Part shown: positions 1 to 64,000 of the stretch, in pieces
Position numbering within the stretch: the first letter of the stretch is position 1
Layout: each line of letters starts with the position of its first letter
Assembly: GCA_024274785.1 (NCBI GenBank)
Contig: JAJSAM010000035.1
Location: 85,613-149,612, forward strand
Length of the DNA stretch: 64,000 bases
Reading direction: 5' to 3'
Source: Planctomycetota bacterium
GTDB taxonomy: Bacteria; Planctomycetota; JAJSAM01
Program-made: the position numbers and the translations under genes
Notes under the pieces: generated by a model
The model's database searches: none
Told to the model about the DNA's origin: nothing
Seen by the model: only the letters and a program-made list of their open reading frames with translations

Positions 1-1628
1 GGCCAGAAGAAGATCAGCACCCCGGCGGAGCGGATCGCGGTGAGCAGCCCGGTCAGGCTCTCGCCCTCCATCCGCGCGAGGACGAGGAGGTTTCGGAAGA
101 AGGTCTGCGGGCGCTCCCTGGTGCTGACGAGATCCCGGCGCTCCTCTGCCCTGATGCCACCGTAGGTTTCACGGACGAACCGCACCCGGCGGGGTTCGAG
201 CAGGAGGTGGAGTCGCTCCGGTTCCAGGCGGGGGGGATCCGGCGCGATGCGTTGAAGCCGCTCGGCGAGGAGGCCGGGGTCGGTCGAGGCCGTCTCGCCC
301 GCGAGAAACCACGAGCGCTCCCCGGGAGAGACCAGCACCCGCGTGAATTCCGTCGAAAGCGTCGCCAGCACCGAGGTCCCGTAGCGGGTCAGCTCGGAGC
401 CGAAGTAGTTCTCGGCGGACGTGATCGCCGTGGCGAACGTTCCTCCCGGCCCGAGGCGGGTCCGGATCCAATCGTAGAATTCCCGCGTGAAAAAGCGTCC
501 GGCGAGAGCGGTGTCCGGATCGCCGACATCCACGACGATCAGGTCGAAGGGGGGCTCGGCCGGGAGTTTTTCGAGGGCGCCGGACACCACCCGCAGCCGA
601 TCGTCCTCGAGCGCCTTGCGCTCCTCCTCCGGCATCGCGGCGAGCAGGAAGTCGCGGCCGGCTCTGTCGGGGACGTAGCGGACGACCTCCCGGACCGGGT
701 AGCGCAGGAGCTCCCTTGCCAGCGTGTCGGTTCCGGAGCCGATGAGCAGGGCGCGCTGCGGATGCGTGCCCTGCGTGAGCAGCAGCGCGGCGTCCATCAC
801 GGCGGCGTCAAAGGAGGGCCAGGTGGCGAGGATCGAGCCGTTCTCGACGGCGATGGTCCGGTCGTCGATCCGTCCGATCTCGAGCCTCCGGTAGGGCGTT
901 TCGGTCCGGGCGACCGGCTCCGCGCCCGGATAGAGGCTCTGCCATTGACGCCGGGCGAGGCGATCCTCGAGCTGCGCTCCGACGGGGGTGAAGAGCAGCA
1001 CCAGGGAGCCGGCGAGCAGCATCGCATGGGCCCGGGCGGCGTGTTTCTGCTTCCCGTTCACGGCGGCGGCGAGGCCCGCGAACGCCAGCAGCGCGGTGAG
1101 GACCGGCAGCGCGGGCAGGGCGCCGTGTCCGAGCAGCAGGAAGGCGGTGATCGCCGCCGCTCCCAGGGCCGCGCCGGCGCATTCGCAGAGGTAGACGAAC
1201 GACACCGCCCCCCTGCTCTTCCGATGCCCCCTGCCCTTTCGAAACCACGCCACCGCCAGCGGGAACAGCGCCCCGGTGACGAAGCTCACCGGGGAGTTCG
1301 TGAGGAAAGTGGCGAGAAACAGGTCGCGGGTCCCGAAGAGGTCGGTGGGGGCCACGCCGGCCAGCGACCGGAGCTGCCGGATCAGGAGGAGCTGGAAGAG
1401 CAGGGCGACCGGGTAGAGCGCGAGCGCACTCGGAAACCACCGATGCCTTCTGCGCAGGCGCAGCGCGACCAGCGCCCCGACCCCGACCCAGAGGAGCCAG
1501 GAGGAGAAGAAGATCCCCGCACCCAGTTCGTTCCCCTCGTAGACGACCAGGTATTCGCGGAAGAGAGCGGTCTGCGCCGCGAGGGCGAAGGCGCCCATGA
1601 GCGCGAAGATCAGTGCGCGCCTACTCAT
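1..1628 (-). CDS. Polyamine aminopropyltransferase (spermidine-synthase/PABS family)-like membrane protein; 3' end lies beyond window start
   Basis: Not in ORF track (no stop in window). Reverse-complement translation from ATG (rc of 1626-1628) gives a continuous protein with an N-terminal hydrophobic region (MSRRALIFALMGAFALAAQTALFREYLVVYEG...) and PABS-like motifs (LLIGSGTDTLARELLRYP; DLIVVDVGDPDTALAGRFFTREFYDWIRTRLGPGGTFA). 8-bp overlap with upstream Memo/AMMECR1 gene end. Translated by eye, so exact frame continuity not machine-verified. Confidence 0.55.
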   Translation of the reverse strand, partial: MSRRALIFALMGAFALAAQTALFREYLVVYEGNELGAGIFFSSWLLWVGVGALVALRLRRRHRWFPSALALYPVALLFQLLLIRQLRSLAGVAPTDLFGTRDLFLATFLTNSPVSFVTGALFPLAVAWFRKGRGHRKSRGAVSFVYLCECAGAALGAAAITAFLLLGHGALPALPVLTALLAFAGLAAAVNGKQKHAARAHAMLLAGSLVLLFTPVGAQLEDRLARRQWQSLYPGAEPVARTETPYRRLEIGRIDDRTIAVENGSILATWPSFDAAVMDAALLLTQGTHPQRALLIGSGTDTLARELLRYPVREVVRYVPDRAGRDFLLAAMPEEERKALEDDRLRVVSGALEKLPAEPPFDLIVVDVGDPDTALAGRFFTREFYDWIRTRLGPGGTFATAITSAENYFGSELTRYGTSVLATLSTEFTRVLVSPGERSWFLAGETASTDPGLLAERLQRIAPDPPRLEPERLHLLLEPRRVRFVRETYGGIRAEERRDLVSTRERPQTFFRNLLVLARMEGESLTGLLTAIRSAGVLIFFW

Positions 1629-3168
1629 CCTCTCCGAATACCTGTGCGGTAAAGACCTCGAAGCTCGCGCGGGGGGAGGTGAAGGCGTCGGAGGCCAGCC
1701 CGCCCTTTCGCGAGAGGTGGATCAGCGTCTCTTCGAGGTCCCAGCCCTGCTCCGGGGCGACCTGGGGCAGGTAGACGGAGCGCCTTCGCCCGTCATAGGA
1801 GAGCAGGATGCCGTGCCTGCCGATCTCGATCTCCCGGAAGGACCCGATCTTCACCGGCGGCGTCAGGACCGAGATCTCGATGTGGATCTTCTCGAGTTCA
1901 TCCTCCTGGACGCGAGGGAAACGGCGGTCCTCCGCGGCCGAGGAGATGGCGCGTTTCAGAATCGACCTGTAGAGCGGGCGGACCGGGAGGATGTCGCCGA
2001 TGCATCCGCGCAGGCGGCTGTCGATCGTGAGGGTCACGAAGGACCCCGCGTCCGGGCGGAGGCCTTCGGGGATCGATACGCCCTCTTTCTCCAGGTCGTA
2101 GACTTCGCCCTCGCGGATGAATCGCTCCATGCTCTCCCGGGCGATCTCGAGCGCGAACTGCTGCTCCGCTTCGGTGAGTGCGCGGAACTTCGTCTCTTCA
2201 GGCGCCTCCCGGGCCGGACCGGTGAAGGCGATTCCGACGTAGGAGACGGAGTTGGTGTAGTCGCCGCCGCCCGCGCCGGAGGTGTCGTAGCCGGTGAGCT
2301 TCGCTTCGGTCTCCGGCGGGAGCAGGGAGAGCAGCACGCAGATCGGGGCGAAACCGCAGATGGTGATCCCGGTGTCGCGCTTGAAGTCGACGAAACCGTC
2401 GAAGTCGAGATCGAGGAGGTGCTTTGCGGCGCCGAGATCGAGTTTTCTCAGGTTCTCGGCGATGTGGTCGTCAACGGGGAACGGCTGGTAGCCGAACCGG
2501 GGGCCGTAGTGGGCGCTGTCGGAGGAAGCGATCACCAGGTCGCCCGGGCGAAGCTCTTTTTTCAGGGCCGCGGCCACCGCGCGGGAGGCTTCCGGACTCG
2601 TGCCGACGAGCATCGGAACGAGGAAGAAATCGCCGAGGATCCGCTGCAGGAACGGGAGCTGGATTTCCACCGAGTGCTCGGTCTGGTGGGCGGTGGGATG
2701 GACGCTGAACGGGCCGCCGGAAGCAAGGAGTCGGTCCGCCGCGGCCCGGTCGAGCGGGACTTTGCCGAGGGGCGTTTCGTAGTGCGTGACCGCGGGGATG
2801 GAGACGCCGTCCACCGCGGCGCGATGGGGAACCGCCAGGATGAAGACCCGGGTGTAGGAACGCCCGCGGATGGCTGCGTAGACCGCGGCCTGCATCGGGC
2901 CGGCAAAGTTGTACCCGGCGTGCGGGACGATCAGGGCGGTGGGGGCCCCGCCGTCCCACTTCGGGGCGTTGGCGAGGAGAGAGTCGACCTTCTTCGCCAG
3001 CTCTTTCGCGGTGCCCGGGTACCAGCCGCGTCCGGCGAGCGCGGCCTTCCGCACGAGGTGGGGTTCGGGCGCCTCGACCGGTTGCGGGACTGGATTCCCG
3101 GTCGGCGGCGGATCCTGGTCGCAGGCCGGCAGGGCCAGCAGGACGAGGAGCAGGGAGATCGATTTCAT
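1621..3168 (-). CDS. AmmeMemoRadiSam system protein B (Memo1-like) fused to protein A (AMMECR1 domain); predicted lipoprotein
   Basis: 515-aa ORF. N-terminal lipobox MKSISLLLVLLALPAC. Memo-like region (ALIVPHAGYNFAGPMQAAVYAAI...). C-terminal AMMECR1-like region (GSFVTLTI...LRGCIG). Directly downstream of the partner radical SAM gene. Confidence 0.8.
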   Translation of the reverse strand: MKSISLLLVLLALPACDQDPPPTGNPVPQPVEAPEPHLVRKAALAGRGWYPGTAKELAKKVDSLLANAPKWDGGAPTALIVPHAGYNFAGPMQAAVYAAIRGRSYTRVFILAVPHRAAVDGVSIPAVTHYETPLGKVPLDRAAADRLLASGGPFSVHPTAHQTEHSVEIQLPFLQRILGDFFLVPMLVGTSPEASRAVAAALKKELRPGDLVIASSDSAHYGPRFGYQPFPVDDHIAENLRKLDLGAAKHLLDLDFDGFVDFKRDTGITICGFAPICVLLSLLPPETEAKLTGYDTSGAGGGDYTNSVSYVGIAFTGPAREAPEETKFRALTEAEQQFALEIARESMERFIREGEVYDLEKEGVSIPEGLRPDAGSFVTLTIDSRLRGCIGDILPVRPLYRSILKRAISSAAEDRRFPRVQEDELEKIHIEISVLTPPVKIGSFREIEIGRHGILLSYDGRRRSVYLPQVAPEQGWDLEETLIHLSRKGGLASDAFTSPRASFEVFTAQVFGEDE

Positions 3169-3172
3169 GGCA

Positions 3173-3340
3173 TTACCCCGCGAGGTCGTTTCTATCTCTC
3201 AGGCGCCGCCGGTCGAGGGGCTTCACCGGGATCAGGATCCGCCTCCCGGTCCTGGCAAGCAGGCCGAGGGCGGTGAGCGCGGCGGCGCCGGACAGCGTCA
3301 GGGCGGAGAGCAGGAAGCCGCGCCGGGTCGGGCCGTTCAT
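3173..3340 (-). CDS. Small ORF (55 aa) with twin-arginine-like N-terminus
   Basis: MNGPTRRGFLLSALTLSGAAALTALGLLA... Its ATG overlaps the TGA stop of the rSAM gene (ATGA at 3337-3340). Stop TAA at 3173-3175, 5 nt upstream of the Memo/AMMECR1 start. Short ORFs are common by chance in GC-rich DNA. Confidence 0.2.
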   Translation of the reverse strand: MNGPTRRGFLLSALTLSGAAALTALGLLARTGRRILIPVKPLDRRRLRDRNDLAG

Positions 3341-4311
3341 TCAAAGACTCCTTCCGTCGGACGGTCGCAGGAGAGGCAGCGTCCTTCGCGTATCCGGATT
3401 TCGCCGAGCCGGTAACCGACGCGCGGGATCAGCTCCGCACCGCACCCGGGACAGCGGGTGGTCTCTCCGCCGGAACCCGGGACGTTACCGACATAGACGT
3501 AGTGCAGGCCGACCTCGCGGGCGATCTCCCTGGCGCGGAGGAGCCGCTTCGGGGAGGTCGGCGGGAGGTTTTTCAGTCGGTAACGCGGGAAGAAACGGGA
3601 GAAGTGGAGGGGTGTCTCGGGACCCAGGTGGTCATGCACGAAGCGCGCGAGGCATCGGATGCTCCTCTCGTCGTCGTTCAGCGTCGGAATGACGAGGTTG
3701 GTGACCTCCACCCAGACGCCCTCCTCCTTCGCGATCACGAGGGCGTCCTGCACCGGCTTCAAGGTCGCTCCGCACACTTCCCGGTAGAGGCGGTCGGAGA
3801 AGAACTTCAGGTCGATGTTGGCGGCGTCGGTCACCCTGCAGAGGCGGCGCCAGGGATCCTCGTTCACGTAGCCGGCGGTGACGAGGACGTTGCGGAGTCC
3901 CGCTGCGCGCGCCTGCAGGGAGGTCTCGAGCGCGAATTCGTAGAAGACCACCGGGTCGGTGTAGGTGAAGGCCACCGAGCGGCAACCCTCCTCTCCGGCG
4001 AGCGCGATCACCTGCTCCGGGGGGCAGAGGTAGGCCGGCTCCTCTTCCGGGTTGGCCTGCGAGATCTCCCAGTTCTGGCAGTTGGTGCAGTGCAGGTTGC
4101 AGCCGACGGTGGCGATGGAGAAGATCGCCGACCCCGGCAGGAAGTGGAAGAGGGGTTTCTTCTCGATGGGATCGACGTGGAGCGAGCAGGGCCGCCCGTA
4201 GGTGACCGCGCGAAGCCTGCCGTCCAGGTTGATCCGGATCCGGCACTCCCCACTCTGCCCCGGAGCAATCCGGCATTGCTTCGGACACAACTGGCAGGTC
4301 ACGAAGCTCAT
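3337..4311 (-). CDS. AmmeMemoRadiSam system radical SAM enzyme (PFL-activating-enzyme-like)
   Basis: 324 aa. CNLHCTNCQNW radical-SAM CxxxCxxC motif. C-terminal CPGCGAEL...CLSC cysteine cluster. Operon with the Memo/AMMECR1 gene. Confidence 0.85.
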   Translation of the reverse strand: MSFVTCQLCPKQCRIAPGQSGECRIRINLDGRLRAVTYGRPCSLHVDPIEKKPLFHFLPGSAIFSIATVGCNLHCTNCQNWEISQANPEEEPAYLCPPEQVIALAGEEGCRSVAFTYTDPVVFYEFALETSLQARAAGLRNVLVTAGYVNEDPWRRLCRVTDAANIDLKFFSDRLYREVCGATLKPVQDALVIAKEEGVWVEVTNLVIPTLNDDERSIRCLARFVHDHLGPETPLHFSRFFPRYRLKNLPPTSPKRLLRAREIAREVGLHYVYVGNVPGSGGETTRCPGCGAELIPRVGYRLGEIRIREGRCLSCDRPTEGVFE

Positions 4312-4354
4312 TGCCGGATTCTACACGACGAGGCCCTTCGGCGACATTGGACAA

Positions 4355-4364
4355 GGGGGGGGGG
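4355..4364. repeat. G10 homopolymeric tract 44 bp upstream of AmmeMemoRadiSam operon start
   Basis: acaaGGGGGGGGGGcggg read directly in the sequence. Confidence 0.9.
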
Positions 4365-4647
4365 CGGGATGTCCCCATCGACCACTGGGGTGAGTTGGGA
4401 CTGCTTGATCGGAGGGCGGTGCGCCTGCGCCACCACGATGGTCCTGGTGCGTTCGCGTTCTCCGTTGCGCGGACGAGGCGGCCGACCTCTCTGCCGGATT
4501 GCTCGCAGGATCCAGGGCGAGTCGCTGCCGGTCACCAACCTGTCCGGCTGGCTGAGGAGCTTGCGTACCTGACGGTCTTCTGCCTCACTGCTTCACCGAC
4601 CTGTCCGCTCTGCCATTTTTGTCACCATCGTCCGGTAACCTCTTCGC

Positions 4648-6345
4648 ATGGAAGGACGGACTCTCCACATCCACGAGGCGCGGATCGGGATCGGTCTGCC
4701 TACCCGCACCGTTCGGCCGCACGGGCGGAAGGGCGATGAGATTCTGGCGGCGCTGCACACGGCGCTCGGGGAACCGGCGGACCGGATCGTTCTCACCGGC
4801 CGGTTGTTCGAGCGGCCGGATCCGGCGGCCCACCTGGTGGACCGGGTCGTGGCGCCGCTCGCGGATCTCGTCGCTCGGGGTATTGCGGTCACCGCTCCGT
4901 CCCACACGTCTCGTGCCCTGCTGTTCCTCGCGGCCGGAATCGGCCTCGCCGACGTGGACCTCCCGGGTCCTCCGGTCGAGTTCTGGCGGGTGGGGCGGTT
5001 TCGGGTGCTCAGCGGGGGGGAATCGGAGGTGCGCCAGGTCCGCCTTCCCGGCATCGCCGAAGTGACGATCGACCTGACCGGTCTGGCCATCGGTGAGGCT
5101 CTCGAGGCCATCCGCACCCGGCTGCGCCCGATTCAGGCGGTGCGGATGGTTCGGCTCACGCTTCACGGCCGGACCGCCGAGCGGGAACTGCTCACCTTCG
5201 GGCATCGGGAGATCCGCCACTACCTGCCGGGCGGCGTGGACGGCGCGGTGGTGAACGAACTGACCGGCCGCCGACCCGGAAACGGGCAGTTCGAGAGTGA
5301 CGACGCGCGGAAGGCCGCGCTCGCCGAGCGCCGGAAGCGCCTGCCGGACCTCCCCGAGACCACCGGGGTCTACGAGTTTCAGGACGATCGCGGTCGGCCG
5401 CTCTATGTCGGCAAGGCCGTGAACATCCGCCGGAGGGTAGCCTCGCACTTCACCGCCGAGGCCCGGGAGGAATCGCCGCGCGGCCCCATGCTTCTCGCTG
5501 CCCGGAACCTGGTCTTCTCCGAAATGCCGACCGAGGTGGAGGCCCTCCTCCGGGAGGCGGAGCGGATCCGGGAAGCCCGCCCCCCGTACAACCGGCAGAT
5601 GCGTGAGACCGAGAACTACCGGTATCTTCGCGCCGATGTCGACGCCGTTGTGCCGGGCATCACCTCGGTTCCGGAGACGAAGAAGGACGGCGCGGTCTAC
5701 ATCGGCCCGTTTCCAAAACGCTGGCCGGTGGAACGGTCCATCCGGACGCTGATGGTGATCTACGGCCTGAAGTCGTGCAAATGGAAGCCTTCGGAAGAGG
5801 CGCCCCCGATCTGCACCGATCGCGACCTCGACCTCTGCACCGCGCCATGTACCGGCCGGGTATCGCTCCCGGAGTATCGCGAGCGGGTGATGATGGCCCT
5901 CGACGACCTGCTCGGCACCGGACTCGGCGAGCCTGCGTTCGGTGCCCTGAACTCGCCGTCGGCCGGCCTGTTGGCCACCGGGGATCTGCGCATTCTGGAC
6001 AGGTTCCGGGGCAGTGTCCGCTACCTGCTCGACAACCTGCGCTCCGCCTGCGGGACCCTGCCGCTTTCCGATGGCCGAACGCTCCTCGTGCTGGGAGGCC
6101 TGCGTGCCGGCGTTCGGCGGGTGAGCGAAACCGAAGCTGACGAATGGCGCCGCCGGTCCCTCAGGGCCTTCTCCCGTCATCCGCCCCGCACCGCCGTCTC
6201 GGTATCGCGGGTGAACGAGGTGCGCATCCTCTCCCGGGCGCTGCGGGAGCAGGGGGCTTGCATCGTTCCCTCCACCGAGCGGCCCTGCCGCAATGGAGGG
6301 TCGACCTCCGGGCGACTGTGCTGGCAGTCCGGCAGCGTCATGTAG
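4648..6345 (+). CDS. GIY-YIG nuclease (Cho/UvrC N-terminal-half-like) with N-terminal degenerate calcineurin-like (SbcD/Mre11-like) region
   Basis: 565 aa. GIY-YIG motif TGVYEFQDDRGRPLYVGKAVNIRRRVASHF. UvrC-like Cys-rich segment (EAPPICTDRDLDLCTAPCTGRVSLPEYRERVMMALDDLL). N-terminus TLHIHEARIG / RIVLTGRLFERPD resembles the SbcD phosphoesterase motifs (LHTSDWHLG / VLIAGDLFD) with metal ligands substituted. The last 19 codons are supplied by repeat copy A. Confidence 0.6.
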   Translation: MEGRTLHIHEARIGIGLPTRTVRPHGRKGDEILAALHTALGEPADRIVLTGRLFERPDPAAHLVDRVVAPLADLVARGIAVTAPSHTSRALLFLAAGIGLADVDLPGPPVEFWRVGRFRVLSGGESEVRQVRLPGIAEVTIDLTGLAIGEALEAIRTRLRPIQAVRMVRLTLHGRTAERELLTFGHREIRHYLPGGVDGAVVNELTGRRPGNGQFESDDARKAALAERRKRLPDLPETTGVYEFQDDRGRPLYVGKAVNIRRRVASHFTAEAREESPRGPMLLAARNLVFSEMPTEVEALLREAERIREARPPYNRQMRETENYRYLRADVDAVVPGITSVPETKKDGAVYIGPFPKRWPVERSIRTLMVIYGLKSCKWKPSEEAPPICTDRDLDLCTAPCTGRVSLPEYRERVMMALDDLLGTGLGEPAFGALNSPSAGLLATGDLRILDRFRGSVRYLLDNLRSACGTLPLSDGRTLLVLGGLRAGVRRVSETEADEWRRRSLRAFSRHPPRTAVSVSRVNEVRILSRALREQGACIVPSTERPCRNGGSTSGRLCWQSGSVM

Positions 6346-6377
6346 AATCTGCGACCGCCGCGAAGATTTCGAACGTC
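6278..6377 (+). repeat. Dispersed ~100-bp intergenic repeat, copy A
   Basis: gcggccctgccgcaATGGAGGGTCGACCTCCGGGCGACtGTGCTGGCAGTCCGGcagCGTCAtgtagaatctgcgaccgccgcgaagatttcgaacgtc. Near-identical to copies at 8083, 48887 and (reverse complement) 32390. Contains a GGAGG-GTCGAC-CTCC hairpin. Confidence 0.85.
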
Positions 6378-6419
6378 AGTCGTTCCGAGGCCGATGATCA
6401 TGATATGGATTAGGTCCAT

Positions 6420-7076
6420 ATGAAGATCGAGTCAGTGACAGAGCTCGCGCTCCCCGAGGTCAAGATCCTCCGCTTCGCACGTTTCCCCGATGAGCGGGGA
6501 TACTTCACGGAGGTCTTCCGGAGCACGCAGGTGGCCGAAGCCCTGGGGATGGACGTCTTCGAAGTCGTCCAGGTGAACGAGAGTTCTTCCCATGCGGGAG
6601 TGGTCCGCGGCCTGCACGCGCAGTGGAATCCCTGGCAGGGGAAGCTGGTCCGGCCCCTGCACGGGAAGTTCATCGATCTCGCGGCCGACATCCGCAAGGG
6701 TTCTCCGAGCTTCGGGAAGGTCGTGGCCTGCCAGTTGCGCCAGGATCCCGCCGCGATGGCGGACGAGTGGATCTGGGTGCCGCCGGGGTTCGCCCACGGG
6801 GTGGTGTTCAACGACCGGGGGACGATTCAGTACGTCTGCACGTCCGCCTGGAGCCCCGGCTGTGAACTGTCCATCAGGCCGGATTCCGGGGATCTCGACT
6901 GGTCTTCCTGCGATCCGGAGCTTCGCGAGGAGATCCAGGGGTTCCTTTCACTCGAGGTCGTGGTGAACGAGAAGGACCAGGCCGGTCTGACGCTCGAGGG
7001 CTGGGCGGCCGACCCGCGATCCGGCGCCTTCACCTACGCCCCCGGCGAGCCCTTCGAGGTCCGCACCGCATTCTGA
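6420..7076 (+). CDS. dTDP-4-dehydrorhamnose 3,5-epimerase (RmlC)-like cupin
   Basis: 218 aa. ILRFARFPDERGYFTEVFR ... GLHAQW ... WVPPGFAHGV: the RmlC cupin signature. Confidence 0.7.
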   Translation: MKIESVTELALPEVKILRFARFPDERGYFTEVFRSTQVAEALGMDVFEVVQVNESSSHAGVVRGLHAQWNPWQGKLVRPLHGKFIDLAADIRKGSPSFGKVVACQLRQDPAAMADEWIWVPPGFAHGVVFNDRGTIQYVCTSAWSPGCELSIRPDSGDLDWSSCDPELREEIQGFLSLEVVVNEKDQAGLTLEGWAADPRSGAFTYAPGEPFEVRTAF

Positions 7077-7107
7077 GCGCAACCCGACAGATCAACGGAG
7101 GAATCCG

Positions 7108-8076
7108 ATGCAATACACGCACCTCGGCCGTACCGGCCTTTCCGTTTCCCGCTTGTGCCTCGGCACCATGAACTTCGGCCCCCTGACGACGGGGGAGGAC
7201 AGCTTCGCGATCATGGACCGGGCCCGCGAAGAGGGGCTCAACTTCTTCGACACCGCGAACGTCTACGGGCGGGAGATGGGCGTCGGCGCCACGGAAGAGA
7301 TCGTCGGCAACTGGTTCGCCGAGGGTGGCGGGCGCCGTGAGGACACCGTGCTGGCGACCAAGGTCTACGGCCAGATGGGGGAGAAACCGAACGAGAGCCG
7401 GCTCTCCGCGCTGCACATCCGCCGTGCCTGCGAGGAGAGCCTGCGGCGCCTGAAGACGGACACCATCGACCTCTACCAGATGCACCACGTCGACCGGAAC
7501 ACTCCCTGGGAGGAGATCTGGCAGGCGATGGAGCGGCTCGTCGCGGAGGGCAAGGTTCTCTATGTCGGCAGCAGCAACTTCGCCGGCTGGCACATCGCCA
7601 CCGCCAACCAGGTGGCCGCGAAGCGCAACTTCCTCGGGCTGGTCTGCGAGCAGAGCAAGTACCACCTCGCCGAGCGGAGGATCGAGATGGAGGTCATCCC
7701 GGCCTGCGAGGAGTACGGTCTGGGCGTCATCCCCTGGAGCCCGCTGGCCGGCGGCGCCCTCGGCGGTGTCCTCGGAAAGCTCGAAGAGGGCCGCCGTGTC
7801 TCGGAGTGGACGCAGAAGACGGTGGAGAAGCTCCGCCCGCAGATCGAACGCTACGAGGCGCTCTGCGAGAAGATCGGCGAGTCCCCGGCCATCGTGGCCA
7901 CGGCCTGGCTTCTCTCCCGCCCGGCGGTCACCGCTCCGATCATCGGTCCGCGAACGATGGAGCAACTCGAGGACGCGATCCACGCGCTCGAGGTGACGCT
8001 GACCGAGGAGCACCTGGCCGCGCTGGATGAGATCTGGCCGGGCCCGGGCACGGCGCCGGAGGCGTACGCCTGGTAA
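7108..8076 (+). CDS. Aldo/keto reductase (AKR, Tas/YajO-like)
   Basis: 322 aa. GTMNFG...FFDTANVYG...IDLYQMHHVD...GSSNFAGW. Good RBS (caacGGAGGaatccgATG). Confidence 0.85.
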   Translation: MQYTHLGRTGLSVSRLCLGTMNFGPLTTGEDSFAIMDRAREEGLNFFDTANVYGREMGVGATEEIVGNWFAEGGGRREDTVLATKVYGQMGEKPNESRLSALHIRRACEESLRRLKTDTIDLYQMHHVDRNTPWEEIWQAMERLVAEGKVLYVGSSNFAGWHIATANQVAAKRNFLGLVCEQSKYHLAERRIEMEVIPACEEYGLGVIPWSPLAGGALGGVLGKLEEGRRVSEWTQKTVEKLRPQIERYEALCEKIGESPAIVATAWLLSRPAVTAPIIGPRTMEQLEDAIHALEVTLTEEHLAALDEIWPGPGTAPEAYAW

Positions 8077-8082
8077 ACGGAG

Positions 8083-8152
8083 CAGCGCTCTCCAGCCGCA
8101 ATGGAGGGTCGACCTCCGGGCGACCGTGCCGGCGGTCCGGGAGCGTCACGTG
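8083..8152 (+). repeat. Dispersed intergenic repeat, copy B (shorter)
   Basis: agcgctctccagccgcaATGGAGGGTCGACCTCCGGGCGACCGTGCcGGCgGTCCGGgagCGTCAcgtgg, beginning 7 bp after the AKR stop. Confidence 0.8.
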
Positions 8153-8292
8153 GACGATCACTCGTTCCGGCCCCCTGGACTGGACCGCATCGGCCATGGT
8201 GCGGGCGCCGTCGAGAGGGCCGGCGAGGTCCGGAGGATCCGGCCGCCGCCCTCGCCCCTGGAGCCGTCGATCGTGATCATCGGTCGCGCCTC

Positions 8293-8896
8293 CTCATCCC
8301 TTGACGCAGATGACCTGGCGAAGCTCGTGCACGCCGGCCTGGTTCCCATCGACCTCGAGGGGATCGTGCTGGTGGCCGACTCCGGAGCCGAGGTCGCGTT
8401 GCCGGTGGAGGCGAGCCCTCTGCAGCCGCGGAGATACCTGGCCATCACGATTCCGCTGCTCGCGAGCGCGGCCCCCGGGCCGCTCTTCAACCGGAGCTAT
8501 GGCATCACGACTCTCGGAACCTGGCGCATCCAGCCGGTGTCCACTCGGGAGCGAAGAACAAGGATCCGGTGCACGAATTCCACCTGAACGAGGTCTGCGC
8601 GGACAACGATACGAGCTGGGAGAATCCCGACATTCCCGGGAGCTACGACGACTGGATCGAAATCCACAACCCCGGCCTGGCCGATGACGCAGCGGATTCT
8701 CGACCTGAACGAACTGCTCGCGCCCGATGTGATCGGTCTGAACGGAGAGCGTGCCCCGTATACCCTGCTCCTGAATGCGGGGGATTTCGACCGCGGGGTC
8801 ACCAACCTCGTGAGCTATGCCCCGGGGGTGACGATCCCCGGCCTGTTCCCGTTCCTGTCCTCCCGTCGGTTGTACATCGAGGCGACCCTGAAGTAG
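8293..8896 (+). pseudogene. Possible degraded lamin-tail-domain (LTD)-like gene remnant; reading frame switches 2->1->2
   Basis: Protein-like segments in three consecutive frame pieces: ...VHEFHLNEVCADNDTSWENPDIPGSYDDWIEIHNPG (frame 1) and RILDLNELLAPDVIGLNGERAPYTLLLNAGDFDRGVTNLVSY (frame 2). They recall the LTD pattern xINEv...eWIELyNPg..vDLsgw. No intact ORF with a plausible start. Confidence 0.25.
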
Positions 8897-9016
8897 AGCC
8901 GGCCGTCTCCCGGAGGTCGTTCGCCGCCGGATGGTGCGCCTGCGCGGCCACGATGGATCGAGCGCGCCTCCTCCGGGATTCGCGGGCACGGTCGGAATCG
9001 CTGGTGATGGAACAAT

Positions 9017-10375
<1,359 letters not shown>

Positions 10376-10387
10376 GGGCGCCCTTCG

Positions 10388-11343
10388 CTATGGACGCCGC
10401 AGCACGCTCACCAGGCACCGCAGGCTTCCGAAACTCCGGTAGGTATCGGTGCAGTCCACCCGGCTGACCTCGAAGCCCATGCTCTGCCAGACTCGTTCAG
10501 CCTGGTCGTTCAACCCCGGGACCGGGCGGTAGACCGGCATGTAGACCACCTTCCGGTCGCCCTCGTGATCGATGACGACGTTGACGAACGTCATCCAGGT
10601 GCGGCCGTCCCGGCCCGGAACCACCTTGATTCTGCGCACCTCGCAGCCCTCTTCGATCGGGCGTTTCGCCACCGCGTCGAAGGGCGCCCGGTCGGTGTCT
10701 TCGCTGCCTTGAACGGGATCCGCGACGGGTTCTCCGACGATGGCGGTGCGGTGGCCGGTCAGCATCATGAACATGCCCGCGTGGTAGGGGGGCGCCTCCT
10801 CGAGGAGCACCGCCTTGCGTCCGAGCAGCCTCTCGAACTCCGCTTCCAGGGCGGCCCTCGTCTCGGGCGTCGTGGCCCCGTTTCGCTTCGCCACCCGGGG
10901 GGTGATGAAGACGGTCTCGCGGTCCGCCACGAAGTCGCCGCCGTCGAATCCAAGCCGGCTCCGGATCTGCGTGACGAACCGCGTGGATTCCGCGAGGTCG
11001 CGGCCGACTCGTCCATCGCCCGCCCGGTTCGGCCAGACCTCGCCGCCGCGAGCTCGTCGAAAGCGTTTCGGTCCGGGCAGATGACGTGGACCGTGCGACC
11101 CGCCGGAAGCTGTCGCAGGAAGTCGCGATAGGCCGGCATGACGAGCGGCGCCGCCGGGGCGGGAAACTGAATGACGTAGTCCCAGACCGCTCCCTCCGCG
11201 GCGGAGAGCAGGGTGGGGACGGCGCCCCCGGTATCAGAGCGAGATGCTCCACCCCACACGCCGGCGGCCCCTCCGCGTTGGAGGAGCCAGAGCGTTGCGG
11301 TGAGTCCGAGGGCGACCCCGATCAGGATCCGCCGATCCCTCAC
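10388..11343 (-). pseudogene. Secreted agmatine-deiminase / Porphyromonas-type peptidylarginine-deiminase family protein, frameshifted
   Basis: N-terminal part with signal peptide (MRDRRILIGVALGLTATLWLL...VIQFPAPAAPLVMPAYRDFLRQLPAGRTVHVICPDRNAFDELAA) is in one frame. The rest (GGEVWPNRAGDGRVGRDLAESTRFVTQIRSRLGFDGGDFVADRETVFITPRV...FGSLRCLVSVL, guanidino-group-modifying-enzyme-like C-terminus with Cys) is in the -1 frame. Switch at a gcggcggcg run near 11040-11060. Confidence 0.5.
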
Positions 11344-11608
11344 TTTTCGGTGACCCGCGTGGTCTTGACCGCTTCATCGGCCGGAACCGCTGCGGCCATG
11401 GCGAAGAAACCGGCGTGCTGGAAGAGCTTGCCGACGGAGATCGTCAGGTTGAAGGTGCTGCCCGCGGTGACGGCGATCCGGTCTCGAGCGGGAGCTTCCG
11501 GGTCTTGCCCGGCTCGACCTCGGAGCGGGCGTGTTCATCTCGGTCGCCGGATCGTTCCGAATGTTCACAAACCTGGACGGCGATCGGCTGCAAGTGCCCG
11601 AAAACGGG

Positions 11609-11625
11609 TTGGCACATGTTGTGCG
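11609..11625 (+). promoter_or_regulatory. Candidate sigma-54 (-24/-12) promoter
   Basis: tTGGCACatgttGTGCg: GG and GC at canonical spacing, one mismatch to TGGCAC-N5-TTGC. 55 bp upstream of small ORF 11680 and about 1.2 kb from the sigma54 activator gene. Confidence 0.3.
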
Positions 11626-11679
11626 AATACCCCTAGCGTTGGCAATGAGTTGGATGAACGCGATGCGAGGGGCCTGATC

Positions 11680-11862
11680 ATGAGCAAGGCGGTTGTTTTC
11701 CTGCTGGCGTCACTGGCGATCCTGATGGTCTATGCCTGTGCCACCGGGAACACGGTCCTCGACCACGACATCCCCCGCGGTGCGGTGGGTAACCTGGCCT
11801 TCCTGGGGTCGCTCGGCCTCCTCCACCGGTCCCGGAGGCTGAGGCACAACCAGGCGATCTGA
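11680..11862 (+). CDS. Small hypothetical membrane/lipoprotein-like protein (60 aa)
   Basis: MSKAVVFLLASLAILMVYACATGNTVLDHD... RBS GAGGGG 7 nt upstream. Confidence 0.3.
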   Translation: MSKAVVFLLASLAILMVYACATGNTVLDHDIPRGAVGNLAFLGSLGLLHRSRRLRHNQAI

Positions 11863-12005
11863 TCAGGCGAGCCGATTGCTCGCGTTTCACATAGAGATGG
11901 CCGCTCCCGCGCAAGCGGGGGCGGCCTTCTTCGCTTGCGGGTCCCGACGCCAGATTCCCATTCCACCGGGTAGGATAGCTGCGTCATCGAGTGAGGAGCA
12001 CGGTC

Positions 12006-12692
12006 ATGAGTCTCATTGCCAATCTGATCATCGACGAGAAGGCCGGGGCGCGGTTCGACGAGGTCGTCGTCCCGAGGCTGGCCGGATTCAGCGAAGGGCC
12101 GGTTTCGGTGGTGCACCTTTCCGATCCGGCGCCGCTCCCCGATCCCTCCGGACACCGTCATGTGGTCTTGTCCGGATCGGAGCTTTCCGCCGCGGCCGGC
12201 GCCCCGCGGGATGCGGAACTGGTTCGTTTCATCCGCCGGGCGGCCTTCTCCGGAGCGGCGATCCTCGGCATTTGCTACGGCCACCAGATGATCGCTCGGG
12301 CGCTCGCTGCGGATACCGCCTGCCGGAAGGCCGAAACGCCGGAGTTCGGCTGGCGCCGGTTGACCCTCCTGCCAAACCCGCTGTTCGACGGCATCGACGA
12401 ATTGGTTTCCGCCCAATTCCATCACGACGAGGTGGTGGACCTCCCCGAGGGGTTCGAGGTGATCGCCAGCACGCCCGGCTGTGCGGTCCAGGGTTTTCAG
12501 GTCAGCGACCGGCCGATCTGGGGGGTCCAGTTTCACCCCGAAGTGACCTTCGACCGCGGGGAGGGGATGTTCGCTCGGAACGTGGCCCGGGACGAACGAG
12601 CGCGGGCGAACTTCGCCAATGAGCTCGAGGACCCGGCGGCCCTCGAGAAGAACGATCTCATCTTCAGGAACTTCTTCGCACCAGCCGGGTGA
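12006..12692 (+). CDS. Class I glutamine amidotransferase-like protein (GATase1)
   Basis: ILGICYGHQMIARAL ... GVQFHPE: catalytic Cys-His signature. RBS GAGGAG upstream of ATG 12006. Confidence 0.75.
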   Translation: MSLIANLIIDEKAGARFDEVVVPRLAGFSEGPVSVVHLSDPAPLPDPSGHRHVVLSGSELSAAAGAPRDAELVRFIRRAAFSGAAILGICYGHQMIARALAADTACRKAETPEFGWRRLTLLPNPLFDGIDELVSAQFHHDEVVDLPEGFEVIASTPGCAVQGFQVSDRPIWGVQFHPEVTFDRGEGMFARNVARDERARANFANELEDPAALEKNDLIFRNFFAPAG

Positions 12693-13585
12693 CTTTCAGC
12701 GCCGACGCTATTTCAAGCCTGGATGGCTTGTCGGTGCACGGGTGGCCGCCTATGATGTCCGCTCGTCGAGAGGGGCTGCCGCAAGCTCGCGCACTACCCG
12801 GGGTGTCTGGAGGGACTGTTGTGAAGAGGCTCTTGCAGGTCGAAGCAGGCGAGATCATCATCAAGGAAGGCGATGTCGGTGAGTCGGCCTACCTGATCGA
12901 GGATGGCGAGGTTGAAGTCAGCCGGACGAAGGACGATCAGGTGGTCGTGCTGGCCACGCTCGGCGAGGGTGAGATCTTCGGTGAGATGAGCATGATCGAT
13001 GATTGCCCCCGGGGCGCGACGATCACCGCGACGACCGCGACGACCTTGTCCGAACTCCATCGCGACGAGTTCCTCGACAACCTGAAGACCGAGCCCGAAT
13101 TCGCCATTCGCTTTCTGCGCACGATCTTCGAGCGGCTTCGCGACGCCAACGTCAAGGTCCTGCAACTCGAGCAGGCCGGCACGGCCACGGCCTCCGCCCC
13201 GGCTGCGGATCGGAAACTCGTGATCACCCTGACCGGCGAGACGCCGGAGGCCCGGGACTCACTTCCTTCGAACCCCTACCGCGTCGAACACCTGCCGCTC
13301 CTGATCGGGCGCAGGACGGACGACCCGCTGGTCAACAATCACTGGAACATCGCCGATGACCGTCCCTGGCAGATCTCCCGCCATCACCTGAAGCTGGTGA
13401 AGGAGGCGGGCCGCGTCTGCGCGGTGGACCGGGGCAGCACTCTCGGCTCGCTGGTGGATGGCAAGGTGATGGGCGGTCGCAGCGGTCCTCCCGGGCCGAT
13501 CGAATGCAAGGAGCCGGAGGGTTTTCTGGTGCTCGGCAACGACTCCTCGCCGTACCGCTACCAGGTGACCATCGAGGAGGTGTAG
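12689..13585 (+). CDS. Cyclic-nucleotide-binding domain plus FHA domain protein
   Basis: cNMP-binding (IIIKEGDVGESAYLIEDGEVEV...GEGEIFGEMSMIDDCPRGATITA). C-terminal FHA (LLIGRRTDDPLVNNHWNIADDRPWQISRHHLKLVKEAGRVCAVDRGSTLGSLVDGKVM). GTG start overlaps GATase stop (GTGA). ATG at 12752 is an alternative start. Confidence 0.8.
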   Translation: MTFSADAISSLDGLSVHGWPPMMSARREGLPQARALPGVSGGTVVKRLLQVEAGEIIIKEGDVGESAYLIEDGEVEVSRTKDDQVVVLATLGEGEIFGEMSMIDDCPRGATITATTATTLSELHRDEFLDNLKTEPEFAIRFLRTIFERLRDANVKVLQLEQAGTATASAPAADRKLVITLTGETPEARDSLPSNPYRVEHLPLLIGRRTDDPLVNNHWNIADDRPWQISRHHLKLVKEAGRVCAVDRGSTLGSLVDGKVMGGRSGPPGPIECKEPEGFLVLGNDSSPYRYQVTIEEV

Positions 13586-13635
13586 GCCGCCCCGCTGGTC
13601 CGGAAGCCGTTCGCCTCTGGTGATCCGCGGCGCCC

Positions 13636-14967
13636 CTACCTCTCCCAGGTGATGTCTCCGGTGGCGTAGCGATCTTTCCGACCATCCGTGCCCTGGTCGT
13701 CTCCCCGGTTCGGGCCGACGCTGAAGATGATGTAACCGCCAGCCTCGGTTCTCCGGAAGCGGTAGTCCCGGCCCGAGAACGGGTCGATCGAGCCGCGTTT
13801 GCTCTCGGTTCCCGGGATGAGGATGGTATCGGGAAACTGTCCCGTGACTTTCTTCGCGTGCTCGAGATCGAGGGCGATCCGGGCGAGGTCCAGGCGGGCC
13901 CGGTGCGCTTCGACGGCCTCGTGCGTCTTCCGCATGTGGACGAGCGAGAACCCGCTCAGGAGGGCGTACCACGGTTTGTCATCGAGATCCCGCTCGAGCG
14001 CTTCCCAGTCGTCCTCCGTCTCGAAGGGAGGCCGGCCGGAGAGGTCGATCATCTCGCTCATCAGGCTCAGGTAGCGGGCCTGGTCCAGGCGGATAAACGG
14101 TGTGGGGGCGAGATGGATCCAGAGCATCTGAAGTCCAGCGCCGGCGGAGGACATCGCTCCGGTGAAGCCCCCCGTATCCCGGTCGTCCGGGAACAACTCG
14201 AACATCGAGTTACCGAAGCACCGTTCCCCGAGCAGGGCCTGGCGGAAAACCCCGCGGATGTCGATGGAGTCCAGCGCGGCGAGGAGCTTCTCGCGCCGCT
14301 CCTGGTCGGGCGCTTCCCGCTCGAGGGCGGCATGGAGGAGGGTCAGCGCCTTCTCTTCACACGCAGTTCGCACCATGGCATGAAGCAGCATGGGGTCGGA
14401 ACTCGCGAACCGGGCCAGCCGGAGCGTGTGGAGCACGTCATCGAAGGCGGCGGGCACCTCGCTGTCCCGGACGGAGAGGCTCCCGCGTGTGGTCAGGAGG
14501 TCGGCGCATCTCAGAAAGTCGGAGGCGCCGAAATCGCTCTCCTGGAGCAGGCCGACCGCGGATGAGTAGTCATGGTCGAACCGGCAACCCGGACGTTGCA
14601 GGGCCGCTTCGATGGCCTCGAGCGCGGGCTGCCCGCGGGTAATCCAGTTCCGTGCGATCTCCGCAGCCTCATCACTGCAACCCCGGGGATCCTCCCGGAG
14701 GCTCTCCATCGAGGTGGATTCTTCATCGGTCTCGTCCACGAGAAGCCCTGAAGCTCTCTGGAGGGGTTCCGCGGCGTTCTGCTCGCCGGGCACCGGCGGC
14801 GGCGCCATCTCGGTCAGGAAAAGCGGTTCACCCTTCTCACGAATTGCTGCGAGTTCGGTCTCGAGCCGCCGGTTCGCCACCCGCCCGATGATGGTGAGCG
14901 AGATGAAGGTGAACGCTCCCAGCGAGAGCAATCCGACGGCAATCCTGATCAGCCACTTTCTAGCCAT
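13636..14967 (-). CDS. Hypothetical membrane-anchored protein (443 aa), last gene of ECF sigma operon
   Basis: N-terminal TM (LIRIAVGLLSLGAFTFISLTIIG). Coding-like composition throughout. 8-bp overlap with the upstream anti-sigma-like gene. Confidence 0.6.
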   Translation of the reverse strand: MARKWLIRIAVGLLSLGAFTFISLTIIGRVANRRLETELAAIREKGEPLFLTEMAPPPVPGEQNAAEPLQRASGLLVDETDEESTSMESLREDPRGCSDEAAEIARNWITRGQPALEAIEAALQRPGCRFDHDYSSAVGLLQESDFGASDFLRCADLLTTRGSLSVRDSEVPAAFDDVLHTLRLARFASSDPMLLHAMVRTACEEKALTLLHAALEREAPDQERREKLLAALDSIDIRGVFRQALLGERCFGNSMFELFPDDRDTGGFTGAMSSAGAGLQMLWIHLAPTPFIRLDQARYLSLMSEMIDLSGRPPFETEDDWEALERDLDDKPWYALLSGFSLVHMRKTHEAVEAHRARLDLARIALDLEHAKKVTGQFPDTILIPGTESKRGSIDPFSGRDYRFRRTEAGGYIIFSVGPNRGDDQGTDGRKDRYATGDITWER

Positions 14968-15343
14968 GGTCTTCTCCCGCCCTGAACCGCGCCATCATGT
15001 ACCGGGCCCATCTCTGGTCGGACTTTCGCCGGGTTTCGAGTCGAAGCCGGGCCTGGAGTTGCTCGGATGCCGGGTAGGGTGACAATTCCCGCATGACCCG
15101 TTCGATCCGCGGATTGGATCCTCTGGCGAGGATGGCCTCCACCCGCCGACGATGACCGAACTCTTCGAACCGGCTCGCGAGGAGCGCGGCGATCAGCAGG
15201 CCGGCCGCCACGGCGAACCGGGCCAGGGGGACTGCCCGAAGCCGATCGTGGACCCTCCCGAGAAGCTCGTCGCGGAGGTCGGACCGCGGGACCGAGGGGA
15301 TCTGGCGGGCCAACCTGTCTTCGAGATCCCTGTATTCACTCAT
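14960..15343 (-). CDS. Putative anti-sigma factor (single-pass membrane protein)
   Basis: 127 aa, one TM (FAVAAGLLIAALLA). Overlaps the ECF sigma gene end by 8 nt. Confidence 0.5.
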   Translation of the reverse strand: MSEYRDLEDRLARQIPSVPRSDLRDELLGRVHDRLRAVPLARFAVAAGLLIAALLASRFEEFGHRRRVEAILARGSNPRIERVMRELSPYPASEQLQARLRLETRRKSDQRWARYMMARFRAGEDHG

Positions 15344-15868
15344 TCGAACCCTCCGCGCCCTGCAACTTCCCCCTGAGATCTTGCAGGGCGTCCCGATACC
15401 GGCTCGCCGCAGTGTTCCGCGAGATGCCGAGCACCTCGCCGATCTCCGAGAACGTGAGCCGCTGCCAGGTCTTGAGCGAGATCACCTCGTGGTGTTCCGG
15501 AGAGAGCCGGGCAACGGCCCGGCGGAGCGCCTCGCCGTCCTCCGTCTCCTGGTCCGGTGGCGCCGCGAGCAGCAGCGGATCCACCGCGGCCGATTCCGGC
15601 AGGCCGGTCTTCCCGTGTTGCCGCCTCGTCTCGTTTCGAGCCAGGGTGAACAGCCAGGCGCGCAGGTTGTCGATGCTCCGGAGCTTCCGTCGATACCGGA
15701 CCACCCGCAGCATCACCGTCTGCAGGAGGTTCTCCGCGGCGTCGGCCCGCCTGGTCCGGGAGAGCAGGTAGGCGTACAACCGCCCGCCGTACTCGTCGTA
15801 GAGTTCGGCAAAGGCCTGCTCCTCGCCCTTCGCCAGCCGGGCCGCCAGTTTCGCGCCCACCGCACTCA
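15336..15868 (-). CDS. ECF (sigma-70 family group 4) RNA polymerase sigma factor
   Basis: Region 2 (LLQTVMLRVVRYRRKL...LRAWLFTLARN). Region 4 (LSPEHHEVISLKTWQRLTFSEIGEVLGISRNTAASRYRDALQDLR). Start taken at MSAVGAK (ATG rc 15866-15868). The longer track ORF upstream looks non-coding. Confidence 0.8.
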
Positions 15869-16212
15869 TGCCGGTGTCTCGTCGATCACAGCGCGGTTGA
15901 GGGGAAGCCACGCTTGGAGGGCCGGGCGCCGTCCGGAGCAGACCCAACGCCGCATCAGCTCCGGGAGTTCCGCCTGTGCCTGGCAATCGTTCACCTTTCC
16001 TGGCGCCGGAGAGCATCGGTCGCCCCGGCCCCGGGTCGAGTGCCGCGGAGAATCTGCAAACGCCGCGAGGATCCCGGAGGTCAGTGGCAAAAAGGTCGAT
16101 GGCACAGCCGAGTAGATTCCGGCACCGCCATGGATTTGTCTCGAAATCTCGATAAATCGGAAGTGGCTCATCGCCGGCCGTCCTAAGCTCTTCACCTCTG
16201 AAGGGAGAAACC

Positions 16213-17886
<1,674 letters not shown>

Positions 17887-18163
17887 TTCACCCGGCCCGA
17901 ACGCCGTCCATTCAATCTGTGGTTTCGAAAGTGAATGGGGGGCGCCGCTCCGTCGGCACCGCGGTTGCGCATCTGCGCCGACGTCAGCCGGCAGGCCTTA
18001 TCCTACGCGTAGAGGTTGCCCTTGCCACAGTCGTGGGTGAATTCCACCCACTGCGGGTTCACCACCTTGTCGAAGGCGTAGTCGAAGCCGGCAGAGATGC
18101 TCGAGCCGGAGTTCTCGTGGTCGATTCTTGTCCGGGCACCAGGGCTGTCGGTGCTCCTTTATG

Positions 18164-18961
18164 CTACGGGAGATGAATCTGTTTTGGCGGCCAGGCGGGT
18201 GAGGGGCTTCGGGACTGGATCGGCTCGCCGGCCCGGCCGCGCCTCGCCAGCAGGAACGCCAGCGGCAGCGGGAGGAGCGACAGCAGCAGCATCGGGATCG
18301 CCACCGTCGCCAGCTTCAGGTCCAGGTGCGCGGCCACCCGCAGGAGGTCGTTGACCATCCCGAAGGAGCCGCCCCTCGCATAGGCCTGCCTTCCGGCCTC
18401 GGTGAAGACCAGACTGCCGAAGAGGATCATGCACCGGCCCATCAGGAGCCAGGCCCAGGCGGAGTAGAAGGGGCGTTCCCCCTCCTTCTGCACGAACCCG
18501 CCGGTCAGCGCCCGCCAGAAGAAGATCGTGGCGAAGACCAGCTCGGCCAGGTGTCCGGCGAGAAGGTGGAAGACCTCCTTCGCGTCGGTGAACGCGAGAG
18601 CCGGGTAGAGGAGCAGCATGGGGCTCAGGACGCTGAGCACCAGTCTGTTCGTGCGGAAGCGCCAGGCCGCCGCGCCGATGCCCGCAAAGGCGAGCAGGCA
18701 GAGGAAGAAGACCTGGTCCTGGTGGAACGCCGCAGCGTGGCCGGAGAGCTTGATGGCCGGGTAGGCCGGGCAGCCGAGGAACCAGGCGGCGACGGTGTGG
18801 CCGAGCTCGTGGACGAGGGCCGAGAGGAACCGACCCATGAATCCGATCGGCCCCCACGAGAGGATGAGGGCAATGGGGAGGCCGACGGCGAGGAAGATCC
18901 AGGCACGGGGAATGCCGTGGAACTCCGCCTCTGCGGATGATGAGTGGGCCGTGAATCGCAC
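18164..18961 (-). CDS. M50-like (HExxH) integral membrane metalloprotease family protein
   Basis: Multiple TM segments and LVHELGHTVAAWFLG motif. Start uncertain (internal M at MGRFLS possible). Confidence 0.5.
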   Translation of the reverse strand: MRFTAHSSSAEAEFHGIPRAWIFLAVGLPIALILSWGPIGFMGRFLSALVHELGHTVAAWFLGCPAYPAIKLSGHAAAFHQDQVFFLCLLAFAGIGAAAWRFRTNRLVLSVLSPMLLLYPALAFTDAKEVFHLLAGHLAELVFATIFFWRALTGGFVQKEGERPFYSAWAWLLMGRCMILFGSLVFTEAGRQAYARGGSFGMVNDLLRVAAHLDLKLATVAIPMLLLSLLPLPLAFLLARRGRAGEPIQSRSPSPAWPPKQIHLP

Positions 18962-19256
18962 GGTCTTCTATCGGCAAGTCGGCCGGGGAGAAGTGAGTGC
19001 TCTTCGCTCATCCGGCAGGAGTTCGCGCAGTGCCGTGCTCGCCACCGCCGCGACCCGCCCCGCTCCGGCGGCCACATCGCTCCCGAGAATCGGAGTCGCC
19101 GGGAAGCTGCCGAGTGGCTCGATGCTCCTGACCTCGAGGCCAAGATCGATCTTCCGCTCGCTCGTCGTGCTCTCACGAACCAGCACATCCCGCCCGGCCA
19201 CATCTTTCCACCCCGCGAAACTTGCGGGGCTCCCCGGCATGCTGTCTGCTTCCGCC

Positions 19257-19511
19257 ATGAGCTGTCAATTCACCATCGACGTGGACGGAGATCCCGCGGA
19301 CCTGATCGCGAAGGCGCGGGAGGCCCTCGCCGGCATCGGGGGAAAGATGATCGGGGACGACCAGGCGGGGGAGGTCGAGGCGGATTCGCCTTTCGGCCGC
19401 ATCGAGGGAAGCTACTCGGTTTCCGGCCAGGCGGTCAGCTTTGTCATCACGAAGAAGCCGATGCTCGTTTCCTGCTCGATGATCGAGTCACAGCTCCGCC
19501 AGCTCGTCTGA
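19257..19511 (+). CDS. Small hypothetical protein (84 aa)
   Basis: MSCQFTIDVDGDPADLIAKAREALAGIGGKMIGDDQAGEVEADSPFGRIEGSYSVSGQAVSFVITKKPMLVSCSMIESQLRQLV: globular-looking. 3' end overlaps the convergent TPR gene by 24 nt. Confidence 0.4.
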   Translation: MSCQFTIDVDGDPADLIAKAREALAGIGGKMIGDDQAGEVEADSPFGRIEGSYSVSGQAVSFVITKKPMLVSCSMIESQLRQLV

Positions 19512-21767
19512 GCCCATCGCGACCGAGTGGTTGTCGGCCGCCGTCTTGAGCTGTTCTCCCAGGAGTCGGTACTCCGTCTCGAGGGCCTGCTTCGCCGGGG
19601 CATGGCCGGGCTCGATGTGCAGGACGCGCAGTGCCACGTCGAGGGCGCCGATGTGGTCGCCCCTGGCGCGTAGCTTGGTCAACAGATTGTCGTAGATATC
19701 GATCGACTTTCTCGTCCGGAGAACGCGGGCGAGGCAGTCGGCCAGCGCCCGGAAATGCCGGGGATTGGCGGGATCCAGCCGGCAGGCCTCATCCAGGCTC
19801 TCCACGGCCCCATCCAGGTTTCCGGAGGCGAGGTGCAGGTAGCCCAGGCGGTGCAGCAGCTCCGCCGCCTCTGTGGACTTCCCGAGGTCGGACTTGAGCC
19901 GGGCGAGCTCCCGGAGCGCGTCGGGGGAGTAGGGGTTCAGGCCGAGGATTTCGCGAATGGCTTTCTCCGCCCGCGCCAGCTCGCCGTTCTCGATCAGAAG
20001 CTGAGCGATGGCGGTGAGCCGGGCGATGGCGTGGCCGCGGTCGCCCAGCCGGGCGTGGATCAGGGCGAGCGTCTCCGAGAGGTCGACGTCATCCGGCTGG
20101 AGATCGGTTGCCTGGGTGAATGCCTTGCGCGCCTCGGCCCACATCCCCGCCGCGATTCGCGCCTCACCCGTGCGTACGAAGGTGGCGAGGGCGCGCTTCT
20201 TCTCCCCCAGTGCGAGGTAGTGCTCTCCGATGCGGTCCATCGCCGCCGAGGGGACCGCGCCCATGCCGGCCAGCCTCTCGACGAGAGAGTCGAGGACCAG
20301 GTTGGCGCGAGACGGCCGGTCCCGCAGCCGCCGGAAGGCCACGTCGCTCAGTGCCCCGACCTCGGAAGAGGCCGTGCTCCGGTCACCCATGCGGAGCAGA
20401 AGATCGATGTGGGCGGTGCGGGCCCGAAAGGATTCCGGCGCAATTCCCACCGCTCGACGGATGGCGGTGAGTGCGCCCTCGGGGTTGCGAAGCTGTTCCT
20501 GGCGCCGGGCCAGGGCGATTGCGGAAGAGGAGGCGAGGCGTTTCTTGCCGAGGTTTCGCAGAATGTCGATCCGTGCCAGGAGCAGGTCCTCGTTTCCGGG
20601 GACCCTGGCGAGGGCCGCTCTGAGCAGGCGGTCCGATTCCTCCGGACGACCGGCCTTGGCGTGGAGCGCAGCGGTGGCGAGCACCTCGGCGACCATCTCC
20701 TCGTCGGCGTCGTTCTCGGAGAGCAGGCGGGCCCGGAACTCCCGAACGACGGTGTTCGCGGGATCCGCGTGCACCGCGCGAGTGGCGGATTGGCAGGCGG
20801 CGCTGTGGTTGCCCCGGCGGATCATGTCCCGGGCGGATTCGATGAACCGGGCCGCCGCTCGCGGGCCGTCGCCCATCTCCTCGTAGATCTCCGCGAGCCG
20901 GTGGGCCAGGTCGAAGCCTTCCACGCCGAGTTCCATCGCCCGCTCGAGCAAGCGGACCCGCTTGGTCGGGGAGAGCGCACTCTGCTGATTCTCTGCGAGC
21001 ATGAGCAGCTCGAAGGCGTTCTTGGAGCGGATGATGCCCGCGCTCTTCAGGCGATAGAAGAGCCCCCGTACCTCGAACCGGGTCATCCGGGCGTCCCGCA
21101 CCACTTCGGATAGATCCCGTACGCCGTCCAGGAGGAGAGTCGTTTCCCTCTCGCGGGCCGGTGCGCCCTCCTCCTGAAGGTAGACCACCGGATCGCCGAC
21201 CGATTCGTAGACGTCGTGCATGGAAGGGGTGGCCGACCGGTACTTGTCCGTCTCGTCGAGAACCCGGGTAACTTCGAGCAGGAGGCCCTGGGCGTCGCGC
21301 GGGCCGCCGACCGGGGTCAGACTATCCTTGTCCTTCAGGATCTCCCGCTCGGCATCGCCCTCGAAGAAATCGAACTTGGGATCTTTCCAGTGGAAGACGT
21401 CCAGCAGTTCCTCCACCATCTGGAACTCGAGGGCCGCCTCCAGTTCCGAGCGGGTGATGAGGTCACGTTCGAGGAGCGCCTCTCCGATGCGCACGCCGAT
21501 GTCTTCGACCTCCGCCAGCACCCTCTTCAGGTCCACAATCTCCAGTGCACCCAGGTTGTAGAGGATCCGGCCGATTCGAAACCGGGATCGGGGCGTGAGA
21601 ATCCGGGTGATTCGCCCTTTCTCGAGCGAGATGAGTTTCAGGCGTGATCCGCTCGACACCGCAAGCGTACCCACCCGGTTGGTCTGGGCCAGAACCTGCA
21701 GCAGCGTGCCGAACTCGAGCACGTCGAGGGACTGGCTGCTCTCCTGAGATACGGTGGTGGACGCCAT
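19488..21767 (-). CDS. DUF4388-like N-terminal domain protein with long TPR-repeat region
   Basis: About 760 aa. N-terminal LLQVLAQTNRVGTLAV... (DUF4388-like) followed by many TPR-like helical repeats. Start at MASTTVSQ. Confidence 0.7.
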   Translation of the reverse strand: MASTTVSQESSQSLDVLEFGTLLQVLAQTNRVGTLAVSSGSRLKLISLEKGRITRILTPRSRFRIGRILYNLGALEIVDLKRVLAEVEDIGVRIGEALLERDLITRSELEAALEFQMVEELLDVFHWKDPKFDFFEGDAEREILKDKDSLTPVGGPRDAQGLLLEVTRVLDETDKYRSATPSMHDVYESVGDPVVYLQEEGAPARERETTLLLDGVRDLSEVVRDARMTRFEVRGLFYRLKSAGIIRSKNAFELLMLAENQQSALSPTKRVRLLERAMELGVEGFDLAHRLAEIYEEMGDGPRAAARFIESARDMIRRGNHSAACQSATRAVHADPANTVVREFRARLLSENDADEEMVAEVLATAALHAKAGRPEESDRLLRAALARVPGNEDLLLARIDILRNLGKKRLASSSAIALARRQEQLRNPEGALTAIRRAVGIAPESFRARTAHIDLLLRMGDRSTASSEVGALSDVAFRRLRDRPSRANLVLDSLVERLAGMGAVPSAAMDRIGEHYLALGEKKRALATFVRTGEARIAAGMWAEARKAFTQATDLQPDDVDLSETLALIHARLGDRGHAIARLTAIAQLLIENGELARAEKAIREILGLNPYSPDALRELARLKSDLGKSTEAAELLHRLGYLHLASGNLDGAVESLDEACRLDPANPRHFRALADCLARVLRTRKSIDIYDNLLTKLRARGDHIGALDVALRVLHIEPGHAPAKQALETEYRLLGEQLKTAADNHSVAMGSDELAEL

Positions 21768-22012
21768 CGAGTCTCTATCGGCTTGCCGATGCTCCGGGCT
21801 GAGCCGATTCCCGCACCTCCCGGGCCAGTTCATTCGATCAGTGGATTGCGGCTGTTGAGATTGAGGTGAGACGAGGCTCGGTGCATTCGCCGGTGGTGAT
21901 GCGCGGACGCTCGGAGGGCGGCGCTCCGGTGGCGGATGAAGAACAAGGCGCCGAAGCCCATGGCTTCGACGCCCTGTGAAAAAACAGCTTGAGGAACGGT
22001 CCGCGGGTCGGG

Positions 22013-22981
22013 CTAGTCGCCGCCCTCGGCCCGGGCCTTCAAGTCCGCCAGTTGCTTCTCCTTCGCTTCGAAGAAACGAGCAGCCTGCGGCTTCTCCCCG
22101 AAGACCGCCTTCATCTTGGCGAGTCCCTTCTCGTAGAGCGCGACATTGTTCGTCTGGAAGGCGTGCTCCATGATCAGGATGTAGAACATCTGGAACGACC
22201 GCGTTTCGCCTTCCGCGGGCTCGCGGCCGTTCGCCATCATCTCCGCGTAGGCTTTGCCGGAAGCCGCGGCAGCTTCGGGGCCGCGGGATTTCGGCGCCAG
22301 GCTCGCGATCTCCATGCCGAGCAGCGCATCGTCGATCTTCGCCTGGTCTTCGTCAGAGACCTCGGTGAGCTTCGCCGCTTCGGCCTTGGCCTGCTCGAAG
22401 TCGTACCTGCCCATGCCGAGCTTGATCAGGAAGAGCTTCGAGGCTTCCGCCGGAGTCAGATCTTCCTTGTTCGCCAGAGCCTGAAAGTCCGCGGCGTCTT
22501 GCATCGTGGCCGCGAAGCCCTCGGTGGTTCTGGGTCCTTTGTGGACGGCGATGACTTCGCCTTCGGCGTCCATTGCCACGAGATATGGAAATCCTGTGCC
22601 GCCTTTTTCCTGAAGGAGCTTACCGTACTTCTCACCCTCCACCCTGCTGGTGATGTGGCAGAAGAGAATGTACTCCTTCGCGAACTCCCTGAACTCCGCT
22701 GTGGAAAGCGCACCGCGCTCCATTTGGATGCAGGGGGGTCAGGGCGTGTAGGTCCGGGTGAAGTACGCGAAGATGAGCTTGCCGCTCTCTTTCGCCTTCT
22801 CCCGGGCCACGTCGTAGTCGTCGATCCAGCCGGCATCGGTGAACCATTCCTCGGCCACCTTGTCCGCTCGGTTCTGCTTCAACGTCTCCTGGCTCGGCGG
22901 GGTTCTGCCCTGCGCCAGAGCCGAAGTCGCGAAGAGAACGGCGATCAGACCGGCCAGGATCACAGTCCTGGCAATCTTCAT
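22013..22981 (-). pseudogene. Secreted thioredoxin-fold protein, interrupted by a 1-nt frameshift (or sequence error) near 22740
   Basis: Signal peptide (MKIARTVILAGLIAVLFATSALAQG) and ...GKLIFAYFTRTYTP* in one frame. Continuation ...DPPCIQMERGALSTAEFREFAKEYILFCHITSRVEG...GFPYLVAMDAEGEVIAV in the adjacent frame. Together they align as a Trx-like fold (xFxAxWCxxC-FSxPEVxxLxxNFVxxKVD pattern) with a non-canonical active site. Confidence 0.45.
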
Positions 22982-23060
22982 ACTGCCTCCTTGATGTGAA
23001 TCGCTGCGATCACGAAGCGAGGAGTATATACGGATGCGGTTCGAAACCTCTGAAACTCAA

Positions 23061-24278
23061 TCACCCGATGCGTCCGTACTCCAGCACCAGGATGCTGACG
23101 TCGTCCTCCGGGCGGCGGCGGCGGCCGAAGGTCTGGACGGCCTCCCAGACGCCATCGGCGGTGTCCTGCACCGATCGTCCGTCGTGGGCGGTCAGCACCT
23201 CAATCAGCCTCTCTTCACCGAAGAACTCTCCGTCCGGGCTTCGGGTGTCGAGGATGCCGTCGGTGTAGAGCACCACCCGGTCGCCGTCGCGGAGCAGGAT
23301 CTCGTCTTCGGTAAAGCCCTGCGCGGCGCCGAGGCCGATGATCGGGCCGTGGTGGGAGAGAGGCGAAACCGATCCGTCCGCCTCGATCAGGATCGGCGGT
23401 GGATGGCCGGCGCAGGCGTAGGTGAACTTCCCCTCGCCGAGTTCGAGAGTAGCGCACGCGATGGTCATGTAGCTGCCGAACCGCTCGAACGGGAATGCGG
23501 CCTCCAGGCTGTTCAACACGCTTGCCGGAGCACGCACGCCGCCGCCCCGGCCCATGATGCCCTGCCGGGAGAGCAGGAACTGGGACGCGGTGGTGGCCAT
23601 GAACGCGGCCGAGACGCCGTGCCCGCAGACATCGAGCATGTACAGGCCGAGTCGTTCGTGGTCGGGGCAGTGGAAGTTGAAGAAGTCGCCGCCGATCTGC
23701 CCGGAGGGGCGGAATCGCCAGGCGAGTCGCACGGAGTCGAGGTCGAGGCGGTCCTTCGGCAGGAGATTTCGCTGGATGCCGGCCGCGGCGGCCAGGTCGT
23801 CGTTGATCTGACGGCTCTTTCTCTCGAGCTCTTCCCGCTGGGTGACCTCTCCGGTGACGTCGTGGATGATCACCAGCACCATGTCCCGGCCCTTGAAGGC
23901 GAGCTTGCGGGTGCTGAGTTCGAGGTGCCGGGTGCTGGCCTGGCCCCCTCGGAAGAACTCCCGGGTGAGTGGCTGCCTGTCCACCGGAACGTCCTTCGTG
24001 AGCGTCTCGACGAGGGTTTGCCGGAGCACGCAGTTTCCGCAGTGGGTCGTCTCCCCGCACGGCCGTCCCTCCTCGCCGTGGTATCGGCAGCGCATGGCTT
24101 CGCCGAACCGGGTTTCGGTGGGATCGCGCTGGGGACTGTCGAAGAGGTCGAGGAACGATCGGTTGAAGCGGTGGATGCGCCCGCCCCCGTCGGCGATCAG
24201 CACCGCGGCGGTGATGTTGTCGAGGAGGAGGTTCAGGAAGTCGTTCGACTCGTGCAGGTCTTCGAGATCCGTGAACAT
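23061..24278 (-). CDS. PP2C-type Ser/Thr phosphatase (SpoIIE/RsbU-like) with N-terminal Cys-rich PAS-like sensor
   Basis: 405 aa. C-terminal PPM motifs (GGDFFNF...LGLYMLDVCGHGVSAAFM...LYTDGILD). N-terminal HGEEGRPCGETTHCGNC. Confidence 0.8.
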   Translation of the reverse strand: MFTDLEDLHESNDFLNLLLDNITAAVLIADGGGRIHRFNRSFLDLFDSPQRDPTETRFGEAMRCRYHGEEGRPCGETTHCGNCVLRQTLVETLTKDVPVDRQPLTREFFRGGQASTRHLELSTRKLAFKGRDMVLVIIHDVTGEVTQREELERKSRQINDDLAAAAGIQRNLLPKDRLDLDSVRLAWRFRPSGQIGGDFFNFHCPDHERLGLYMLDVCGHGVSAAFMATTASQFLLSRQGIMGRGGGVRAPASVLNSLEAAFPFERFGSYMTIACATLELGEGKFTYACAGHPPPILIEADGSVSPLSHHGPIIGLGAAQGFTEDEILLRDGDRVVLYTDGILDTRSPDGEFFGEERLIEVLTAHDGRSVQDTADGVWEAVQTFGRRRRPEDDVSILVLEYGRIG

Positions 24279-24492
24279 GACGGGCCAAGGTTACCATCCA
24301 GAGCCGGGGAACCGGCATCGCCCCCCGGGCGGGGCTCGCCCGGCCGACAAGCAACCCGACGCGCACTGTTACCTCTCGAGCAGGCAAAGCCACTCCCCTG
24401 AAGCAGGTGGAAACGGTGGCGGTCTCCTGCGAGACTGCTCTGTGGCTGAGCCGGATGGACTTGCGGAGGGAAGGGATGGGAGGATCCTGGAA

Positions 24493-27400
24493 GTGCCACT
24501 GACCAAGAAGTTGCTCTTCGACCTCGAGATCGACCGGAGGGGAGGGATTCGGCAGATCGGTGCGGTGCTCGACCGGGTGGAGTTCTATCGTGAGGTGTCC
24601 GGTAGCCCCGGGGCGGCGCTCGCGGAGTTGGATGCCTTCGCCCGGGGGGCGGCGTGCGTGCTCGGGCACAACGTCCTCGCGCACGATCTCCCGCATCTTC
24701 TGCGGGTGGCGCCGAACCTTCGGCTTCTGAAGCTGCCGGTGGTCGATACCCTTTTTCTCTCCCCTCTGGCCTTTCCCGAGAACCCCTATCACAGCCTGGT
24801 GAAGGACTACAAGCTGCTCTCCGCCTCGCTGAACGACCCCGTGGCGGATGCGCGGCTCGCCGGTCGGGCATTCTCCGAGCAATGGGAGGCCCTGGCCCTT
24901 GTCGCGACGGGTACTCCTCCGCTCATGGATCTCCTGCAGTTCTGTTTCCAGGGCGTCTCCTTCGTGGAGGGCGGCAGCGGGGACGGCATCGCCCGGGTCT
25001 TCTGCTCCCTCGCTGGCAGGCAGCCCCACGACGCGATCAATGCCGACAAAGCACATCAGATCTTCGCCGACCAGGCGCGGGATCTGTGTTGCCGGAGTGC
25101 GATCAACGAAGTTGGACGGGAGCTGATCGACGACGCCGTCCGGCGGCCCGAACTCGCCTTCATCGCCAGTTGGCTCCGGGTGGCCGGTGCGAAGTCGGTG
25201 TTACCGTCGTGGGTGCGGCATCGGTTCCCCGGTATCCGGACTGCCATCCACCGACTTCGCGATGCTCCCTGCGGCAACTCGGAGTGTTGCTACTGCAAGG
25301 GCACCCAGGATCCCGAGGAGCAGCTGAGACGGTTCTTCAAGTTCGACGGCTTCCGCTTGACCGGGGGCAAGCCGCTCCAACGGAAGATTGTGCTTGCGGG
25401 AATGCGCAACGAATCGCTGGTCGCCCTTCTGCCCACCGGTGGAGGCAAGTCCCTCAGCTTTCAACTCCCCGCCCTCGTGCGATACGTCCGACGCGGTGCG
25501 CTGACCGTCGTGATCTCGCCGCTGCAGGCGCTGATGAAGGACCAGGTGGAAGGTCTCGTCAAACGAACCGGCTCGCCCCACGCCGGTGCGATCTACGGGA
25601 TGCTCACCCCTCCTGAACGCCGCGAGCAACTTGAGCGCATCCGGCTCGGGGACACCGCGATCGTCTACGTCTCCCCGGAACAACTGCGCAACCGTTCGTT
25701 CCGGCAGACCATCCTCTCCCGAGAGATCGGTTGCTTCGTCTTCGATGAAGCCCACTGCATTTCGAAGTGGGGCCACGACTTCCGGCCGGACTACTTCTAT
25801 GCTTCCCGCTTCGTCCGTGAACTGGCCTCCGAGCAGGGCACGGAGATCCCGCCCGTGGCCTGTTTCACCGCCACGGGAAAACCGGACGTGATCGAGGAGA
25901 TCAAGGACCACTTCCGCACCGTCCTCGGCCACGAACTGGAGGAGTTCCGGGGACCCATCGCCCGTGAGGAGCTCGTCTACTCGGTGCGGGACACCACCGG
26001 GCCGCAGAAACTCGAGCAGGTGGCCGGCGTGCTTCGCGAGAAGCTCTTTTCGAACGGAGGTGGCGCGGGGATCGTGTACCGGGCCACCCGGAAGCGGACG
26101 GAGGAGACCGCCGAGTACCTGAAGAAGCGCGGGATCGTCGCCCGGGCGTTCCACGCCGGTCTCCGGGCGCCGACGAAACGCGAAGTCCAGGACGAGTTTC
26201 TCGCGGGAAAGGTGCCGGTGATCTGCGCCACCAACGCATTCGGCATGGGGATCGACAAGTCCGATGTCCGGGTGGTGGTGCATGCGGACATCCCGAGGTC
26301 GATCGAGAGTTACCTGCAGGAGGCTGGCCGCGCCGGCCGCGACCGCAAGCGGGCCGACTGCATCCTGCTCTTTGATGAGCACGACGTCGAGACGCAGTTC
26401 CGCCTGGCAGCTTTCGGAAAGATCACCCGGCACGATATCGTGCAGATCCGCCGCGCCGTGAAACGTGCCACTGATCGGCAGAAGGGGGCGGCCGTGATCA
26501 CTACCGGGGAGCTTCTGCGGGATCAGTATCTTGAGACTTCCATCGACGCGGAGGATCGCTCCGCGGACACCAAGGTAAAGATGGCGCTGTCCTGGCTCGA
26601 GCGGGCCGGATTCCTCGAGCGTAACGAGAACCGAACGACTGTTTTCCAGGGTGTGCCCCGGGTGAAGGACCTGGAGGAGGCCCGGTTGAAGATCAGCAGC
26701 AAGCAGGTTCCGGAGCAGACGGCGAGGCGGTGGATCGCCGTCCTCGAAGCGCTCCTCAACGCCGACCCGGATCAGGCGTTGACCTTTGACCAACTCGCGG
26801 GGCACCGGGCCTACGAGCATTTCTGGGCGACCTGTGACGGCACGATCGTGACCCGCCAGGTCCGCAAGGATCTCCATGAGATGGCTGAGGTCGGGCTGAT
26901 CGACCAGGGGCTCGTCTTCAGTGCGTTCGTCCGTCCCAGAGGGCAGAGGACTTCGAAGCGTCTCTTCGAGCAGGCGAGGGATAGCGAGGTCAGTCTGCTC
27001 GACCTGATCAGGAAGACCGCTCCCGACGCGGAACAGGGACAGTGGCAACTCCTCGAATTAAACAAGCTGCATCAGAGGCTCAAGTCCGGTGATACCGACT
27101 GCAGTCCGGAATCGATCCGGCTCCTCCTGAAGAGCTTGAGCATGGATGGGCGGGGCCTGGCCGGGAGCGGAGGCAGCCTGGAACTGGCGCAGACCTCACG
27201 GTTTCGCTATCGCGTGAAGGTCTCCCGAAAGTGGGACGCCCTCGAGGCGACCGCGAAGATCCGCCGTGAGGTCGCGTGGAAGGCACTGGCGGTGATGCTT
27301 GAAAAAGCGAAGCACGTTGGGGAGGAGGAGCAGCTCGTCTCGTTCACCGCGGCAGAGGTCGTGGCGGCAATTCACAAGGATCCCGCACTCGCCCGCAAGG

Positions 27401-29676
27401 TGAAGAGCCCCTTGGATGCCGTCGACCGCGGGCTGATGTTTCTCCACGAGCAGGGTTCGATCATCCTGCGCCAGGGCCTTGCGGTGTTCCGGCAGGCCAT
27501 GACCATCGAACTCTCGAAGGAGATGAGGGGGAGAACCTACTCGAAGAAGCACTACGACGCCCTCGATCGCCATTACGGAGAGCGCGTCGCGCAGGTCCAT
27601 GCCATGAACGAGTACGCCCGCCTGGCGCTGAAAGAACAGCGGGCGGCCGATCGATTCGTCAACGACTGCTTCAGCCTTGAGCGCGATGCGTTCTTCACGA
27701 AGTACTTCGGGGATCGGCAGGAGGTGCTGCGTCGGGCGACGGGGGTTGAGTCCTACCACCGGATCGTCACCGGGCTCGAGAACGACCACCAGATCGAGGT
27801 GGTGACCGCTCCCCTCGAGGGGAACATGCTGGTCCTGGCGGGACCGGGTTCCGGCAAGACCCGCGTGGTGGTGCACCGCTGCGCCTTCCTGCTCAGAGTT
27901 CAGAGAGTGCGTCCGGAGGAAGTGCTGATCCTCTGCTTCAATCACAACGCCGCGGTGGAGCTCCGAAAGAGGCTTGGCGACCTGATCGGCATGGACGCGC
28001 GAGGTGTCACCGCGCTGACCTACCACGGCCTGGCCATGCGGATCACCGGGACCTCGTTTGCGGAAAGGGCGGAATGCGATCAGGACGGGGAGATCAAGTT
28101 CGATGAGATCCTGCAGGACGCGGTGCGGCTGATCCGGGGGGATGTCGAGATCCCCGGGATCGAGCCCGACCAGGTGCGGGAGCGCCTGCTGGCCGGGTAC
28201 CGCTACCTGCTGGTGGACGAGTATCAGGATATCGACGAAGTGCAGTACGAGTTGGTCTCGGCGATCGCCGGCCGAACAGAGCAGGACGGGGAGAACAGAC
28301 TCCGGATTCTCGCGGTGGGGGACGACGACCAGAACATCTACACCTGGCGCGGCGCGGACGTGAGCTTCCTTCGGCGGTTCGAGGAGGACTATCAGGCCAG
28401 ACGGTTCCGACTGCTCCACAACTACCGCTCCTCGAAGAACATCATCGAAGTGTCCAACCGCTTCATCGCCACGAACCCTGGTCGCTTGAAAGTTTCCGAT
28501 CCCATCCGGGTCAACGAGCAGCGGGTGCTCTACGCGGCGGGGGGGCGCTGGGAGGGCCTGGATCCGGTCTCGCGGGGCCGGGTGAGGCAGATCATCATTT
28601 CGAGTCCGGCGGAAGAGGCTTCGGCGATCGTGGCAGAACTGCGTCGGGTGAAGGAGTTGGACTCCAATACCTCCTGGCATGAATTCGCCGTCCTGGCCCG
28701 GACCCGGAATACCCTGCAGCCGATCCGGTCGCTCCTCACGCACTACGGGATCCCCGTCTCGCTGGTGGTGCCGCGCGAGCAGGCCCCGCCCCTCAACCGC
28801 ATCCGCGAGATCGAGACATTGCTCAATTCGCTGAGGGAGAAGGCGGAGCAGAGTGTCCGGCCGACGGAGCTGCTGAAAGATGTCCACCGCGATCTCAAGA
28901 TGCGGCCCGGGCACTACTGGCTCGACCTCCTTCGCGAACTGCTGACGGCGTTCAAGGAGGAAACCTCGAACGCGGATCAGCCCCGCGGCCATGCGGTGGA
29001 GTATCTGTACGAGGCCCTCGTGCAGCGGCGCCGCGAGAGCCGGATCGGCGCGGGTGTCTACCTCGGGACCGTGCACTCGGCCAAGGGGATGGAGTTTCAG
29101 CACGTGATCATCCCCGCGACCGGTTGGGCGGAGTTGCGGGAAGATGCCACCGTGGGCGAGGAGCGCCGGACCTTCTATGTCGGCATGACTCGCGCGAGGG
29201 AGATGCTGACCGTGATCCACTGCCCCGGACTGTCTCCGTCCCACGTCGGACTGGTGGATGGCAAGGAGATCCTGTCCACCGGGCCGGCGGAGCAAGCGGC
29301 GGTGCCCGAGGGGATCCTCACGCGCCGGTACGAGGCCCTCGGCCTTTCCGACCTCTTCATCGACCTCGCCGGGCAGCGGGCCGCGTCGGACCCCATACAC
29401 AACGCGCTGATGCACCTGGATTGCGGATCGAGACTCACCGTGCGGGAGCAGTCCGGGAACGTGGTGCTCCTCGATGGGGGTGGATGCCCGGTCGCCAGGC
29501 TTTCGGCCTCGGCGAAGGAGCGCTGGCTGGCCCGGCTTCGGGATGTCGAATCAGTGTGCGTGCTGGCGATGATCAAGCGGCGACGTGGGGACACCGGTGA
29601 GGAGTACGAGGACCGCATGCGCGTCGATGCGTGGGAAGTCCCGTTCTGCGAGCTGATCTACCGGGAGCAGTGCTGA
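24493..29676 (+). CDS. Three-module DNA helicase/nuclease: DnaQ-like 3'-5' exonuclease, RecQ-family helicase, long linker, UvrD/PcrA-family helicase (1727 aa)
   Basis: Exo I motif (LLFDLEID) at N-terminus. RecQ motifs (LLPTGGGKSLSFQLPAL, VVISPLQALMKDQV, FVFDEAHCISKWGHDFRPDY, ATNAFGMGIDKSDVRVVVH, QEAGRAGRD). UvrD motifs (LVLAGPGSGKTRVVVHRCAFLL, LLVDEYQDIDEVQYELV, VGDDDQNIYTWRGADV, HNYRSSKNIIE, GTVHSAKGMEFQHVII, VGMTRAREML). GTG start at 24493 preceded by GGGAGGA RBS. The track ORF extends upstream without support. Confidence 0.85.
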   Translation: MPLTKKLLFDLEIDRRGGIRQIGAVLDRVEFYREVSGSPGAALAELDAFARGAACVLGHNVLAHDLPHLLRVAPNLRLLKLPVVDTLFLSPLAFPENPYHSLVKDYKLLSASLNDPVADARLAGRAFSEQWEALALVATGTPPLMDLLQFCFQGVSFVEGGSGDGIARVFCSLAGRQPHDAINADKAHQIFADQARDLCCRSAINEVGRELIDDAVRRPELAFIASWLRVAGAKSVLPSWVRHRFPGIRTAIHRLRDAPCGNSECCYCKGTQDPEEQLRRFFKFDGFRLTGGKPLQRKIVLAGMRNESLVALLPTGGGKSLSFQLPALVRYVRRGALTVVISPLQALMKDQVEGLVKRTGSPHAGAIYGMLTPPERREQLERIRLGDTAIVYVSPEQLRNRSFRQTILSREIGCFVFDEAHCISKWGHDFRPDYFYASRFVRELASEQGTEIPPVACFTATGKPDVIEEIKDHFRTVLGHELEEFRGPIAREELVYSVRDTTGPQKLEQVAGVLREKLFSNGGGAGIVYRATRKRTEETAEYLKKRGIVARAFHAGLRAPTKREVQDEFLAGKVPVICATNAFGMGIDKSDVRVVVHADIPRSIESYLQEAGRAGRDRKRADCILLFDEHDVETQFRLAAFGKITRHDIVQIRRAVKRATDRQKGAAVITTGELLRDQYLETSIDAEDRSADTKVKMALSWLERAGFLERNENRTTVFQGVPRVKDLEEARLKISSKQVPEQTARRWIAVLEALLNADPDQALTFDQLAGHRAYEHFWATCDGTIVTRQVRKDLHEMAEVGLIDQGLVFSAFVRPRGQRTSKRLFEQARDSEVSLLDLIRKTAPDAEQGQWQLLELNKLHQRLKSGDTDCSPESIRLLLKSLSMDGRGLAGSGGSLELAQTSRFRYRVKVSRKWDALEATAKIRREVAWKALAVMLEKAKHVGEEEQLVSFTAAEVVAAIHKDPALARKVKSPLDAVDRGLMFLHEQGSIILRQGLAVFRQAMTIELSKEMRGRTYSKKHYDALDRHYGERVAQVHAMNEYARLALKEQRAADRFVNDCFSLERDAFFTKYFGDRQEVLRRATGVESYHRIVTGLENDHQIEVVTAPLEGNMLVLAGPGSGKTRVVVHRCAFLLRVQRVRPEEVLILCFNHNAAVELRKRLGDLIGMDARGVTALTYHGLAMRITGTSFAERAECDQDGEIKFDEILQDAVRLIRGDVEIPGIEPDQVRERLLAGYRYLLVDEYQDIDEVQYELVSAIAGRTEQDGENRLRILAVGDDDQNIYTWRGADVSFLRRFEEDYQARRFRLLHNYRSSKNIIEVSNRFIATNPGRLKVSDPIRVNEQRVLYAAGGRWEGLDPVSRGRVRQIIISSPAEEASAIVAELRRVKELDSNTSWHEFAVLARTRNTLQPIRSLLTHYGIPVSLVVPREQAPPLNRIREIETLLNSLREKAEQSVRPTELLKDVHRDLKMRPGHYWLDLLRELLTAFKEETSNADQPRGHAVEYLYEALVQRRRESRIGAGVYLGTVHSAKGMEFQHVIIPATGWAELREDATVGEERRTFYVGMTRAREMLTVIHCPGLSPSHVGLVDGKEILSTGPAEQAAVPEGILTRRYEALGLSDLFIDLAGQRAASDPIHNALMHLDCGSRLTVREQSGNVVLLDGGGCPVARLSASAKERWLARLRDVESVCVLAMIKRRRGDTGEEYEDRMRVDAWEVPFCELIYREQC

Positions 29677-29751
29677 GTTCACCCTGATCCCATTCCTTCG
29701 GGTTCTGCCCAATCGAAAGGCTCCCGCTCATCAGGGCGTTCCGGGGAGCGA

Positions 29752-30675
29752 CTACGATCCCTTCGGAACGGCGGGCCGTGCCTGAACCACCCTCGGCTGG
29801 GTGTCCTTACCAAGTTGGACCAGTACGTTCGCGCTATCTGGCAGGATGTCGACCGTGGGGCGGGCCGAGAGCAGTTCCTCCGCCTCCAGGACTTCGAGCA
29901 CCGCGCCGAGCAGCTCGGGATCTTCCCCGGAGATCTCGTTCAGGGCGCGGCCGACGACCGTGGGGCGTGTCGAGTTCGCCTCGGCCATGGTCTGCGAGAC
30001 CTTGTTGGCCGTTTCGCTCCGGATCAGGCCCACGCGGTTCTCACCATCCTGCTTCATCGCACTCGTGACCTGCACCAGGCGCTTTACCACCTTTTCGGTG
30101 ATGTTTCTCACCATCTGTACGTCGGTGAAGAAGACCTTGCGGATGTAGACCGACCCCAGCCGATAGCCCCACTTCTCGGACATCGGCGATACGGCCCGGC
30201 GCACCGTGCGACTCAGGCTGTGGCGGTCCTCCAGCATCTTGTCCATCTCGAGGTTGCTGAGCGTGGAGATCGCCGAACTGGCCACGTTCGCCTGGAGCGA
30301 CCCTTCGGGATTGGTGTTGATGAACAGGTAGGCGACCGGGTCGTTGACCTGCATCTCGTACCAGATGCCGACTCCCATGGGTGTGCCTTCCTCGGAGTTG
30401 ATCATCTGGCCGCGCAGGTAGTGCTGCCGGAGCGCGGTGCGCACCATCTGCCGCTTTCCGAAGAATGGCAGCAGGAGGGCGCGGGGTCCGAACTCGACGA
30501 TGGGAAAGCCTATGCCGGGTTCGTCCATGGTGCCGATGACCTTGCCGAACAGGGTGAAGACCATCGCCCTGCACTCGGGAATGATGGCGTAGAGCCCCAG
30601 GCCACGGGAGATCGCGAGCACGAGCGGGATGGTGGCCAGACCGACGACCGCAGCGACGATGCATTCAGGTTTCAT
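29752..30675 (-). CDS. SPFH/band-7 (stomatin/HflK/C-like) domain protein
   Basis: N-terminal TM then SPFH-like core. RBS GGAGGA before ATG at MKPECIV. Confidence 0.75.
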   Translation of the reverse strand: MKPECIVAAVVGLATIPLVLAISRGLGLYAIIPECRAMVFTLFGKVIGTMDEPGIGFPIVEFGPRALLLPFFGKRQMVRTALRQHYLRGQMINSEEGTPMGVGIWYEMQVNDPVAYLFINTNPEGSLQANVASSAISTLSNLEMDKMLEDRHSLSRTVRRAVSPMSEKWGYRLGSVYIRKVFFTDVQMVRNITEKVVKRLVQVTSAMKQDGENRVGLIRSETANKVSQTMAEANSTRPTVVGRALNEISGEDPELLGAVLEVLEAEELLSARPTVDILPDSANVLVQLGKDTQPRVVQARPAVPKGS

Positions 30676-30700
30676 GATCCAATCCTCCACTGGTTCGGTC

Positions 30701-31690
30701 TCAGGAGTCCTCGGAGACGAGAATCAACCGCCGGGTTCGCGCGAGCAGCGGAACCCGCATGTTGCGGATGTAGGCCACGAGTGCCTCTTTGCCTCCCGCC
30801 GCCTTGATGGTCCGTAGCGAAGTCGCCAGTTCCCGCAAGGGGGCGACCTCGGCCTCCGCGTTGTTGATCGCGATCTCGATGGCTCGCTTGCTCATCGTGA
30901 TCTGTTGCTCGGAGTCGGCCCGGGCCGTGCTGATATCCGCCGCCACCTGGTTGCGCGTGCTGTTGATCGCCGAGAGGGCCCGATCGACATCCTCCGGCGG
31001 ATCGATCGTCGTGATCAGGGCCGCATCGAGTTCGATCCCGTAGCGCCCCGCGGTCGAAGCGCACTGTTGTTCCATGAAGGTGTTCAGCGTCGGGAGGTTA
31101 TTTCGAAGGTCGTTGATCGAGACTCCCTCGGAGAGTCCGACGGCAGATCCCGTGGGGTCCGCTTCGATCTCGGTGTCGTCGATCAGGCTCGGGCCTCTCG
31201 GATCGACGAAATTGGCGATCCGCTCTCGAAGCACGGAGACGAAATAGCCCATCACGTGCTCCAGCGGGCTGACAACTCCGAACAGGTAGGGGTAGAGGTT
31301 GTCCTCGCAGACCCGGAAGCGGATCTGCCCATTGACCCCGATGGTCAGGTTGTCCTTGGTGACCGCCTCGACCGTCGACTGGTCCTTGGTCGGGTCCCAG
31401 GCGAGATCGACCGCCTGCGTCGCGACGCTCACCTTGTGGACCTGCTGCCACGGCCACTTGAAGTAGGGGCCACCGGGACCGATCACGCGCACCGCCGGGT
31501 ATTGGTAGCGTTCGTGCTCCTCCTCGCTCATGGGCGGTCCGGCGGACTCCTGAAGCGGAAGCCGATCGGCGCGGCCGAAACTCGTGAGCACCGCACGCTG
31601 GTCGGGGCGAACGGTATAGAAGCCGGTCATGAGCACGCGGATCACGGCAAAGACGCCGAGTCCGGACAGGAAGAAAATGGCCATCGTCAT
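30701..31690 (-). CDS. SPFH/band-7 domain protein (second paralogue)
   Basis: TM (MAIFFLSGLGVFAVIRVLMTGF) then SPFH-like region with coiled-coil tail. RBS GGAGGG before ATG. Confidence 0.75.
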   Translation of the reverse strand: MTMAIFFLSGLGVFAVIRVLMTGFYTVRPDQRAVLTSFGRADRLPLQESAGPPMSEEEHERYQYPAVRVIGPGGPYFKWPWQQVHKVSVATQAVDLAWDPTKDQSTVEAVTKDNLTIGVNGQIRFRVCEDNLYPYLFGVVSPLEHVMGYFVSVLRERIANFVDPRGPSLIDDTEIEADPTGSAVGLSEGVSINDLRNNLPTLNTFMEQQCASTAGRYGIELDAALITTIDPPEDVDRALSAINSTRNQVAADISTARADSEQQITMSKRAIEIAINNAEAEVAPLRELATSLRTIKAAGGKEALVAYIRNMRVPLLARTRRLILVSEDS

Positions 31691-31844
31691 CGTTCTACCC
31701 TCCGTTACCTGCAACACTGCCGGTTGTTGCGAATCGTCAGCCTACACGGCGCGTCGCCTTGCGCAAGGCGCGATACGCTTTGAATAGCCACCTTGGCAGG
31801 AGCGTACACTGGGGAGCATCCATCCTGCTGAGATCTAGGAAGCC

Positions 31845-32330
31845 ATGCTCTACCGCGTCAAGGAGAAGTTCTGGTCCTGGGGAAACGACTTTTCGATCAC
31901 GGACGCCGACGGCAAACCCTGCTTCCTGGTCGACGGCGCCGCGTTCTCCTGGGGCGACGACCTTTCGGTGCAGGATCCCGACGGGCGCGAGCTGGCCCGG
32001 ATCACTCAGAAGCTGTTCTCCTTCATGCCTCGCTACCGCATCTACATCGGTGGAGAGTTTTTCGCGGAGGTCATCAAGGAGTGGACCTGGTTCAAGAAGA
32101 ACTTCACTCTGGATGTTCCGGGCCCGAACGATTACGCGATCGAGGGCTCGTTCTGGGAGCACGAGTTCGAGTTCGTGCGCGGCCGCCACGTGGTCGCTCG
32201 AGTGAGCAAGGACTACTGGAACTGGACGGACAGCTACGGCGTTTCGATCGAGGAAGGCGAAGACGACATCTCGATCATCTGCGCCTGCATCGTCATCGAC
32301 CAGGTCCTGCACGACGACAAGAACGACTGA
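31845..32330 (+). CDS. LURP-one-related (LOR/DUF567) tubby-C-terminal-like protein
   Basis: 161 aa. MLYRVKEKFWSWGNDFSITDADGKPCFLVDG...YRIYIGGEFFAEVIKEWTWFKKNFTLD: typical LOR/scramblase-like beta-barrel pattern. Confidence 0.6.
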   Translation: MLYRVKEKFWSWGNDFSITDADGKPCFLVDGAAFSWGDDLSVQDPDGRELARITQKLFSFMPRYRIYIGGEFFAEVIKEWTWFKKNFTLDVPGPNDYAIEGSFWEHEFEFVRGRHVVARVSKDYWNWTDSYGVSIEEGEDDISIICACIVIDQVLHDDKND

Positions 32331-32350
32331 TCACGTTACTCCGCCCCTGT

Positions 32351-32379
32351 GCAATCTGAATTCCACATATTCAGATTGC
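32351..32379 (+). terminator. Perfect 11-bp AT-rich inverted repeat (hairpin) downstream of the LOR gene
   Basis: GCAATCTGAAT-tccacat-ATTCAGATTGC. No U-tract follows. Lies at the left edge of the lower-GC island. Confidence 0.3.
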
Positions 32380-32389
32380 GGAGAGCCAT

Positions 32390-32497
32390 CATCAAATCGC
32401 CGTGCACGCCGCCGTCACAGAAATACATCTGACGCTCCCGGACCGCCAGCACGGTCGCCCAGAGATCGACCCTCCATTGCGGCTGGGCCGCGCTGTG
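32390..32497 (-). repeat. Dispersed intergenic repeat, copy D (reverse orientation)
   Basis: Reverse complement of ...gccagcacggtcgcccagagatcgaccctccattgcggctgggccgcgctgtg matches copies A-C, including the tail (gtcacagaaatacatctgacgctcccggaccgcc vs rc of copy A). Confidence 0.8.
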
Positions 32498-32623
32498 GCG
32501 GTAGGAATCTGATCACGGCGAGCTTCACCCGGTCGGTCCCAACTCCGGGTCTTGGTCGCATCCATACGATCGCTTGACACGGTCCCATGCTGTGCTCCAA
32601 TGAGAGATGAGAGGAGCATTGGG

Positions 32624-33649
32624 ATGAGTGTCGGACCGAGGGTGCCTCCGGAAGTTTGCGGACTTCTCCGGGCGATCGAATGTTCTCTGGCCGGGAACGA
32701 GACGTACCTTGATGCCTGGTACCGAACGAAGCGTGTAAGCCTCGGGCGTACGCTCTATTCCTGGACGAGAAAAAGCCAATCTGCAGATGAGATCCTTCAG
32801 GCCATCCTGATCGCTGCGCTGCACGCGTCACGCGCGCGGACCACCGTGAAAAACGAGGCGGGGTGGATGTCTCGCGTCGCCGCGAATACCCTCGCAGACA
32901 TCAGGCGCGAGGATCGCCTTCGCAGATGCCAGTCCCATGAATTGTGCGACCTGCCCGATGAATCGAGTCTGGCCGACCCTTTCCGGGTCATCGCCGCAAA
33001 GGACGCCTTGTGCCGTATGATCATCATTGCCGCAACTTTCGGATCACCGGAGCGCGAAGCACTTCTGCTTCGTCTCAAATACCGTTGGGACCAGGGAGAG
33101 ATCGACCTATGGCTCACGAACTGGCTCGGGATAGGCAAAGACCGGGCTCGCAAGATCAGACGGAGTGGCCGGAAACTGCTGCGGAAGGTGGTTTCCGGCA
33201 AGTGCGCTGGGCGGGTTGGTCCTCGGCACAGAGTTTTGACGCCCCCCCCCCCCGTTTTCCTGACTAATACTACAGTCAAGCCGCGACCTCATGAAACGCC
33301 GAAGTCTCGGCAGATCGCAGAGGCCGCAAACCAAAGGAGGAAGGGATGGGAGTCTCCGTCAAGTCTGTATTGCTCGCCGCATTGCTCTACGTGTGCATCT
33401 TTGCGCTCGCCCAGCAGGTTGAGGCGACGGAATGCACCGGGGTTGGGCAAAACCGCAAGAGTTCCTTGGACCAATTCGGCAGTTGTCCCTCCAACGAAGA
33501 CTGGTGCTGCACCTTTGCACGCTTCGAGGGCCTCGGTGTCCCGGACAGTGCGAGTTGCGACCCGGTGGAGCGGTCAGCGACTCTGGATAATCCTGATCCC
33601 AACCAGAACAGCATTGACCCGATGCTTTCCAACGAGGTACCTACCGTGA
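32624..33649 (+). CDS. Divergent ECF-like sigma-70 family protein; true 3' end uncertain (C12 tract at 33242-33253)
   Basis: Strong RBS (GAGGAG) before ATG 32624. Region-2-like (ADEILQAILIAALHASRAR) and region-4-like (SPEREALLLRLKYRWDQGEIDLWLTNWLGIGKDRARKIRRSGRKLLRKV) segments. Several Cys (CGLLRAIEC, CQSHELC). After the polyC (PPPP) the frame runs a further about 130 codons overlapping the next gene and looks non-coding. A tract of C11 or C13 would terminate within 5 codons. Confidence 0.5.
   Translation: MSVGPRVPPEVCGLLRAIECSLAGNETYLDAWYRTKRVSLGRTLYSWTRKSQSADEILQAILIAALHASRARTTVKNEAGWMSRVAANTLADIRREDRLRRCQSHELCDLPDESSLADPFRVIAAKDALCRMIIIAATFGSPEREALLLRLKYRWDQGEIDLWLTNWLGIGKDRARKIRRSGRKLLRKVVSGKCAGRVGPRHRVLTPPPPVFLTNTTVKPRPHETPKSRQIAEAANQRRKGWESPSSLYCSPHCSTCASLRSPSRLRRRNAPGLGKTARVPWTNSAVVPPTKTGAAPLHASRASVSRTVRVATRWSGQRLWIILIPTRTALTRCFPTRYLP
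33242..33253. repeat. C12 homopolymeric tract inside the 3' end of the ECF-like sigma ORF
   Basis: gaCCCCCCCCCCCCgttttcc read directly in the sequence. Confidence 0.9.
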
Positions 33650-33798
33650 TTACACACTACGGTTCAGGGATCGGCCACCAGTGGGTCGTTAAGGTGTGCG
33701 GACCGGCGGGAATCCCAGTCCACATCACCGTTTCGTTCCGCAATTCGTTCGGACTATCGACAGCCTCTTGGGCGATCATTATTAAACCAGAGTGCTGA
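33346..33798 (+). CDS. Secreted cysteine-rich small protein (150 aa)
   Basis: Strong RBS (AAAGGAGGAAGGGATG). Signal peptide (MGVSVKSVLLAALLYVCIFALAQQVEA). Mature part has 8 Cys (TECTG...GSCPSNEDWCCTFARF...SCDP...VCGP...PEC). Lower-GC region. Confidence 0.65.
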   Translation: MGVSVKSVLLAALLYVCIFALAQQVEATECTGVGQNRKSSLDQFGSCPSNEDWCCTFARFEGLGVPDSASCDPVERSATLDNPDPNQNSIDPMLSNEVPTVITHYGSGIGHQWVVKVCGPAGIPVHITVSFRNSFGLSTASWAIIIKPEC

Positions 33799-33864
33799 GC
33801 ATTTTCATGGCGATTGAAGATGTGCCATTCCCCGGCCATTTGCATTCCCGGAAGGTCGCCTCAA

Positions 33865-36339
33865 ATGACGAATTCGAGATGGCTGCTATTGGTGATCTCA
33901 ATCGCCATAGTTTGCGCGGCAGTTGGCGCACTATCCGTCGATAATGAAGCCAAACCGCCGCACCAGGTGGTCGAAAGCTACGCCTCGTCTGAGGTCAAGG
34001 AACTCCCAACTGTCGAGAGGGCGCAGGCTGCAAATGGCGTGGGGATTGATGTCCAGCCACCACTGCAGCACGGCGAAGAAATCAAGGCAACCTGGCTGAT
34101 CGGGGGTGTAGATCGCCAGGTTGCCGCAGTGCCCTCTGTTGCTGGGCTGGATCACATCGATCTACCGTATCCTTCAGAAACGCCAGAGTCGCTGACTCTC
34201 GCGCGGGATGGATTCGCTTCCGCCCGGATCGATCACACGGTGAACGGTGGGCGGTACGCTGTTGAGTTCGTACGCTGCGGTTCGGCGTTGGTCTGCGTAG
34301 AATCCACCACTGGAGCATACGACCCGGAAACTGCCGCCGTTCGCCTCGAGTGCAATGGCCTTCGCCATTCCCCGGTTGAACAGCATGGTGGGGAGTTCAG
34401 GTTTGAAGATCTGTCTCCCGGTCGATATGGGGTCGATCTCGACCCGGACGGTTCTGGCTTCATCACTTTCGGGTATCTCCCCGTTAACGCAGGACAGCCA
34501 TCGAGATTCGGCATCGACCTCCGGGGGCAGTCTGACATTGCCGGGCGGATCCTCATGCACGGTAGACCGCTTGCGGATTCCAGCGCGCTTACCGTGAGGA
34601 TGACGGAAGCTCAACTGAAGGTGGCAAGGCCCCAGTATGTACTCCCCGTGAATCCGGATGGGTCGTTTCAGGGCCAGGTGCGGCGGGGCGACTACTCGGT
34701 CACGGTGGTGAGAGGCGAGCAACTGGTCGGGACTTTCGCCTGGATGGTGTCAACCAGGGAGGAGAGCCGGGACTTTGACCTGGCGGAGGTTCTCCGGGTC
34801 TCGGGGCGAATTCTGGATGCCGAGGGGCAAACACTTCCGAACGTGGACCTGGTCTTCGCGGAGCCCCGAGAGGGTGGAGGAGTTCACAGCTGTCGGAGCG
34901 ATGATTCGGGCGAGTTCAGAGCACTTCTTCCCGCTGGAGTGCGCCACAGTGTTCAGATTCGGGGGAAGTCTTTCGGAGTGATGACCCTGGGTTCCATCAC
35001 TCTCACCGAGGACACGACGATCGACTTTCAGATTCCATGCGGAAGCAAGGTGCATGGCCGGATTTCTTCCGCAAATGGTGAACCTCTGGCCGGTGTCATC
35101 ATCAGTCTGATGAACTGGCGGGTGCGTACGGGAGATTCTGGTGAGTTCGAGATTGCGGATGTGCCCGCCGGTCGATTCAAGATCTACGCCTACAGACAAC
35201 CTGGCAACATTCTCATCAATTTCAGTGATCTGATTGTAGTGGGTGGGGAAGACCTTTGGTTGGAACTCGTGGAGGATCTTCCCCCAGCGGGGTTTGTCGC
35301 CGGGAAGGTGGTTTCTGCCGACGGAAAGCCGATATCGGGTATCCGAGTTCAGGCCGCGGGTGTCGCCGGCGGGCTGACCGGATGCATCACGAAGCGCGAC
35401 GGGAAGTTCAAGTTCAAGGTTCACGGTGATGTGGTCAATGTGTGGGCAAATGGCCCGGAGGAGAAGGGGCTTTGCAGGGCGGTGGCCAAGGTACCGCTCG
35501 GGACTCAGGATATCGTTCTGGTTCTCCTGGCCCCGGTCGAGTTGAAATTCGTGTTCATGCTGGATCAGAAGCGATTCTTGGGCCCGATTGACGGTCTGTT
35601 GGCGCTCAAGGATGAGAGTGGTAAGTCAACTGCGTTGGGAGTGGGCTCATCTGCGAGGGCCATGGAACGTTTCCGGCGCATACCCGCAGGTCGCTATAGG
35701 ATGATGTTCCTGTTCAGTCAGTCATTTGCGAACACCGACTGGTTCGAGGTCGACCTCCGGGAGAGTCAACGCTCGGAGGTGCAGGTTGAACTGGTGGCCG
35801 GTTCGCAGCCTGCGCTTGATTTCGATTCGCCATTCTCCGGCAGGTTCGCCGTGCGGTCCGGAGATGGGCGGATTGTGTACGCCGTGGATCTGCTCAACGC
35901 CAGGTCATCATTCCGGATTGGCCGGATCCTCCCGGCCGGGAGCTACGAGGTGCTTGCGTTCTCCCGATACGGTGAGGTTGCAGTGGGTCAGCTCGAGGTT
36001 CTCGCCGACCACTCTGAACCGGTCTCCTGGGAGGTCTTTCGGGGCAGTATCCAGATCAAGGTGATGGATGCGGCCGGGAACCCCGTGGTCGGTCGGCGGA
36101 TCCGGGTCTGTGCGGCTGAGAACTGCCGGGACGTGCCCCTGGGCATCGCTGTGGAGAAGTTGCAGATGGGCTCCGTCCTTACGGAGCGACAAGCACTGAC
36201 CGACGATGGAGGACGATGTTGTTTCGCGGGGCTGCTTCCGGCGAGCTACGTCCTTACCGGCCATGGAGGAGATGCGGTAACCGTCATCGTTGGCGAGGGA
36301 GATGCCAGCCACCCTGCGGTACTCCTCACATGCGAATGA
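33865..36339 (+). CDS. N-terminally anchored 824-aa protein made of carboxypeptidase-regulatory-like (CarbopepD_reg/Ig-like) beta-sandwich repeats
   Basis: TM/signal anchor (WLLLVISIAIVCAAVGALSV). Repeated about 80-90-aa units with G-x-hydrophobic motifs, e.g. GRISSANGEPLAGVIISLMNWRVRTGDSGEFEIADVPAGRFKIYA and GKVVSADGKPISGIRVQAAG...DGKFKFKV. ATG 33865 has GGAAGG RBS. The track ORF start at 33814 is TTG. Confidence 0.65.
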   Translation: MTNSRWLLLVISIAIVCAAVGALSVDNEAKPPHQVVESYASSEVKELPTVERAQAANGVGIDVQPPLQHGEEIKATWLIGGVDRQVAAVPSVAGLDHIDLPYPSETPESLTLARDGFASARIDHTVNGGRYAVEFVRCGSALVCVESTTGAYDPETAAVRLECNGLRHSPVEQHGGEFRFEDLSPGRYGVDLDPDGSGFITFGYLPVNAGQPSRFGIDLRGQSDIAGRILMHGRPLADSSALTVRMTEAQLKVARPQYVLPVNPDGSFQGQVRRGDYSVTVVRGEQLVGTFAWMVSTREESRDFDLAEVLRVSGRILDAEGQTLPNVDLVFAEPREGGGVHSCRSDDSGEFRALLPAGVRHSVQIRGKSFGVMTLGSITLTEDTTIDFQIPCGSKVHGRISSANGEPLAGVIISLMNWRVRTGDSGEFEIADVPAGRFKIYAYRQPGNILINFSDLIVVGGEDLWLELVEDLPPAGFVAGKVVSADGKPISGIRVQAAGVAGGLTGCITKRDGKFKFKVHGDVVNVWANGPEEKGLCRAVAKVPLGTQDIVLVLLAPVELKFVFMLDQKRFLGPIDGLLALKDESGKSTALGVGSSARAMERFRRIPAGRYRMMFLFSQSFANTDWFEVDLRESQRSEVQVELVAGSQPALDFDSPFSGRFAVRSGDGRIVYAVDLLNARSSFRIGRILPAGSYEVLAFSRYGEVAVGQLEVLADHSEPVSWEVFRGSIQIKVMDAAGNPVVGRRIRVCAAENCRDVPLGIAVEKLQMGSVLTERQALTDDGGRCCFAGLLPASYVLTGHGGDAVTVIVGEGDASHPAVLLTCE

Positions 36340-36788
36340 GCAGGAGCATCCACCTGGCGATTTCGTTGACCCAGAGAGTGGTTGGAGTCCTTCTGATCTA
36401 CTCGGGTGTCGCCAAGACGGTCCTGCCGGAAGCCAGGTGTGGATTCGGCGCGGTCGTCCGCTCGCTCAATCTTCCGGACTCCATGCGGGCCGTGCTGCAG
36501 AGCGGACTCGGGCCCCTCGAGGTTGCCGTCGGGATCTGCCTGCTGGTCGGTTTCCTGCGCAAGGTCCATCTGAGTGTGAGCGTCTGCCTCATGGCCGCCT
36601 TCGTGGGCGCTACTGCCATGCAGAGCGCTTCGGGCTTCCAGGACAGGGCGTGCGGGTGCGGGCTGGGCATTGCGGTGAGTGTCGGCGCAGCTCTGGTACG
36701 CAACTCGATCCTGCTTGCGCTACTCTGCGGCTGCCTGCTGCACGAGTTCTGGGCGGGGAGGTCTCCGGTGCAGCTTTCAGGATCTTGA
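36330..36788 (+). CDS. MauE/DoxX-family membrane protein
   Basis: About 150 aa, 4 predicted TM. LTQRVVGVLLIYSGVAKTVLPE matches the MauE/DoxX N-terminal helix pattern. Overlaps the stop of the upstream gene (ATGA at 36336). Confidence 0.55.
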   Translation: MRMSRSIHLAISLTQRVVGVLLIYSGVAKTVLPEARCGFGAVVRSLNLPDSMRAVLQSGLGPLEVAVGICLLVGFLRKVHLSVSVCLMAAFVGATAMQSASGFQDRACGCGLGIAVSVGAALVRNSILLALLCGCLLHEFWAGRSPVQLSGS

Positions 36789-36813
36789 GGAGGCGCTTGA
36801 CGGACCTGGCCAC

Positions 36814-37716
36814 TCAGGCCGACATTTTCGCCATCATCGCTTCGAAGTTCTCATCCACACCGCGCTGGATTTCGGCGATGGCCTCTTCGTCGCCGATGAC
36901 GTGCTTGAAGCGCGACTGGTACTTGAGGTACTCCCCGATCGGCTTGCGCTTGCTGACCTTCTTCGTCACCTTGCGGACGCCGTCGACCATCTCGTAGAGG
37001 ACGATGCAGCCGGTGGTGACCGCCAGCTTCGCGACCTTGACGATGTCCCTGGTGTCGATCCCCCAACCCGTCGGGCAGGGGCTGTGGCAGTGGATGTAGC
37101 TCGGGCCCCGGACCGCCGCGGCCTTCTGTACCTTCTCCATCAGGTCGAGGGGGTAGCCGATGGAGGCCGACGCGGCGTAGGGGATGTGGTGGGCGGCGAC
37201 GATCTCCACCATGTCCTTCTTGAGTTCAGGGGGGCGGTCCTCGCCTTTGGTCACCGAGCCGATCGGCGTCGTGGAGGTGCGGGCGCCGAAGGAAGTGGTG
37301 CCGCTCCGCTGCCCTCCGGTGTTCATGTAGGACTCGTTGTCGTAGCAGAGGTAGATGAAGTCCTGGTTGCGCTCGATGGCGCCGGAGAGCGACGACAATC
37401 CGATGTCCGCGGTTCCGCCATCGCCCGCGACCACGAGCAGGTTCATGTCCTCGCGTTTGCCCATCGCTTTCAGGGCGTCGTCGATGCCGGAGATCACCGC
37501 CGGCGCGTTCTCGAAGAGCACGTGGAAGTGAGGGACCTTCGGAACCCCCATCTGCATCACCACCGCCAGGCAGCCGGTGGCGTTGATGACGATGGTGTTT
37601 TTCCCGAGCACCTTCAGGGTGTGCCGGAAGCCGAGCATCTCCGGGCAGCCGGCGCAGGCGAGGTTGCCGAGGGAGAGGTGCTCTTCTCGCGAGACGTCTT
37701 TGAGTTTCATGGCCAT
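36814..37716 (-). CDS. porB: 2-oxoacid (pyruvate):ferredoxin oxidoreductase beta subunit (TPP-binding)
   Basis: GNLACAGCPE...VVAGDGGTADIGLSSL...ESYMNTGGQRS: TPP-binding PorB signature. Start MAMKLKDV. The track ORF upstream extension looks non-coding. Confidence 0.85.
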   Translation of the reverse strand: MAMKLKDVSREEHLSLGNLACAGCPEMLGFRHTLKVLGKNTIVINATGCLAVVMQMGVPKVPHFHVLFENAPAVISGIDDALKAMGKREDMNLLVVAGDGGTADIGLSSLSGAIERNQDFIYLCYDNESYMNTGGQRSGTTSFGARTSTTPIGSVTKGEDRPPELKKDMVEIVAAHHIPYAASASIGYPLDLMEKVQKAAAVRGPSYIHCHSPCPTGWGIDTRDIVKVAKLAVTTGCIVLYEMVDGVRKVTKKVSKRKPIGEYLKYQSRFKHVIGDEEAIAEIQRGVDENFEAMMAKMSA

Positions 37717-38921
37717 TACGCTGTCAGTCCTTCGGAGTAGGGAATGCCCTCTTTCGGTCCTCGCGCATCCGGCCAGAAGACGCTCTGCCCGGTGAAGCCC
37801 GGTTTGCCGAGTTCCAGGCAGCGCTCGATCGTCTTCGGCGTGATGTCCTTCCCGCCGAGCCCGATGATGAAGTTGAGAAGCTCCGGGCGCTGCTCCTGGT
37901 GATAGAAGGTGCGGGTCACGTCCTGGTAGACCATGCCGGAGGTGCCGTAGCCGATGTCCCGGTCGAGGACGAGGACCGTCTTCGCGTGGCCGACCGCCTT
38001 GACCAGTTCTTCCTCCGGGAACGGCCGGAAAGTCCGCAGGTTCGCGACGCCCACCTTCTCGCCCCGCTTGCGCATTTCCGACGCCGCATACCGGGCGGTT
38101 TGCATCATCGAGCCGATGCCGATGATGACCACTTCGGCGTCCCCGGTGCCTTCGGTCTCGACGACGTGGTACTCGCGTCCGAACTGCTCCTTGAACTTCC
38201 GGAACGTCCGATCGATGACCGTGAGGGAGTCCGCGAGCGCCCGGTGCTTCTTGTACTCGTAGTCCGGGTACCACTCCGGGAAGAGCACCTCGCCGAACTG
38301 CAGCGGGTTCTCCGGGTCGAGAATGGCGCGGTCGGTCTGCCCCGGCGGTTGGATGAACTGGTCCGCTTCTTCCTGGGTGATGGTCACCACCGGCTCCGAG
38401 GCGTGGGAGAGGATGAACCCGTCGTAGGAGATCAGCAGCGGCAGGTTCACTTCCGGATCCTCGGCGATGGGGTAGGCCATCAGCATCAGGTCGTAGACTT
38501 CCTGCACGCTCACCGCGTAGATCTGTAGCCAGCACGAGTCGCGGTTGACCAGCGTGTCCTGGTGATCCGGCCAGATGTTCACCGGGACGGAGAGCGTCCG
38601 GTTGGCGATCGCCATCACCACCGGGAAGCGCATCCCGGAGGTGAAGTACATCACCTCGCTCATGAGCTGGATGCCCTGCGAGCAACTCGCGGTGAACGAC
38701 CGGGCGCCGACCGCGGCGGCTCCGGCGCAGGCGGAGAGCGCGGAGTGTTCGGACTCCACCTTCACCATTCGCGCGTCGAGTTCCCCGTCGTTCACGAACT
38801 GGGAGAGATACTCCACGGTGTGCGTCTGCGGAGTGATCGGGTAGGCGGCGATGAGCTGGACCCGGGCGCGCTTCACCGCCTGGGCGGCGGCCATGTTGCC
38901 GTTCCAGAATTCGGTGGTCAT
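37716..38921 (-). CDS. porA: 2-oxoacid:ferredoxin oxidoreductase alpha subunit
   Basis: 401 aa. MTTEFWNGNMAAAQAVKRARVQLIAAYPITPQT...: typical PorA N-terminus and length. Confidence 0.85.
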   Translation of the reverse strand: MTTEFWNGNMAAAQAVKRARVQLIAAYPITPQTHTVEYLSQFVNDGELDARMVKVESEHSALSACAGAAAVGARSFTASCSQGIQLMSEVMYFTSGMRFPVVMAIANRTLSVPVNIWPDHQDTLVNRDSCWLQIYAVSVQEVYDLMLMAYPIAEDPEVNLPLLISYDGFILSHASEPVVTITQEEADQFIQPPGQTDRAILDPENPLQFGEVLFPEWYPDYEYKKHRALADSLTVIDRTFRKFKEQFGREYHVVETEGTGDAEVVIIGIGSMMQTARYAASEMRKRGEKVGVANLRTFRPFPEEELVKAVGHAKTVLVLDRDIGYGTSGMVYQDVTRTFYHQEQRPELLNFIIGLGGKDITPKTIERCLELGKPGFTGQSVFWPDARGPKEGIPYSEGLTA

Positions 38922-39211
38922 GCCCCCTCCCCCGTCTCTTCACGCTGCATCTCGATCGCGCCGGGACGGCACTCCTCGGCGCAGATCCCGCAGCCCTTGC
39001 AGTAGTCGTAGTCGATGTCGAAGGATTCGGAGTCGATGCACGCCTCCGGGCAGTAGAGCCAGCAGAGCCCGCACTCGGTGCAGCGCTCGTGGTCGAGGAC
39101 CGGCTTCGTCGCCCGCCAGGCGCCGGTCTTGTTGTCCAGCGACCAGCCGGGGGGATAGGTCAGGACATCCTTTGCATCTTTGACGAACTTCTCGTACTTC
39201 TCCATGCCCAT
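38918..39211 (-). CDS. porD: 2-oxoacid:ferredoxin oxidoreductase delta subunit (2x[4Fe-4S] ferredoxin)
   Basis: 97 aa with CTECGLCWLYCPE and CKGCGICAEECRP cluster motifs. Confidence 0.85.
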   Translation of the reverse strand: MGMEKYEKFVKDAKDVLTYPPGWSLDNKTGAWRATKPVLDHERCTECGLCWLYCPEACIDSESFDIDYDYCKGCGICAEECRPGAIEMQREETGEGA

Positions 39212-39215
39212 GCCG

Positions 39216-39845
39216 TCAGTCTCCGATCTTCCGGATGCCTGCTGCCGCCGCCTTCGCCGCCTGGATGTTCAGGGCCGCCTTCTCGCCGAAGCGCTCCTCG
39301 AGCACCCTGGCCAGGGAGTCCATCGAGATGATTCCGGTGGCTCCGACGAACGCTCCCATCATCGAGGTGTTGGTGATGGGCCGGCCGAGGATCTCCATCG
39401 CGATCGAGGTGGCGTCCACGGTGAGGACCTCAAAGTCATCGATTCCGGGCTGGTAGCCGTACTTTCCACCGCGGAGTTCCGCGTCGATCTCCGCGGGAGG
39501 CCGGGTGGAGTTGAAGATCAGGCGGCCCCCCGGTACCAGCCCGAGCGTGATGGGCGCGAAGTGCCAGATGCTCGAATCGAGGACGACCAGCACCCCGGGA
39601 CTCGTGGACGAGCACTTCAGCAGGATCTCGTCCTTGCTGACCCGGACCGTGCATTGCGAGAGGGCGCCGCGTCGTTCCGGCCCGAAGGTGGGAATCGACT
39701 GCGCGTAGCGCCCCTCGAGGACGGCGGCCTTCCCGAGGAGATCCCCGGCGGTGACGACTCCCTGGCCGCCCCGGCCGACGAGACGAACCTCGTGCATGTC
39801 CGTACCGGTCACGCCGGGGGCGAGATTGATCGATGTTGAATCCAT
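39216..39845 (-). CDS. porG: 2-oxoacid:ferredoxin oxidoreductase gamma subunit
   Basis: VRLVGRGGQGVVTAGDLLGKAA: PorG signature. Start at 39845 (MDSTSI) or 39797 (MHEVRLVG). Track ORF start 39899 is unlikely. Confidence 0.8.
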   Translation of the reverse strand: MDSTSINLAPGVTGTDMHEVRLVGRGGQGVVTAGDLLGKAAVLEGRYAQSIPTFGPERRGALSQCTVRVSKDEILLKCSSTSPGVLVVLDSSIWHFAPITLGLVPGGRLIFNSTRPPAEIDAELRGGKYGYQPGIDDFEVLTVDATSIAMEILGRPITNTSMMGAFVGATGIISMDSLARVLEERFGEKAALNIQAAKAAAAGIRKIGD

Positions 39846-40365
39846 ATGGGCTCCGTGCGGCGACTCCCCCATTGTCTTCGAACGGTCGTTCGGAATCAAT
39901 GTAAGGGGCCGCGCAAGAATACTTCGCAGGACGGAGAGCGCTGATGCGTCCGCCCGGCAAGACGCGAGGAGGGCGCAACCATACTGGTTTCAACAGACGA
40001 GCAACGCGGCTCAAGGGGATGCGGCTGTCCGTGATCTGAGGGGCGGCTGCGGTGCATCGAGGCGGGTCCGGCCGTCACCGTCGATCCGGGTGCGGAAAGC
40101 GAGGATGATTCCGGAATCCGAAGTTCTCAGAAAAACTCCGGAATCTGTGCAACCCACCCACCCGGTTTAACGACTTCTGGGGTGACGGAGCAGAGTTCCG
40201 CTGGATGAAGGGTTACCCGGCGGGGGGGAAGAAGCTCTGTCATCGACCCGGAGGCAAGGGGAGATTGGGCCTTAGGGCCTCCGAAGCGGGCGAGTGTGGC
40301 CGACCCTGACGCCGAGCCGGCGTGCCACCTCGCACCGGACCGGATTACCCGGTATCCTCACCCCC

Positions 40366-41925
40366 ATGTCCACCTGGCAAAAGGACATCCGTGTGCCCCT
40401 TCCGGACGGGACCTGGCTGGCGGGGGATCTCGCCCTGCCCGACGGGGACGGTCCGTTTCCATCGGTCCTCATCCAGAGCCCCTACGGCAAGGAGCGGCTC
40501 GGGGCGGCCCTGCCACGCGAGTCGGCGCGGACCTGGCTCGACTTCTGGGATCGGGATCGGTACGCGCTGCTGATCGTCGACTGGCGAGGGTTTCATGGTT
40601 CGGCTCCGGCCGGTGGATCCGGGGCACGGAAGCCGGCGCATCGGGGTGAGGACGGCGTGGCGGTCCTGTCGTGGATGGCGTTGCAACCGTGGAGCAACGA
40701 GCGAGTGGCCGCCTGGGGACCGTCGGCACTCGGTCGGGCGGTCCTTCGCACCGCGGCGCAGCAGCCCTTGCCCCTCGTCTGCGGGATCCCGCTCGTCTGC
40801 CACATGGGGCACTTCTACGATGACCTCTACGAGGGAGGCGTGCTCGAGGAATCCCACGATCGATCGATCCGCGCACTCGGCTTCGGCCTCCCCGACTCCG
40901 TCCGGGACGAGCCGTATTCCGGGACGCCCTTCTGGCGGGAGGGCGAGAAGGAGTGTCGGCCGGAGGACATCAACATCCCCCTCCTGCTGGTCACCGGATG
41001 GTTCGATCTCGTTACGGCCCGGACGCTTCGCTTCTTCTCGATGCTCCAGACGGTCGGCGGCCAGCGCGCGATGGCCCACTCGCGGCTCCTGGTCGGGCCC
41101 TGGCATCACACCGCCATCGACCACCGCCGCCAGGGCGGAATGAAGTTCCCCGGAGCGGCCGGGGCGGGCGCGAAGGAGATGCGCGACTTTCTCGCCCACT
41201 GGGTGCTCCGCGAGCAGGACCGCGGGTGGCCGGAGTTCACCGGAGTCCGGTACTGGCAGATGGGGGAGGAACGGTGGGTGGATGTGCCGAGTTGGCCGCC
41301 GAGAACGACCGACCGGACGCTACACCTCACTCCCGATGGCGGCCTGGCCGACGATCCGTCCGGGCGGGGCGAACTCTCCTTTACCGCCGACCCGGAGAAC
41401 CCGGTTCCCACCCGCGGCGGCGCGAACCTGCCCATGGGGCTGAAGGCCGGTCCCATCGACCAGCGTCCGCTCGAGGAGAGGGAAGACGTCCTGGTCTTCT
41501 CAACCGGACCGCTCGAAGAACCCGTCGCCATCACCGGCGCGGCGCGCGTCACCCTGACCGTGGTGACCGACGCCCCCGACTGCGACATCGCCGTTCGCCT
41601 GACCGACGTTCACGAAGACGGCCGGAGTATGCTCCTCGCCGACTCGATCCGCCGGGCGAAGCTCCGCGGCGGAACCGATCGTCCGATGCCGGTCACACCG
41701 GGGTTGCCGTTCGAGATCACGGTCACCCTGCCGCCCCTGGCCCAGACCTTCCTCCCCGGCCACCGCATTCGCATCTCGGTGGCGGGCTCCAACTGGCCGC
41801 GCTACGAGCGGAACGCCCACACCGGGGCGGATCACTTCGACGGGGGCGAGGCCTTCCCGGCGCAGATCACCCTGCGCTTCGGAACCGGTTCTCCCGCTCG
41901 CCTGGTCCTGCCCATCAAGCGCTGA
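40366..41925 (+). CDS. CocE/NonD-family (X-Pro dipeptidyl-peptidase S15-like) alpha/beta hydrolase
   Basis: IRVPLPDGTWLAGDLALPDG...PSVLIQSPYGKE...LLIVDWRGFHGS. C-terminal beta-sandwich domain. Start taken at MSTWQKD. Confidence 0.75.
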   Translation: MSTWQKDIRVPLPDGTWLAGDLALPDGDGPFPSVLIQSPYGKERLGAALPRESARTWLDFWDRDRYALLIVDWRGFHGSAPAGGSGARKPAHRGEDGVAVLSWMALQPWSNERVAAWGPSALGRAVLRTAAQQPLPLVCGIPLVCHMGHFYDDLYEGGVLEESHDRSIRALGFGLPDSVRDEPYSGTPFWREGEKECRPEDINIPLLLVTGWFDLVTARTLRFFSMLQTVGGQRAMAHSRLLVGPWHHTAIDHRRQGGMKFPGAAGAGAKEMRDFLAHWVLREQDRGWPEFTGVRYWQMGEERWVDVPSWPPRTTDRTLHLTPDGGLADDPSGRGELSFTADPENPVPTRGGANLPMGLKAGPIDQRPLEEREDVLVFSTGPLEEPVAITGAARVTLTVVTDAPDCDIAVRLTDVHEDGRSMLLADSIRRAKLRGGTDRPMPVTPGLPFEITVTLPPLAQTFLPGHRIRISVAGSNWPRYERNAHTGADHFDGGEAFPAQITLRFGTGSPARLVLPIKR

Positions 41926-42320
41926 GGATCTCCAGCCGGCGCCCGGCATGATGCGGTGCAGGAAGCAGTCCACTCCCCTGAAGACGCGGATCTCCTCCCC
42001 GCCCGCTCGGAGGGTCGAGCACCGTCTCGAGCAGTCACAACGCCGCACTGTTCGCGGCAGTTACGCCTGTGCCGGAGAACCTCGATCTCCTGAAGGTCGC
42101 TCCCAAAGCTGCTGCAACCGGCCAGGGTCCGGAGGGCGCGCCTTGCCGGACGGACGCAGCGGCGCTCTCCGTCCCGCGAGCTGTTTCCTGTGCGAGCCCG
42201 GAGCGGGATCATGTGGGCCGAGTCGCCTCAAACATTTGTTTGAATTTCGCCCGGATTTCCCGGCCGCTTGCCCCGGAGTGTGATAAACAGTTGTTTGAAA
42301 CGATCGATTGAGAGGTGGCG

Positions 42321-42971
42321 ATGGCACCGACCGACCCGAGGGACACGAAGGAGAGGCTGATCGACGCGGCGGAGTCGCTTTTCGGCGATCGCGGGATCGC
42401 GGCGGTCTCCGTCCGGGACATCACCGCCAGGGCCGAGGCGAACATCGCGGCGGTGAACTACCACTTCGGGAGCAAGGATGCGCTTTTTCTCGCCGTGCTG
42501 AAGCGCCGGATGGAGCCTCTGAACGCCGAGCGCCTGCGTCTGCTCGATATCGTCGAAGAGACGGCCGGAGGCGAACCGCCCGCCCTCGAAGAGATCCTGA
42601 GCGCTTTCGTCGAGCCGACCTTCCGGGTGTTTCGCAGCAATCCCGACTTCATGAAGTTCGTCGGCCAGTTGCACCACGAGTGTGGAAGTCTGGCCGACAG
42701 CCTGCTGGCCACGTCCCGGTTCGGGGAGCTGATTGCCAGGCTCCGTATCGCGCTCCTCCGGGCATTGCCCGGTTCACAGCCGGCCTCCTCCTGGTGGGGC
42801 ATGAACTTTCTCATGGGGGCGATGATCCACACCTGGATGGGGGGGCACGAGATCGAGGCCATCTCGGGTGGAGAAGCGGTCTACGGCAGCGATGAGATCA
42901 TGGTGGAACGTCTGACGAAGTTCGCCGCCGCCGGACTTCGCGCCATCGCCGATGTCGGAGAGGAGGAGTGA
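42321..42971 (+). CDS. TetR/AcrR-family transcriptional regulator
   Basis: N-terminal HTH (KERLIDAAESLFGDRGIAAVSVRDITARAEANIAAVNYHFGSKDALF). First gene of the efflux operon. Confidence 0.85.
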   Translation: MAPTDPRDTKERLIDAAESLFGDRGIAAVSVRDITARAEANIAAVNYHFGSKDALFLAVLKRRMEPLNAERLRLLDIVEETAGGEPPALEEILSAFVEPTFRVFRSNPDFMKFVGQLHHECGSLADSLLATSRFGELIARLRIALLRALPGSQPASSWWGMNFLMGAMIHTWMGGHEIEAISGGEAVYGSDEIMVERLTKFAAAGLRAIADVGEEE

Positions 42972-44374
42972 TGAGCCCCTGGCCGTCCCTTCTTCTGCTG
43001 GTCTTTCTGATCGGCTGCAGGAGCGTGGCCGAGCCGGAACTTCCGGCGCTGCCGGTCACACCCCCGGACGCATTTGCCGGCGGCGCCGCCGAGGATGCCT
43101 TCCCGCTGCGCGAGGACTGGTGGATGGACTTCGGCGACCCCCGCATCGACGAACTGGTCCGCGAGGCCATTCTCGGAAACCCGGGCCTCGATGAGGCGGA
43201 GGCGCGGCTCCGCTCCGCGTTCGCGCTCGCCGACATCGCCGGGGCTCCGCTCGCTCCGTGGCTCTCCGCCGGCCTCGTCACCTCCCGCGACAATCGCTAT
43301 ATCGGCGGGACCAGCTCTCTCTTTCCCGCCACCAACACCAGCAACGCCTTCGGCGCCTCCCTGAACCTCTCCTGGGAGGCCGACCTCTGGGCCCGGATCC
43401 GCTCCGGCCAGGCCGCGGCGATCGCGGATGTCGAGTTGCAGGACGCGCTCGTTCGCGGCGCCTATCTGTCCCTCGCGGTGCAGACCGCCAAGGTGGCCCT
43501 GACCGCTACCGAGGCGGGGCAGCAGGCGGAGGTGGCCCGGCAGAATCTCCAGAGCGCCAAACGGCTCGCGGCGCGAATAGAGGAGCGCTACGAGTTGGGC
43601 CTTCGCCAGATCCTCGAGGTCAAACTCGCCCGCACCGAGGTGGCCGACGCGAAGGCGCAGGTCTATTTCTGGGAGCGGGTGCGCGATGCGACGCGCCGAC
43701 AGCTCGAGAGTCTCCTCGGCCGCTACGCTACCGGCACGGTCGAGGTCTCCGCCGAGCTTCCGGAGTTGCCCGGGGCGGTCGAGGCGGGGATCCCGGCGGA
43801 CCTGATCGCTCGCCGTCCGGACCTGGTCGCCGCCGAAAAGGCCTACGTCTCCGCGTTCTACCGCGAAGAGGAGGCCGATGCTTCGCTCTACCCGCGGCTC
43901 TCTCTCACCGCCTCCGGAGGCGTGGCGAGTTCCGAACTCTCGGACCTGGCGATGGGGAACTTCGCCATCTGGTCGATCGGGGCGAACCTGTTGGCCCCCA
44001 TCACCGAGGGTGGCCGGCTCCGCGCCAATGTGGCGTTCTCCGCCGCCAACAAGGAGCAGGCCGGCGCGGCGTTCGCCTCCGCGGTGCTGCGCGCCTTCAC
44101 CGAGGTGGAGACGACGCTGGCCGCGGAGGGGTTCCTGAACCATCGCGAGGCCGCGCTGGCCGAACTCGTCGCCGAGGCCGGAGACAGCGCGGCCATCTCC
44201 GAGGATCGCTTTCTGGCCGGGCTTCTCGACATCCTGACGGTGCTCGAAGCCCGCCGCCGGCACTTCGGCGCCAGGGCGCAACTCCTCCGAGTGCAGTTGG
44301 AACGACTGACCAACCGTATCGACTTCTACGCCGCTCTGGGGGGGGGCATACCAGTTCGGCCGGATGCCGACTGA
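42971..44374 (+). CDS. RND efflux outer-membrane factor lipoprotein (TolC/NodT family)
   Basis: Lipobox (LLVFLIGC). Two OEP repeats. RBS AGGAGGAG. Overlaps TetR stop. Confidence 0.85.
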   Translation: MSPWPSLLLLVFLIGCRSVAEPELPALPVTPPDAFAGGAAEDAFPLREDWWMDFGDPRIDELVREAILGNPGLDEAEARLRSAFALADIAGAPLAPWLSAGLVTSRDNRYIGGTSSLFPATNTSNAFGASLNLSWEADLWARIRSGQAAAIADVELQDALVRGAYLSLAVQTAKVALTATEAGQQAEVARQNLQSAKRLAARIEERYELGLRQILEVKLARTEVADAKAQVYFWERVRDATRRQLESLLGRYATGTVEVSAELPELPGAVEAGIPADLIARRPDLVAAEKAYVSAFYREEEADASLYPRLSLTASGGVASSELSDLAMGNFAIWSIGANLLAPITEGGRLRANVAFSAANKEQAGAAFASAVLRAFTEVETTLAAEGFLNHREAALAELVAEAGDSAAISEDRFLAGLLDILTVLEARRRHFGARAQLLRVQLERLTNRIDFYAALGGGIPVRPDAD

Positions 44375-44386
44375 CGAGGTAGGGAC

Positions 44387-45559
44387 ATGCCGAGCACCAT
44401 CTTGAAAATCCTGCTTCCGCTGGTCGTACTGGCCGGCGGAGGCTTCGCCGCACTGAAGATCAGGCAGAGCGAGAAGATGCCGGAACCGCGGGAGACGACC
44501 GTGCACGATCCCGTGGTCCGCGTCGTGCCGGTGCGGAGGGACGACGTGACGCTCGACGTCACGACCTATGGCACGGTGCGCTCCCGAACCGAGATCCAGG
44601 TGGTCCCGCGCGTCACCGGCCGCGTCGAATACGTCGCCCCCGGGTTCCGGGACGGCGGTTTCTTCAAGAAGGGCGAGGTCCTGGTCCGGATCGAGAGAGA
44701 GGACTACGAGCTGGCGAAGACGCGTGCCGGAGCTTTCGTCTCCCAGGCTGAAGCGCGGCTCGAGCGGGAACTCGCCGAGGCCGAAGTCGCGAAGAAGGAG
44801 TGGGATGAGTTCGGCAAGGGCGAAGCACCCGCACTGGTCCTGCGGGAGCCGCAACTCGCCGAGGCCCGCGCCGCTCTCTCCTCCGCCAAAGCGACTCTCG
44901 CCGCGGCGGAACTGGACCTCGGTCGGACCGAGATCCGGGCCTGGTTCGATGGCCGTGTCCGGCAGGAGAGCGTGGAAGTCGGCCAGTTCCTGATGGCGGG
45001 CTCCCGCATCGCCACGGTCTACGGCACCGACTTCGCCGAAGTGAGGCTCTCCATTCCCGACGACCAGCTCGGCTACCTGGATCTCCCCGTATTGCGCGAC
45101 ATCGCGGCCGGCTCCCACGCCGGCAACCTGATTCCGGTGCGACTCTCAACGACCATGTCCGGCACCCGGTTTCAGTGGGACGGCGAGATCGCCCGCACCG
45201 AGGCCGAGGTGGATCCGAGGACGCGAGTCATCTACTGCGTGGCCCGGGTTCGGGATCCCTACGCTGTCGGCGAGAATGGGCGTCCACCGCTGATGATCGG
45301 CATGTACCTGAAGGCGGTGATCCCCGGTCGAAGGGTCGAGGGAGTGGCGTCGGTGCCGCGCTCCGCCCTTCGCGGCCGCAACCGGGTCCTGGTGGTGGAC
45401 GCGGATGACCGGATTCGCTGGCGCACCGTCGAAATCCTCCGCAAGCAGAGTGCGCGGGTCCTGATCAAGTCCGGACTCGAAGTCGGCGAGCGGGTCTGCC
45501 TGACCGATCTCGAGACGCCGATCGAGGGGATGAAGGTTCGCGTCGAGACCAGGCGATGA
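44387..45559 (+). CDS. RND efflux periplasmic adaptor (membrane fusion protein, HlyD family)
   Basis: N-terminal TM, coiled-coil hairpin, beta-barrel pattern. RBS before ATG. Confidence 0.85.
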   Translation: MPSTILKILLPLVVLAGGGFAALKIRQSEKMPEPRETTVHDPVVRVVPVRRDDVTLDVTTYGTVRSRTEIQVVPRVTGRVEYVAPGFRDGGFFKKGEVLVRIEREDYELAKTRAGAFVSQAEARLERELAEAEVAKKEWDEFGKGEAPALVLREPQLAEARAALSSAKATLAAAELDLGRTEIRAWFDGRVRQESVEVGQFLMAGSRIATVYGTDFAEVRLSIPDDQLGYLDLPVLRDIAAGSHAGNLIPVRLSTTMSGTRFQWDGEIARTEAEVDPRTRVIYCVARVRDPYAVGENGRPPLMIGMYLKAVIPGRRVEGVASVPRSALRGRNRVLVVDADDRIRWRTVEILRKQSARVLIKSGLEVGERVCLTDLETPIEGMKVRVETRR

Positions 45560-48500
45560 GAGCCCTGATCGACTGGTTCATCGAGAGCAAGGTCGCCGCG
45601 AACCTGCTGATGCTGTTCATCCTGGTCGGTGGCGGCATCACCATGATGGGACTCAAGCAGGAGGTCTTCCCCAACGTCGACCCCGACATGATCACCGTCT
45701 CCGTGATCTACCCCGGTGCCACTCCGGAAGAGATCGAGGAGGGAATCTGCATCAAGATCGAGGAGGAAGTGGAGGGGCTCGACGGCGTGAAGAAAGTCAC
45801 CTCCAACGCTTCCGAGAACGTCGGGGTGGTCTCCATCGAGTTGTTCGAGGGGGAGGACAAGCAGGCGGTGCTGGACGACGTGAAGGTCAAGGTGGACGCC
45901 ATCTCGACTTTTCCGGAAGACGCCGAGAAGCCGGTCATCCAGGCGCTCGAGATGATGAAGCAGGCCATCAACCTGATCCTCTCCGGCCCGGCCGATCCGC
46001 TGACGCTGCGCAAGCTGGCCCAGGAGATCCGCGACGACATCGCCGACCTGCCCGAGGTCTCCCGCGTCGAGCTGACGAATGCCGTCGACTACGAAATCTC
46101 CATCGAGGTCGCCGAGGATGCCCTGCGACGGTACGGCCTGACCTTCGACGATGTCAGCCGTGCGGTCCGCCAGAGCTCGCTGAATCTCTCGGGGGGCACG
46201 GTGAAGACCAGAGGCGGGGAGATCCTGCTGCGCTCCGACACCCAGGCCTACGTCGGGGAGGACTTCGAGGAGATCCTGCTGATTCGCTCTCCGGACGGCA
46301 CCCGCGTCAAGCTCGGTGATGTGGCCACGGTCCGGGATGAGTTCGAGGACGTGGACCTGTGGAGTACCGAGGACGGCCGGCCGGCGATGACCCTGACCGT
46401 CTATCGCATCGGGGACCAGAGCGCTCCCACCGTGGCCGGCGCGGTCTACGATTACCTGGACGAAGTGCGACCCACACTCCCGGAAGGCATCACCCTGGGA
46501 ATCGGCAACAACTGGGAGGACATGCTTCGCCAGCGCCGCACGCTGCTGCTGAACAGCGGCGCCTGGGGCCTTGGGCTGATCTTCATCCTGCTGTTGCTGT
46601 TCCTGAGATTCCGGTTGGCGTTCTGGGTCTCCCTCGGCATCCCCACTGCTCTGATGGGTGCGGTCTGGCTGCTCCCCTCCACCGGAGCGACCATCAACAT
46701 GATGTCCCTCTTCGGGTTTATCACCGTGCTCGGGATTCTGGTGGATGACGCCATCGTCGTGGCCGAGAACATCCACTACCAGACCAGGCTCGGGATCGGC
46801 GGCATCCTGGCGGCGAAGCGCGGAACCCGCGAGGTGATGGTGCCGGTCGTGCTCGCCGTCCTGACCACGGTGGCCGCTTTCATTCCGATGCTGAGTTTGC
46901 CGGGCTGGATGGGCAAGTTCGCGCAGGTGATCCCCATCGTGGTGATCTGCGCACTGACCTTCTCGCTCGTGGAGTCCCTCCTGATCCTGCCGCATCACCT
47001 TTCGCGCCTGACCGCGGAGGTCCCGGGGAGGAAGGGGAAGTTCAGGATCATCGGGAGCCTCTCCCTCGTCCTCTTCTGGTGGGTGGACCACGTCTATCGC
47101 CCCATTCTGAGGCTCGCTCTCCAATGGCGATACCTCACTTTCTCCGCGGGCCTGGCAATTCTCATCGTCACCGCGAGCCTCTTCGGCCCGGTGATCAAGT
47201 TCGTCTTCATGCCGGTCATCGAGGGGGACCAGATCATCGTCTCGCTGACGATGCCGGAGGGGACCCCGGTCGCGGATACCACGGCGGCGTTGAAGCGCAT
47301 CAGCGATGGCGTCGAGATGCTCTCGAAGAAGTACGAAGGGGACCAGCCCGGCAGCGTGTTCATCCGGACGCTCGTGTCCGTGGGCAGCCAGCCGCAGTCC
47401 GGGCAGGATCCCACCAGTTTCGGCCTGGGCCGCATCAACAGCCCGAACATCGGCGAGGTCTTCGTGCAGCTTCGCCCCCCCGAGGAGCGGGGGGAGATCC
47501 ACTCGGAGGCGCTGATGCATGAACTTCGGGGCCTGGTGGGGGATGTGCCGGGGGCCCGGGAACTCCGTTACGACGTGGCGATCAACCGCAGCGACTCCCC
47601 GATCAGCCTGGAACTCAAATCCGGAGACCTCGCCGCATTGCGCGGCGCCGCGGACAAGGTCAAGGCGCGCCTGGCGGAGTTCAACGGGACGTATGACATC
47701 GCCGACGACCTGGTGGCCGGCAAGCGGGAGATCCGGCTCTTCGTCACTCCGCAGGCGGAAGCGCTCGGCATCACCCAGGCCGATCTCGCCCGGCAGGTAC
47801 GCCAGGCGTTCTACGGCGACGAGGCCCAGCGCATCCAACGCGGTCGCGACGACGTCAAGGTGATGGTCCGCTATCCGGAGGAGGCCCGCCGATCCCTGGC
47901 CGACCTCGAGGACATGCGGATCCGCATGCCCGGCGGGGGAGAGGTTCCCTTTTCGACGGTGGCCCGGGTTACGGAGGGGCGGGGGCCTTCGGTGATCCGC
48001 CGGACCGATGGCCGCCGCACCGTGACTGTGACCGCCGAACTCGACCTGGCCGTGGCCAACGCCAACGACATCGTGACCGAGCTGAAGAAGCCCGGCGGTT
48101 TCCTCGCGGAGCTCAAGACGGAGTTTCCGCAGGTGGACTGGTCCTTCGAGGGGGAGCAGCGGGAGCAGGCCGAGACCCTCTCCGGGTTGTTCAAGGGCGC
48201 GGTGATCGCACTGCTGCTGATCTTCACGCTCCTCGCGCTGGTCTTCGGCTCCTTCAGCCAGCCGCTCATCGTGCTGCTGGCCATCCCCTTCGGATTCGTC
48301 GGCGCGGTGCTGGGGCATGTGCTGATGGGGCTCGACTTCACCATGCTCTCGGCTATCGGTGTGCTGGCCATGGCCGGCGTGGTGGTGAACGACTCGATGA
48401 TCCTGATCGACTTCGTGAACCGCCGGAGAGCCGAGGGAGCCACCGCCTGGGAGGCGGTGTTGGAATCCGGTCCGAGGCGTTTCCGCGCGATCCTGCTGAC

Positions 48501-48690
48501 CTCCCTGACGACCTTCGCCGGTCTGACGCCCCTCCTGCTGGAGAAGGCCGTCCACGCCCAATTTCTGATCCCGATGGCCACCTCCCTCAGCTTCGGAGTG
48601 ATCTTCTCGACGGCGGTGATCCTGCTGGTGGTCCCCGCGACCTACCTGATCTTCGATGATGTGGCGAAGCTGTTTCGGGGGGCGCGGTGA
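45556..48690 (+). CDS. RND multidrug/heavy-metal efflux permease (AcrB/CzcA-type, 1044 aa)
   Basis: 12-TM topology with two large periplasmic loops. Typical AcrB-family length. ATGA overlap with the MFP gene. Confidence 0.9.
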   Translation: MRALIDWFIESKVAANLLMLFILVGGGITMMGLKQEVFPNVDPDMITVSVIYPGATPEEIEEGICIKIEEEVEGLDGVKKVTSNASENVGVVSIELFEGEDKQAVLDDVKVKVDAISTFPEDAEKPVIQALEMMKQAINLILSGPADPLTLRKLAQEIRDDIADLPEVSRVELTNAVDYEISIEVAEDALRRYGLTFDDVSRAVRQSSLNLSGGTVKTRGGEILLRSDTQAYVGEDFEEILLIRSPDGTRVKLGDVATVRDEFEDVDLWSTEDGRPAMTLTVYRIGDQSAPTVAGAVYDYLDEVRPTLPEGITLGIGNNWEDMLRQRRTLLLNSGAWGLGLIFILLLLFLRFRLAFWVSLGIPTALMGAVWLLPSTGATINMMSLFGFITVLGILVDDAIVVAENIHYQTRLGIGGILAAKRGTREVMVPVVLAVLTTVAAFIPMLSLPGWMGKFAQVIPIVVICALTFSLVESLLILPHHLSRLTAEVPGRKGKFRIIGSLSLVLFWWVDHVYRPILRLALQWRYLTFSAGLAILIVTASLFGPVIKFVFMPVIEGDQIIVSLTMPEGTPVADTTAALKRISDGVEMLSKKYEGDQPGSVFIRTLVSVGSQPQSGQDPTSFGLGRINSPNIGEVFVQLRPPEERGEIHSEALMHELRGLVGDVPGARELRYDVAINRSDSPISLELKSGDLAALRGAADKVKARLAEFNGTYDIADDLVAGKREIRLFVTPQAEALGITQADLARQVRQAFYGDEAQRIQRGRDDVKVMVRYPEEARRSLADLEDMRIRMPGGGEVPFSTVARVTEGRGPSVIRRTDGRRTVTVTAELDLAVANANDIVTELKKPGGFLAELKTEFPQVDWSFEGEQREQAETLSGLFKGAVIALLLIFTLLALVFGSFSQPLIVLLAIPFGFVGAVLGHVLMGLDFTMLSAIGVLAMAGVVVNDSMILIDFVNRRRAEGATAWEAVLESGPRRFRAILLTSLTTFAGLTPLLLEKAVHAQFLIPMATSLSFGVIFSTAVILLVVPATYLIFDDVAKLFRGAR

Positions 48691-48886
48691 CGATACGGAG
48701 CGACGAACGCATGAACGAGGAGCCTCTCACGGTGGTGTTCCCGGGCGAGATGAGACCGGTTGAACCGCACTCCGCCTGGTTCGTCTTCGCGGTTCCTTCG
48801 GCGCATGATCACCTCCCGGGAGAGGAAGACGCATGAGATCAGCATGGGGCGCGGTAAAACCGGGGGAGAAGTGCCCTCGACTGTTC

Positions 48887-48990
48887 ACAGCGCGGCCCTG
48901 CCGCGATGGAGGGTCGATCTCCGGGCGACCGTGCTGGCAGTCCGGGAACGTCACGCAGGTTCTGCGAGTGCCGCGAAGGTTTTGAACGTC
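48887..48990 (+). repeat. Dispersed intergenic repeat, copy C
   Basis: acagcgcggccctgccgcgATGGAGGGTCGAtCTCCGGGCGACCGTGCTGGCAGTCCGGgaaCGTCAcgcaggttctgcgagtgccgcgaaggttttgaacgtc: full-length match to copy A. Confidence 0.85.
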
Positions 48991-49031
48991 CATGGTACAG
49001 AGGCCAGCCGAGCCAGGGGAGCGGGAGCGAG

Positions 49032-50048
49032 TTGAGGACGAATTGCCCTGACACCGTATCGGTCATCCTGTGCATCGCCGCCATTCTGCTCGCGTCCTGC
49101 AACGGTCCCCCGATATCGGATTCTCCGGTGAGTCTCGACGGTGTCGCGACCTGGGCCATCCAGCTCCAGGGGCTCGACCGCGCCGGCGCTATCGACCGCC
49201 TGGCCCGGGCGGACGTCGACCTGGTGGTGATCGAATCGATGAACACCATGCGTGACCACGCTGACTTCCCCATCGTCCCCGTGGTCCGCCAGGTGAAGGC
49301 CACTCCGGGCGCCATGCTTCCGCGAAAGCTCTGCCTGGCCTATCTGAACGTCGGGCAGGCCGAGGACTACCGGGAGTACTGGGGCGAAGACTGGGTTTCA
49401 CCACGCTCCGATGCGCCGGGGTCTCCCGCGTTCCTGCTCGCCGCGGACCCGGATGGGTGGGCCGGCAACTGGCCGGTGGCGTACTGGGACCGGAGGTGGC
49501 GGGCGATTCTCTTCGGTTCCCCGGAGGCGCTCCTCGAACGCGCGATCGAGCAAGGTTTCGACGGGGTGATGCTCGACTGGGTGGCGGGTTGGTCGCGCCC
49601 GCTCGTCTCCGCCGCCGCCCGAGAGGCCGGAGTCGATCCGGCGGCGGCGATGGCCGACCTGATTCGCGAACTCGGCCGCCGCGCGCGGACCCTGCGGCCG
49701 GGCTTCCTGCTGCTCCTGAACGACGGCGCCCCCCTGCTCGAGCGCATCCCGTCCCTTTCGGAGTGCGTGGACGGAGTCGTACGGGAATCGGTCTGGTTCA
49801 CCGGCCGGTCATCGGACCGTTGGGATGACCCCGCCAACGCGGATGTCCGAGTCGCGGACCCGGAACCCGTGATCCGAAGCCTGGCCCACGCGCGGCGTCT
49901 CGGCGTGCGGGTCTTCACTCTCGACTATGCATCCCGACCTTCACGGCGCGAGGAAGCGGTCCGGCGCGCTCATCGAAACGGCTTCGTGCCCTTCGTCAGC
50001 CGCACTCCCCTGGACCGCCTGCCAAAGTACGGGGCCGCGCAAGAATAA
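49032..50048 (+). CDS. GH114-like (endo-alpha-1,4-polygalactosaminidase / TM1410-family TIM-barrel) lipoprotein
   Basis: Lipobox (VILCIAAILLASC). WAIQLQGLD...DLVVIE...CLAYLNVGQAEDYREYW...GFDGVMLDW matches the GH114/TM1410 pattern (the PelA hydrolase-domain family). TTG start 49032 inferred. Convergent with pelG. Confidence 0.55.
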   Translation: MRTNCPDTVSVILCIAAILLASCNGPPISDSPVSLDGVATWAIQLQGLDRAGAIDRLARADVDLVVIESMNTMRDHADFPIVPVVRQVKATPGAMLPRKLCLAYLNVGQAEDYREYWGEDWVSPRSDAPGSPAFLLAADPDGWAGNWPVAYWDRRWRAILFGSPEALLERAIEQGFDGVMLDWVAGWSRPLVSAAAREAGVDPAAAMADLIRELGRRARTLRPGFLLLLNDGAPLLERIPSLSECVDGVVRESVWFTGRSSDRWDDPANADVRVADPEPVIRSLAHARRLGVRVFTLDYASRPSRREEAVRRAHRNGFVPFVSRTPLDRLPKYGAAQE

Positions 50049-50195
50049 CCTCGCCCCTCCGGAGGGAATTCCGGCACTCAGCCCGAGTTGGCTCGATACC
50101 CCTCTTCACCGCAGCGACCCGCCAGGACACCACACATCCTCTGATGGTTTCCACGGTTACGGAAACGCGGCGTGCGCCCTCACGAGAAAGGCGGG

Positions 50196-51572
50196 CTAGT
50201 CCGAGGTGATGGGCTGTCCGGTGAACACGTAGTAGTCGAGGTGCCGGGTAGCTCGAGCCAACAGTACGTATCCGGTGATCAGCGAGAGCATGGCGGCAAT
50301 TGCATAGCCGAAACCGTAGGTCGCCGGACCGAGCCACACACTCGCCAGGGCCAGGCCGCCGTTCAGGACCAGGAAGAGGAGTGACGTGGTGAACGCCTGC
50401 CAGCGCAGGTCGAAGTATAGCTGCATCAGAATGGTGATGAGCAGCATCACGTGGCAGAAAGCACCGATACAGACCGCACGAAAGACCCTCACCGCCGTCG
50501 GGGGCAAACCCAGCTTCTCCAGCAGAACGGGAGCGAAGATCAGGGCCAGGGCCGTGATGGCTCCCTGGATGCGCAGGAGCCGGATCATGCCCTCCTTCAG
50601 GTTGCCGAGCATGGCCATCCGCTTCTGTTCGATGATCGCGAGCGGACGTCCGCCGAGGATCGCACCGAAGTACGATCGATAGCAATCGTAGAAGCCGGTC
50701 TCCACCCGCACCAGGTTCACTGCCAGAGCGGGGATGACCGTCAGGTAGGCGAGGAAGCAGCAGGTGTCGTAGAGCGGATGGTAGAGGATCAACGGGTGCG
50801 GGCCGATGCCGTCCGCCACCCAGAAGATGATCTTGTCGATCCAGATCCCGGCGTTGTAGGCCACCCCCACGACCAGCAGGCGCGGAAACTCGGAAACGCT
50901 CGCCAGAACCGCGAAATCGCGGTCTCCTTCGGTGTGGAGGCCCCGGACGATGGCTCGCACCAGGTAGACCAGGGCCAACCCCTGTCCGGCGGTGTAGGCG
51001 GCCATCAGGCCGAGGGTGCCACAGGGTCTCTCGAGGGCGGCGACCAGGCCGAAGACCAGGAGAGCGCCCAGGCCGTAGCCTTTCAGCACCGTGTCGAACT
51101 CCCGCGTCACACCGAGCCAGATCAGTGCCAGCCAGGTGATCCCGAGCACCATGAACAGCGTCACCGCGACGAGAGAGAGGGCCGCCGGAAGACCGGCCGC
51201 GATGCAGAAGATGCTCCCCACCACGAGGTGCGCGACTCCGACGACGAGAAAGCACGCATTGAAGGCCGGGAGGATCTCCCGGTACTGTTTGGTGTAGAGC
51301 CAGTCCGCGACCTTGCGCGTCACCGTGAGTTGCAGCACGCCGACCAGGATCAGGCTGAACGCGAAGGCGTAGGTCACCATGGCCCGGAAGAGATCGTAGG
51401 CCGGGGCGGTGGTCAGGTACGGCGCGAATCCGCTCAGAATCCCCAGCGTGAAGATGGTCACGAGCCAGGGACCTGAGGAGATCAGTCCGGCGCAGGCGTA
51501 CCCGCGGACCCGCGAGATCAGTCCTCGCCGCGTATCGATCATCCGCCGGAGTTCGAACCCGATGCCGGCCAT
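50196..51572 (-). CDS. pelG: Pel polysaccharide exporter PelG (MATE-like, 12 TM)
   Basis: 458 aa. N-terminus MAGIGFELRRMI matches the PelG signature start. Polytopic membrane protein. Confidence 0.85.
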   Translation of the reverse strand: MAGIGFELRRMIDTRRGLISRVRGYACAGLISSGPWLVTIFTLGILSGFAPYLTTAPAYDLFRAMVTYAFAFSLILVGVLQLTVTRKVADWLYTKQYREILPAFNACFLVVGVAHLVVGSIFCIAAGLPAALSLVAVTLFMVLGITWLALIWLGVTREFDTVLKGYGLGALLVFGLVAALERPCGTLGLMAAYTAGQGLALVYLVRAIVRGLHTEGDRDFAVLASVSEFPRLLVVGVAYNAGIWIDKIIFWVADGIGPHPLILYHPLYDTCCFLAYLTVIPALAVNLVRVETGFYDCYRSYFGAILGGRPLAIIEQKRMAMLGNLKEGMIRLLRIQGAITALALIFAPVLLEKLGLPPTAVRVFRAVCIGAFCHVMLLITILMQLYFDLRWQAFTTSLLFLVLNGGLALASVWLGPATYGFGYAIAAMLSLITGYVLLARATRHLDYYVFTGQPITSD

Positions 51573-51573
51573 G

Positions 51574-53079
51574 TCAGACTCCCACTCCGGTGGACGTCAG
51601 GTGTTTGGTGTAGATCTCCCGATAGGCGCCGATCATGTCCTCCTGGTCGTAGAAGCGATTCACGCGCTTCATCAGATTGCGGCCGAGCTGCTTGCGGCGC
51701 TCCGGATCCCGGTAGAGCTTCAAGAGCGCCTCCGCCGTCGCCCCCGGACTCGCGATCGGAGTGATGAGCCCGCCTCCGCCGATCATCTTGTCCTCGGGCA
51801 GGCGTCCGAAGAGCAGCTCGGAGCAGGAGCCCACATCGGTCGCGACATTCGCCAGACCCATGGCCCCCGCTTCGAGGATCACCAGCGGCTGGGCCTCCGA
51901 GATGCTGGTCAACACCACCACATCGACCTTCGGCACTTCCTCGAGGACGTTGACGGCTCCCTCGAGGATCACGTTGTCGTCGAGATCGAGCAGGGAGATC
52001 AGCTCGTGGCATTCCCGGGCATAATCGGGATCCTCATCCGCGGGCCCCATGACCCGCACCAGGACGTCCGGGACCTCCTCCGCCACGAGGCGGCTGGCGT
52101 AGATCAGGGTCTTGACGTCCTTGATGGGACAGACGCGGCCCACGAAACCGATGGTGTATCGATCATTCTCCGGCCGGCCGAAGTACGCTTTGGAAGCCTC
52201 TCCGAATCGTTTCAGGTCGATGCCGTTCGGCACGACATGCACCTTCTGGCGGTCGGCGCCGTCCCTCACCTGCATCTCCCGGTTCCCCTCGTAGAGGGTG
52301 AAGATCTCATCCGCCAGCTAGTAGCAGACCCCGGCCATCATCTGGAACTGGCGGACCCAGAACCGCTTGAAGTAGGGAGCGGTGCGCTCCGCGACGAGTT
52401 CCCCCGATTCCCAGTCCTCGATCCAATCCGCGCGGTTGATCTCGATGCGCCGTTCCTTGGTGTAGATCCCGTGCTCGGTCAGCAGCATCGGCCTCTGATG
52501 ACGGACCTTGCACGCCGCGGCGAGGATTCCGGCGTAGCCCGTGGAGATGGTGTGGTAGAGACCCGCCGCGGGCGCATTTGCGGCCAGCACGTTGAAGAGC
52601 GGCATATTCGAGTAGCGCCAGGTCCAGAAGAAGTTCAGGAAGCTCTCCTCCTCCGCCTCCGCCCGGTACGTATCCACCAGCACTTCCCAGCTCTCCCGGG
52701 TCTGGAGGAGGTCGTAGGAGTTCATCCCCGCGCCGCCGTCCTCCTCGAGCGATCGGATGAAGTCGGCGAACGCTCCGATCCTGCCCGCGCACATGTCCTC
52801 GACCAGGTCCCGGAACCGATCCACCTTCTCCCGGTTGTCGCCCTCTCCCCGATTCTCGGACATCGTGTACTCGTGCAGGCAGACCTCCTCCAACCCCACG
52901 ACGTTCTTCGGCATTTCGTAGGCCGGCCCCTTCGGGTAGTACCCGCGCTTGGGGCTGACGTGCATGATCGTGAAGGTGAGCTCCGGCAGTTGCCGGATGA
53001 TCTGGTGCACCCAGGAGGAAACTCCTCCCTTCACGAACGGATAGGTGCCCTCCAGGAGCAGGCAGATATCGGGGGTCAT
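51574..53079 (-). CDS. pelF: Pel glycosyltransferase PelF (GT4), interrupted by an in-frame TAG at 52318-52320 (possible pseudogene)
   Basis: N-terminal part (52318..53079) and GT4 C-terminal part (51574..52275, ...FVGRVCPIKDV...EAQPLVILEAGAMG) are in the same frame. Reading through gives ...FQMMAGVCY*LADEIFTLYEGNREMQVRD... continuous with PelF. Confidence 0.8.
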
Positions 53080-54188
53080 GGTCTCGCTCCCGCGGGCACG
53101 CCGTCTCCGGCCCGCTCTGTTTCTTCCGTCACCTCGTCCCCGTCCCCGTCTTCACCTTCATCCTCGCCCGTGTCCCGCAACGCCTCGAGCCAGCCGGGCA
53201 GCTCGACCCCCCGCTCGGCGAGTTGTTCCGCCTCCTCGCGGGCGTGTGCGAAGTCCCGATCGACAAAGGCGATCTCGGCCGTGGTCAGGTGGATCTCCGT
53301 CATCGTCCGGATCTCCTCCGGGAGAGAGAGGAGACAGTCGTAGGCCTTCGCGAACTCGCCGATCTTCGCGTGTGACCTGGCTTCGAGCGTGGCGCCCTCG
53401 ACGCTCTCCGGGTCAATCTTCCTCGCGTCACCGGCGGAACCGGCCGCCGCCCTCAGGTGGAATCCGGCCGTCGCCTGATCCAGGACGCCGCTGCTGGCCA
53501 GATCGAAATGGGCCCCGGCCAGCTCGAGATGGGAATCCGCGTCTCCCGGGGCTTCCCGCACCCGTACCCGTCCTCCGGCCACCCGGTCCTCGTGTTCTCG
53601 CACCAGCCGCTCCAGCTCGCCGTAGGCATACAGGCGCACTTCCTGGTCATCATCCTCGAGGCAGTTTCGAATCAGCATCAGGTGGTGCGGTTGCCCCAGC
53701 TCCGCCAAACGGACCAGGGCGCTCCGCTTCTGGTCGGTGCCGCCGTGCCGCAGCACATCCCGGTAACTCTCCAGGTCCAGCTTGCGGGCGAGATCCCGAT
53801 CGAAGTTCCCGGTGAACAGACTCCGCTCGTACTCCGGAATCCTGGGCTTGACATGGTTCTTGTAACGCTCCATGGCCTGGTGGGAGTTCTCCACTCCTTC
53901 CCCCCGGCCCTTGCGGGGCAGTCCAACCGACAAGGCCGGGCCCATGAAGGGCAGGAGCACCGCGATGAGCATCATGGCGTCGCGTTCCGCCGGAGCCAGC
54001 GGTTCGCCACGACGGTGGCGGGCCGCGAAAGTCGCGGGCAGGACGGCCGTGAAATGGCAGAGGAGCCCCCCCATGAACGCGAGGAAACCCGTGCCGAAGA
54101 ACATGAAGCGTGCCCCGGCCGCACCAAGGGCCATGGACAGAAGCGTCAGAGCGATGACGATCAGCCCTCTCCTCGACAATCTCTTCAT
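53076..54188 (-). CDS. pelE: Pel biosynthesis inner-membrane TPR protein PelE
   Basis: 370 aa. Two N-terminal TM segments then TPR-like helical region. Positioned between pelD and pelF. Confidence 0.7.
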   Translation of the reverse strand: MKRLSRRGLIVIALTLLSMALGAAGARFMFFGTGFLAFMGGLLCHFTAVLPATFAARHRRGEPLAPAERDAMMLIAVLLPFMGPALSVGLPRKGRGEGVENSHQAMERYKNHVKPRIPEYERSLFTGNFDRDLARKLDLESYRDVLRHGGTDQKRSALVRLAELGQPHHLMLIRNCLEDDDQEVRLYAYGELERLVREHEDRVAGGRVRVREAPGDADSHLELAGAHFDLASSGVLDQATAGFHLRAAAGSAGDARKIDPESVEGATLEARSHAKIGEFAKAYDCLLSLPEEIRTMTEIHLTTAEIAFVDRDFAHAREEAEQLAERGVELPGWLEALRDTGEDEGEDGDGDEVTEETERAGDGVPAGARP

Positions 54189-56098
54189 CGATAGCCTCCC
54201 GCCACCGGGATGTCCCGCAGCGGCCGAATGTCGGAAAGTGCGTCGATAAACGGCACGTAGTAGGGGAAGTCGGGACCGAAGCTCAGGATCTCGGTCGCCA
54301 ACGGGCCATAGGGCGGATCCGCCTCCGCTTCACCGACCAGGGCCAGCAGACGTTCGGAGATCTCTGTTCCCTGTTCCGGATCGGTCTTGGGGAGAACGGC
54401 CACCACGTGCCCCTCTCCCAGGGCGAAGAGGCTGTCGGTCTGTCGCAGCCCACCCTCCGTCGCCTGCCGGATGTGGAATGCCAGAAGTCCCGGCTCGACT
54501 CCGACGGTCTCTTCGCTCCGGATGGAGATCACCTGCAAGGGGTATTCGTTTCGCATCGCGAGGCCGATCTCCCCGATCAGAGTTCGGAGGAACTCCCGGA
54601 TCGTGCCGATGTGGCGGCCCGCCGGAAGCTCGAAGGCCCGGCCGGGGCCGCAGACGCCTTCGCCGCCCGCAAACAGTCCGGTCATCTGCTCCACCAGGCT
54701 GTCCGGGTCCGGCGTTCCGGGGGCCGGCTCGAAAACGTCGACCTCGATCTCCCCCGGGACCTCCCACTCCTCCCGCTGTTCGGGCACCAGGCGTCGCCGC
54801 AGGGCCTGAGCCCCGTCGGCCGGCGTACCGGGCAGGACCATCAGGTAGCAGCCGGCCTGGGGGAAGCGATAGAGAGCGTCGGAGGCGCGCGTGCGCGTGG
54901 CGAAGCGGTCCACCATGAACTCGTCCACCTCCGCCATGCGCGGAGCGGGGAGGCCGACGGTCCCCCGGATGCGGATCGCGAGGAAGGACAACGGCAACCC
55001 ATGGCGGACCGTTCGGTCGTATTCCAACCCGAGACGCACGCCCAGATCCCCGGCGCTGCCGATCCACTTCGGAGAGGGTTCGAGGTGCGAGAACTCATCG
55101 CTTCCACCCGAGACCGGCGCCCCGTCCTGGTAGGACCGCGTGAGCAGCGCGGAAGTCCACCTGGCAATCGCCTTGAAGGTGCGGATCGTGGATCCGTTGA
55201 GGACCGAAGCCGGAACATCATCCAGACAGAGCAGTGCATCGATGACACCCGGAGCGCCGGTCAGGGGAGTCACGACGAGGGGCCCATTCTCGGGCGGTTC
55301 CTCGGCGGACGAGAATCCGTTGATCTCACGTCCCTCGCGGATCGCGCGTTGTACGTATTCGCTTTCTCGCGAAACCTCGAGCCGGGCCTCCGTCTCCCCG
55401 GCGGGCCAGCCCCGCTGGCACAGAAGCTCGAGCTGTCCATCCAGCCGGGGCATCAGGACCGAGGCGGACGCGCCGCAGTACTCCTCCACCAGTTCGAGGG
55501 CGATCTCACGGATCTCCGCGGGCGAGGCCAGCTCGGTCCGGCTGGCGGTCTCGATCAGGTTGCCGAAGTGACTGTTCTGATCCACGAGCCGGCGCTCCAG
55601 GACCCGGCCGGCCGCGGAGAGCACATCCCGCTGCTGCCGGACCCGTTCGTATTCGGTGCCGGCCTTGGCCAGTTCATCGGTGAGCACTGAAAGCCGATCC
55701 CGCGCGATGTCCCTGAACTCCCCGATCAGGAAGCTCACCGCAAAGAACAGGATCGGCTCCAGCATGATCTTGAAAGTCAGGAGCTCGCGAAGATCCTCGA
55801 TGCCTGATTCCCGCTGCGCGCCGAAAACGACAAGCAGAGTGGCGCAGGCCGCGGCGGTGAGGCCGGCGGTGAGACCCCGACCCGCGGCCATGGGCAGGAT
55901 CACCAGCCAGTAGGGGTGGGGATGCACGCCGAAGGCGCCGATGCGGCCGTCTCCGGTGAAGAACTCGATGAGAACGATCACTCCGTAGAGCGCGGCGACT
56001 TCGGCAAGGACGAGGAACCACCCTCCCCGGCGGCTCATGGCCTCGGGCGGGCTTTCGTTCCCGGCGGTTCCCTGCTTGTCTTGCACCGAAGTTACCAT
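54185..56098 (-). CDS. pelD: Pel c-di-GMP receptor PelD-like (TM region, GAF and degenerate GGDEF-like domains)
   Basis: 637 aa (longer than P. aeruginosa PelD). 4 N-terminal TM segments, coiled coil, then cytosolic domains. Operon context. Confidence 0.65.
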   Translation of the reverse strand: MVTSVQDKQGTAGNESPPEAMSRRGGWFLVLAEVAALYGVIVLIEFFTGDGRIGAFGVHPHPYWLVILPMAAGRGLTAGLTAAACATLLVVFGAQRESGIEDLRELLTFKIMLEPILFFAVSFLIGEFRDIARDRLSVLTDELAKAGTEYERVRQQRDVLSAAGRVLERRLVDQNSHFGNLIETASRTELASPAEIREIALELVEEYCGASASVLMPRLDGQLELLCQRGWPAGETEARLEVSRESEYVQRAIREGREINGFSSAEEPPENGPLVVTPLTGAPGVIDALLCLDDVPASVLNGSTIRTFKAIARWTSALLTRSYQDGAPVSGGSDEFSHLEPSPKWIGSAGDLGVRLGLEYDRTVRHGLPLSFLAIRIRGTVGLPAPRMAEVDEFMVDRFATRTRASDALYRFPQAGCYLMVLPGTPADGAQALRRRLVPEQREEWEVPGEIEVDVFEPAPGTPDPDSLVEQMTGLFAGGEGVCGPGRAFELPAGRHIGTIREFLRTLIGEIGLAMRNEYPLQVISIRSEETVGVEPGLLAFHIRQATEGGLRQTDSLFALGEGHVVAVLPKTDPEQGTEISERLLALVGEAEADPPYGPLATEILSFGPDFPYYVPFIDALSDIRPLRDIPVAGGYR

Positions 56099-59000
56099 CT
56101 CAATGTGAATCTCAGCTCGAGGCTGGATGCTCCTTTCCCCACGTCCGCTCTTCCGAACGCATAGCCGTAGGTCCCACGGAATCCGACCTCGAAGTCGGGA
56201 CCGGGCCGCCAGGAGAGCCCCAGCAGGGCGCCGCCGAAGGGGCCGGGGTCGGCCAGGTCGGTGCCGAGATAGGTCTCCACCTCGACGACCAGCCCCGGAC
56301 CCAGGCTCTCCTCGAGGCGGCCGGTCGCGGTCACGTAGTGCGCCACATCCCGAATGGGCAGAGAGTCGGCGAGTTCCGCGCCGTCGAGGAGCGCCATGCC
56401 CGTGTATCCCAGCCAGGCGCCGATGCGGGGGCCTCGCGATTCGGGAGGCTCACCGGCGACCGTCGATCCGGCTCGCGCCGGCTCGGCTCGGCGGGCCAGG
56501 AGCCCTTCCTGCACCTGCGGCCCCTCGCCACGGAACCACGTACCGAAGGACCCCTCGAGGATGACCATGTCGTCGGAGAGCCGGCCATCCCGTGCCGTTT
56601 CGATGGAGAGGTTCGAGTATCGCAATCGGCCATAGGCCCACCAGTCGGCCTCCTTGCCCGACCGGTAGCCGGTGAGTTCAACTCCGCTGCTGCGTCCGGC
56701 CAGACCCGCCGCCGCCGCGGGATAGGCCAGGGTTTCCAGAACATGCAACCGCAGCTCGTATCGGGCGTACGGGTTCTGCTCCCGCTTCGACACCTCGATC
56801 CAGCCGCCCAGAGGATCGCCGCCCGGGCGGTCCGGATAGAAGTCCGTCCCCAGAGCCAGCTCCCAGTCTCGGCTGAGACGCCGGGACACCGACAGCCCGA
56901 GGCTGGTCAGTTCGGTGTCGAGAAGCTCGAGACCAGATCGGTAGGCCTGGGCCCGTCCCCGGTACGACCCACGCTCCAGGTAGCCGGAAACCCTCGTCTC
57001 CTCCACATCGAGGAGGAGAGAGCCCGAAAGGAGCATCCGGGTGATCCGGTCATCCGCCGCGGTCTCCGTACGGACCAGGAGATTCGCCACCGGAGACGCA
57101 AGCTGGTCGCAAAGGACCCTGCGGGTCTCCCGTGCGGTTCGGTTTTCGGGTTGGAGCGAGAGCAACTCGTCGAATGCGTCCCGCGCCCGGGCCAGGCGCC
57201 CCAGGCCCAGGAACGCTTCGGCACTGGACGCGGCATAGCCGGGATCCTCGCCGTAGAGTTCGATGGCCCGTTCGATGCCGGCGAGGGCTTCTTCATAACG
57301 CCCCTCGAGAATCTTCAACTGCGCGTCCATCCGCAGGGCGCGGGGACTCTCCGCTCCGAGCAACCGGGCCTGTTCCACGACCCGCCTCGCCGCCTCCCCG
57401 CGGTTGAGAATCACCAGGGCGTCGGCGTAGTCGAGCAGCAGATCCTGGTTTCCGGGAACGAGCGCGAGCAGGCGGTCGAAGATCGCCCGGGATTCTTCCT
57501 CCCGACCGAAACGAGCCAGGATCCTGGCCTCCATGGAGCTTCGCGGAACGCTGGCGAAGCCGGCCTCCCGCAACAACACCAGAGCCTGCTCATGCACGGT
57601 CCGGCCCAGATCCTCCTGCCGGCAGGACCAGTAGGCCTCGCCGAGGTAGAAGAGAAGTTCTCCCTCACCGTCCCCTCCCACCGCCAGGGCCCGCTCGAAG
57701 CTGACGATGGCGCCATAGGGGTCGTTGCTCCAGGAGGCGATCTGTCCGATCCTGGTCCAGGATTTCGCCTCTTCGGGATTCTACTCGGCCAGGGACTCGT
57801 AGAGCACCAGCGACAGATCCAGCCAACCTGCCGCGAAGAACCGGTCCGCGAGCCAGGGGACCCAGTCGTTCTTCACATCCGGCCCTTCGAATTCTCCGAG
57901 CGCGACCGGCGCGGGCCTCTCGTAAAGGGCGGGGAAACGCTGCATGAGATCCGCAGCGATCGCTTCGTAGCCCGGATAGCGGTCCATTCCCGCGACCACC
58001 GCCAGGATCTCCGCCGCCTCCTTCGCATCCAGTTCGGGAGATTTCGAGAGCAGGGTGGCCTTGTCGAGGAGCCCTTCGATTCCGGCGCCGGCGTATCCCT
58101 TCAGGCCGCGGAAGAAGAGCAGCGGGTCTTTCGCCCGTTCGACCCTCCTGACCATCAGGGTTCGCACCTGGTCGATTCGCCCGAGAGAGATGCAGAGGGC
58201 CATCGCCTCGGCTTCCAGCTCCGGATCCGGATCCGTTTGCAGCCGCAGGAGCAGGATTTCCGCCAGTTCATCCTGCCGGTTCGCCCGTTTGAGCAGGTCG
58301 TACCGGCGATCGTCGTAGCCGCCCTCCGGCCAGCGCTTCGCGAGATTTTTCAGTTCGGCCAGCGCCGCGTCCACCTGCAGATCCTGGAGGTAGAACTCCA
58401 CGAGCCGTTCGCGCCAGGGACGTGGGTCGTCGGCGACGGTGGAGGCTTCCTCGAAGAGCTCGGCGGCCCGTTCGAGATCCCCTCCCGACAGCGCCAGGTC
58501 CGCCGCCTCTCCGAGACCAGTGGCGTCCCCGGCGGCGCGGGCCAGCTCCGCGACGTGCAGCGACGCTTCGTCGGGCCGACCGAGGTAGCGATACAGTTCG
58601 ATCAGGCGCCGGCGCACCGTGAGCGGCTCTTCCTCGTCCTCGAGCACCCCCTCCAGAGCCTCCAGCTCCTCTTCGTACCGTGACAGCCACGCGGCGATCT
58701 CGGCCCGGCGCTTCTGCACGGTGATGTCGCCGGCGCCGGCCCGGGCGGCGGCGGAGAGCACCAGCAGCGCCCCCTCGCGGAGGCCGGCATCGAGACAACC
58801 CTCCGAGAGGGCGAGAGCGCTCTCGGACGAGGTCGGATCGGCTTCGAAAGCACGGAGCAGCCATCGCATCCGGGCTCGCGGCCGGTAGGCCAGGCGGAAG
58901 TGCTCGGCCAGGATCAGACCGTCTTCGGGATCCACGGCCCCGGCCTGGCCGCCCGCCGAAACCATCGCCACCGCCGCCAGGCGATCAGGAGCGCAATCGG

Positions 59001-59565
59001 CCCCGCAGAGCGCTCCGAGATCGACCACCTTCCGGCTCTTCCCTCCCAGGTGCAGGAAGAACGCCTCCAACTCCCTTGCCCCTCGTTCGTTCATCTCGAT
59101 GGTGCGCAACAGGCGAACCGCCTCGTGTGGCCCCATCGTCCCGCCCCGGTCGTCGGCGAGGGTGGCGAGGGCGCTTCGGCGTGCGACCAGTGCGGGGATG
59201 GTCGCACCGATCAACTCCAGCCTCTTTGCGGCTTCCGCCGGTGAGTAGAGCTCCTCTTCCAGGAGGAAGGCCACGCGGGCCAGGTTCGCCGGATCGCGCA
59301 CCTGCACCTGTTTCGCCCGGAGCAGATCGAGCGCCAGTCTCGCATCTCCGAGATTCCGAGCCTGCTCGATCAGGAATCTGCTCGCCATCGACGGATCCGT
59401 CGCACTCCCCTCCGACGACGGCTCGCTCGGAATGAAGGGTTCGGATCCCGCGGCGGGCAGCGAACTCAGGATCTGCCCGGGGGGCTCGTAGCAGACCGCG
59501 ATCAGGGTGAGCGCCGAACTGGCGATGAGCGTGAAGACGATGATGCCGCTCCAGGAAACCGTCAT
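56092..59565 (-). CDS. pelB: Pel outer-membrane export/scaffold protein PelB (N-terminal TPR array plus C-terminal beta-barrel), with an in-frame TAG at 57781-57783
   Basis: Two track ORFs (57781..59565 TPR part with signal/TM; 56092..57681 TPR plus C-terminal beta-barrel ending ...LELRFTLRW) share one frame. Read-through: ...LYESLAE*NPEEAKSWTRIGQIASWSNDPYGAIVSFERALAVGG... Confidence 0.8.
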
Positions 59566-61676
59566 GGCCGCCTCACTTCCACCCGGTTCGGTCCGGCCGG
59601 GGGCAGCTCGAGGCGAAACTCGCCGTTCTCATCGGCGGCGACTTCCTGCTGCACTGAATCGAGGCGGAGGATCAAGGGCCCGTCCGGTGGGAAGCCGGCA
59701 AAGACGATCAGTCGAGGGGCGAGGGAGGTGGAGGTCACCGCCACACCGGTCGCATCGCGCGAGGCTTTCGTGAGAACGTGGTTCGCCTCGAGGACATGCG
59801 GCGCCGGCGTGGCCTTTTTCACGAGCGTCACCTCCGCATCCGGCTTTGCCAGGTGAAGGTGAAGCGATCCCTGAAGGACGCGCGCGCCGAGGATCCCCGG
59901 GCTGCGGCTCCAGTCGATTTCTCCGGCGGGATCGTCGAGTCGAACGGTGCGGCAGTCGCCGAAATCGCGGAAGGCCCAACCGTTCGGGGTCCGGAGGATT
60001 CGGGCGGTGCCGAGGGCGGAACGAACCGATCGAATGTAGGTGGAAGCGAAGACCGGGGCGGTCGGCTCCGACTTGCCCCAGCGATCGAGCAGCCGCCGGA
60101 AGACCCGGATCCGCCCGCGTCGCTCCACGCTGAAGAGGTGGACGTAGACGTTTGCGGGTTTGAGGATCTTCCCGCGTCCGGTCCGCTCGATGGTGGTGTC
60201 CACGTGGCGGAACGAGAGAGGGTTCGTTGTGAAATAGCCATCGTAGACGACTTCGTTCGACGACCCGCAGTAGACCTGCACGTGTCCGTTGACGATCCGG
60301 CCCAGGGGCGGAACGTAGCTGACGGAGTCGTTCAGGGCATCCCACCGATAGATCCCACCGTTCAGATTCAGGAGTCCGAGCCGGTCGGCCTCGGCAATGG
60401 CGTCCACCTGGGGGCACGCATTGCCGCTCCAGAGCATGACCTCACACCGCTTGGTGGGAGGAAGCAGGTAGTCATTGATGAACCGGATGCTGTCCCGCAC
60501 TTCCCCGACCAGGGTCTTGTCGAAGTGCTTCGGACCAGGGAAGACGAAAGTCGCCGAACTCCGCTCCGGCGATTCGCCCACCATTCCCCAGTTCAGCGGG
60601 TGGCGGACCGAGTGGGAAGCGGCTTCGACCCGGGGATGACGGAGCAGGCGGGATGCCGCTTCGATCATCGGGGTGCGGACCGTCGGCTTCAGGTCGTCCG
60701 TGATGGAGTTGGCGATGATGCTGACGGTGAACGGGAGTTCGTACTTCTCTATGATCTCATCGAGGAACACCTCCCCGCAATTGGCGCCGCGCCGGATTGT
60801 GGACAGGCTTTCGAATCCGTCTCCGTCCACGTGGCAGAAGAACATCCGGCGCCCGTTGATGACGCAAGGTTGGGGCGCCGGTACTCCGGTGAGACCGAGT
60901 GCGGTTCGCAGGAAAGCGAACAGGTCGAGGTACAACCGTCGACCGCCTTCCCCGGCTCCCTCGCGATAGACGTAGGGAGCCAGGGCGATCCCCCCCCAGG
61001 GACCGGTCACGATGGGCGTACGTGCACGCCCCGGATCGGCCGAGCTCCGGGTGGAGATCCAGGCGGTGTTTGCGCCAGACTCGATCCAGGGCCCACGGTG
61101 GATGGAATGCCCGGTGGGATCGGCCTCGATGGCGCAGGGAAGTCGGTCTGAGAGAGTCACCTTCACGCCGAGTGGTATGTCGACGTAGGCAGGATCGAAA
61201 CCCAGACCGAAGGAGGCGAGCCAGCGGGCCAGTCGGCCCGTGTTCTCGCGACGGTTGACAAAACGGAGGGGACCCCATTCGCCGAAGTGCACGAAGCGGA
61301 TGCCGCCTTCACGGCGGCGGGCTTCGAGCCAGGGCCACAGCCACTCGACCGGATCATCAGTGTACTCGAATGCAGTGAGTACCGCTCTGAGGTCGGTGAG
61401 CAGGCGTGCGGGAGGAGGTCCATCGCGCACATCGTGGCGTAGGACGACCATACCCAGGTAGTTCAGCGGAAGCTCGTAGAGCTGGTGGACGGGATCCTCG
61501 ATGCCGAGGGATTGGCTGCCTGCGCCGCCGTCATAGAGGGCGAGCACGTGTCGTGCGACGGGCTCCTGACCTTCGCTCCCGGAGCCGGCCGGTGATCGGC
61601 CGACCAGCATTCCGAGAAGAGCGATTGTCAGCAGGAGCACCAGCCGCTTTGCAGCCGGGGTCCTTCCATCCACCAT
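59562..61676 (-). CDS. PelA-like secreted polysaccharide-modifying protein (putative deacetylase-type domain; lacks recognisable GH114 hydrolase domain)
   Basis: 704 aa, signal peptide. Central ...VINGRRMFFCHVDGDGFESL... segment resembling polysaccharide deacetylase/PelA-type folds. First gene of the pel operon (ATGA overlap with pelB). Domain assignment by eye only. Confidence 0.45.
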   Translation of the reverse strand: MVDGRTPAAKRLVLLLTIALLGMLVGRSPAGSGSEGQEPVARHVLALYDGGAGSQSLGIEDPVHQLYELPLNYLGMVVLRHDVRDGPPPARLLTDLRAVLTAFEYTDDPVEWLWPWLEARRREGGIRFVHFGEWGPLRFVNRRENTGRLARWLASFGLGFDPAYVDIPLGVKVTLSDRLPCAIEADPTGHSIHRGPWIESGANTAWISTRSSADPGRARTPIVTGPWGGIALAPYVYREGAGEGGRRLYLDLFAFLRTALGLTGVPAPQPCVINGRRMFFCHVDGDGFESLSTIRRGANCGEVFLDEIIEKYELPFTVSIIANSITDDLKPTVRTPMIEAASRLLRHPRVEAASHSVRHPLNWGMVGESPERSSATFVFPGPKHFDKTLVGEVRDSIRFINDYLLPPTKRCEVMLWSGNACPQVDAIAEADRLGLLNLNGGIYRWDALNDSVSYVPPLGRIVNGHVQVYCGSSNEVVYDGYFTTNPLSFRHVDTTIERTGRGKILKPANVYVHLFSVERRGRIRVFRRLLDRWGKSEPTAPVFASTYIRSVRSALGTARILRTPNGWAFRDFGDCRTVRLDDPAGEIDWSRSPGILGARVLQGSLHLHLAKPDAEVTLVKKATPAPHVLEANHVLTKASRDATGVAVTSTSLAPRLIVFAGFPPDGPLILRLDSVQQEVAADENGEFRLELPPAGPNRVEVRRP

Positions 61677-61761
61677 GTTTCAAAAATCGAACATTCCGGG
61701 CCTGGAACTTGACCCTAAACCGATTTCCTGAAGTGAAATGGGAGGCGCTCCCGGGAGGAAA

Positions 61762-63126
61762 CTACGCGTTTATGGATTTCGACAGGGCCTTCCGGGAATT
61801 GGCCACTCCGGCGAGGATCTCTCTCATGGCCACGGCCAACTTCAGACTGTCGTGTCGGACCAGCGAGGCTTCCGAAGCCACATCCGCCCGTACGATCCTG
61901 GCGCGTGTGAGTTCAGAGAGCCGCTCTCCCGCCCGCTCGATGACCGGAAACTGACCCCGCTTCGAGTAGTACCGCAGCGCATCCGCGGAGAAGTCCGTCA
62001 GCGAGGTGAGGATGAAGTCCAGGCAGTCTCCCCCCAGGTACCCGACCATCTCCCGCACGTGCTCGTAGACCGAGAATCCGCAGGTTTCGCCGGGTTCGGT
62101 CATCACGTTGCAGACGAAAACTTTCGCCGCCCTGCTCGACCGGATCGCCTCCGGGATGCCGCCGATGACCAGATTCGAGATCAAGCTGGTGAAGAGATCT
62201 CCGGGGCCGAGGACGATCAGTTCGGCATCGCCGAGCGCTCGAAGGGCGTCCTCATTCGCCACGGCCGGTGGAGCGCACCACAGGTGCTCGATGCGCCCGT
62301 CCCGATCTGCCGCCTCGTAAACGTCGATCCGGTTCTCACCCTCGATGGTTCTACCGTTTCCGAGACGCGCAAAGAGGGTCGTATCGGTGTCGGTCACGGG
62401 AATGACTTCCCCCTGGATGCTCAGGATCTCTCCGAGCGCTCCGACCGCCGCCGCCATGGACCCGCGCATTTCGGAGAGGGCGGTGAGAATCAGGTTCCCG
62501 AGGTTGTGGCCCTCGAGCTCCTCGCCGCGGACGAACCGGTATTGCATGAGCTGGTTCAGGAGGTGGGGCGCACCGGAAAGTGCGATCAGGCTGCGGCGCA
62601 CGTCGCCGGGCGGGAGAATGCCGAACCGATCCCGCAATCGACCGGTGGAACCTCCATCGTCACTCATGCTTACGATCGAGGAAAGATGCAGCCCGGGTAT
62701 GGTCTTCAGCCCCGAGAGGAGGGTGAAGAGACCCGTACCGCCGCCGAGGCACACCACCCGCGTCGGCTTCTTCAGGACCCGCACCATCTTTTCGACCAGG
62801 ACGCGTGGCTGAACCGGAACGGGCAGCACATCGACATTTCTGAGCTCCGCGGCCTCCATCTGGGTGCGCTGGCGATCTGAATGGGTGAGAACGATCGCCG
62901 GAGGCATCTCGACGGAACGCAGTCCGAAGATTCGTTGCAGAAGGTCCGGCGCGGTCGTGGGGGGAAGGTCGAAGTCGATGAGCACGAGATCGAACGGTCC
63001 CTGCATCAGGAGGTGGAAGGCGGTCAATCCGTCTTCCGCAACCGCGAAAGAAAACCCGAAACGGCTCGTGGACTCCCGGATCAGCGATCGGAGGGCCGCA
63101 TCGGCGGTGCCGAGGAGAATCTTCAT
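61762..63126 (-). CDS. Response-regulator receiver domain fused to YvcK/GlmR (UPF0052, CofD-like) gluconeogenesis-factor domain
   Basis: REC-like N-terminus (DLVLIDFDLP). YvcK signature (VVCLGGGTGLFTLLSGLK...IVSMSDDGGSTGRLR). ATGA overlap with the upstream kinase gene. Confidence 0.8.
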   Translation of the reverse strand: MKILLGTADAALRSLIRESTSRFGFSFAVAEDGLTAFHLLMQGPFDLVLIDFDLPPTTAPDLLQRIFGLRSVEMPPAIVLTHSDRQRTQMEAAELRNVDVLPVPVQPRVLVEKMVRVLKKPTRVVCLGGGTGLFTLLSGLKTIPGLHLSSIVSMSDDGGSTGRLRDRFGILPPGDVRRSLIALSGAPHLLNQLMQYRFVRGEELEGHNLGNLILTALSEMRGSMAAAVGALGEILSIQGEVIPVTDTDTTLFARLGNGRTIEGENRIDVYEAADRDGRIEHLWCAPPAVANEDALRALGDAELIVLGPGDLFTSLISNLVIGGIPEAIRSSRAAKVFVCNVMTEPGETCGFSVYEHVREMVGYLGGDCLDFILTSLTDFSADALRYYSKRGQFPVIERAGERLSELTRARIVRADVASEASLVRHDSLKLAVAMREILAGVANSRKALSKSINA

Positions 63127-63986
63127 TCGAACGACTCGTCCGGAAGCGATGCGAGGTCGTCCAGCAGTTCCCGGGCGTCCCGATGCCGCCCGCTCGGTTT
63201 CTTGGCCAGAAGCCGCATGATGATCCCGTTGAGCTCCTCCCCGAGGGTCGGAACCAGTTCCATCGGCGGCACCGGAGACTCCGTCAGGTGCTTCACCAGG
63301 ATCTCCGCGGGAGTGGAGCCTTCGAACGGCCGCCGCCCGGTGAGCGCGAAGTAGAGCGTCACTCCGAGCGAGTACAGGTCCGCCCGCTCATCGACCACTC
63401 CACCCGAGATCTGCTCCGGGGGGATGTAGAAGGGCGTGCCGGCGATTTCGGAGCGGCCGCTGGACTGCCGGGCTTCGCTCAATTGGAGCGCCAGGCCGAA
63501 GTCGGCGACCTTCACGCGGTTTCGGGAGTCGAGCAGCAGGTTCGAGGGCTTGATGTCACGGTGCACGATGCCGGCGTCATGAGCCTCAGCGAGCGCCGCG
63601 GCCGTCTCGATGGTGATCCGCACCGCTTCTCGTGCGTCGATTTGCCCCTCCCGCTCGATCAGATCCCCCACCGTCTCTCCCTCGACGTACTGCATGACGA
63701 GGTAGTAGAGCCCCCGCTCCTGGCCCACGTCGTGGACCGCCACCACACCGGGATGTTCCAGACAGGCCGCGGAACGGGCTTCCCGAAAGAACTGTTCCAC
63801 GTGCCGGCGCAGGTAGAAGAGCGCCGGATTCAGGATCTTGACCGCAACATCCTTTTGCAGGGCCAGGTGGCGGGCCAGGAAAACGGACCCCACCGCTCCC
63901 CTGCCCAGGCGCGCATCCATCAGGCATCCCGCCAACGTGCTCCCCAGAATCCCCCGCTCGAAGTTGAGCGTCTGCTCCGGTGTCAT
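63123..63986 (-). CDS. Hanks-type Ser/Thr protein kinase (kinase domain only, 287 aa)
   Basis: GRGAVGSVFLARH...VAVK (G-loop/VAIK), HRDIKPSNLLL, DFGLA, GTPFYIPPE motifs. Start ATG at 63984-63986 near window end. Confidence 0.8.
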   Translation of the reverse strand: MTPEQTLNFERGILGSTLAGCLMDARLGRGAVGSVFLARHLALQKDVAVKILNPALFYLRRHVEQFFREARSAACLEHPGVVAVHDVGQERGLYYLVMQYVEGETVGDLIEREGQIDAREAVRITIETAAALAEAHDAGIVHRDIKPSNLLLDSRNRVKVADFGLALQLSEARQSSGRSEIAGTPFYIPPEQISGGVVDERADLYSLGVTLYFALTGRRPFEGSTPAEILVKHLTESPVPPMELVPTLGEELNGIIMRLLAKKPSGRHRDARELLDDLASLPDESFE

Positions 63987-64000
63987 GCAGGGAGGGGGCA

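What the first reader, a model, noticed from the sequence alone, without database searches (positions are those of the whole stretch)
61762..63986. Hanks kinase and REC-YvcK(GlmR-like) fusion directly upstream of the pel operon
The kinase stop overlaps the start of a protein fusing a response-regulator receiver domain to a YvcK/UPF0052 domain. In Bacillus subtilis YvcK binds UDP-sugars and is a substrate of the Hanks kinase PrkC. The fusion gene ends 86 bp before the first pel gene. Pel is a GalNAc/GlcNAc-rich polymer made from UDP-HexNAc. This suggests a phosphorylation-controlled UDP-sugar-sensing module regulating Pel production, an arrangement I do not know to be described.
Basis: partly seen in the sequence, partly recalled or inferred. 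Interest (0 to 1): 0.6.

Follow-up and report, generated by a model that had tools for sequence, protein, structure and literature searches.

The report
Kinase plus receiver-YvcK heading a pel operon
An uncultured high-GC bacterium encodes a serine/threonine kinase coupled to a UDP-GlcNAc-handling GlmR/YvcK protein with a degenerate receiver domain, placed directly before its Pel biofilm-polysaccharide genes, which suggests phosphorylation-controlled sugar-precursor supply for Pel, an arrangement I could not find described.

Summary
On the minus strand a Hanks-type kinase (Pkinase 1.7e-50) ends in an ATGA overlap with a 454-aa protein. That protein has an N-terminal CheY-fold domain and a YvcK/GlmR domain (TIGR01826, 303 bits). 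A real pel operon (pelA-like, B, D-like, E-like, F, G) starts 85 bp downstream.

Corrections:
- The window cuts the kinase; the full protein is 379 aa, with an acidic disordered N-terminus and no sensor domain.
- The receiver keeps the acceptor Asp (D51) and T81 but lacks the acidic metal-binding pair and the conserved Lys, so it is a pseudo-receiver.
- The receiver-YvcK fusion is common in Omnitrophota and relatives, not unique.

The YvcK domain keeps every residue shown to matter in Bacillus/Listeria GlmR, with Ser427 at the PrkC phosphosite position.

Kinase→receiver-YvcK→pelA synteny, including the 4-bp overlap, recurs on six other contigs (57-71% identity) that form one clade. Independently, four Omnitrophota genomes place a receiver-YvcK as the last pel gene. 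One of these sits next to a PelX-like epimerase, and two are followed by a histidine kinase.

Best reading: a kinase-gated GlmR module that tunes UDP-HexNAc supply for Pel. This is a new variant of the known PASTA-kinase/GlmR pair; the mechanism is inferred, not shown. pelB and pelF each carry an in-frame TAG here.

The parts
63123..64000 (-). Hanks-type Ser/Thr kinase, cut by the window end. The catalytic domain is complete. The full protein is 379 aa, with a 92-aa acidic low-complexity N-terminus lying outside the window.
   Evidence: Pkinase scores 1.7e-50. The frame is open upstream of the ATG at 63986. The identical 379-aa protein is P0272. The GxGxxG, VAVK, HRD and DFG motifs are visible in the alignment.
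63123..63126 (-). ATGA overlap of the kinase stop and the receiver-YvcK start (translational coupling).
   Evidence: Read directly from the sequence. The same 4-bp overlap occurs in L001, L007, L008, L170, L171 and L172.
62770..63126 (-). Pseudo-receiver (CheY-fold) domain, residues 1-119. D51 and T81 are kept. The acidic pair is replaced by T7/A8 and the conserved Lys by V103.
   Evidence: Response_reg scores 36.5 bits against a cut-off of 30.2. PDB CheY/CpxR hits reach about 1e-8. The AF2 model shows a (beta-alpha)5 fold. Foldseek TM is about 0.85.
61762..62766 (-). YvcK/GlmR domain (residues 121-454) plus the TAG stop. D156/D157/N318, Y387/R424 and S427 are conserved.
   Evidence: TIGR01826 scores 303 bits. 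2hzb matches at 1.8e-60 with TM 0.91. The residues' roles come from PMC13046274 and PMC10128056.
61677..61761 (-). 85-bp gap between receiver-YvcK and pelA. It holds the conserved motif GTTTAGGGTCAAGT-N13-TTTCGATTT (about 61684-61721) just 5' of the pelA ATG.
   Evidence: The motif is seen in an alignment of four loci and is unique in the window. There is no Rfam match. The only terminator-like hairpin is no better than chance.
59562..61676 (-). PelA-like protein with the deacetylase and C-terminal domains only; it has no hydrolase domain.
   Evidence: PDB 9cgy PelA matches at 4.8e-57, query 215-667 against chain 414-865.
56092..59565 (-). PelB-like TPR/porin gene interrupted by an in-frame TAG at 57781-57783.
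   Evidence: TPR hits. It is a single 1158-aa gene in L001. The in-frame TAG has conserved flanks.
54185..56098 (-). PelD-like membrane protein (weak GAF match), assigned mainly by its position in the operon.
   Evidence: GAF_3 scores 4e-4, below the cut-off. The L001 orthologue has a weak GGDEF_2 hit. There is no PDB match.
53076..54188 (-). PelE-like protein, assigned by position.
   Evidence: Conserved position; the L001 orthologue has weak TPR/HEAT hits.
51574..53079 (-). PelF glycosyltransferase interrupted by an in-frame TAG at 52318-52320.
   Evidence: The two halves score NF038011 PelF at 3.5e-68 and 1.4e-69. The in-frame TAG is shown.
50196..51572 (-). PelG.
   Evidence: PF16933 scores 2.8e-118.
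48906..50048 (+). Separate GH114-type glycoside hydrolase, convergent with pelG. It is probably the hydrolase activity that PelA lacks here.
   Evidence: PF03537 scores 1.2e-17.

Best explanation
This is a two-gene signalling and metabolic module placed at the head of a Pel exopolysaccharide operon. The first gene encodes a soluble Hanks-type Ser/Thr kinase with no sensor domain. The second, translationally coupled to it, encodes a GlmR/YvcK-type protein with an N-terminal pseudo-receiver domain.

The YvcK domain is intact. By analogy with Bacillus and Listeria GlmR, it binds UDP-GlcNAc and either makes UDP-GlcNAc or boosts its synthesis. UDP-GlcNAc is the precursor of the UDP-GalNAc used for Pel.

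The most likely mechanism is that the kinase phosphorylates the receiver-YvcK protein. Candidate sites are S427, next to the UDP-GlcNAc-binding R424, and/or the receiver domain. Phosphorylation would loosen feedback inhibition by UDP-GlcNAc, so that precursor supply rises when Pel is made.

Shown: the domain identities, residue conservation, gene coupling, conserved synteny, and a recurrent YvcK-pel linkage. Inferred: that the kinase targets YvcK, the phosphosite, the direction of the effect, and the link to Pel output.
For: Domains and fold.

Functional residues kept.
- D156/D157/N318 correspond to Lm D40/D41/N198.
- Y387/R424 correspond to Bs Y265/R301.
- S427 corresponds to Bs T304.
- The numbering offset was checked three times through 2hzb.

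Kinase-YvcK coupling:
- The 4-bp overlap and the order kinase→receiver-YvcK→pelA are conserved on L001/L002, L007, L008, L170, L171 and L172, at 57-71% YvcK identity.
- These YvcKs form one clade.
- All four full-length kinase homologues at 60% identity or more lie on those same contigs. Identity then drops to 50% or less.

Independent YvcK-pel linkage: receiver-like YvcK follows pelG directly in L032, L063, L065 and L079.
- In L065 a PelX-like UDP-GlcNAc 4-epimerase lies between them (6wjb 5.4e-72).
- In L032 and L065 a histidine kinase follows YvcK.
- SDR epimerase genes follow YvcK in about ten further loci.

Precedent: PASTA kinases phosphorylate GlmR, and the T304E mimic weakens UDP-GlcNAc binding (PMC13046274).
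Against: - No experiment exists; all organisms are uncultured.
- S427 is invariant across the whole receiver-YvcK family, including the many members with no adjacent kinase. It may be conserved for ligand binding, not phosphorylation.
- In B. subtilis the T304 phosphomutants have only mild phenotypes.
- 76 of 80 species-level loci show no pel linkage and none has a Hanks kinase within 10 kb. The family's general role is therefore probably housekeeping envelope metabolism.
- A conserved promoter-like motif in the 85-bp gap suggests pel may be transcribed separately.
- In this genome pelB and pelF carry in-frame TAG codons, so Pel may not be made here.
- I could not see whether the genome has a second yvcK, a PP2C phosphatase, or glmS/glmU/pelX.
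Confidence: 0.45

Rival explanations
1. This is housekeeping GlmR. The receiver-YvcK is simply this lineage's only GlmR, serving peptidoglycan and envelope precursor control. Its kinase is the functional counterpart of PrkC, and the position next to pel has no dedicated meaning beyond loose clustering of envelope genes.
For: Most family members lie in non-pel contexts, some near mur ligase and mraY genes. The clade is sister to those 'housekeeping' Omnitrophota copies. A possible separate pel promoter motif lies in the gap.
Against: The adjacency persists across seven contigs at 57-83% identity, and pel linkage arose at least twice in different arrangements. A PelX-like epimerase sits between pelG and YvcK in L065.
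Confidence: 0.2
2. The kinase acts on the Pel machinery (for example PelD, PelF or PelB) or on a transcription factor. The receiver-YvcK is not its substrate; it is an adaptor or an independent enzyme.
For: The kinase has no sensor domain and sits in the operon. Hanks kinases commonly have several substrates (review PMC6213207). S427 conservation is not kinase-specific.
Against: The kinase-YvcK start/stop overlap is invariant, and kinase and YvcK clades co-occur 1:1. This points to a stoichiometric pair. The kinase/GlmR substrate relation is documented in three other phyla-level lineages.
Confidence: 0.15
3. This is a classical two-component output. The receiver domain is phosphorylated on D51 by an unlinked histidine kinase, and the Hanks kinase is a secondary or unrelated input.
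For: D51 and T81 are kept. In L032 and L065 a histidine kinase follows the pel-linked YvcK. Histidine kinase genes lie within 1.5 kb upstream in 21 of 166 loci.
Against: The metal-binding acidic pair is absent in nearly the whole family. The Lys is lost in 8 of 9 members of the kinase-linked clade. Several histidine-kinase-adjacent members lack even the acceptor Asp, and those kinases come with their own OmpR-type regulator.
Confidence: 0.1
4. The locus is decaying in this genome. The in-frame stops in pelB and pelF mean the pel operon is non-functional here, so the module has no present role in Pel in this organism.
For: Two in-frame TAG codons. TAG is a normal terminator elsewhere in the window.
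Against: The flanks on both sides of each TAG stay in frame and are highly conserved. No other damage is seen, and the kinase and YvcK are intact. Orthologous operons (L001, L008) are uninterrupted. The codons could be consensus errors or read-through sites.
Confidence: 0.1

Closest known systems
PrkC-GlmR (YvcK) of Bacillus subtilis, with the PrkA-GlmR (Listeria) and PknA/B-CuvA (Mycobacterium) pairs
   Same: A Hanks-type kinase is paired with a YvcK/GlmR protein. The catalytic Asp-Asp/Asn, the UDP-GlcNAc-binding Tyr/Arg and a hydroxyl residue at the T304 position are all conserved.
   Different: The kinase is soluble, with no PASTA or transmembrane part, and is translationally coupled to its presumed substrate. 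The YvcK carries an N-terminal pseudo-receiver domain. The context is a pel operon, not yvcJ-yvcK-whiA. The lineage is an uncultured high-GC relative of Omnitrophota/Planctomycetota.
Receiver-YvcK proteins of Candidatus Omnitrophota and relatives (annotated only as 'YvcK family protein')
   Same: They share the two-domain architecture at 45-57% identity, with the same degenerate receiver pocket.
   Different: Those genes are not next to a Hanks kinase (0 of 80 loci) and are rarely next to pel (4 of 80, at the 3' end of the operon). Most keep Lys/Arg at the CheY K109 position, which the kinase-linked clade has lost.
Canonical Pel regulation in Pseudomonas aeruginosa (c-di-GMP via PelD and FleQ) and the PelX precursor epimerase of P. 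protegens
   Same: The core pel gene set is the same. A dedicated precursor-supply gene inside a pel operon has a precedent in pelX (reference; PelX-like gene in L065).
   Different: No GlmR or Ser/Thr kinase is known in described pel operons. Here PelA lacks its hydrolase domain (a separate GH114 gene is present), no pelC was found, and PelD is about 180 aa longer.
Hanks-kinase phosphorylation of response-regulator receiver domains (for example PrkC-WalR, StkP-ComE)
   Same: A Ser/Thr kinase is genetically partnered with a protein carrying a receiver fold (papers found).
   Different: In those cases the receivers are canonical and also take Asp phosphorylation from a histidine kinase. Here the receiver is degenerate and fused to an enzyme domain rather than a DNA-binding domain.

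Membership tests
YvcK/GlmR subfamily of the CofD superfamily (TIGR01826, PF01933) | Profile match above the curated cut-off, and better than to true CofD | tested here: met
   TIGR01826 scores 303 bits against a cut-off of 196. TIGR01819 (CofD) scores 25 bits against 257. PF01933 scores 2.4e-81.
YvcK/GlmR subfamily of the CofD superfamily (TIGR01826, PF01933) | YvcK fold | tested here: met
   The AF2 model matches 2hzb/2o2z/2ppv at TM 0.87-0.91 and E about 1e-29.
YvcK/GlmR subfamily of the CofD superfamily (TIGR01826, PF01933) | Catalytic Asp-Asp and Asn (Lm D40, D41, N198; Bs D38, D39) | tested here: met
   D156, D157 and N318 are invariant or nearly invariant.
YvcK/GlmR subfamily of the CofD superfamily (TIGR01826, PF01933) | UDP-GlcNAc-binding Tyr and Arg (Bs Y265, R301) | tested here: met
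   Y387 and R424 are invariant in 31 sequences. Positions were mapped through 2hzb numbering.
YvcK/GlmR subfamily of the CofD superfamily (TIGR01826, PF01933) | Thr/Ser at the PrkC phosphosite (Bs T304) | tested here: met
   S427 lies three residues after R424 and is invariant. The B. subtilis sequence itself was not available; the position was inferred from a consistent +1 offset to 2hzb.
YvcK/GlmR subfamily of the CofD superfamily (TIGR01826, PF01933) | yvcJ(rapZ)-yvcK-whiA operon context | tested here: not met
   The neighbours are a kinase and pelA. No such genes appeared among the window proteins scanned.
YvcK/GlmR subfamily of the CofD superfamily (TIGR01826, PF01933) | UDP-GlcNAc binding, uridyltransferase or GlmS-stimulating activity | not testable with these tools
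   This needs biochemistry.
Response-regulator receiver domain (PF00072) | Profile match above the gathering score, and a (beta-alpha)5 fold | tested here: met
   The score is 36.5 bits against 30.2. The AF2 secondary structure fits. Foldseek TM is about 0.85 to RR468/CheY4. The domain alone hits 5402 proteins at E<=1e-3.
Response-regulator receiver domain (PF00072) | Phospho-acceptor Asp (CheY D57) and Thr/Ser (T87) | tested here: met
   D51 and T81 are present.
Response-regulator receiver domain (PF00072) | Metal-binding acidic pair (CheY D12, D13) | tested here: not met
   The pair is T7/A8 here, and T plus A/T in all 9 clade members. It is absent in nearly all of the family.
Response-regulator receiver domain (PF00072) | Conserved Lys (CheY K109) | tested here: not met
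   The residue is V103 here. It is lost in 8 of 9 clade members, against K/R in 86 of 105 other family members.
Hanks-type (eukaryotic-like) Ser/Thr kinase | Kinase domain with the catalytic motifs (Gly loop, VAxK, HRD, DFG) | tested here: met
   PF00069 scores 1.7e-50. The motifs are invariant in the alignment.
PASTA kinase (PrkC/PknB/Stk1 type) | Transmembrane segment and extracellular PASTA repeats | tested here: not met
   NF033483 matches only profile positions 12-268 of 563, at 297 bits against a cut-off of 450. The full 379-aa protein ends with the kinase domain.
Pel polysaccharide operon | PelF glycosyltransferase and PelG | tested here: met
   NF038011 matches in two halves. PF16933 scores 2.8e-118.
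Pel polysaccharide operon | PelA with deacetylase and hydrolase domains | tested here: inconclusive
   The deacetylase and C-terminal part matches 9cgy at 4.8e-57. The hydrolase part is missing from this protein, but a separate GH114 gene is present.
Pel polysaccharide operon | PelB, PelC, PelD and PelE | tested here: inconclusive
   There is a PelB-like TPR protein, split by a TAG codon. PelD-like and PelE-like are assigned by position and weak GAF/TPR hits. No pelC was found between pelB and pelD.

The most novel reading that the evidence does not exclude
In one uncultured lineage a Hanks-type Ser/Thr kinase has taken the place that a histidine kinase holds in related operons, as the dedicated partner of a receiver-domain-bearing GlmR. 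The pair would form a phosphorylation-gated checkpoint that allocates UDP-HexNAc to the Pel matrix polysaccharide rather than to the cell wall, possibly even making UDP-GalNAc directly. This would be the first direct link between the GlmR precursor checkpoint and biofilm matrix synthesis.
Probability: 0.25. Interest if true: 0.7.

Novelty: new variant of a known kind. Interest (0 to 1): 0.5.

Why it matters
GlmR/YvcK is known as a checkpoint for UDP-GlcNAc supply to the cell wall in Gram-positive bacteria, and it is phosphorylated by PASTA kinases. How bacteria share UDP-GlcNAc between wall synthesis and HexNAc-rich matrix polymers such as Pel is an open question. A 2026 preprint on P. aeruginosa explicitly asks whether a GlmR-like UDP-GlcNAc effector exists there.

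A GlmR homologue physically built into pel operons, in two independent arrangements and each with its own kinase, gives a concrete and testable candidate for that link. It also offers a natural example of a receiver domain re-partnered from a histidine kinase to a Ser/Thr kinase. The proteins are soluble and could be tested in vitro even though the organisms are uncultured.

Tried and rejected
Look-ups that gave nothing:
- An exact look-up of the window's own protein found no record.
- The metagenome scan added no new kinase-linked locus beyond a duplicate of L002.
- An Rfam scan of 49000-64000 found nothing.
- The one terminator-like hairpin in the gap is no better than chance, and the gap RNA does not fold better than shuffles. 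Co-transcription is therefore undecided.
- A PDB sequence search did not confirm PelD.
- Literature searches for YvcK or CofD in pel operons, or for a receiver-YvcK fusion, found nothing relevant.

Ideas considered and dropped:
- That adjacent histidine kinases are the general partners of receiver-YvcK. I dropped this because several kinase-adjacent members lack the acceptor Asp, and those kinases have their own OmpR-type regulator.
- That TAG is reassigned genome-wide, which would explain the in-frame TAGs in pelB and pelF. I dropped this because TAG terminates at least 11 other genes in the window.
- Clade-specific conserved Ser/Thr residues as phosphosite hints (T7, T161, S218, T377). These were not decisive.

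Full report
**What is there.** All genes of interest lie on the minus strand.
- The ORF 63123..63986 is a Hanks-type protein kinase: PF00069 at 1.7e-50, with the best NCBIfam match confined to the catalytic half of the PASTA-kinase model.
- The ORF 61762..63126 (454 aa) has an N-terminal Response_reg match of 36.5 bits (gathering score 30.2) and a CofD/UPF0052 match of 2.4e-81.
- NCBIfam places this second domain in the YvcK subfamily: TIGR01826 at 303 bits (cut-off 196), against 25 bits for genuine CofD.
- The kinase stop and the next start overlap as ATGA at 63123-63126.
- An AlphaFold2 model built on 31 homologues (mean pLDDT 84.5) shows a five-stranded beta-alpha receiver fold for residues 1-118, followed by the YvcK fold.
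- Foldseek matches YvcK structures at TM 0.91 and receiver domains at TM about 0.85.

**The pel operon is real.** It begins 85 bp downstream of the fusion gene.
- A PelA homologue matches PDB 9cgy at 4.8e-57, but only the deacetylase and C-terminal part.
- A PelB-like TPR protein follows, then PelD-like and PelE-like proteins assigned by position and weak domain hits.
- PelF matches NF038011 and PelG matches PF16933 at 2.8e-118.

**Corrections to the observation.**
- The kinase frame is open to the end of the window. The identical protein on the 163-kb source contig is 379 aa. The missing 92 residues are acidic, low-complexity and not conserved among orthologues, which also lack any membrane or sensor domain.
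- The receiver is degenerate. Aligned to CheY, the acceptor Asp (D51) and T81 are kept. The metal-binding pair D12/D13 is T7/A8, and K109 is V103.
- The fusion is not rare. More than 100 of the 120 best homologues have the same two-domain architecture, and most come from Candidatus Omnitrophota MAGs. Planctomycetia and Myxococcota members also exist.
- Across the family the acidic pair is almost always missing, so this is a family of pseudo-receiver-YvcK proteins.

**State of the YvcK domain.** Published work names the residues that matter:
- D38/D39 (Bs), or D40/D41/N198 (Lm), for uridyltransferase activity.
- Y265 and R301 for UDP-GlcNAc binding.
- T304 for PrkC phosphorylation; the T304E mimic weakens UDP-GlcNAc binding (PMC13046274 and PMC10128056).

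I mapped positions through the 2hzb alignment. The offset to B. subtilis numbering is +1 at three independent landmarks. The window protein has D156/D157, N318, Y387, R424 and S427 at these positions, and all are invariant or nearly so in the family. The domain is therefore a complete GlmR-type protein with a Ser at the phosphosite position. S427 is conserved whether or not a kinase is adjacent, so it does not by itself show kinase targeting.

**Is the synteny conserved?** Yes, within one clade.
- The order kinase→receiver-YvcK→pelA-like, with the same 4-bp overlap, is found on L001/L002 (71% YvcK identity), L007 (60%), L008 (57%), L170 (58%), and the short contigs L171 and L172.
- All of these contigs are 66-72% GC.
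- These YvcKs are monophyletic and sister to the main Omnitrophota group.
- All four full-length kinase homologues with 60% identity or more lie on exactly these contigs. The next relatives, at 50% or less, are mostly named as Planctomycetota kinases. Kinase and receiver-YvcK thus behave as a 1:1 pair.
- In this clade the K109-equivalent is lost in 8 of 9 members, against K/R in 86 of 105 other members.
- Outside the clade, none of 80 species-level loci has a Hanks kinase within 10 kb.

**A second, independent link to pel.** In four Omnitrophota genomes (L032, L063, L065, L079) a receiver-like YvcK directly follows pelG as the last gene of the operon. These four are scattered in the tree.
- L032 reads PelB, a small receiver protein, PelD, PelE, a HEAT-repeat protein, PelF, PelG and receiver-YvcK. 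A CHASE-PAS histidine kinase and another receiver then follow.
- L065 reads PelG, an SDR epimerase, receiver-YvcK and a histidine kinase.
- The best solved relatives of that epimerase are 6wjb/6wj9 (5.4e-72), followed by the UDP-GlcNAc 4-epimerases WbgU and WbpP. I recall 6wjb/6wj9 as PelX, but the PDB file names them only generically.
- Epimerase-family genes also follow YvcK in about ten other loci.

This context points to nucleotide-sugar supply as the role of YvcK in these operons. It also shows that pel-linked receiver-YvcK tends to come with a kinase of some kind.

**Most likely mechanism.** Pel is built from UDP-GalNAc, which derives from UDP-GlcNAc. This rests on established knowledge; the PelX reference was seen.
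- I propose that the module tunes UDP-HexNAc supply for Pel.
- The GlmR domain would provide or stimulate UDP-GlcNAc synthesis and be feedback-inhibited by UDP-GlcNAc.
- The coupled kinase would phosphorylate it, at S427 and/or on the receiver domain, to relieve that inhibition.
- The pseudo-receiver may act as the docking or dimerisation surface.
- All of these steps are inferred.

**Rivals.**
- The gene is a housekeeping GlmR whose position next to pel has no dedicated meaning.
- The kinase acts on Pel proteins rather than on YvcK.
- D51 is phosphorylated by an unlinked histidine kinase.
- The operon is decaying in this genome.

**Caveats specific to this window.**
- pelB and pelF each contain one in-frame TAG (57781-57783 and 52318-52320). 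The flanks are perfectly conserved and in frame; the orthologue has Ala and Glu at those positions.
- TAG terminates many other genes here, so it is not reassigned genome-wide. Nonsense mutation, consensus error and read-through could not be separated.
- A conserved motif, GTTTAGGGTCAAGT-N13-TTTCGATTT, lies just upstream of the pelA ATG in four loci and is unique in the window. It may be a pel promoter or operator, which would make the kinase/YvcK pair a separate transcription unit.

**Comparison with what is known, and novelty.**
- The closest system is the PASTA-kinase/GlmR pair of Firmicutes and Actinobacteria. This locus shares the kinase-GlmR relation and all functional residues.
- It differs in four ways: a sensor-less soluble kinase, translational coupling, a fused pseudo-receiver, and a pel context.
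- Searches of the held literature found no description of YvcK or CofD genes in pel operons, or of a receiver-YvcK fusion. Databases label these proteins only 'YvcK family'.
- I rate it a new variant of a known kind, of moderate interest. It gives a concrete candidate link between the UDP-GlcNAc checkpoint and biofilm matrix synthesis, a link that current work in P. aeruginosa is looking for. It rests on comparative genomics of uncultured organisms only.

Noticed in passing
window 57781-57783 and 52318-52320 (minus strand): pelB and pelF each have a single in-frame TAG codon, with conserved in-frame sequence on both sides. The L001 orthologue has Ala and Glu at those positions. TAG is a normal stop for at least 11 other genes in the window, so this is not genome-wide recoding. 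Nonsense mutation, assembly error and read-through were not separated.
   Followed up: partly
window about 61684-61721 (minus strand), in the gap before pelA: The conserved motif GTTTAGGGTCAAGT-N13-TTTCGATTT lies immediately 5' of the pelA start codon. It is shared by L001, L007 and L008 despite 53-58% protein identity. It is unique in the window and has no Rfam match. It may be a promoter or operator.
   Followed up: partly
window 48906-50048 (+) and 59562-61676 (-): PelA here lacks its N-terminal glycoside hydrolase domain. A separate GH114-type hydrolase gene lies convergent to pelG, which suggests a split PelA.
   Followed up: partly
window 54185-56098 and 56092-57681 (minus strand): No pelC was found: pelB and the pelD-like gene overlap. 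The PelD-like protein is about 637 aa, conserved at 632-642 aa in orthologues and much longer than the roughly 455-aa P. aeruginosa PelD as I recall it. It has only a weak GAF match and no PDB match.
   Followed up: no
L032 863-14176; L065 3-4568; L079 144-10134: Omnitrophota pel operons carry extra genes: a small single-domain receiver before pelD, a 670-aa HEAT-repeat protein before pelF, and a receiver-like YvcK after pelG. YvcK is followed by a histidine kinase in L032 and L065, and preceded by a PelX-like epimerase in L065.
   Followed up: partly
L048, L049, L069, L073-L076, L078, L080, L081: An SDR nucleotide-sugar epimerase/dehydratase gene lies directly downstream of receiver-YvcK on the same strand in about ten loci of one subclade.
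   Followed up: no
L003, L005, L015, L016, L020, L022 and others: In the main Omnitrophota clade an OmpR-type regulator plus HAMP histidine kinase pair lies 0.2-1.5 kb upstream of receiver-YvcK on the same strand, in 21 of 166 loci. Several of those YvcK receivers lack the acceptor Asp.
   Followed up: partly
window 23842-29676 (+): This is a very large (1944-aa) protein that combines a DEAD/Helicase_C module with a UvrD-type helicase module.
   Followed up: no
window 1621-3168 (-) and 3337-4311 (-): A Memo-AMMECR1 fusion protein lies next to a radical SAM enzyme.
   Followed up: no
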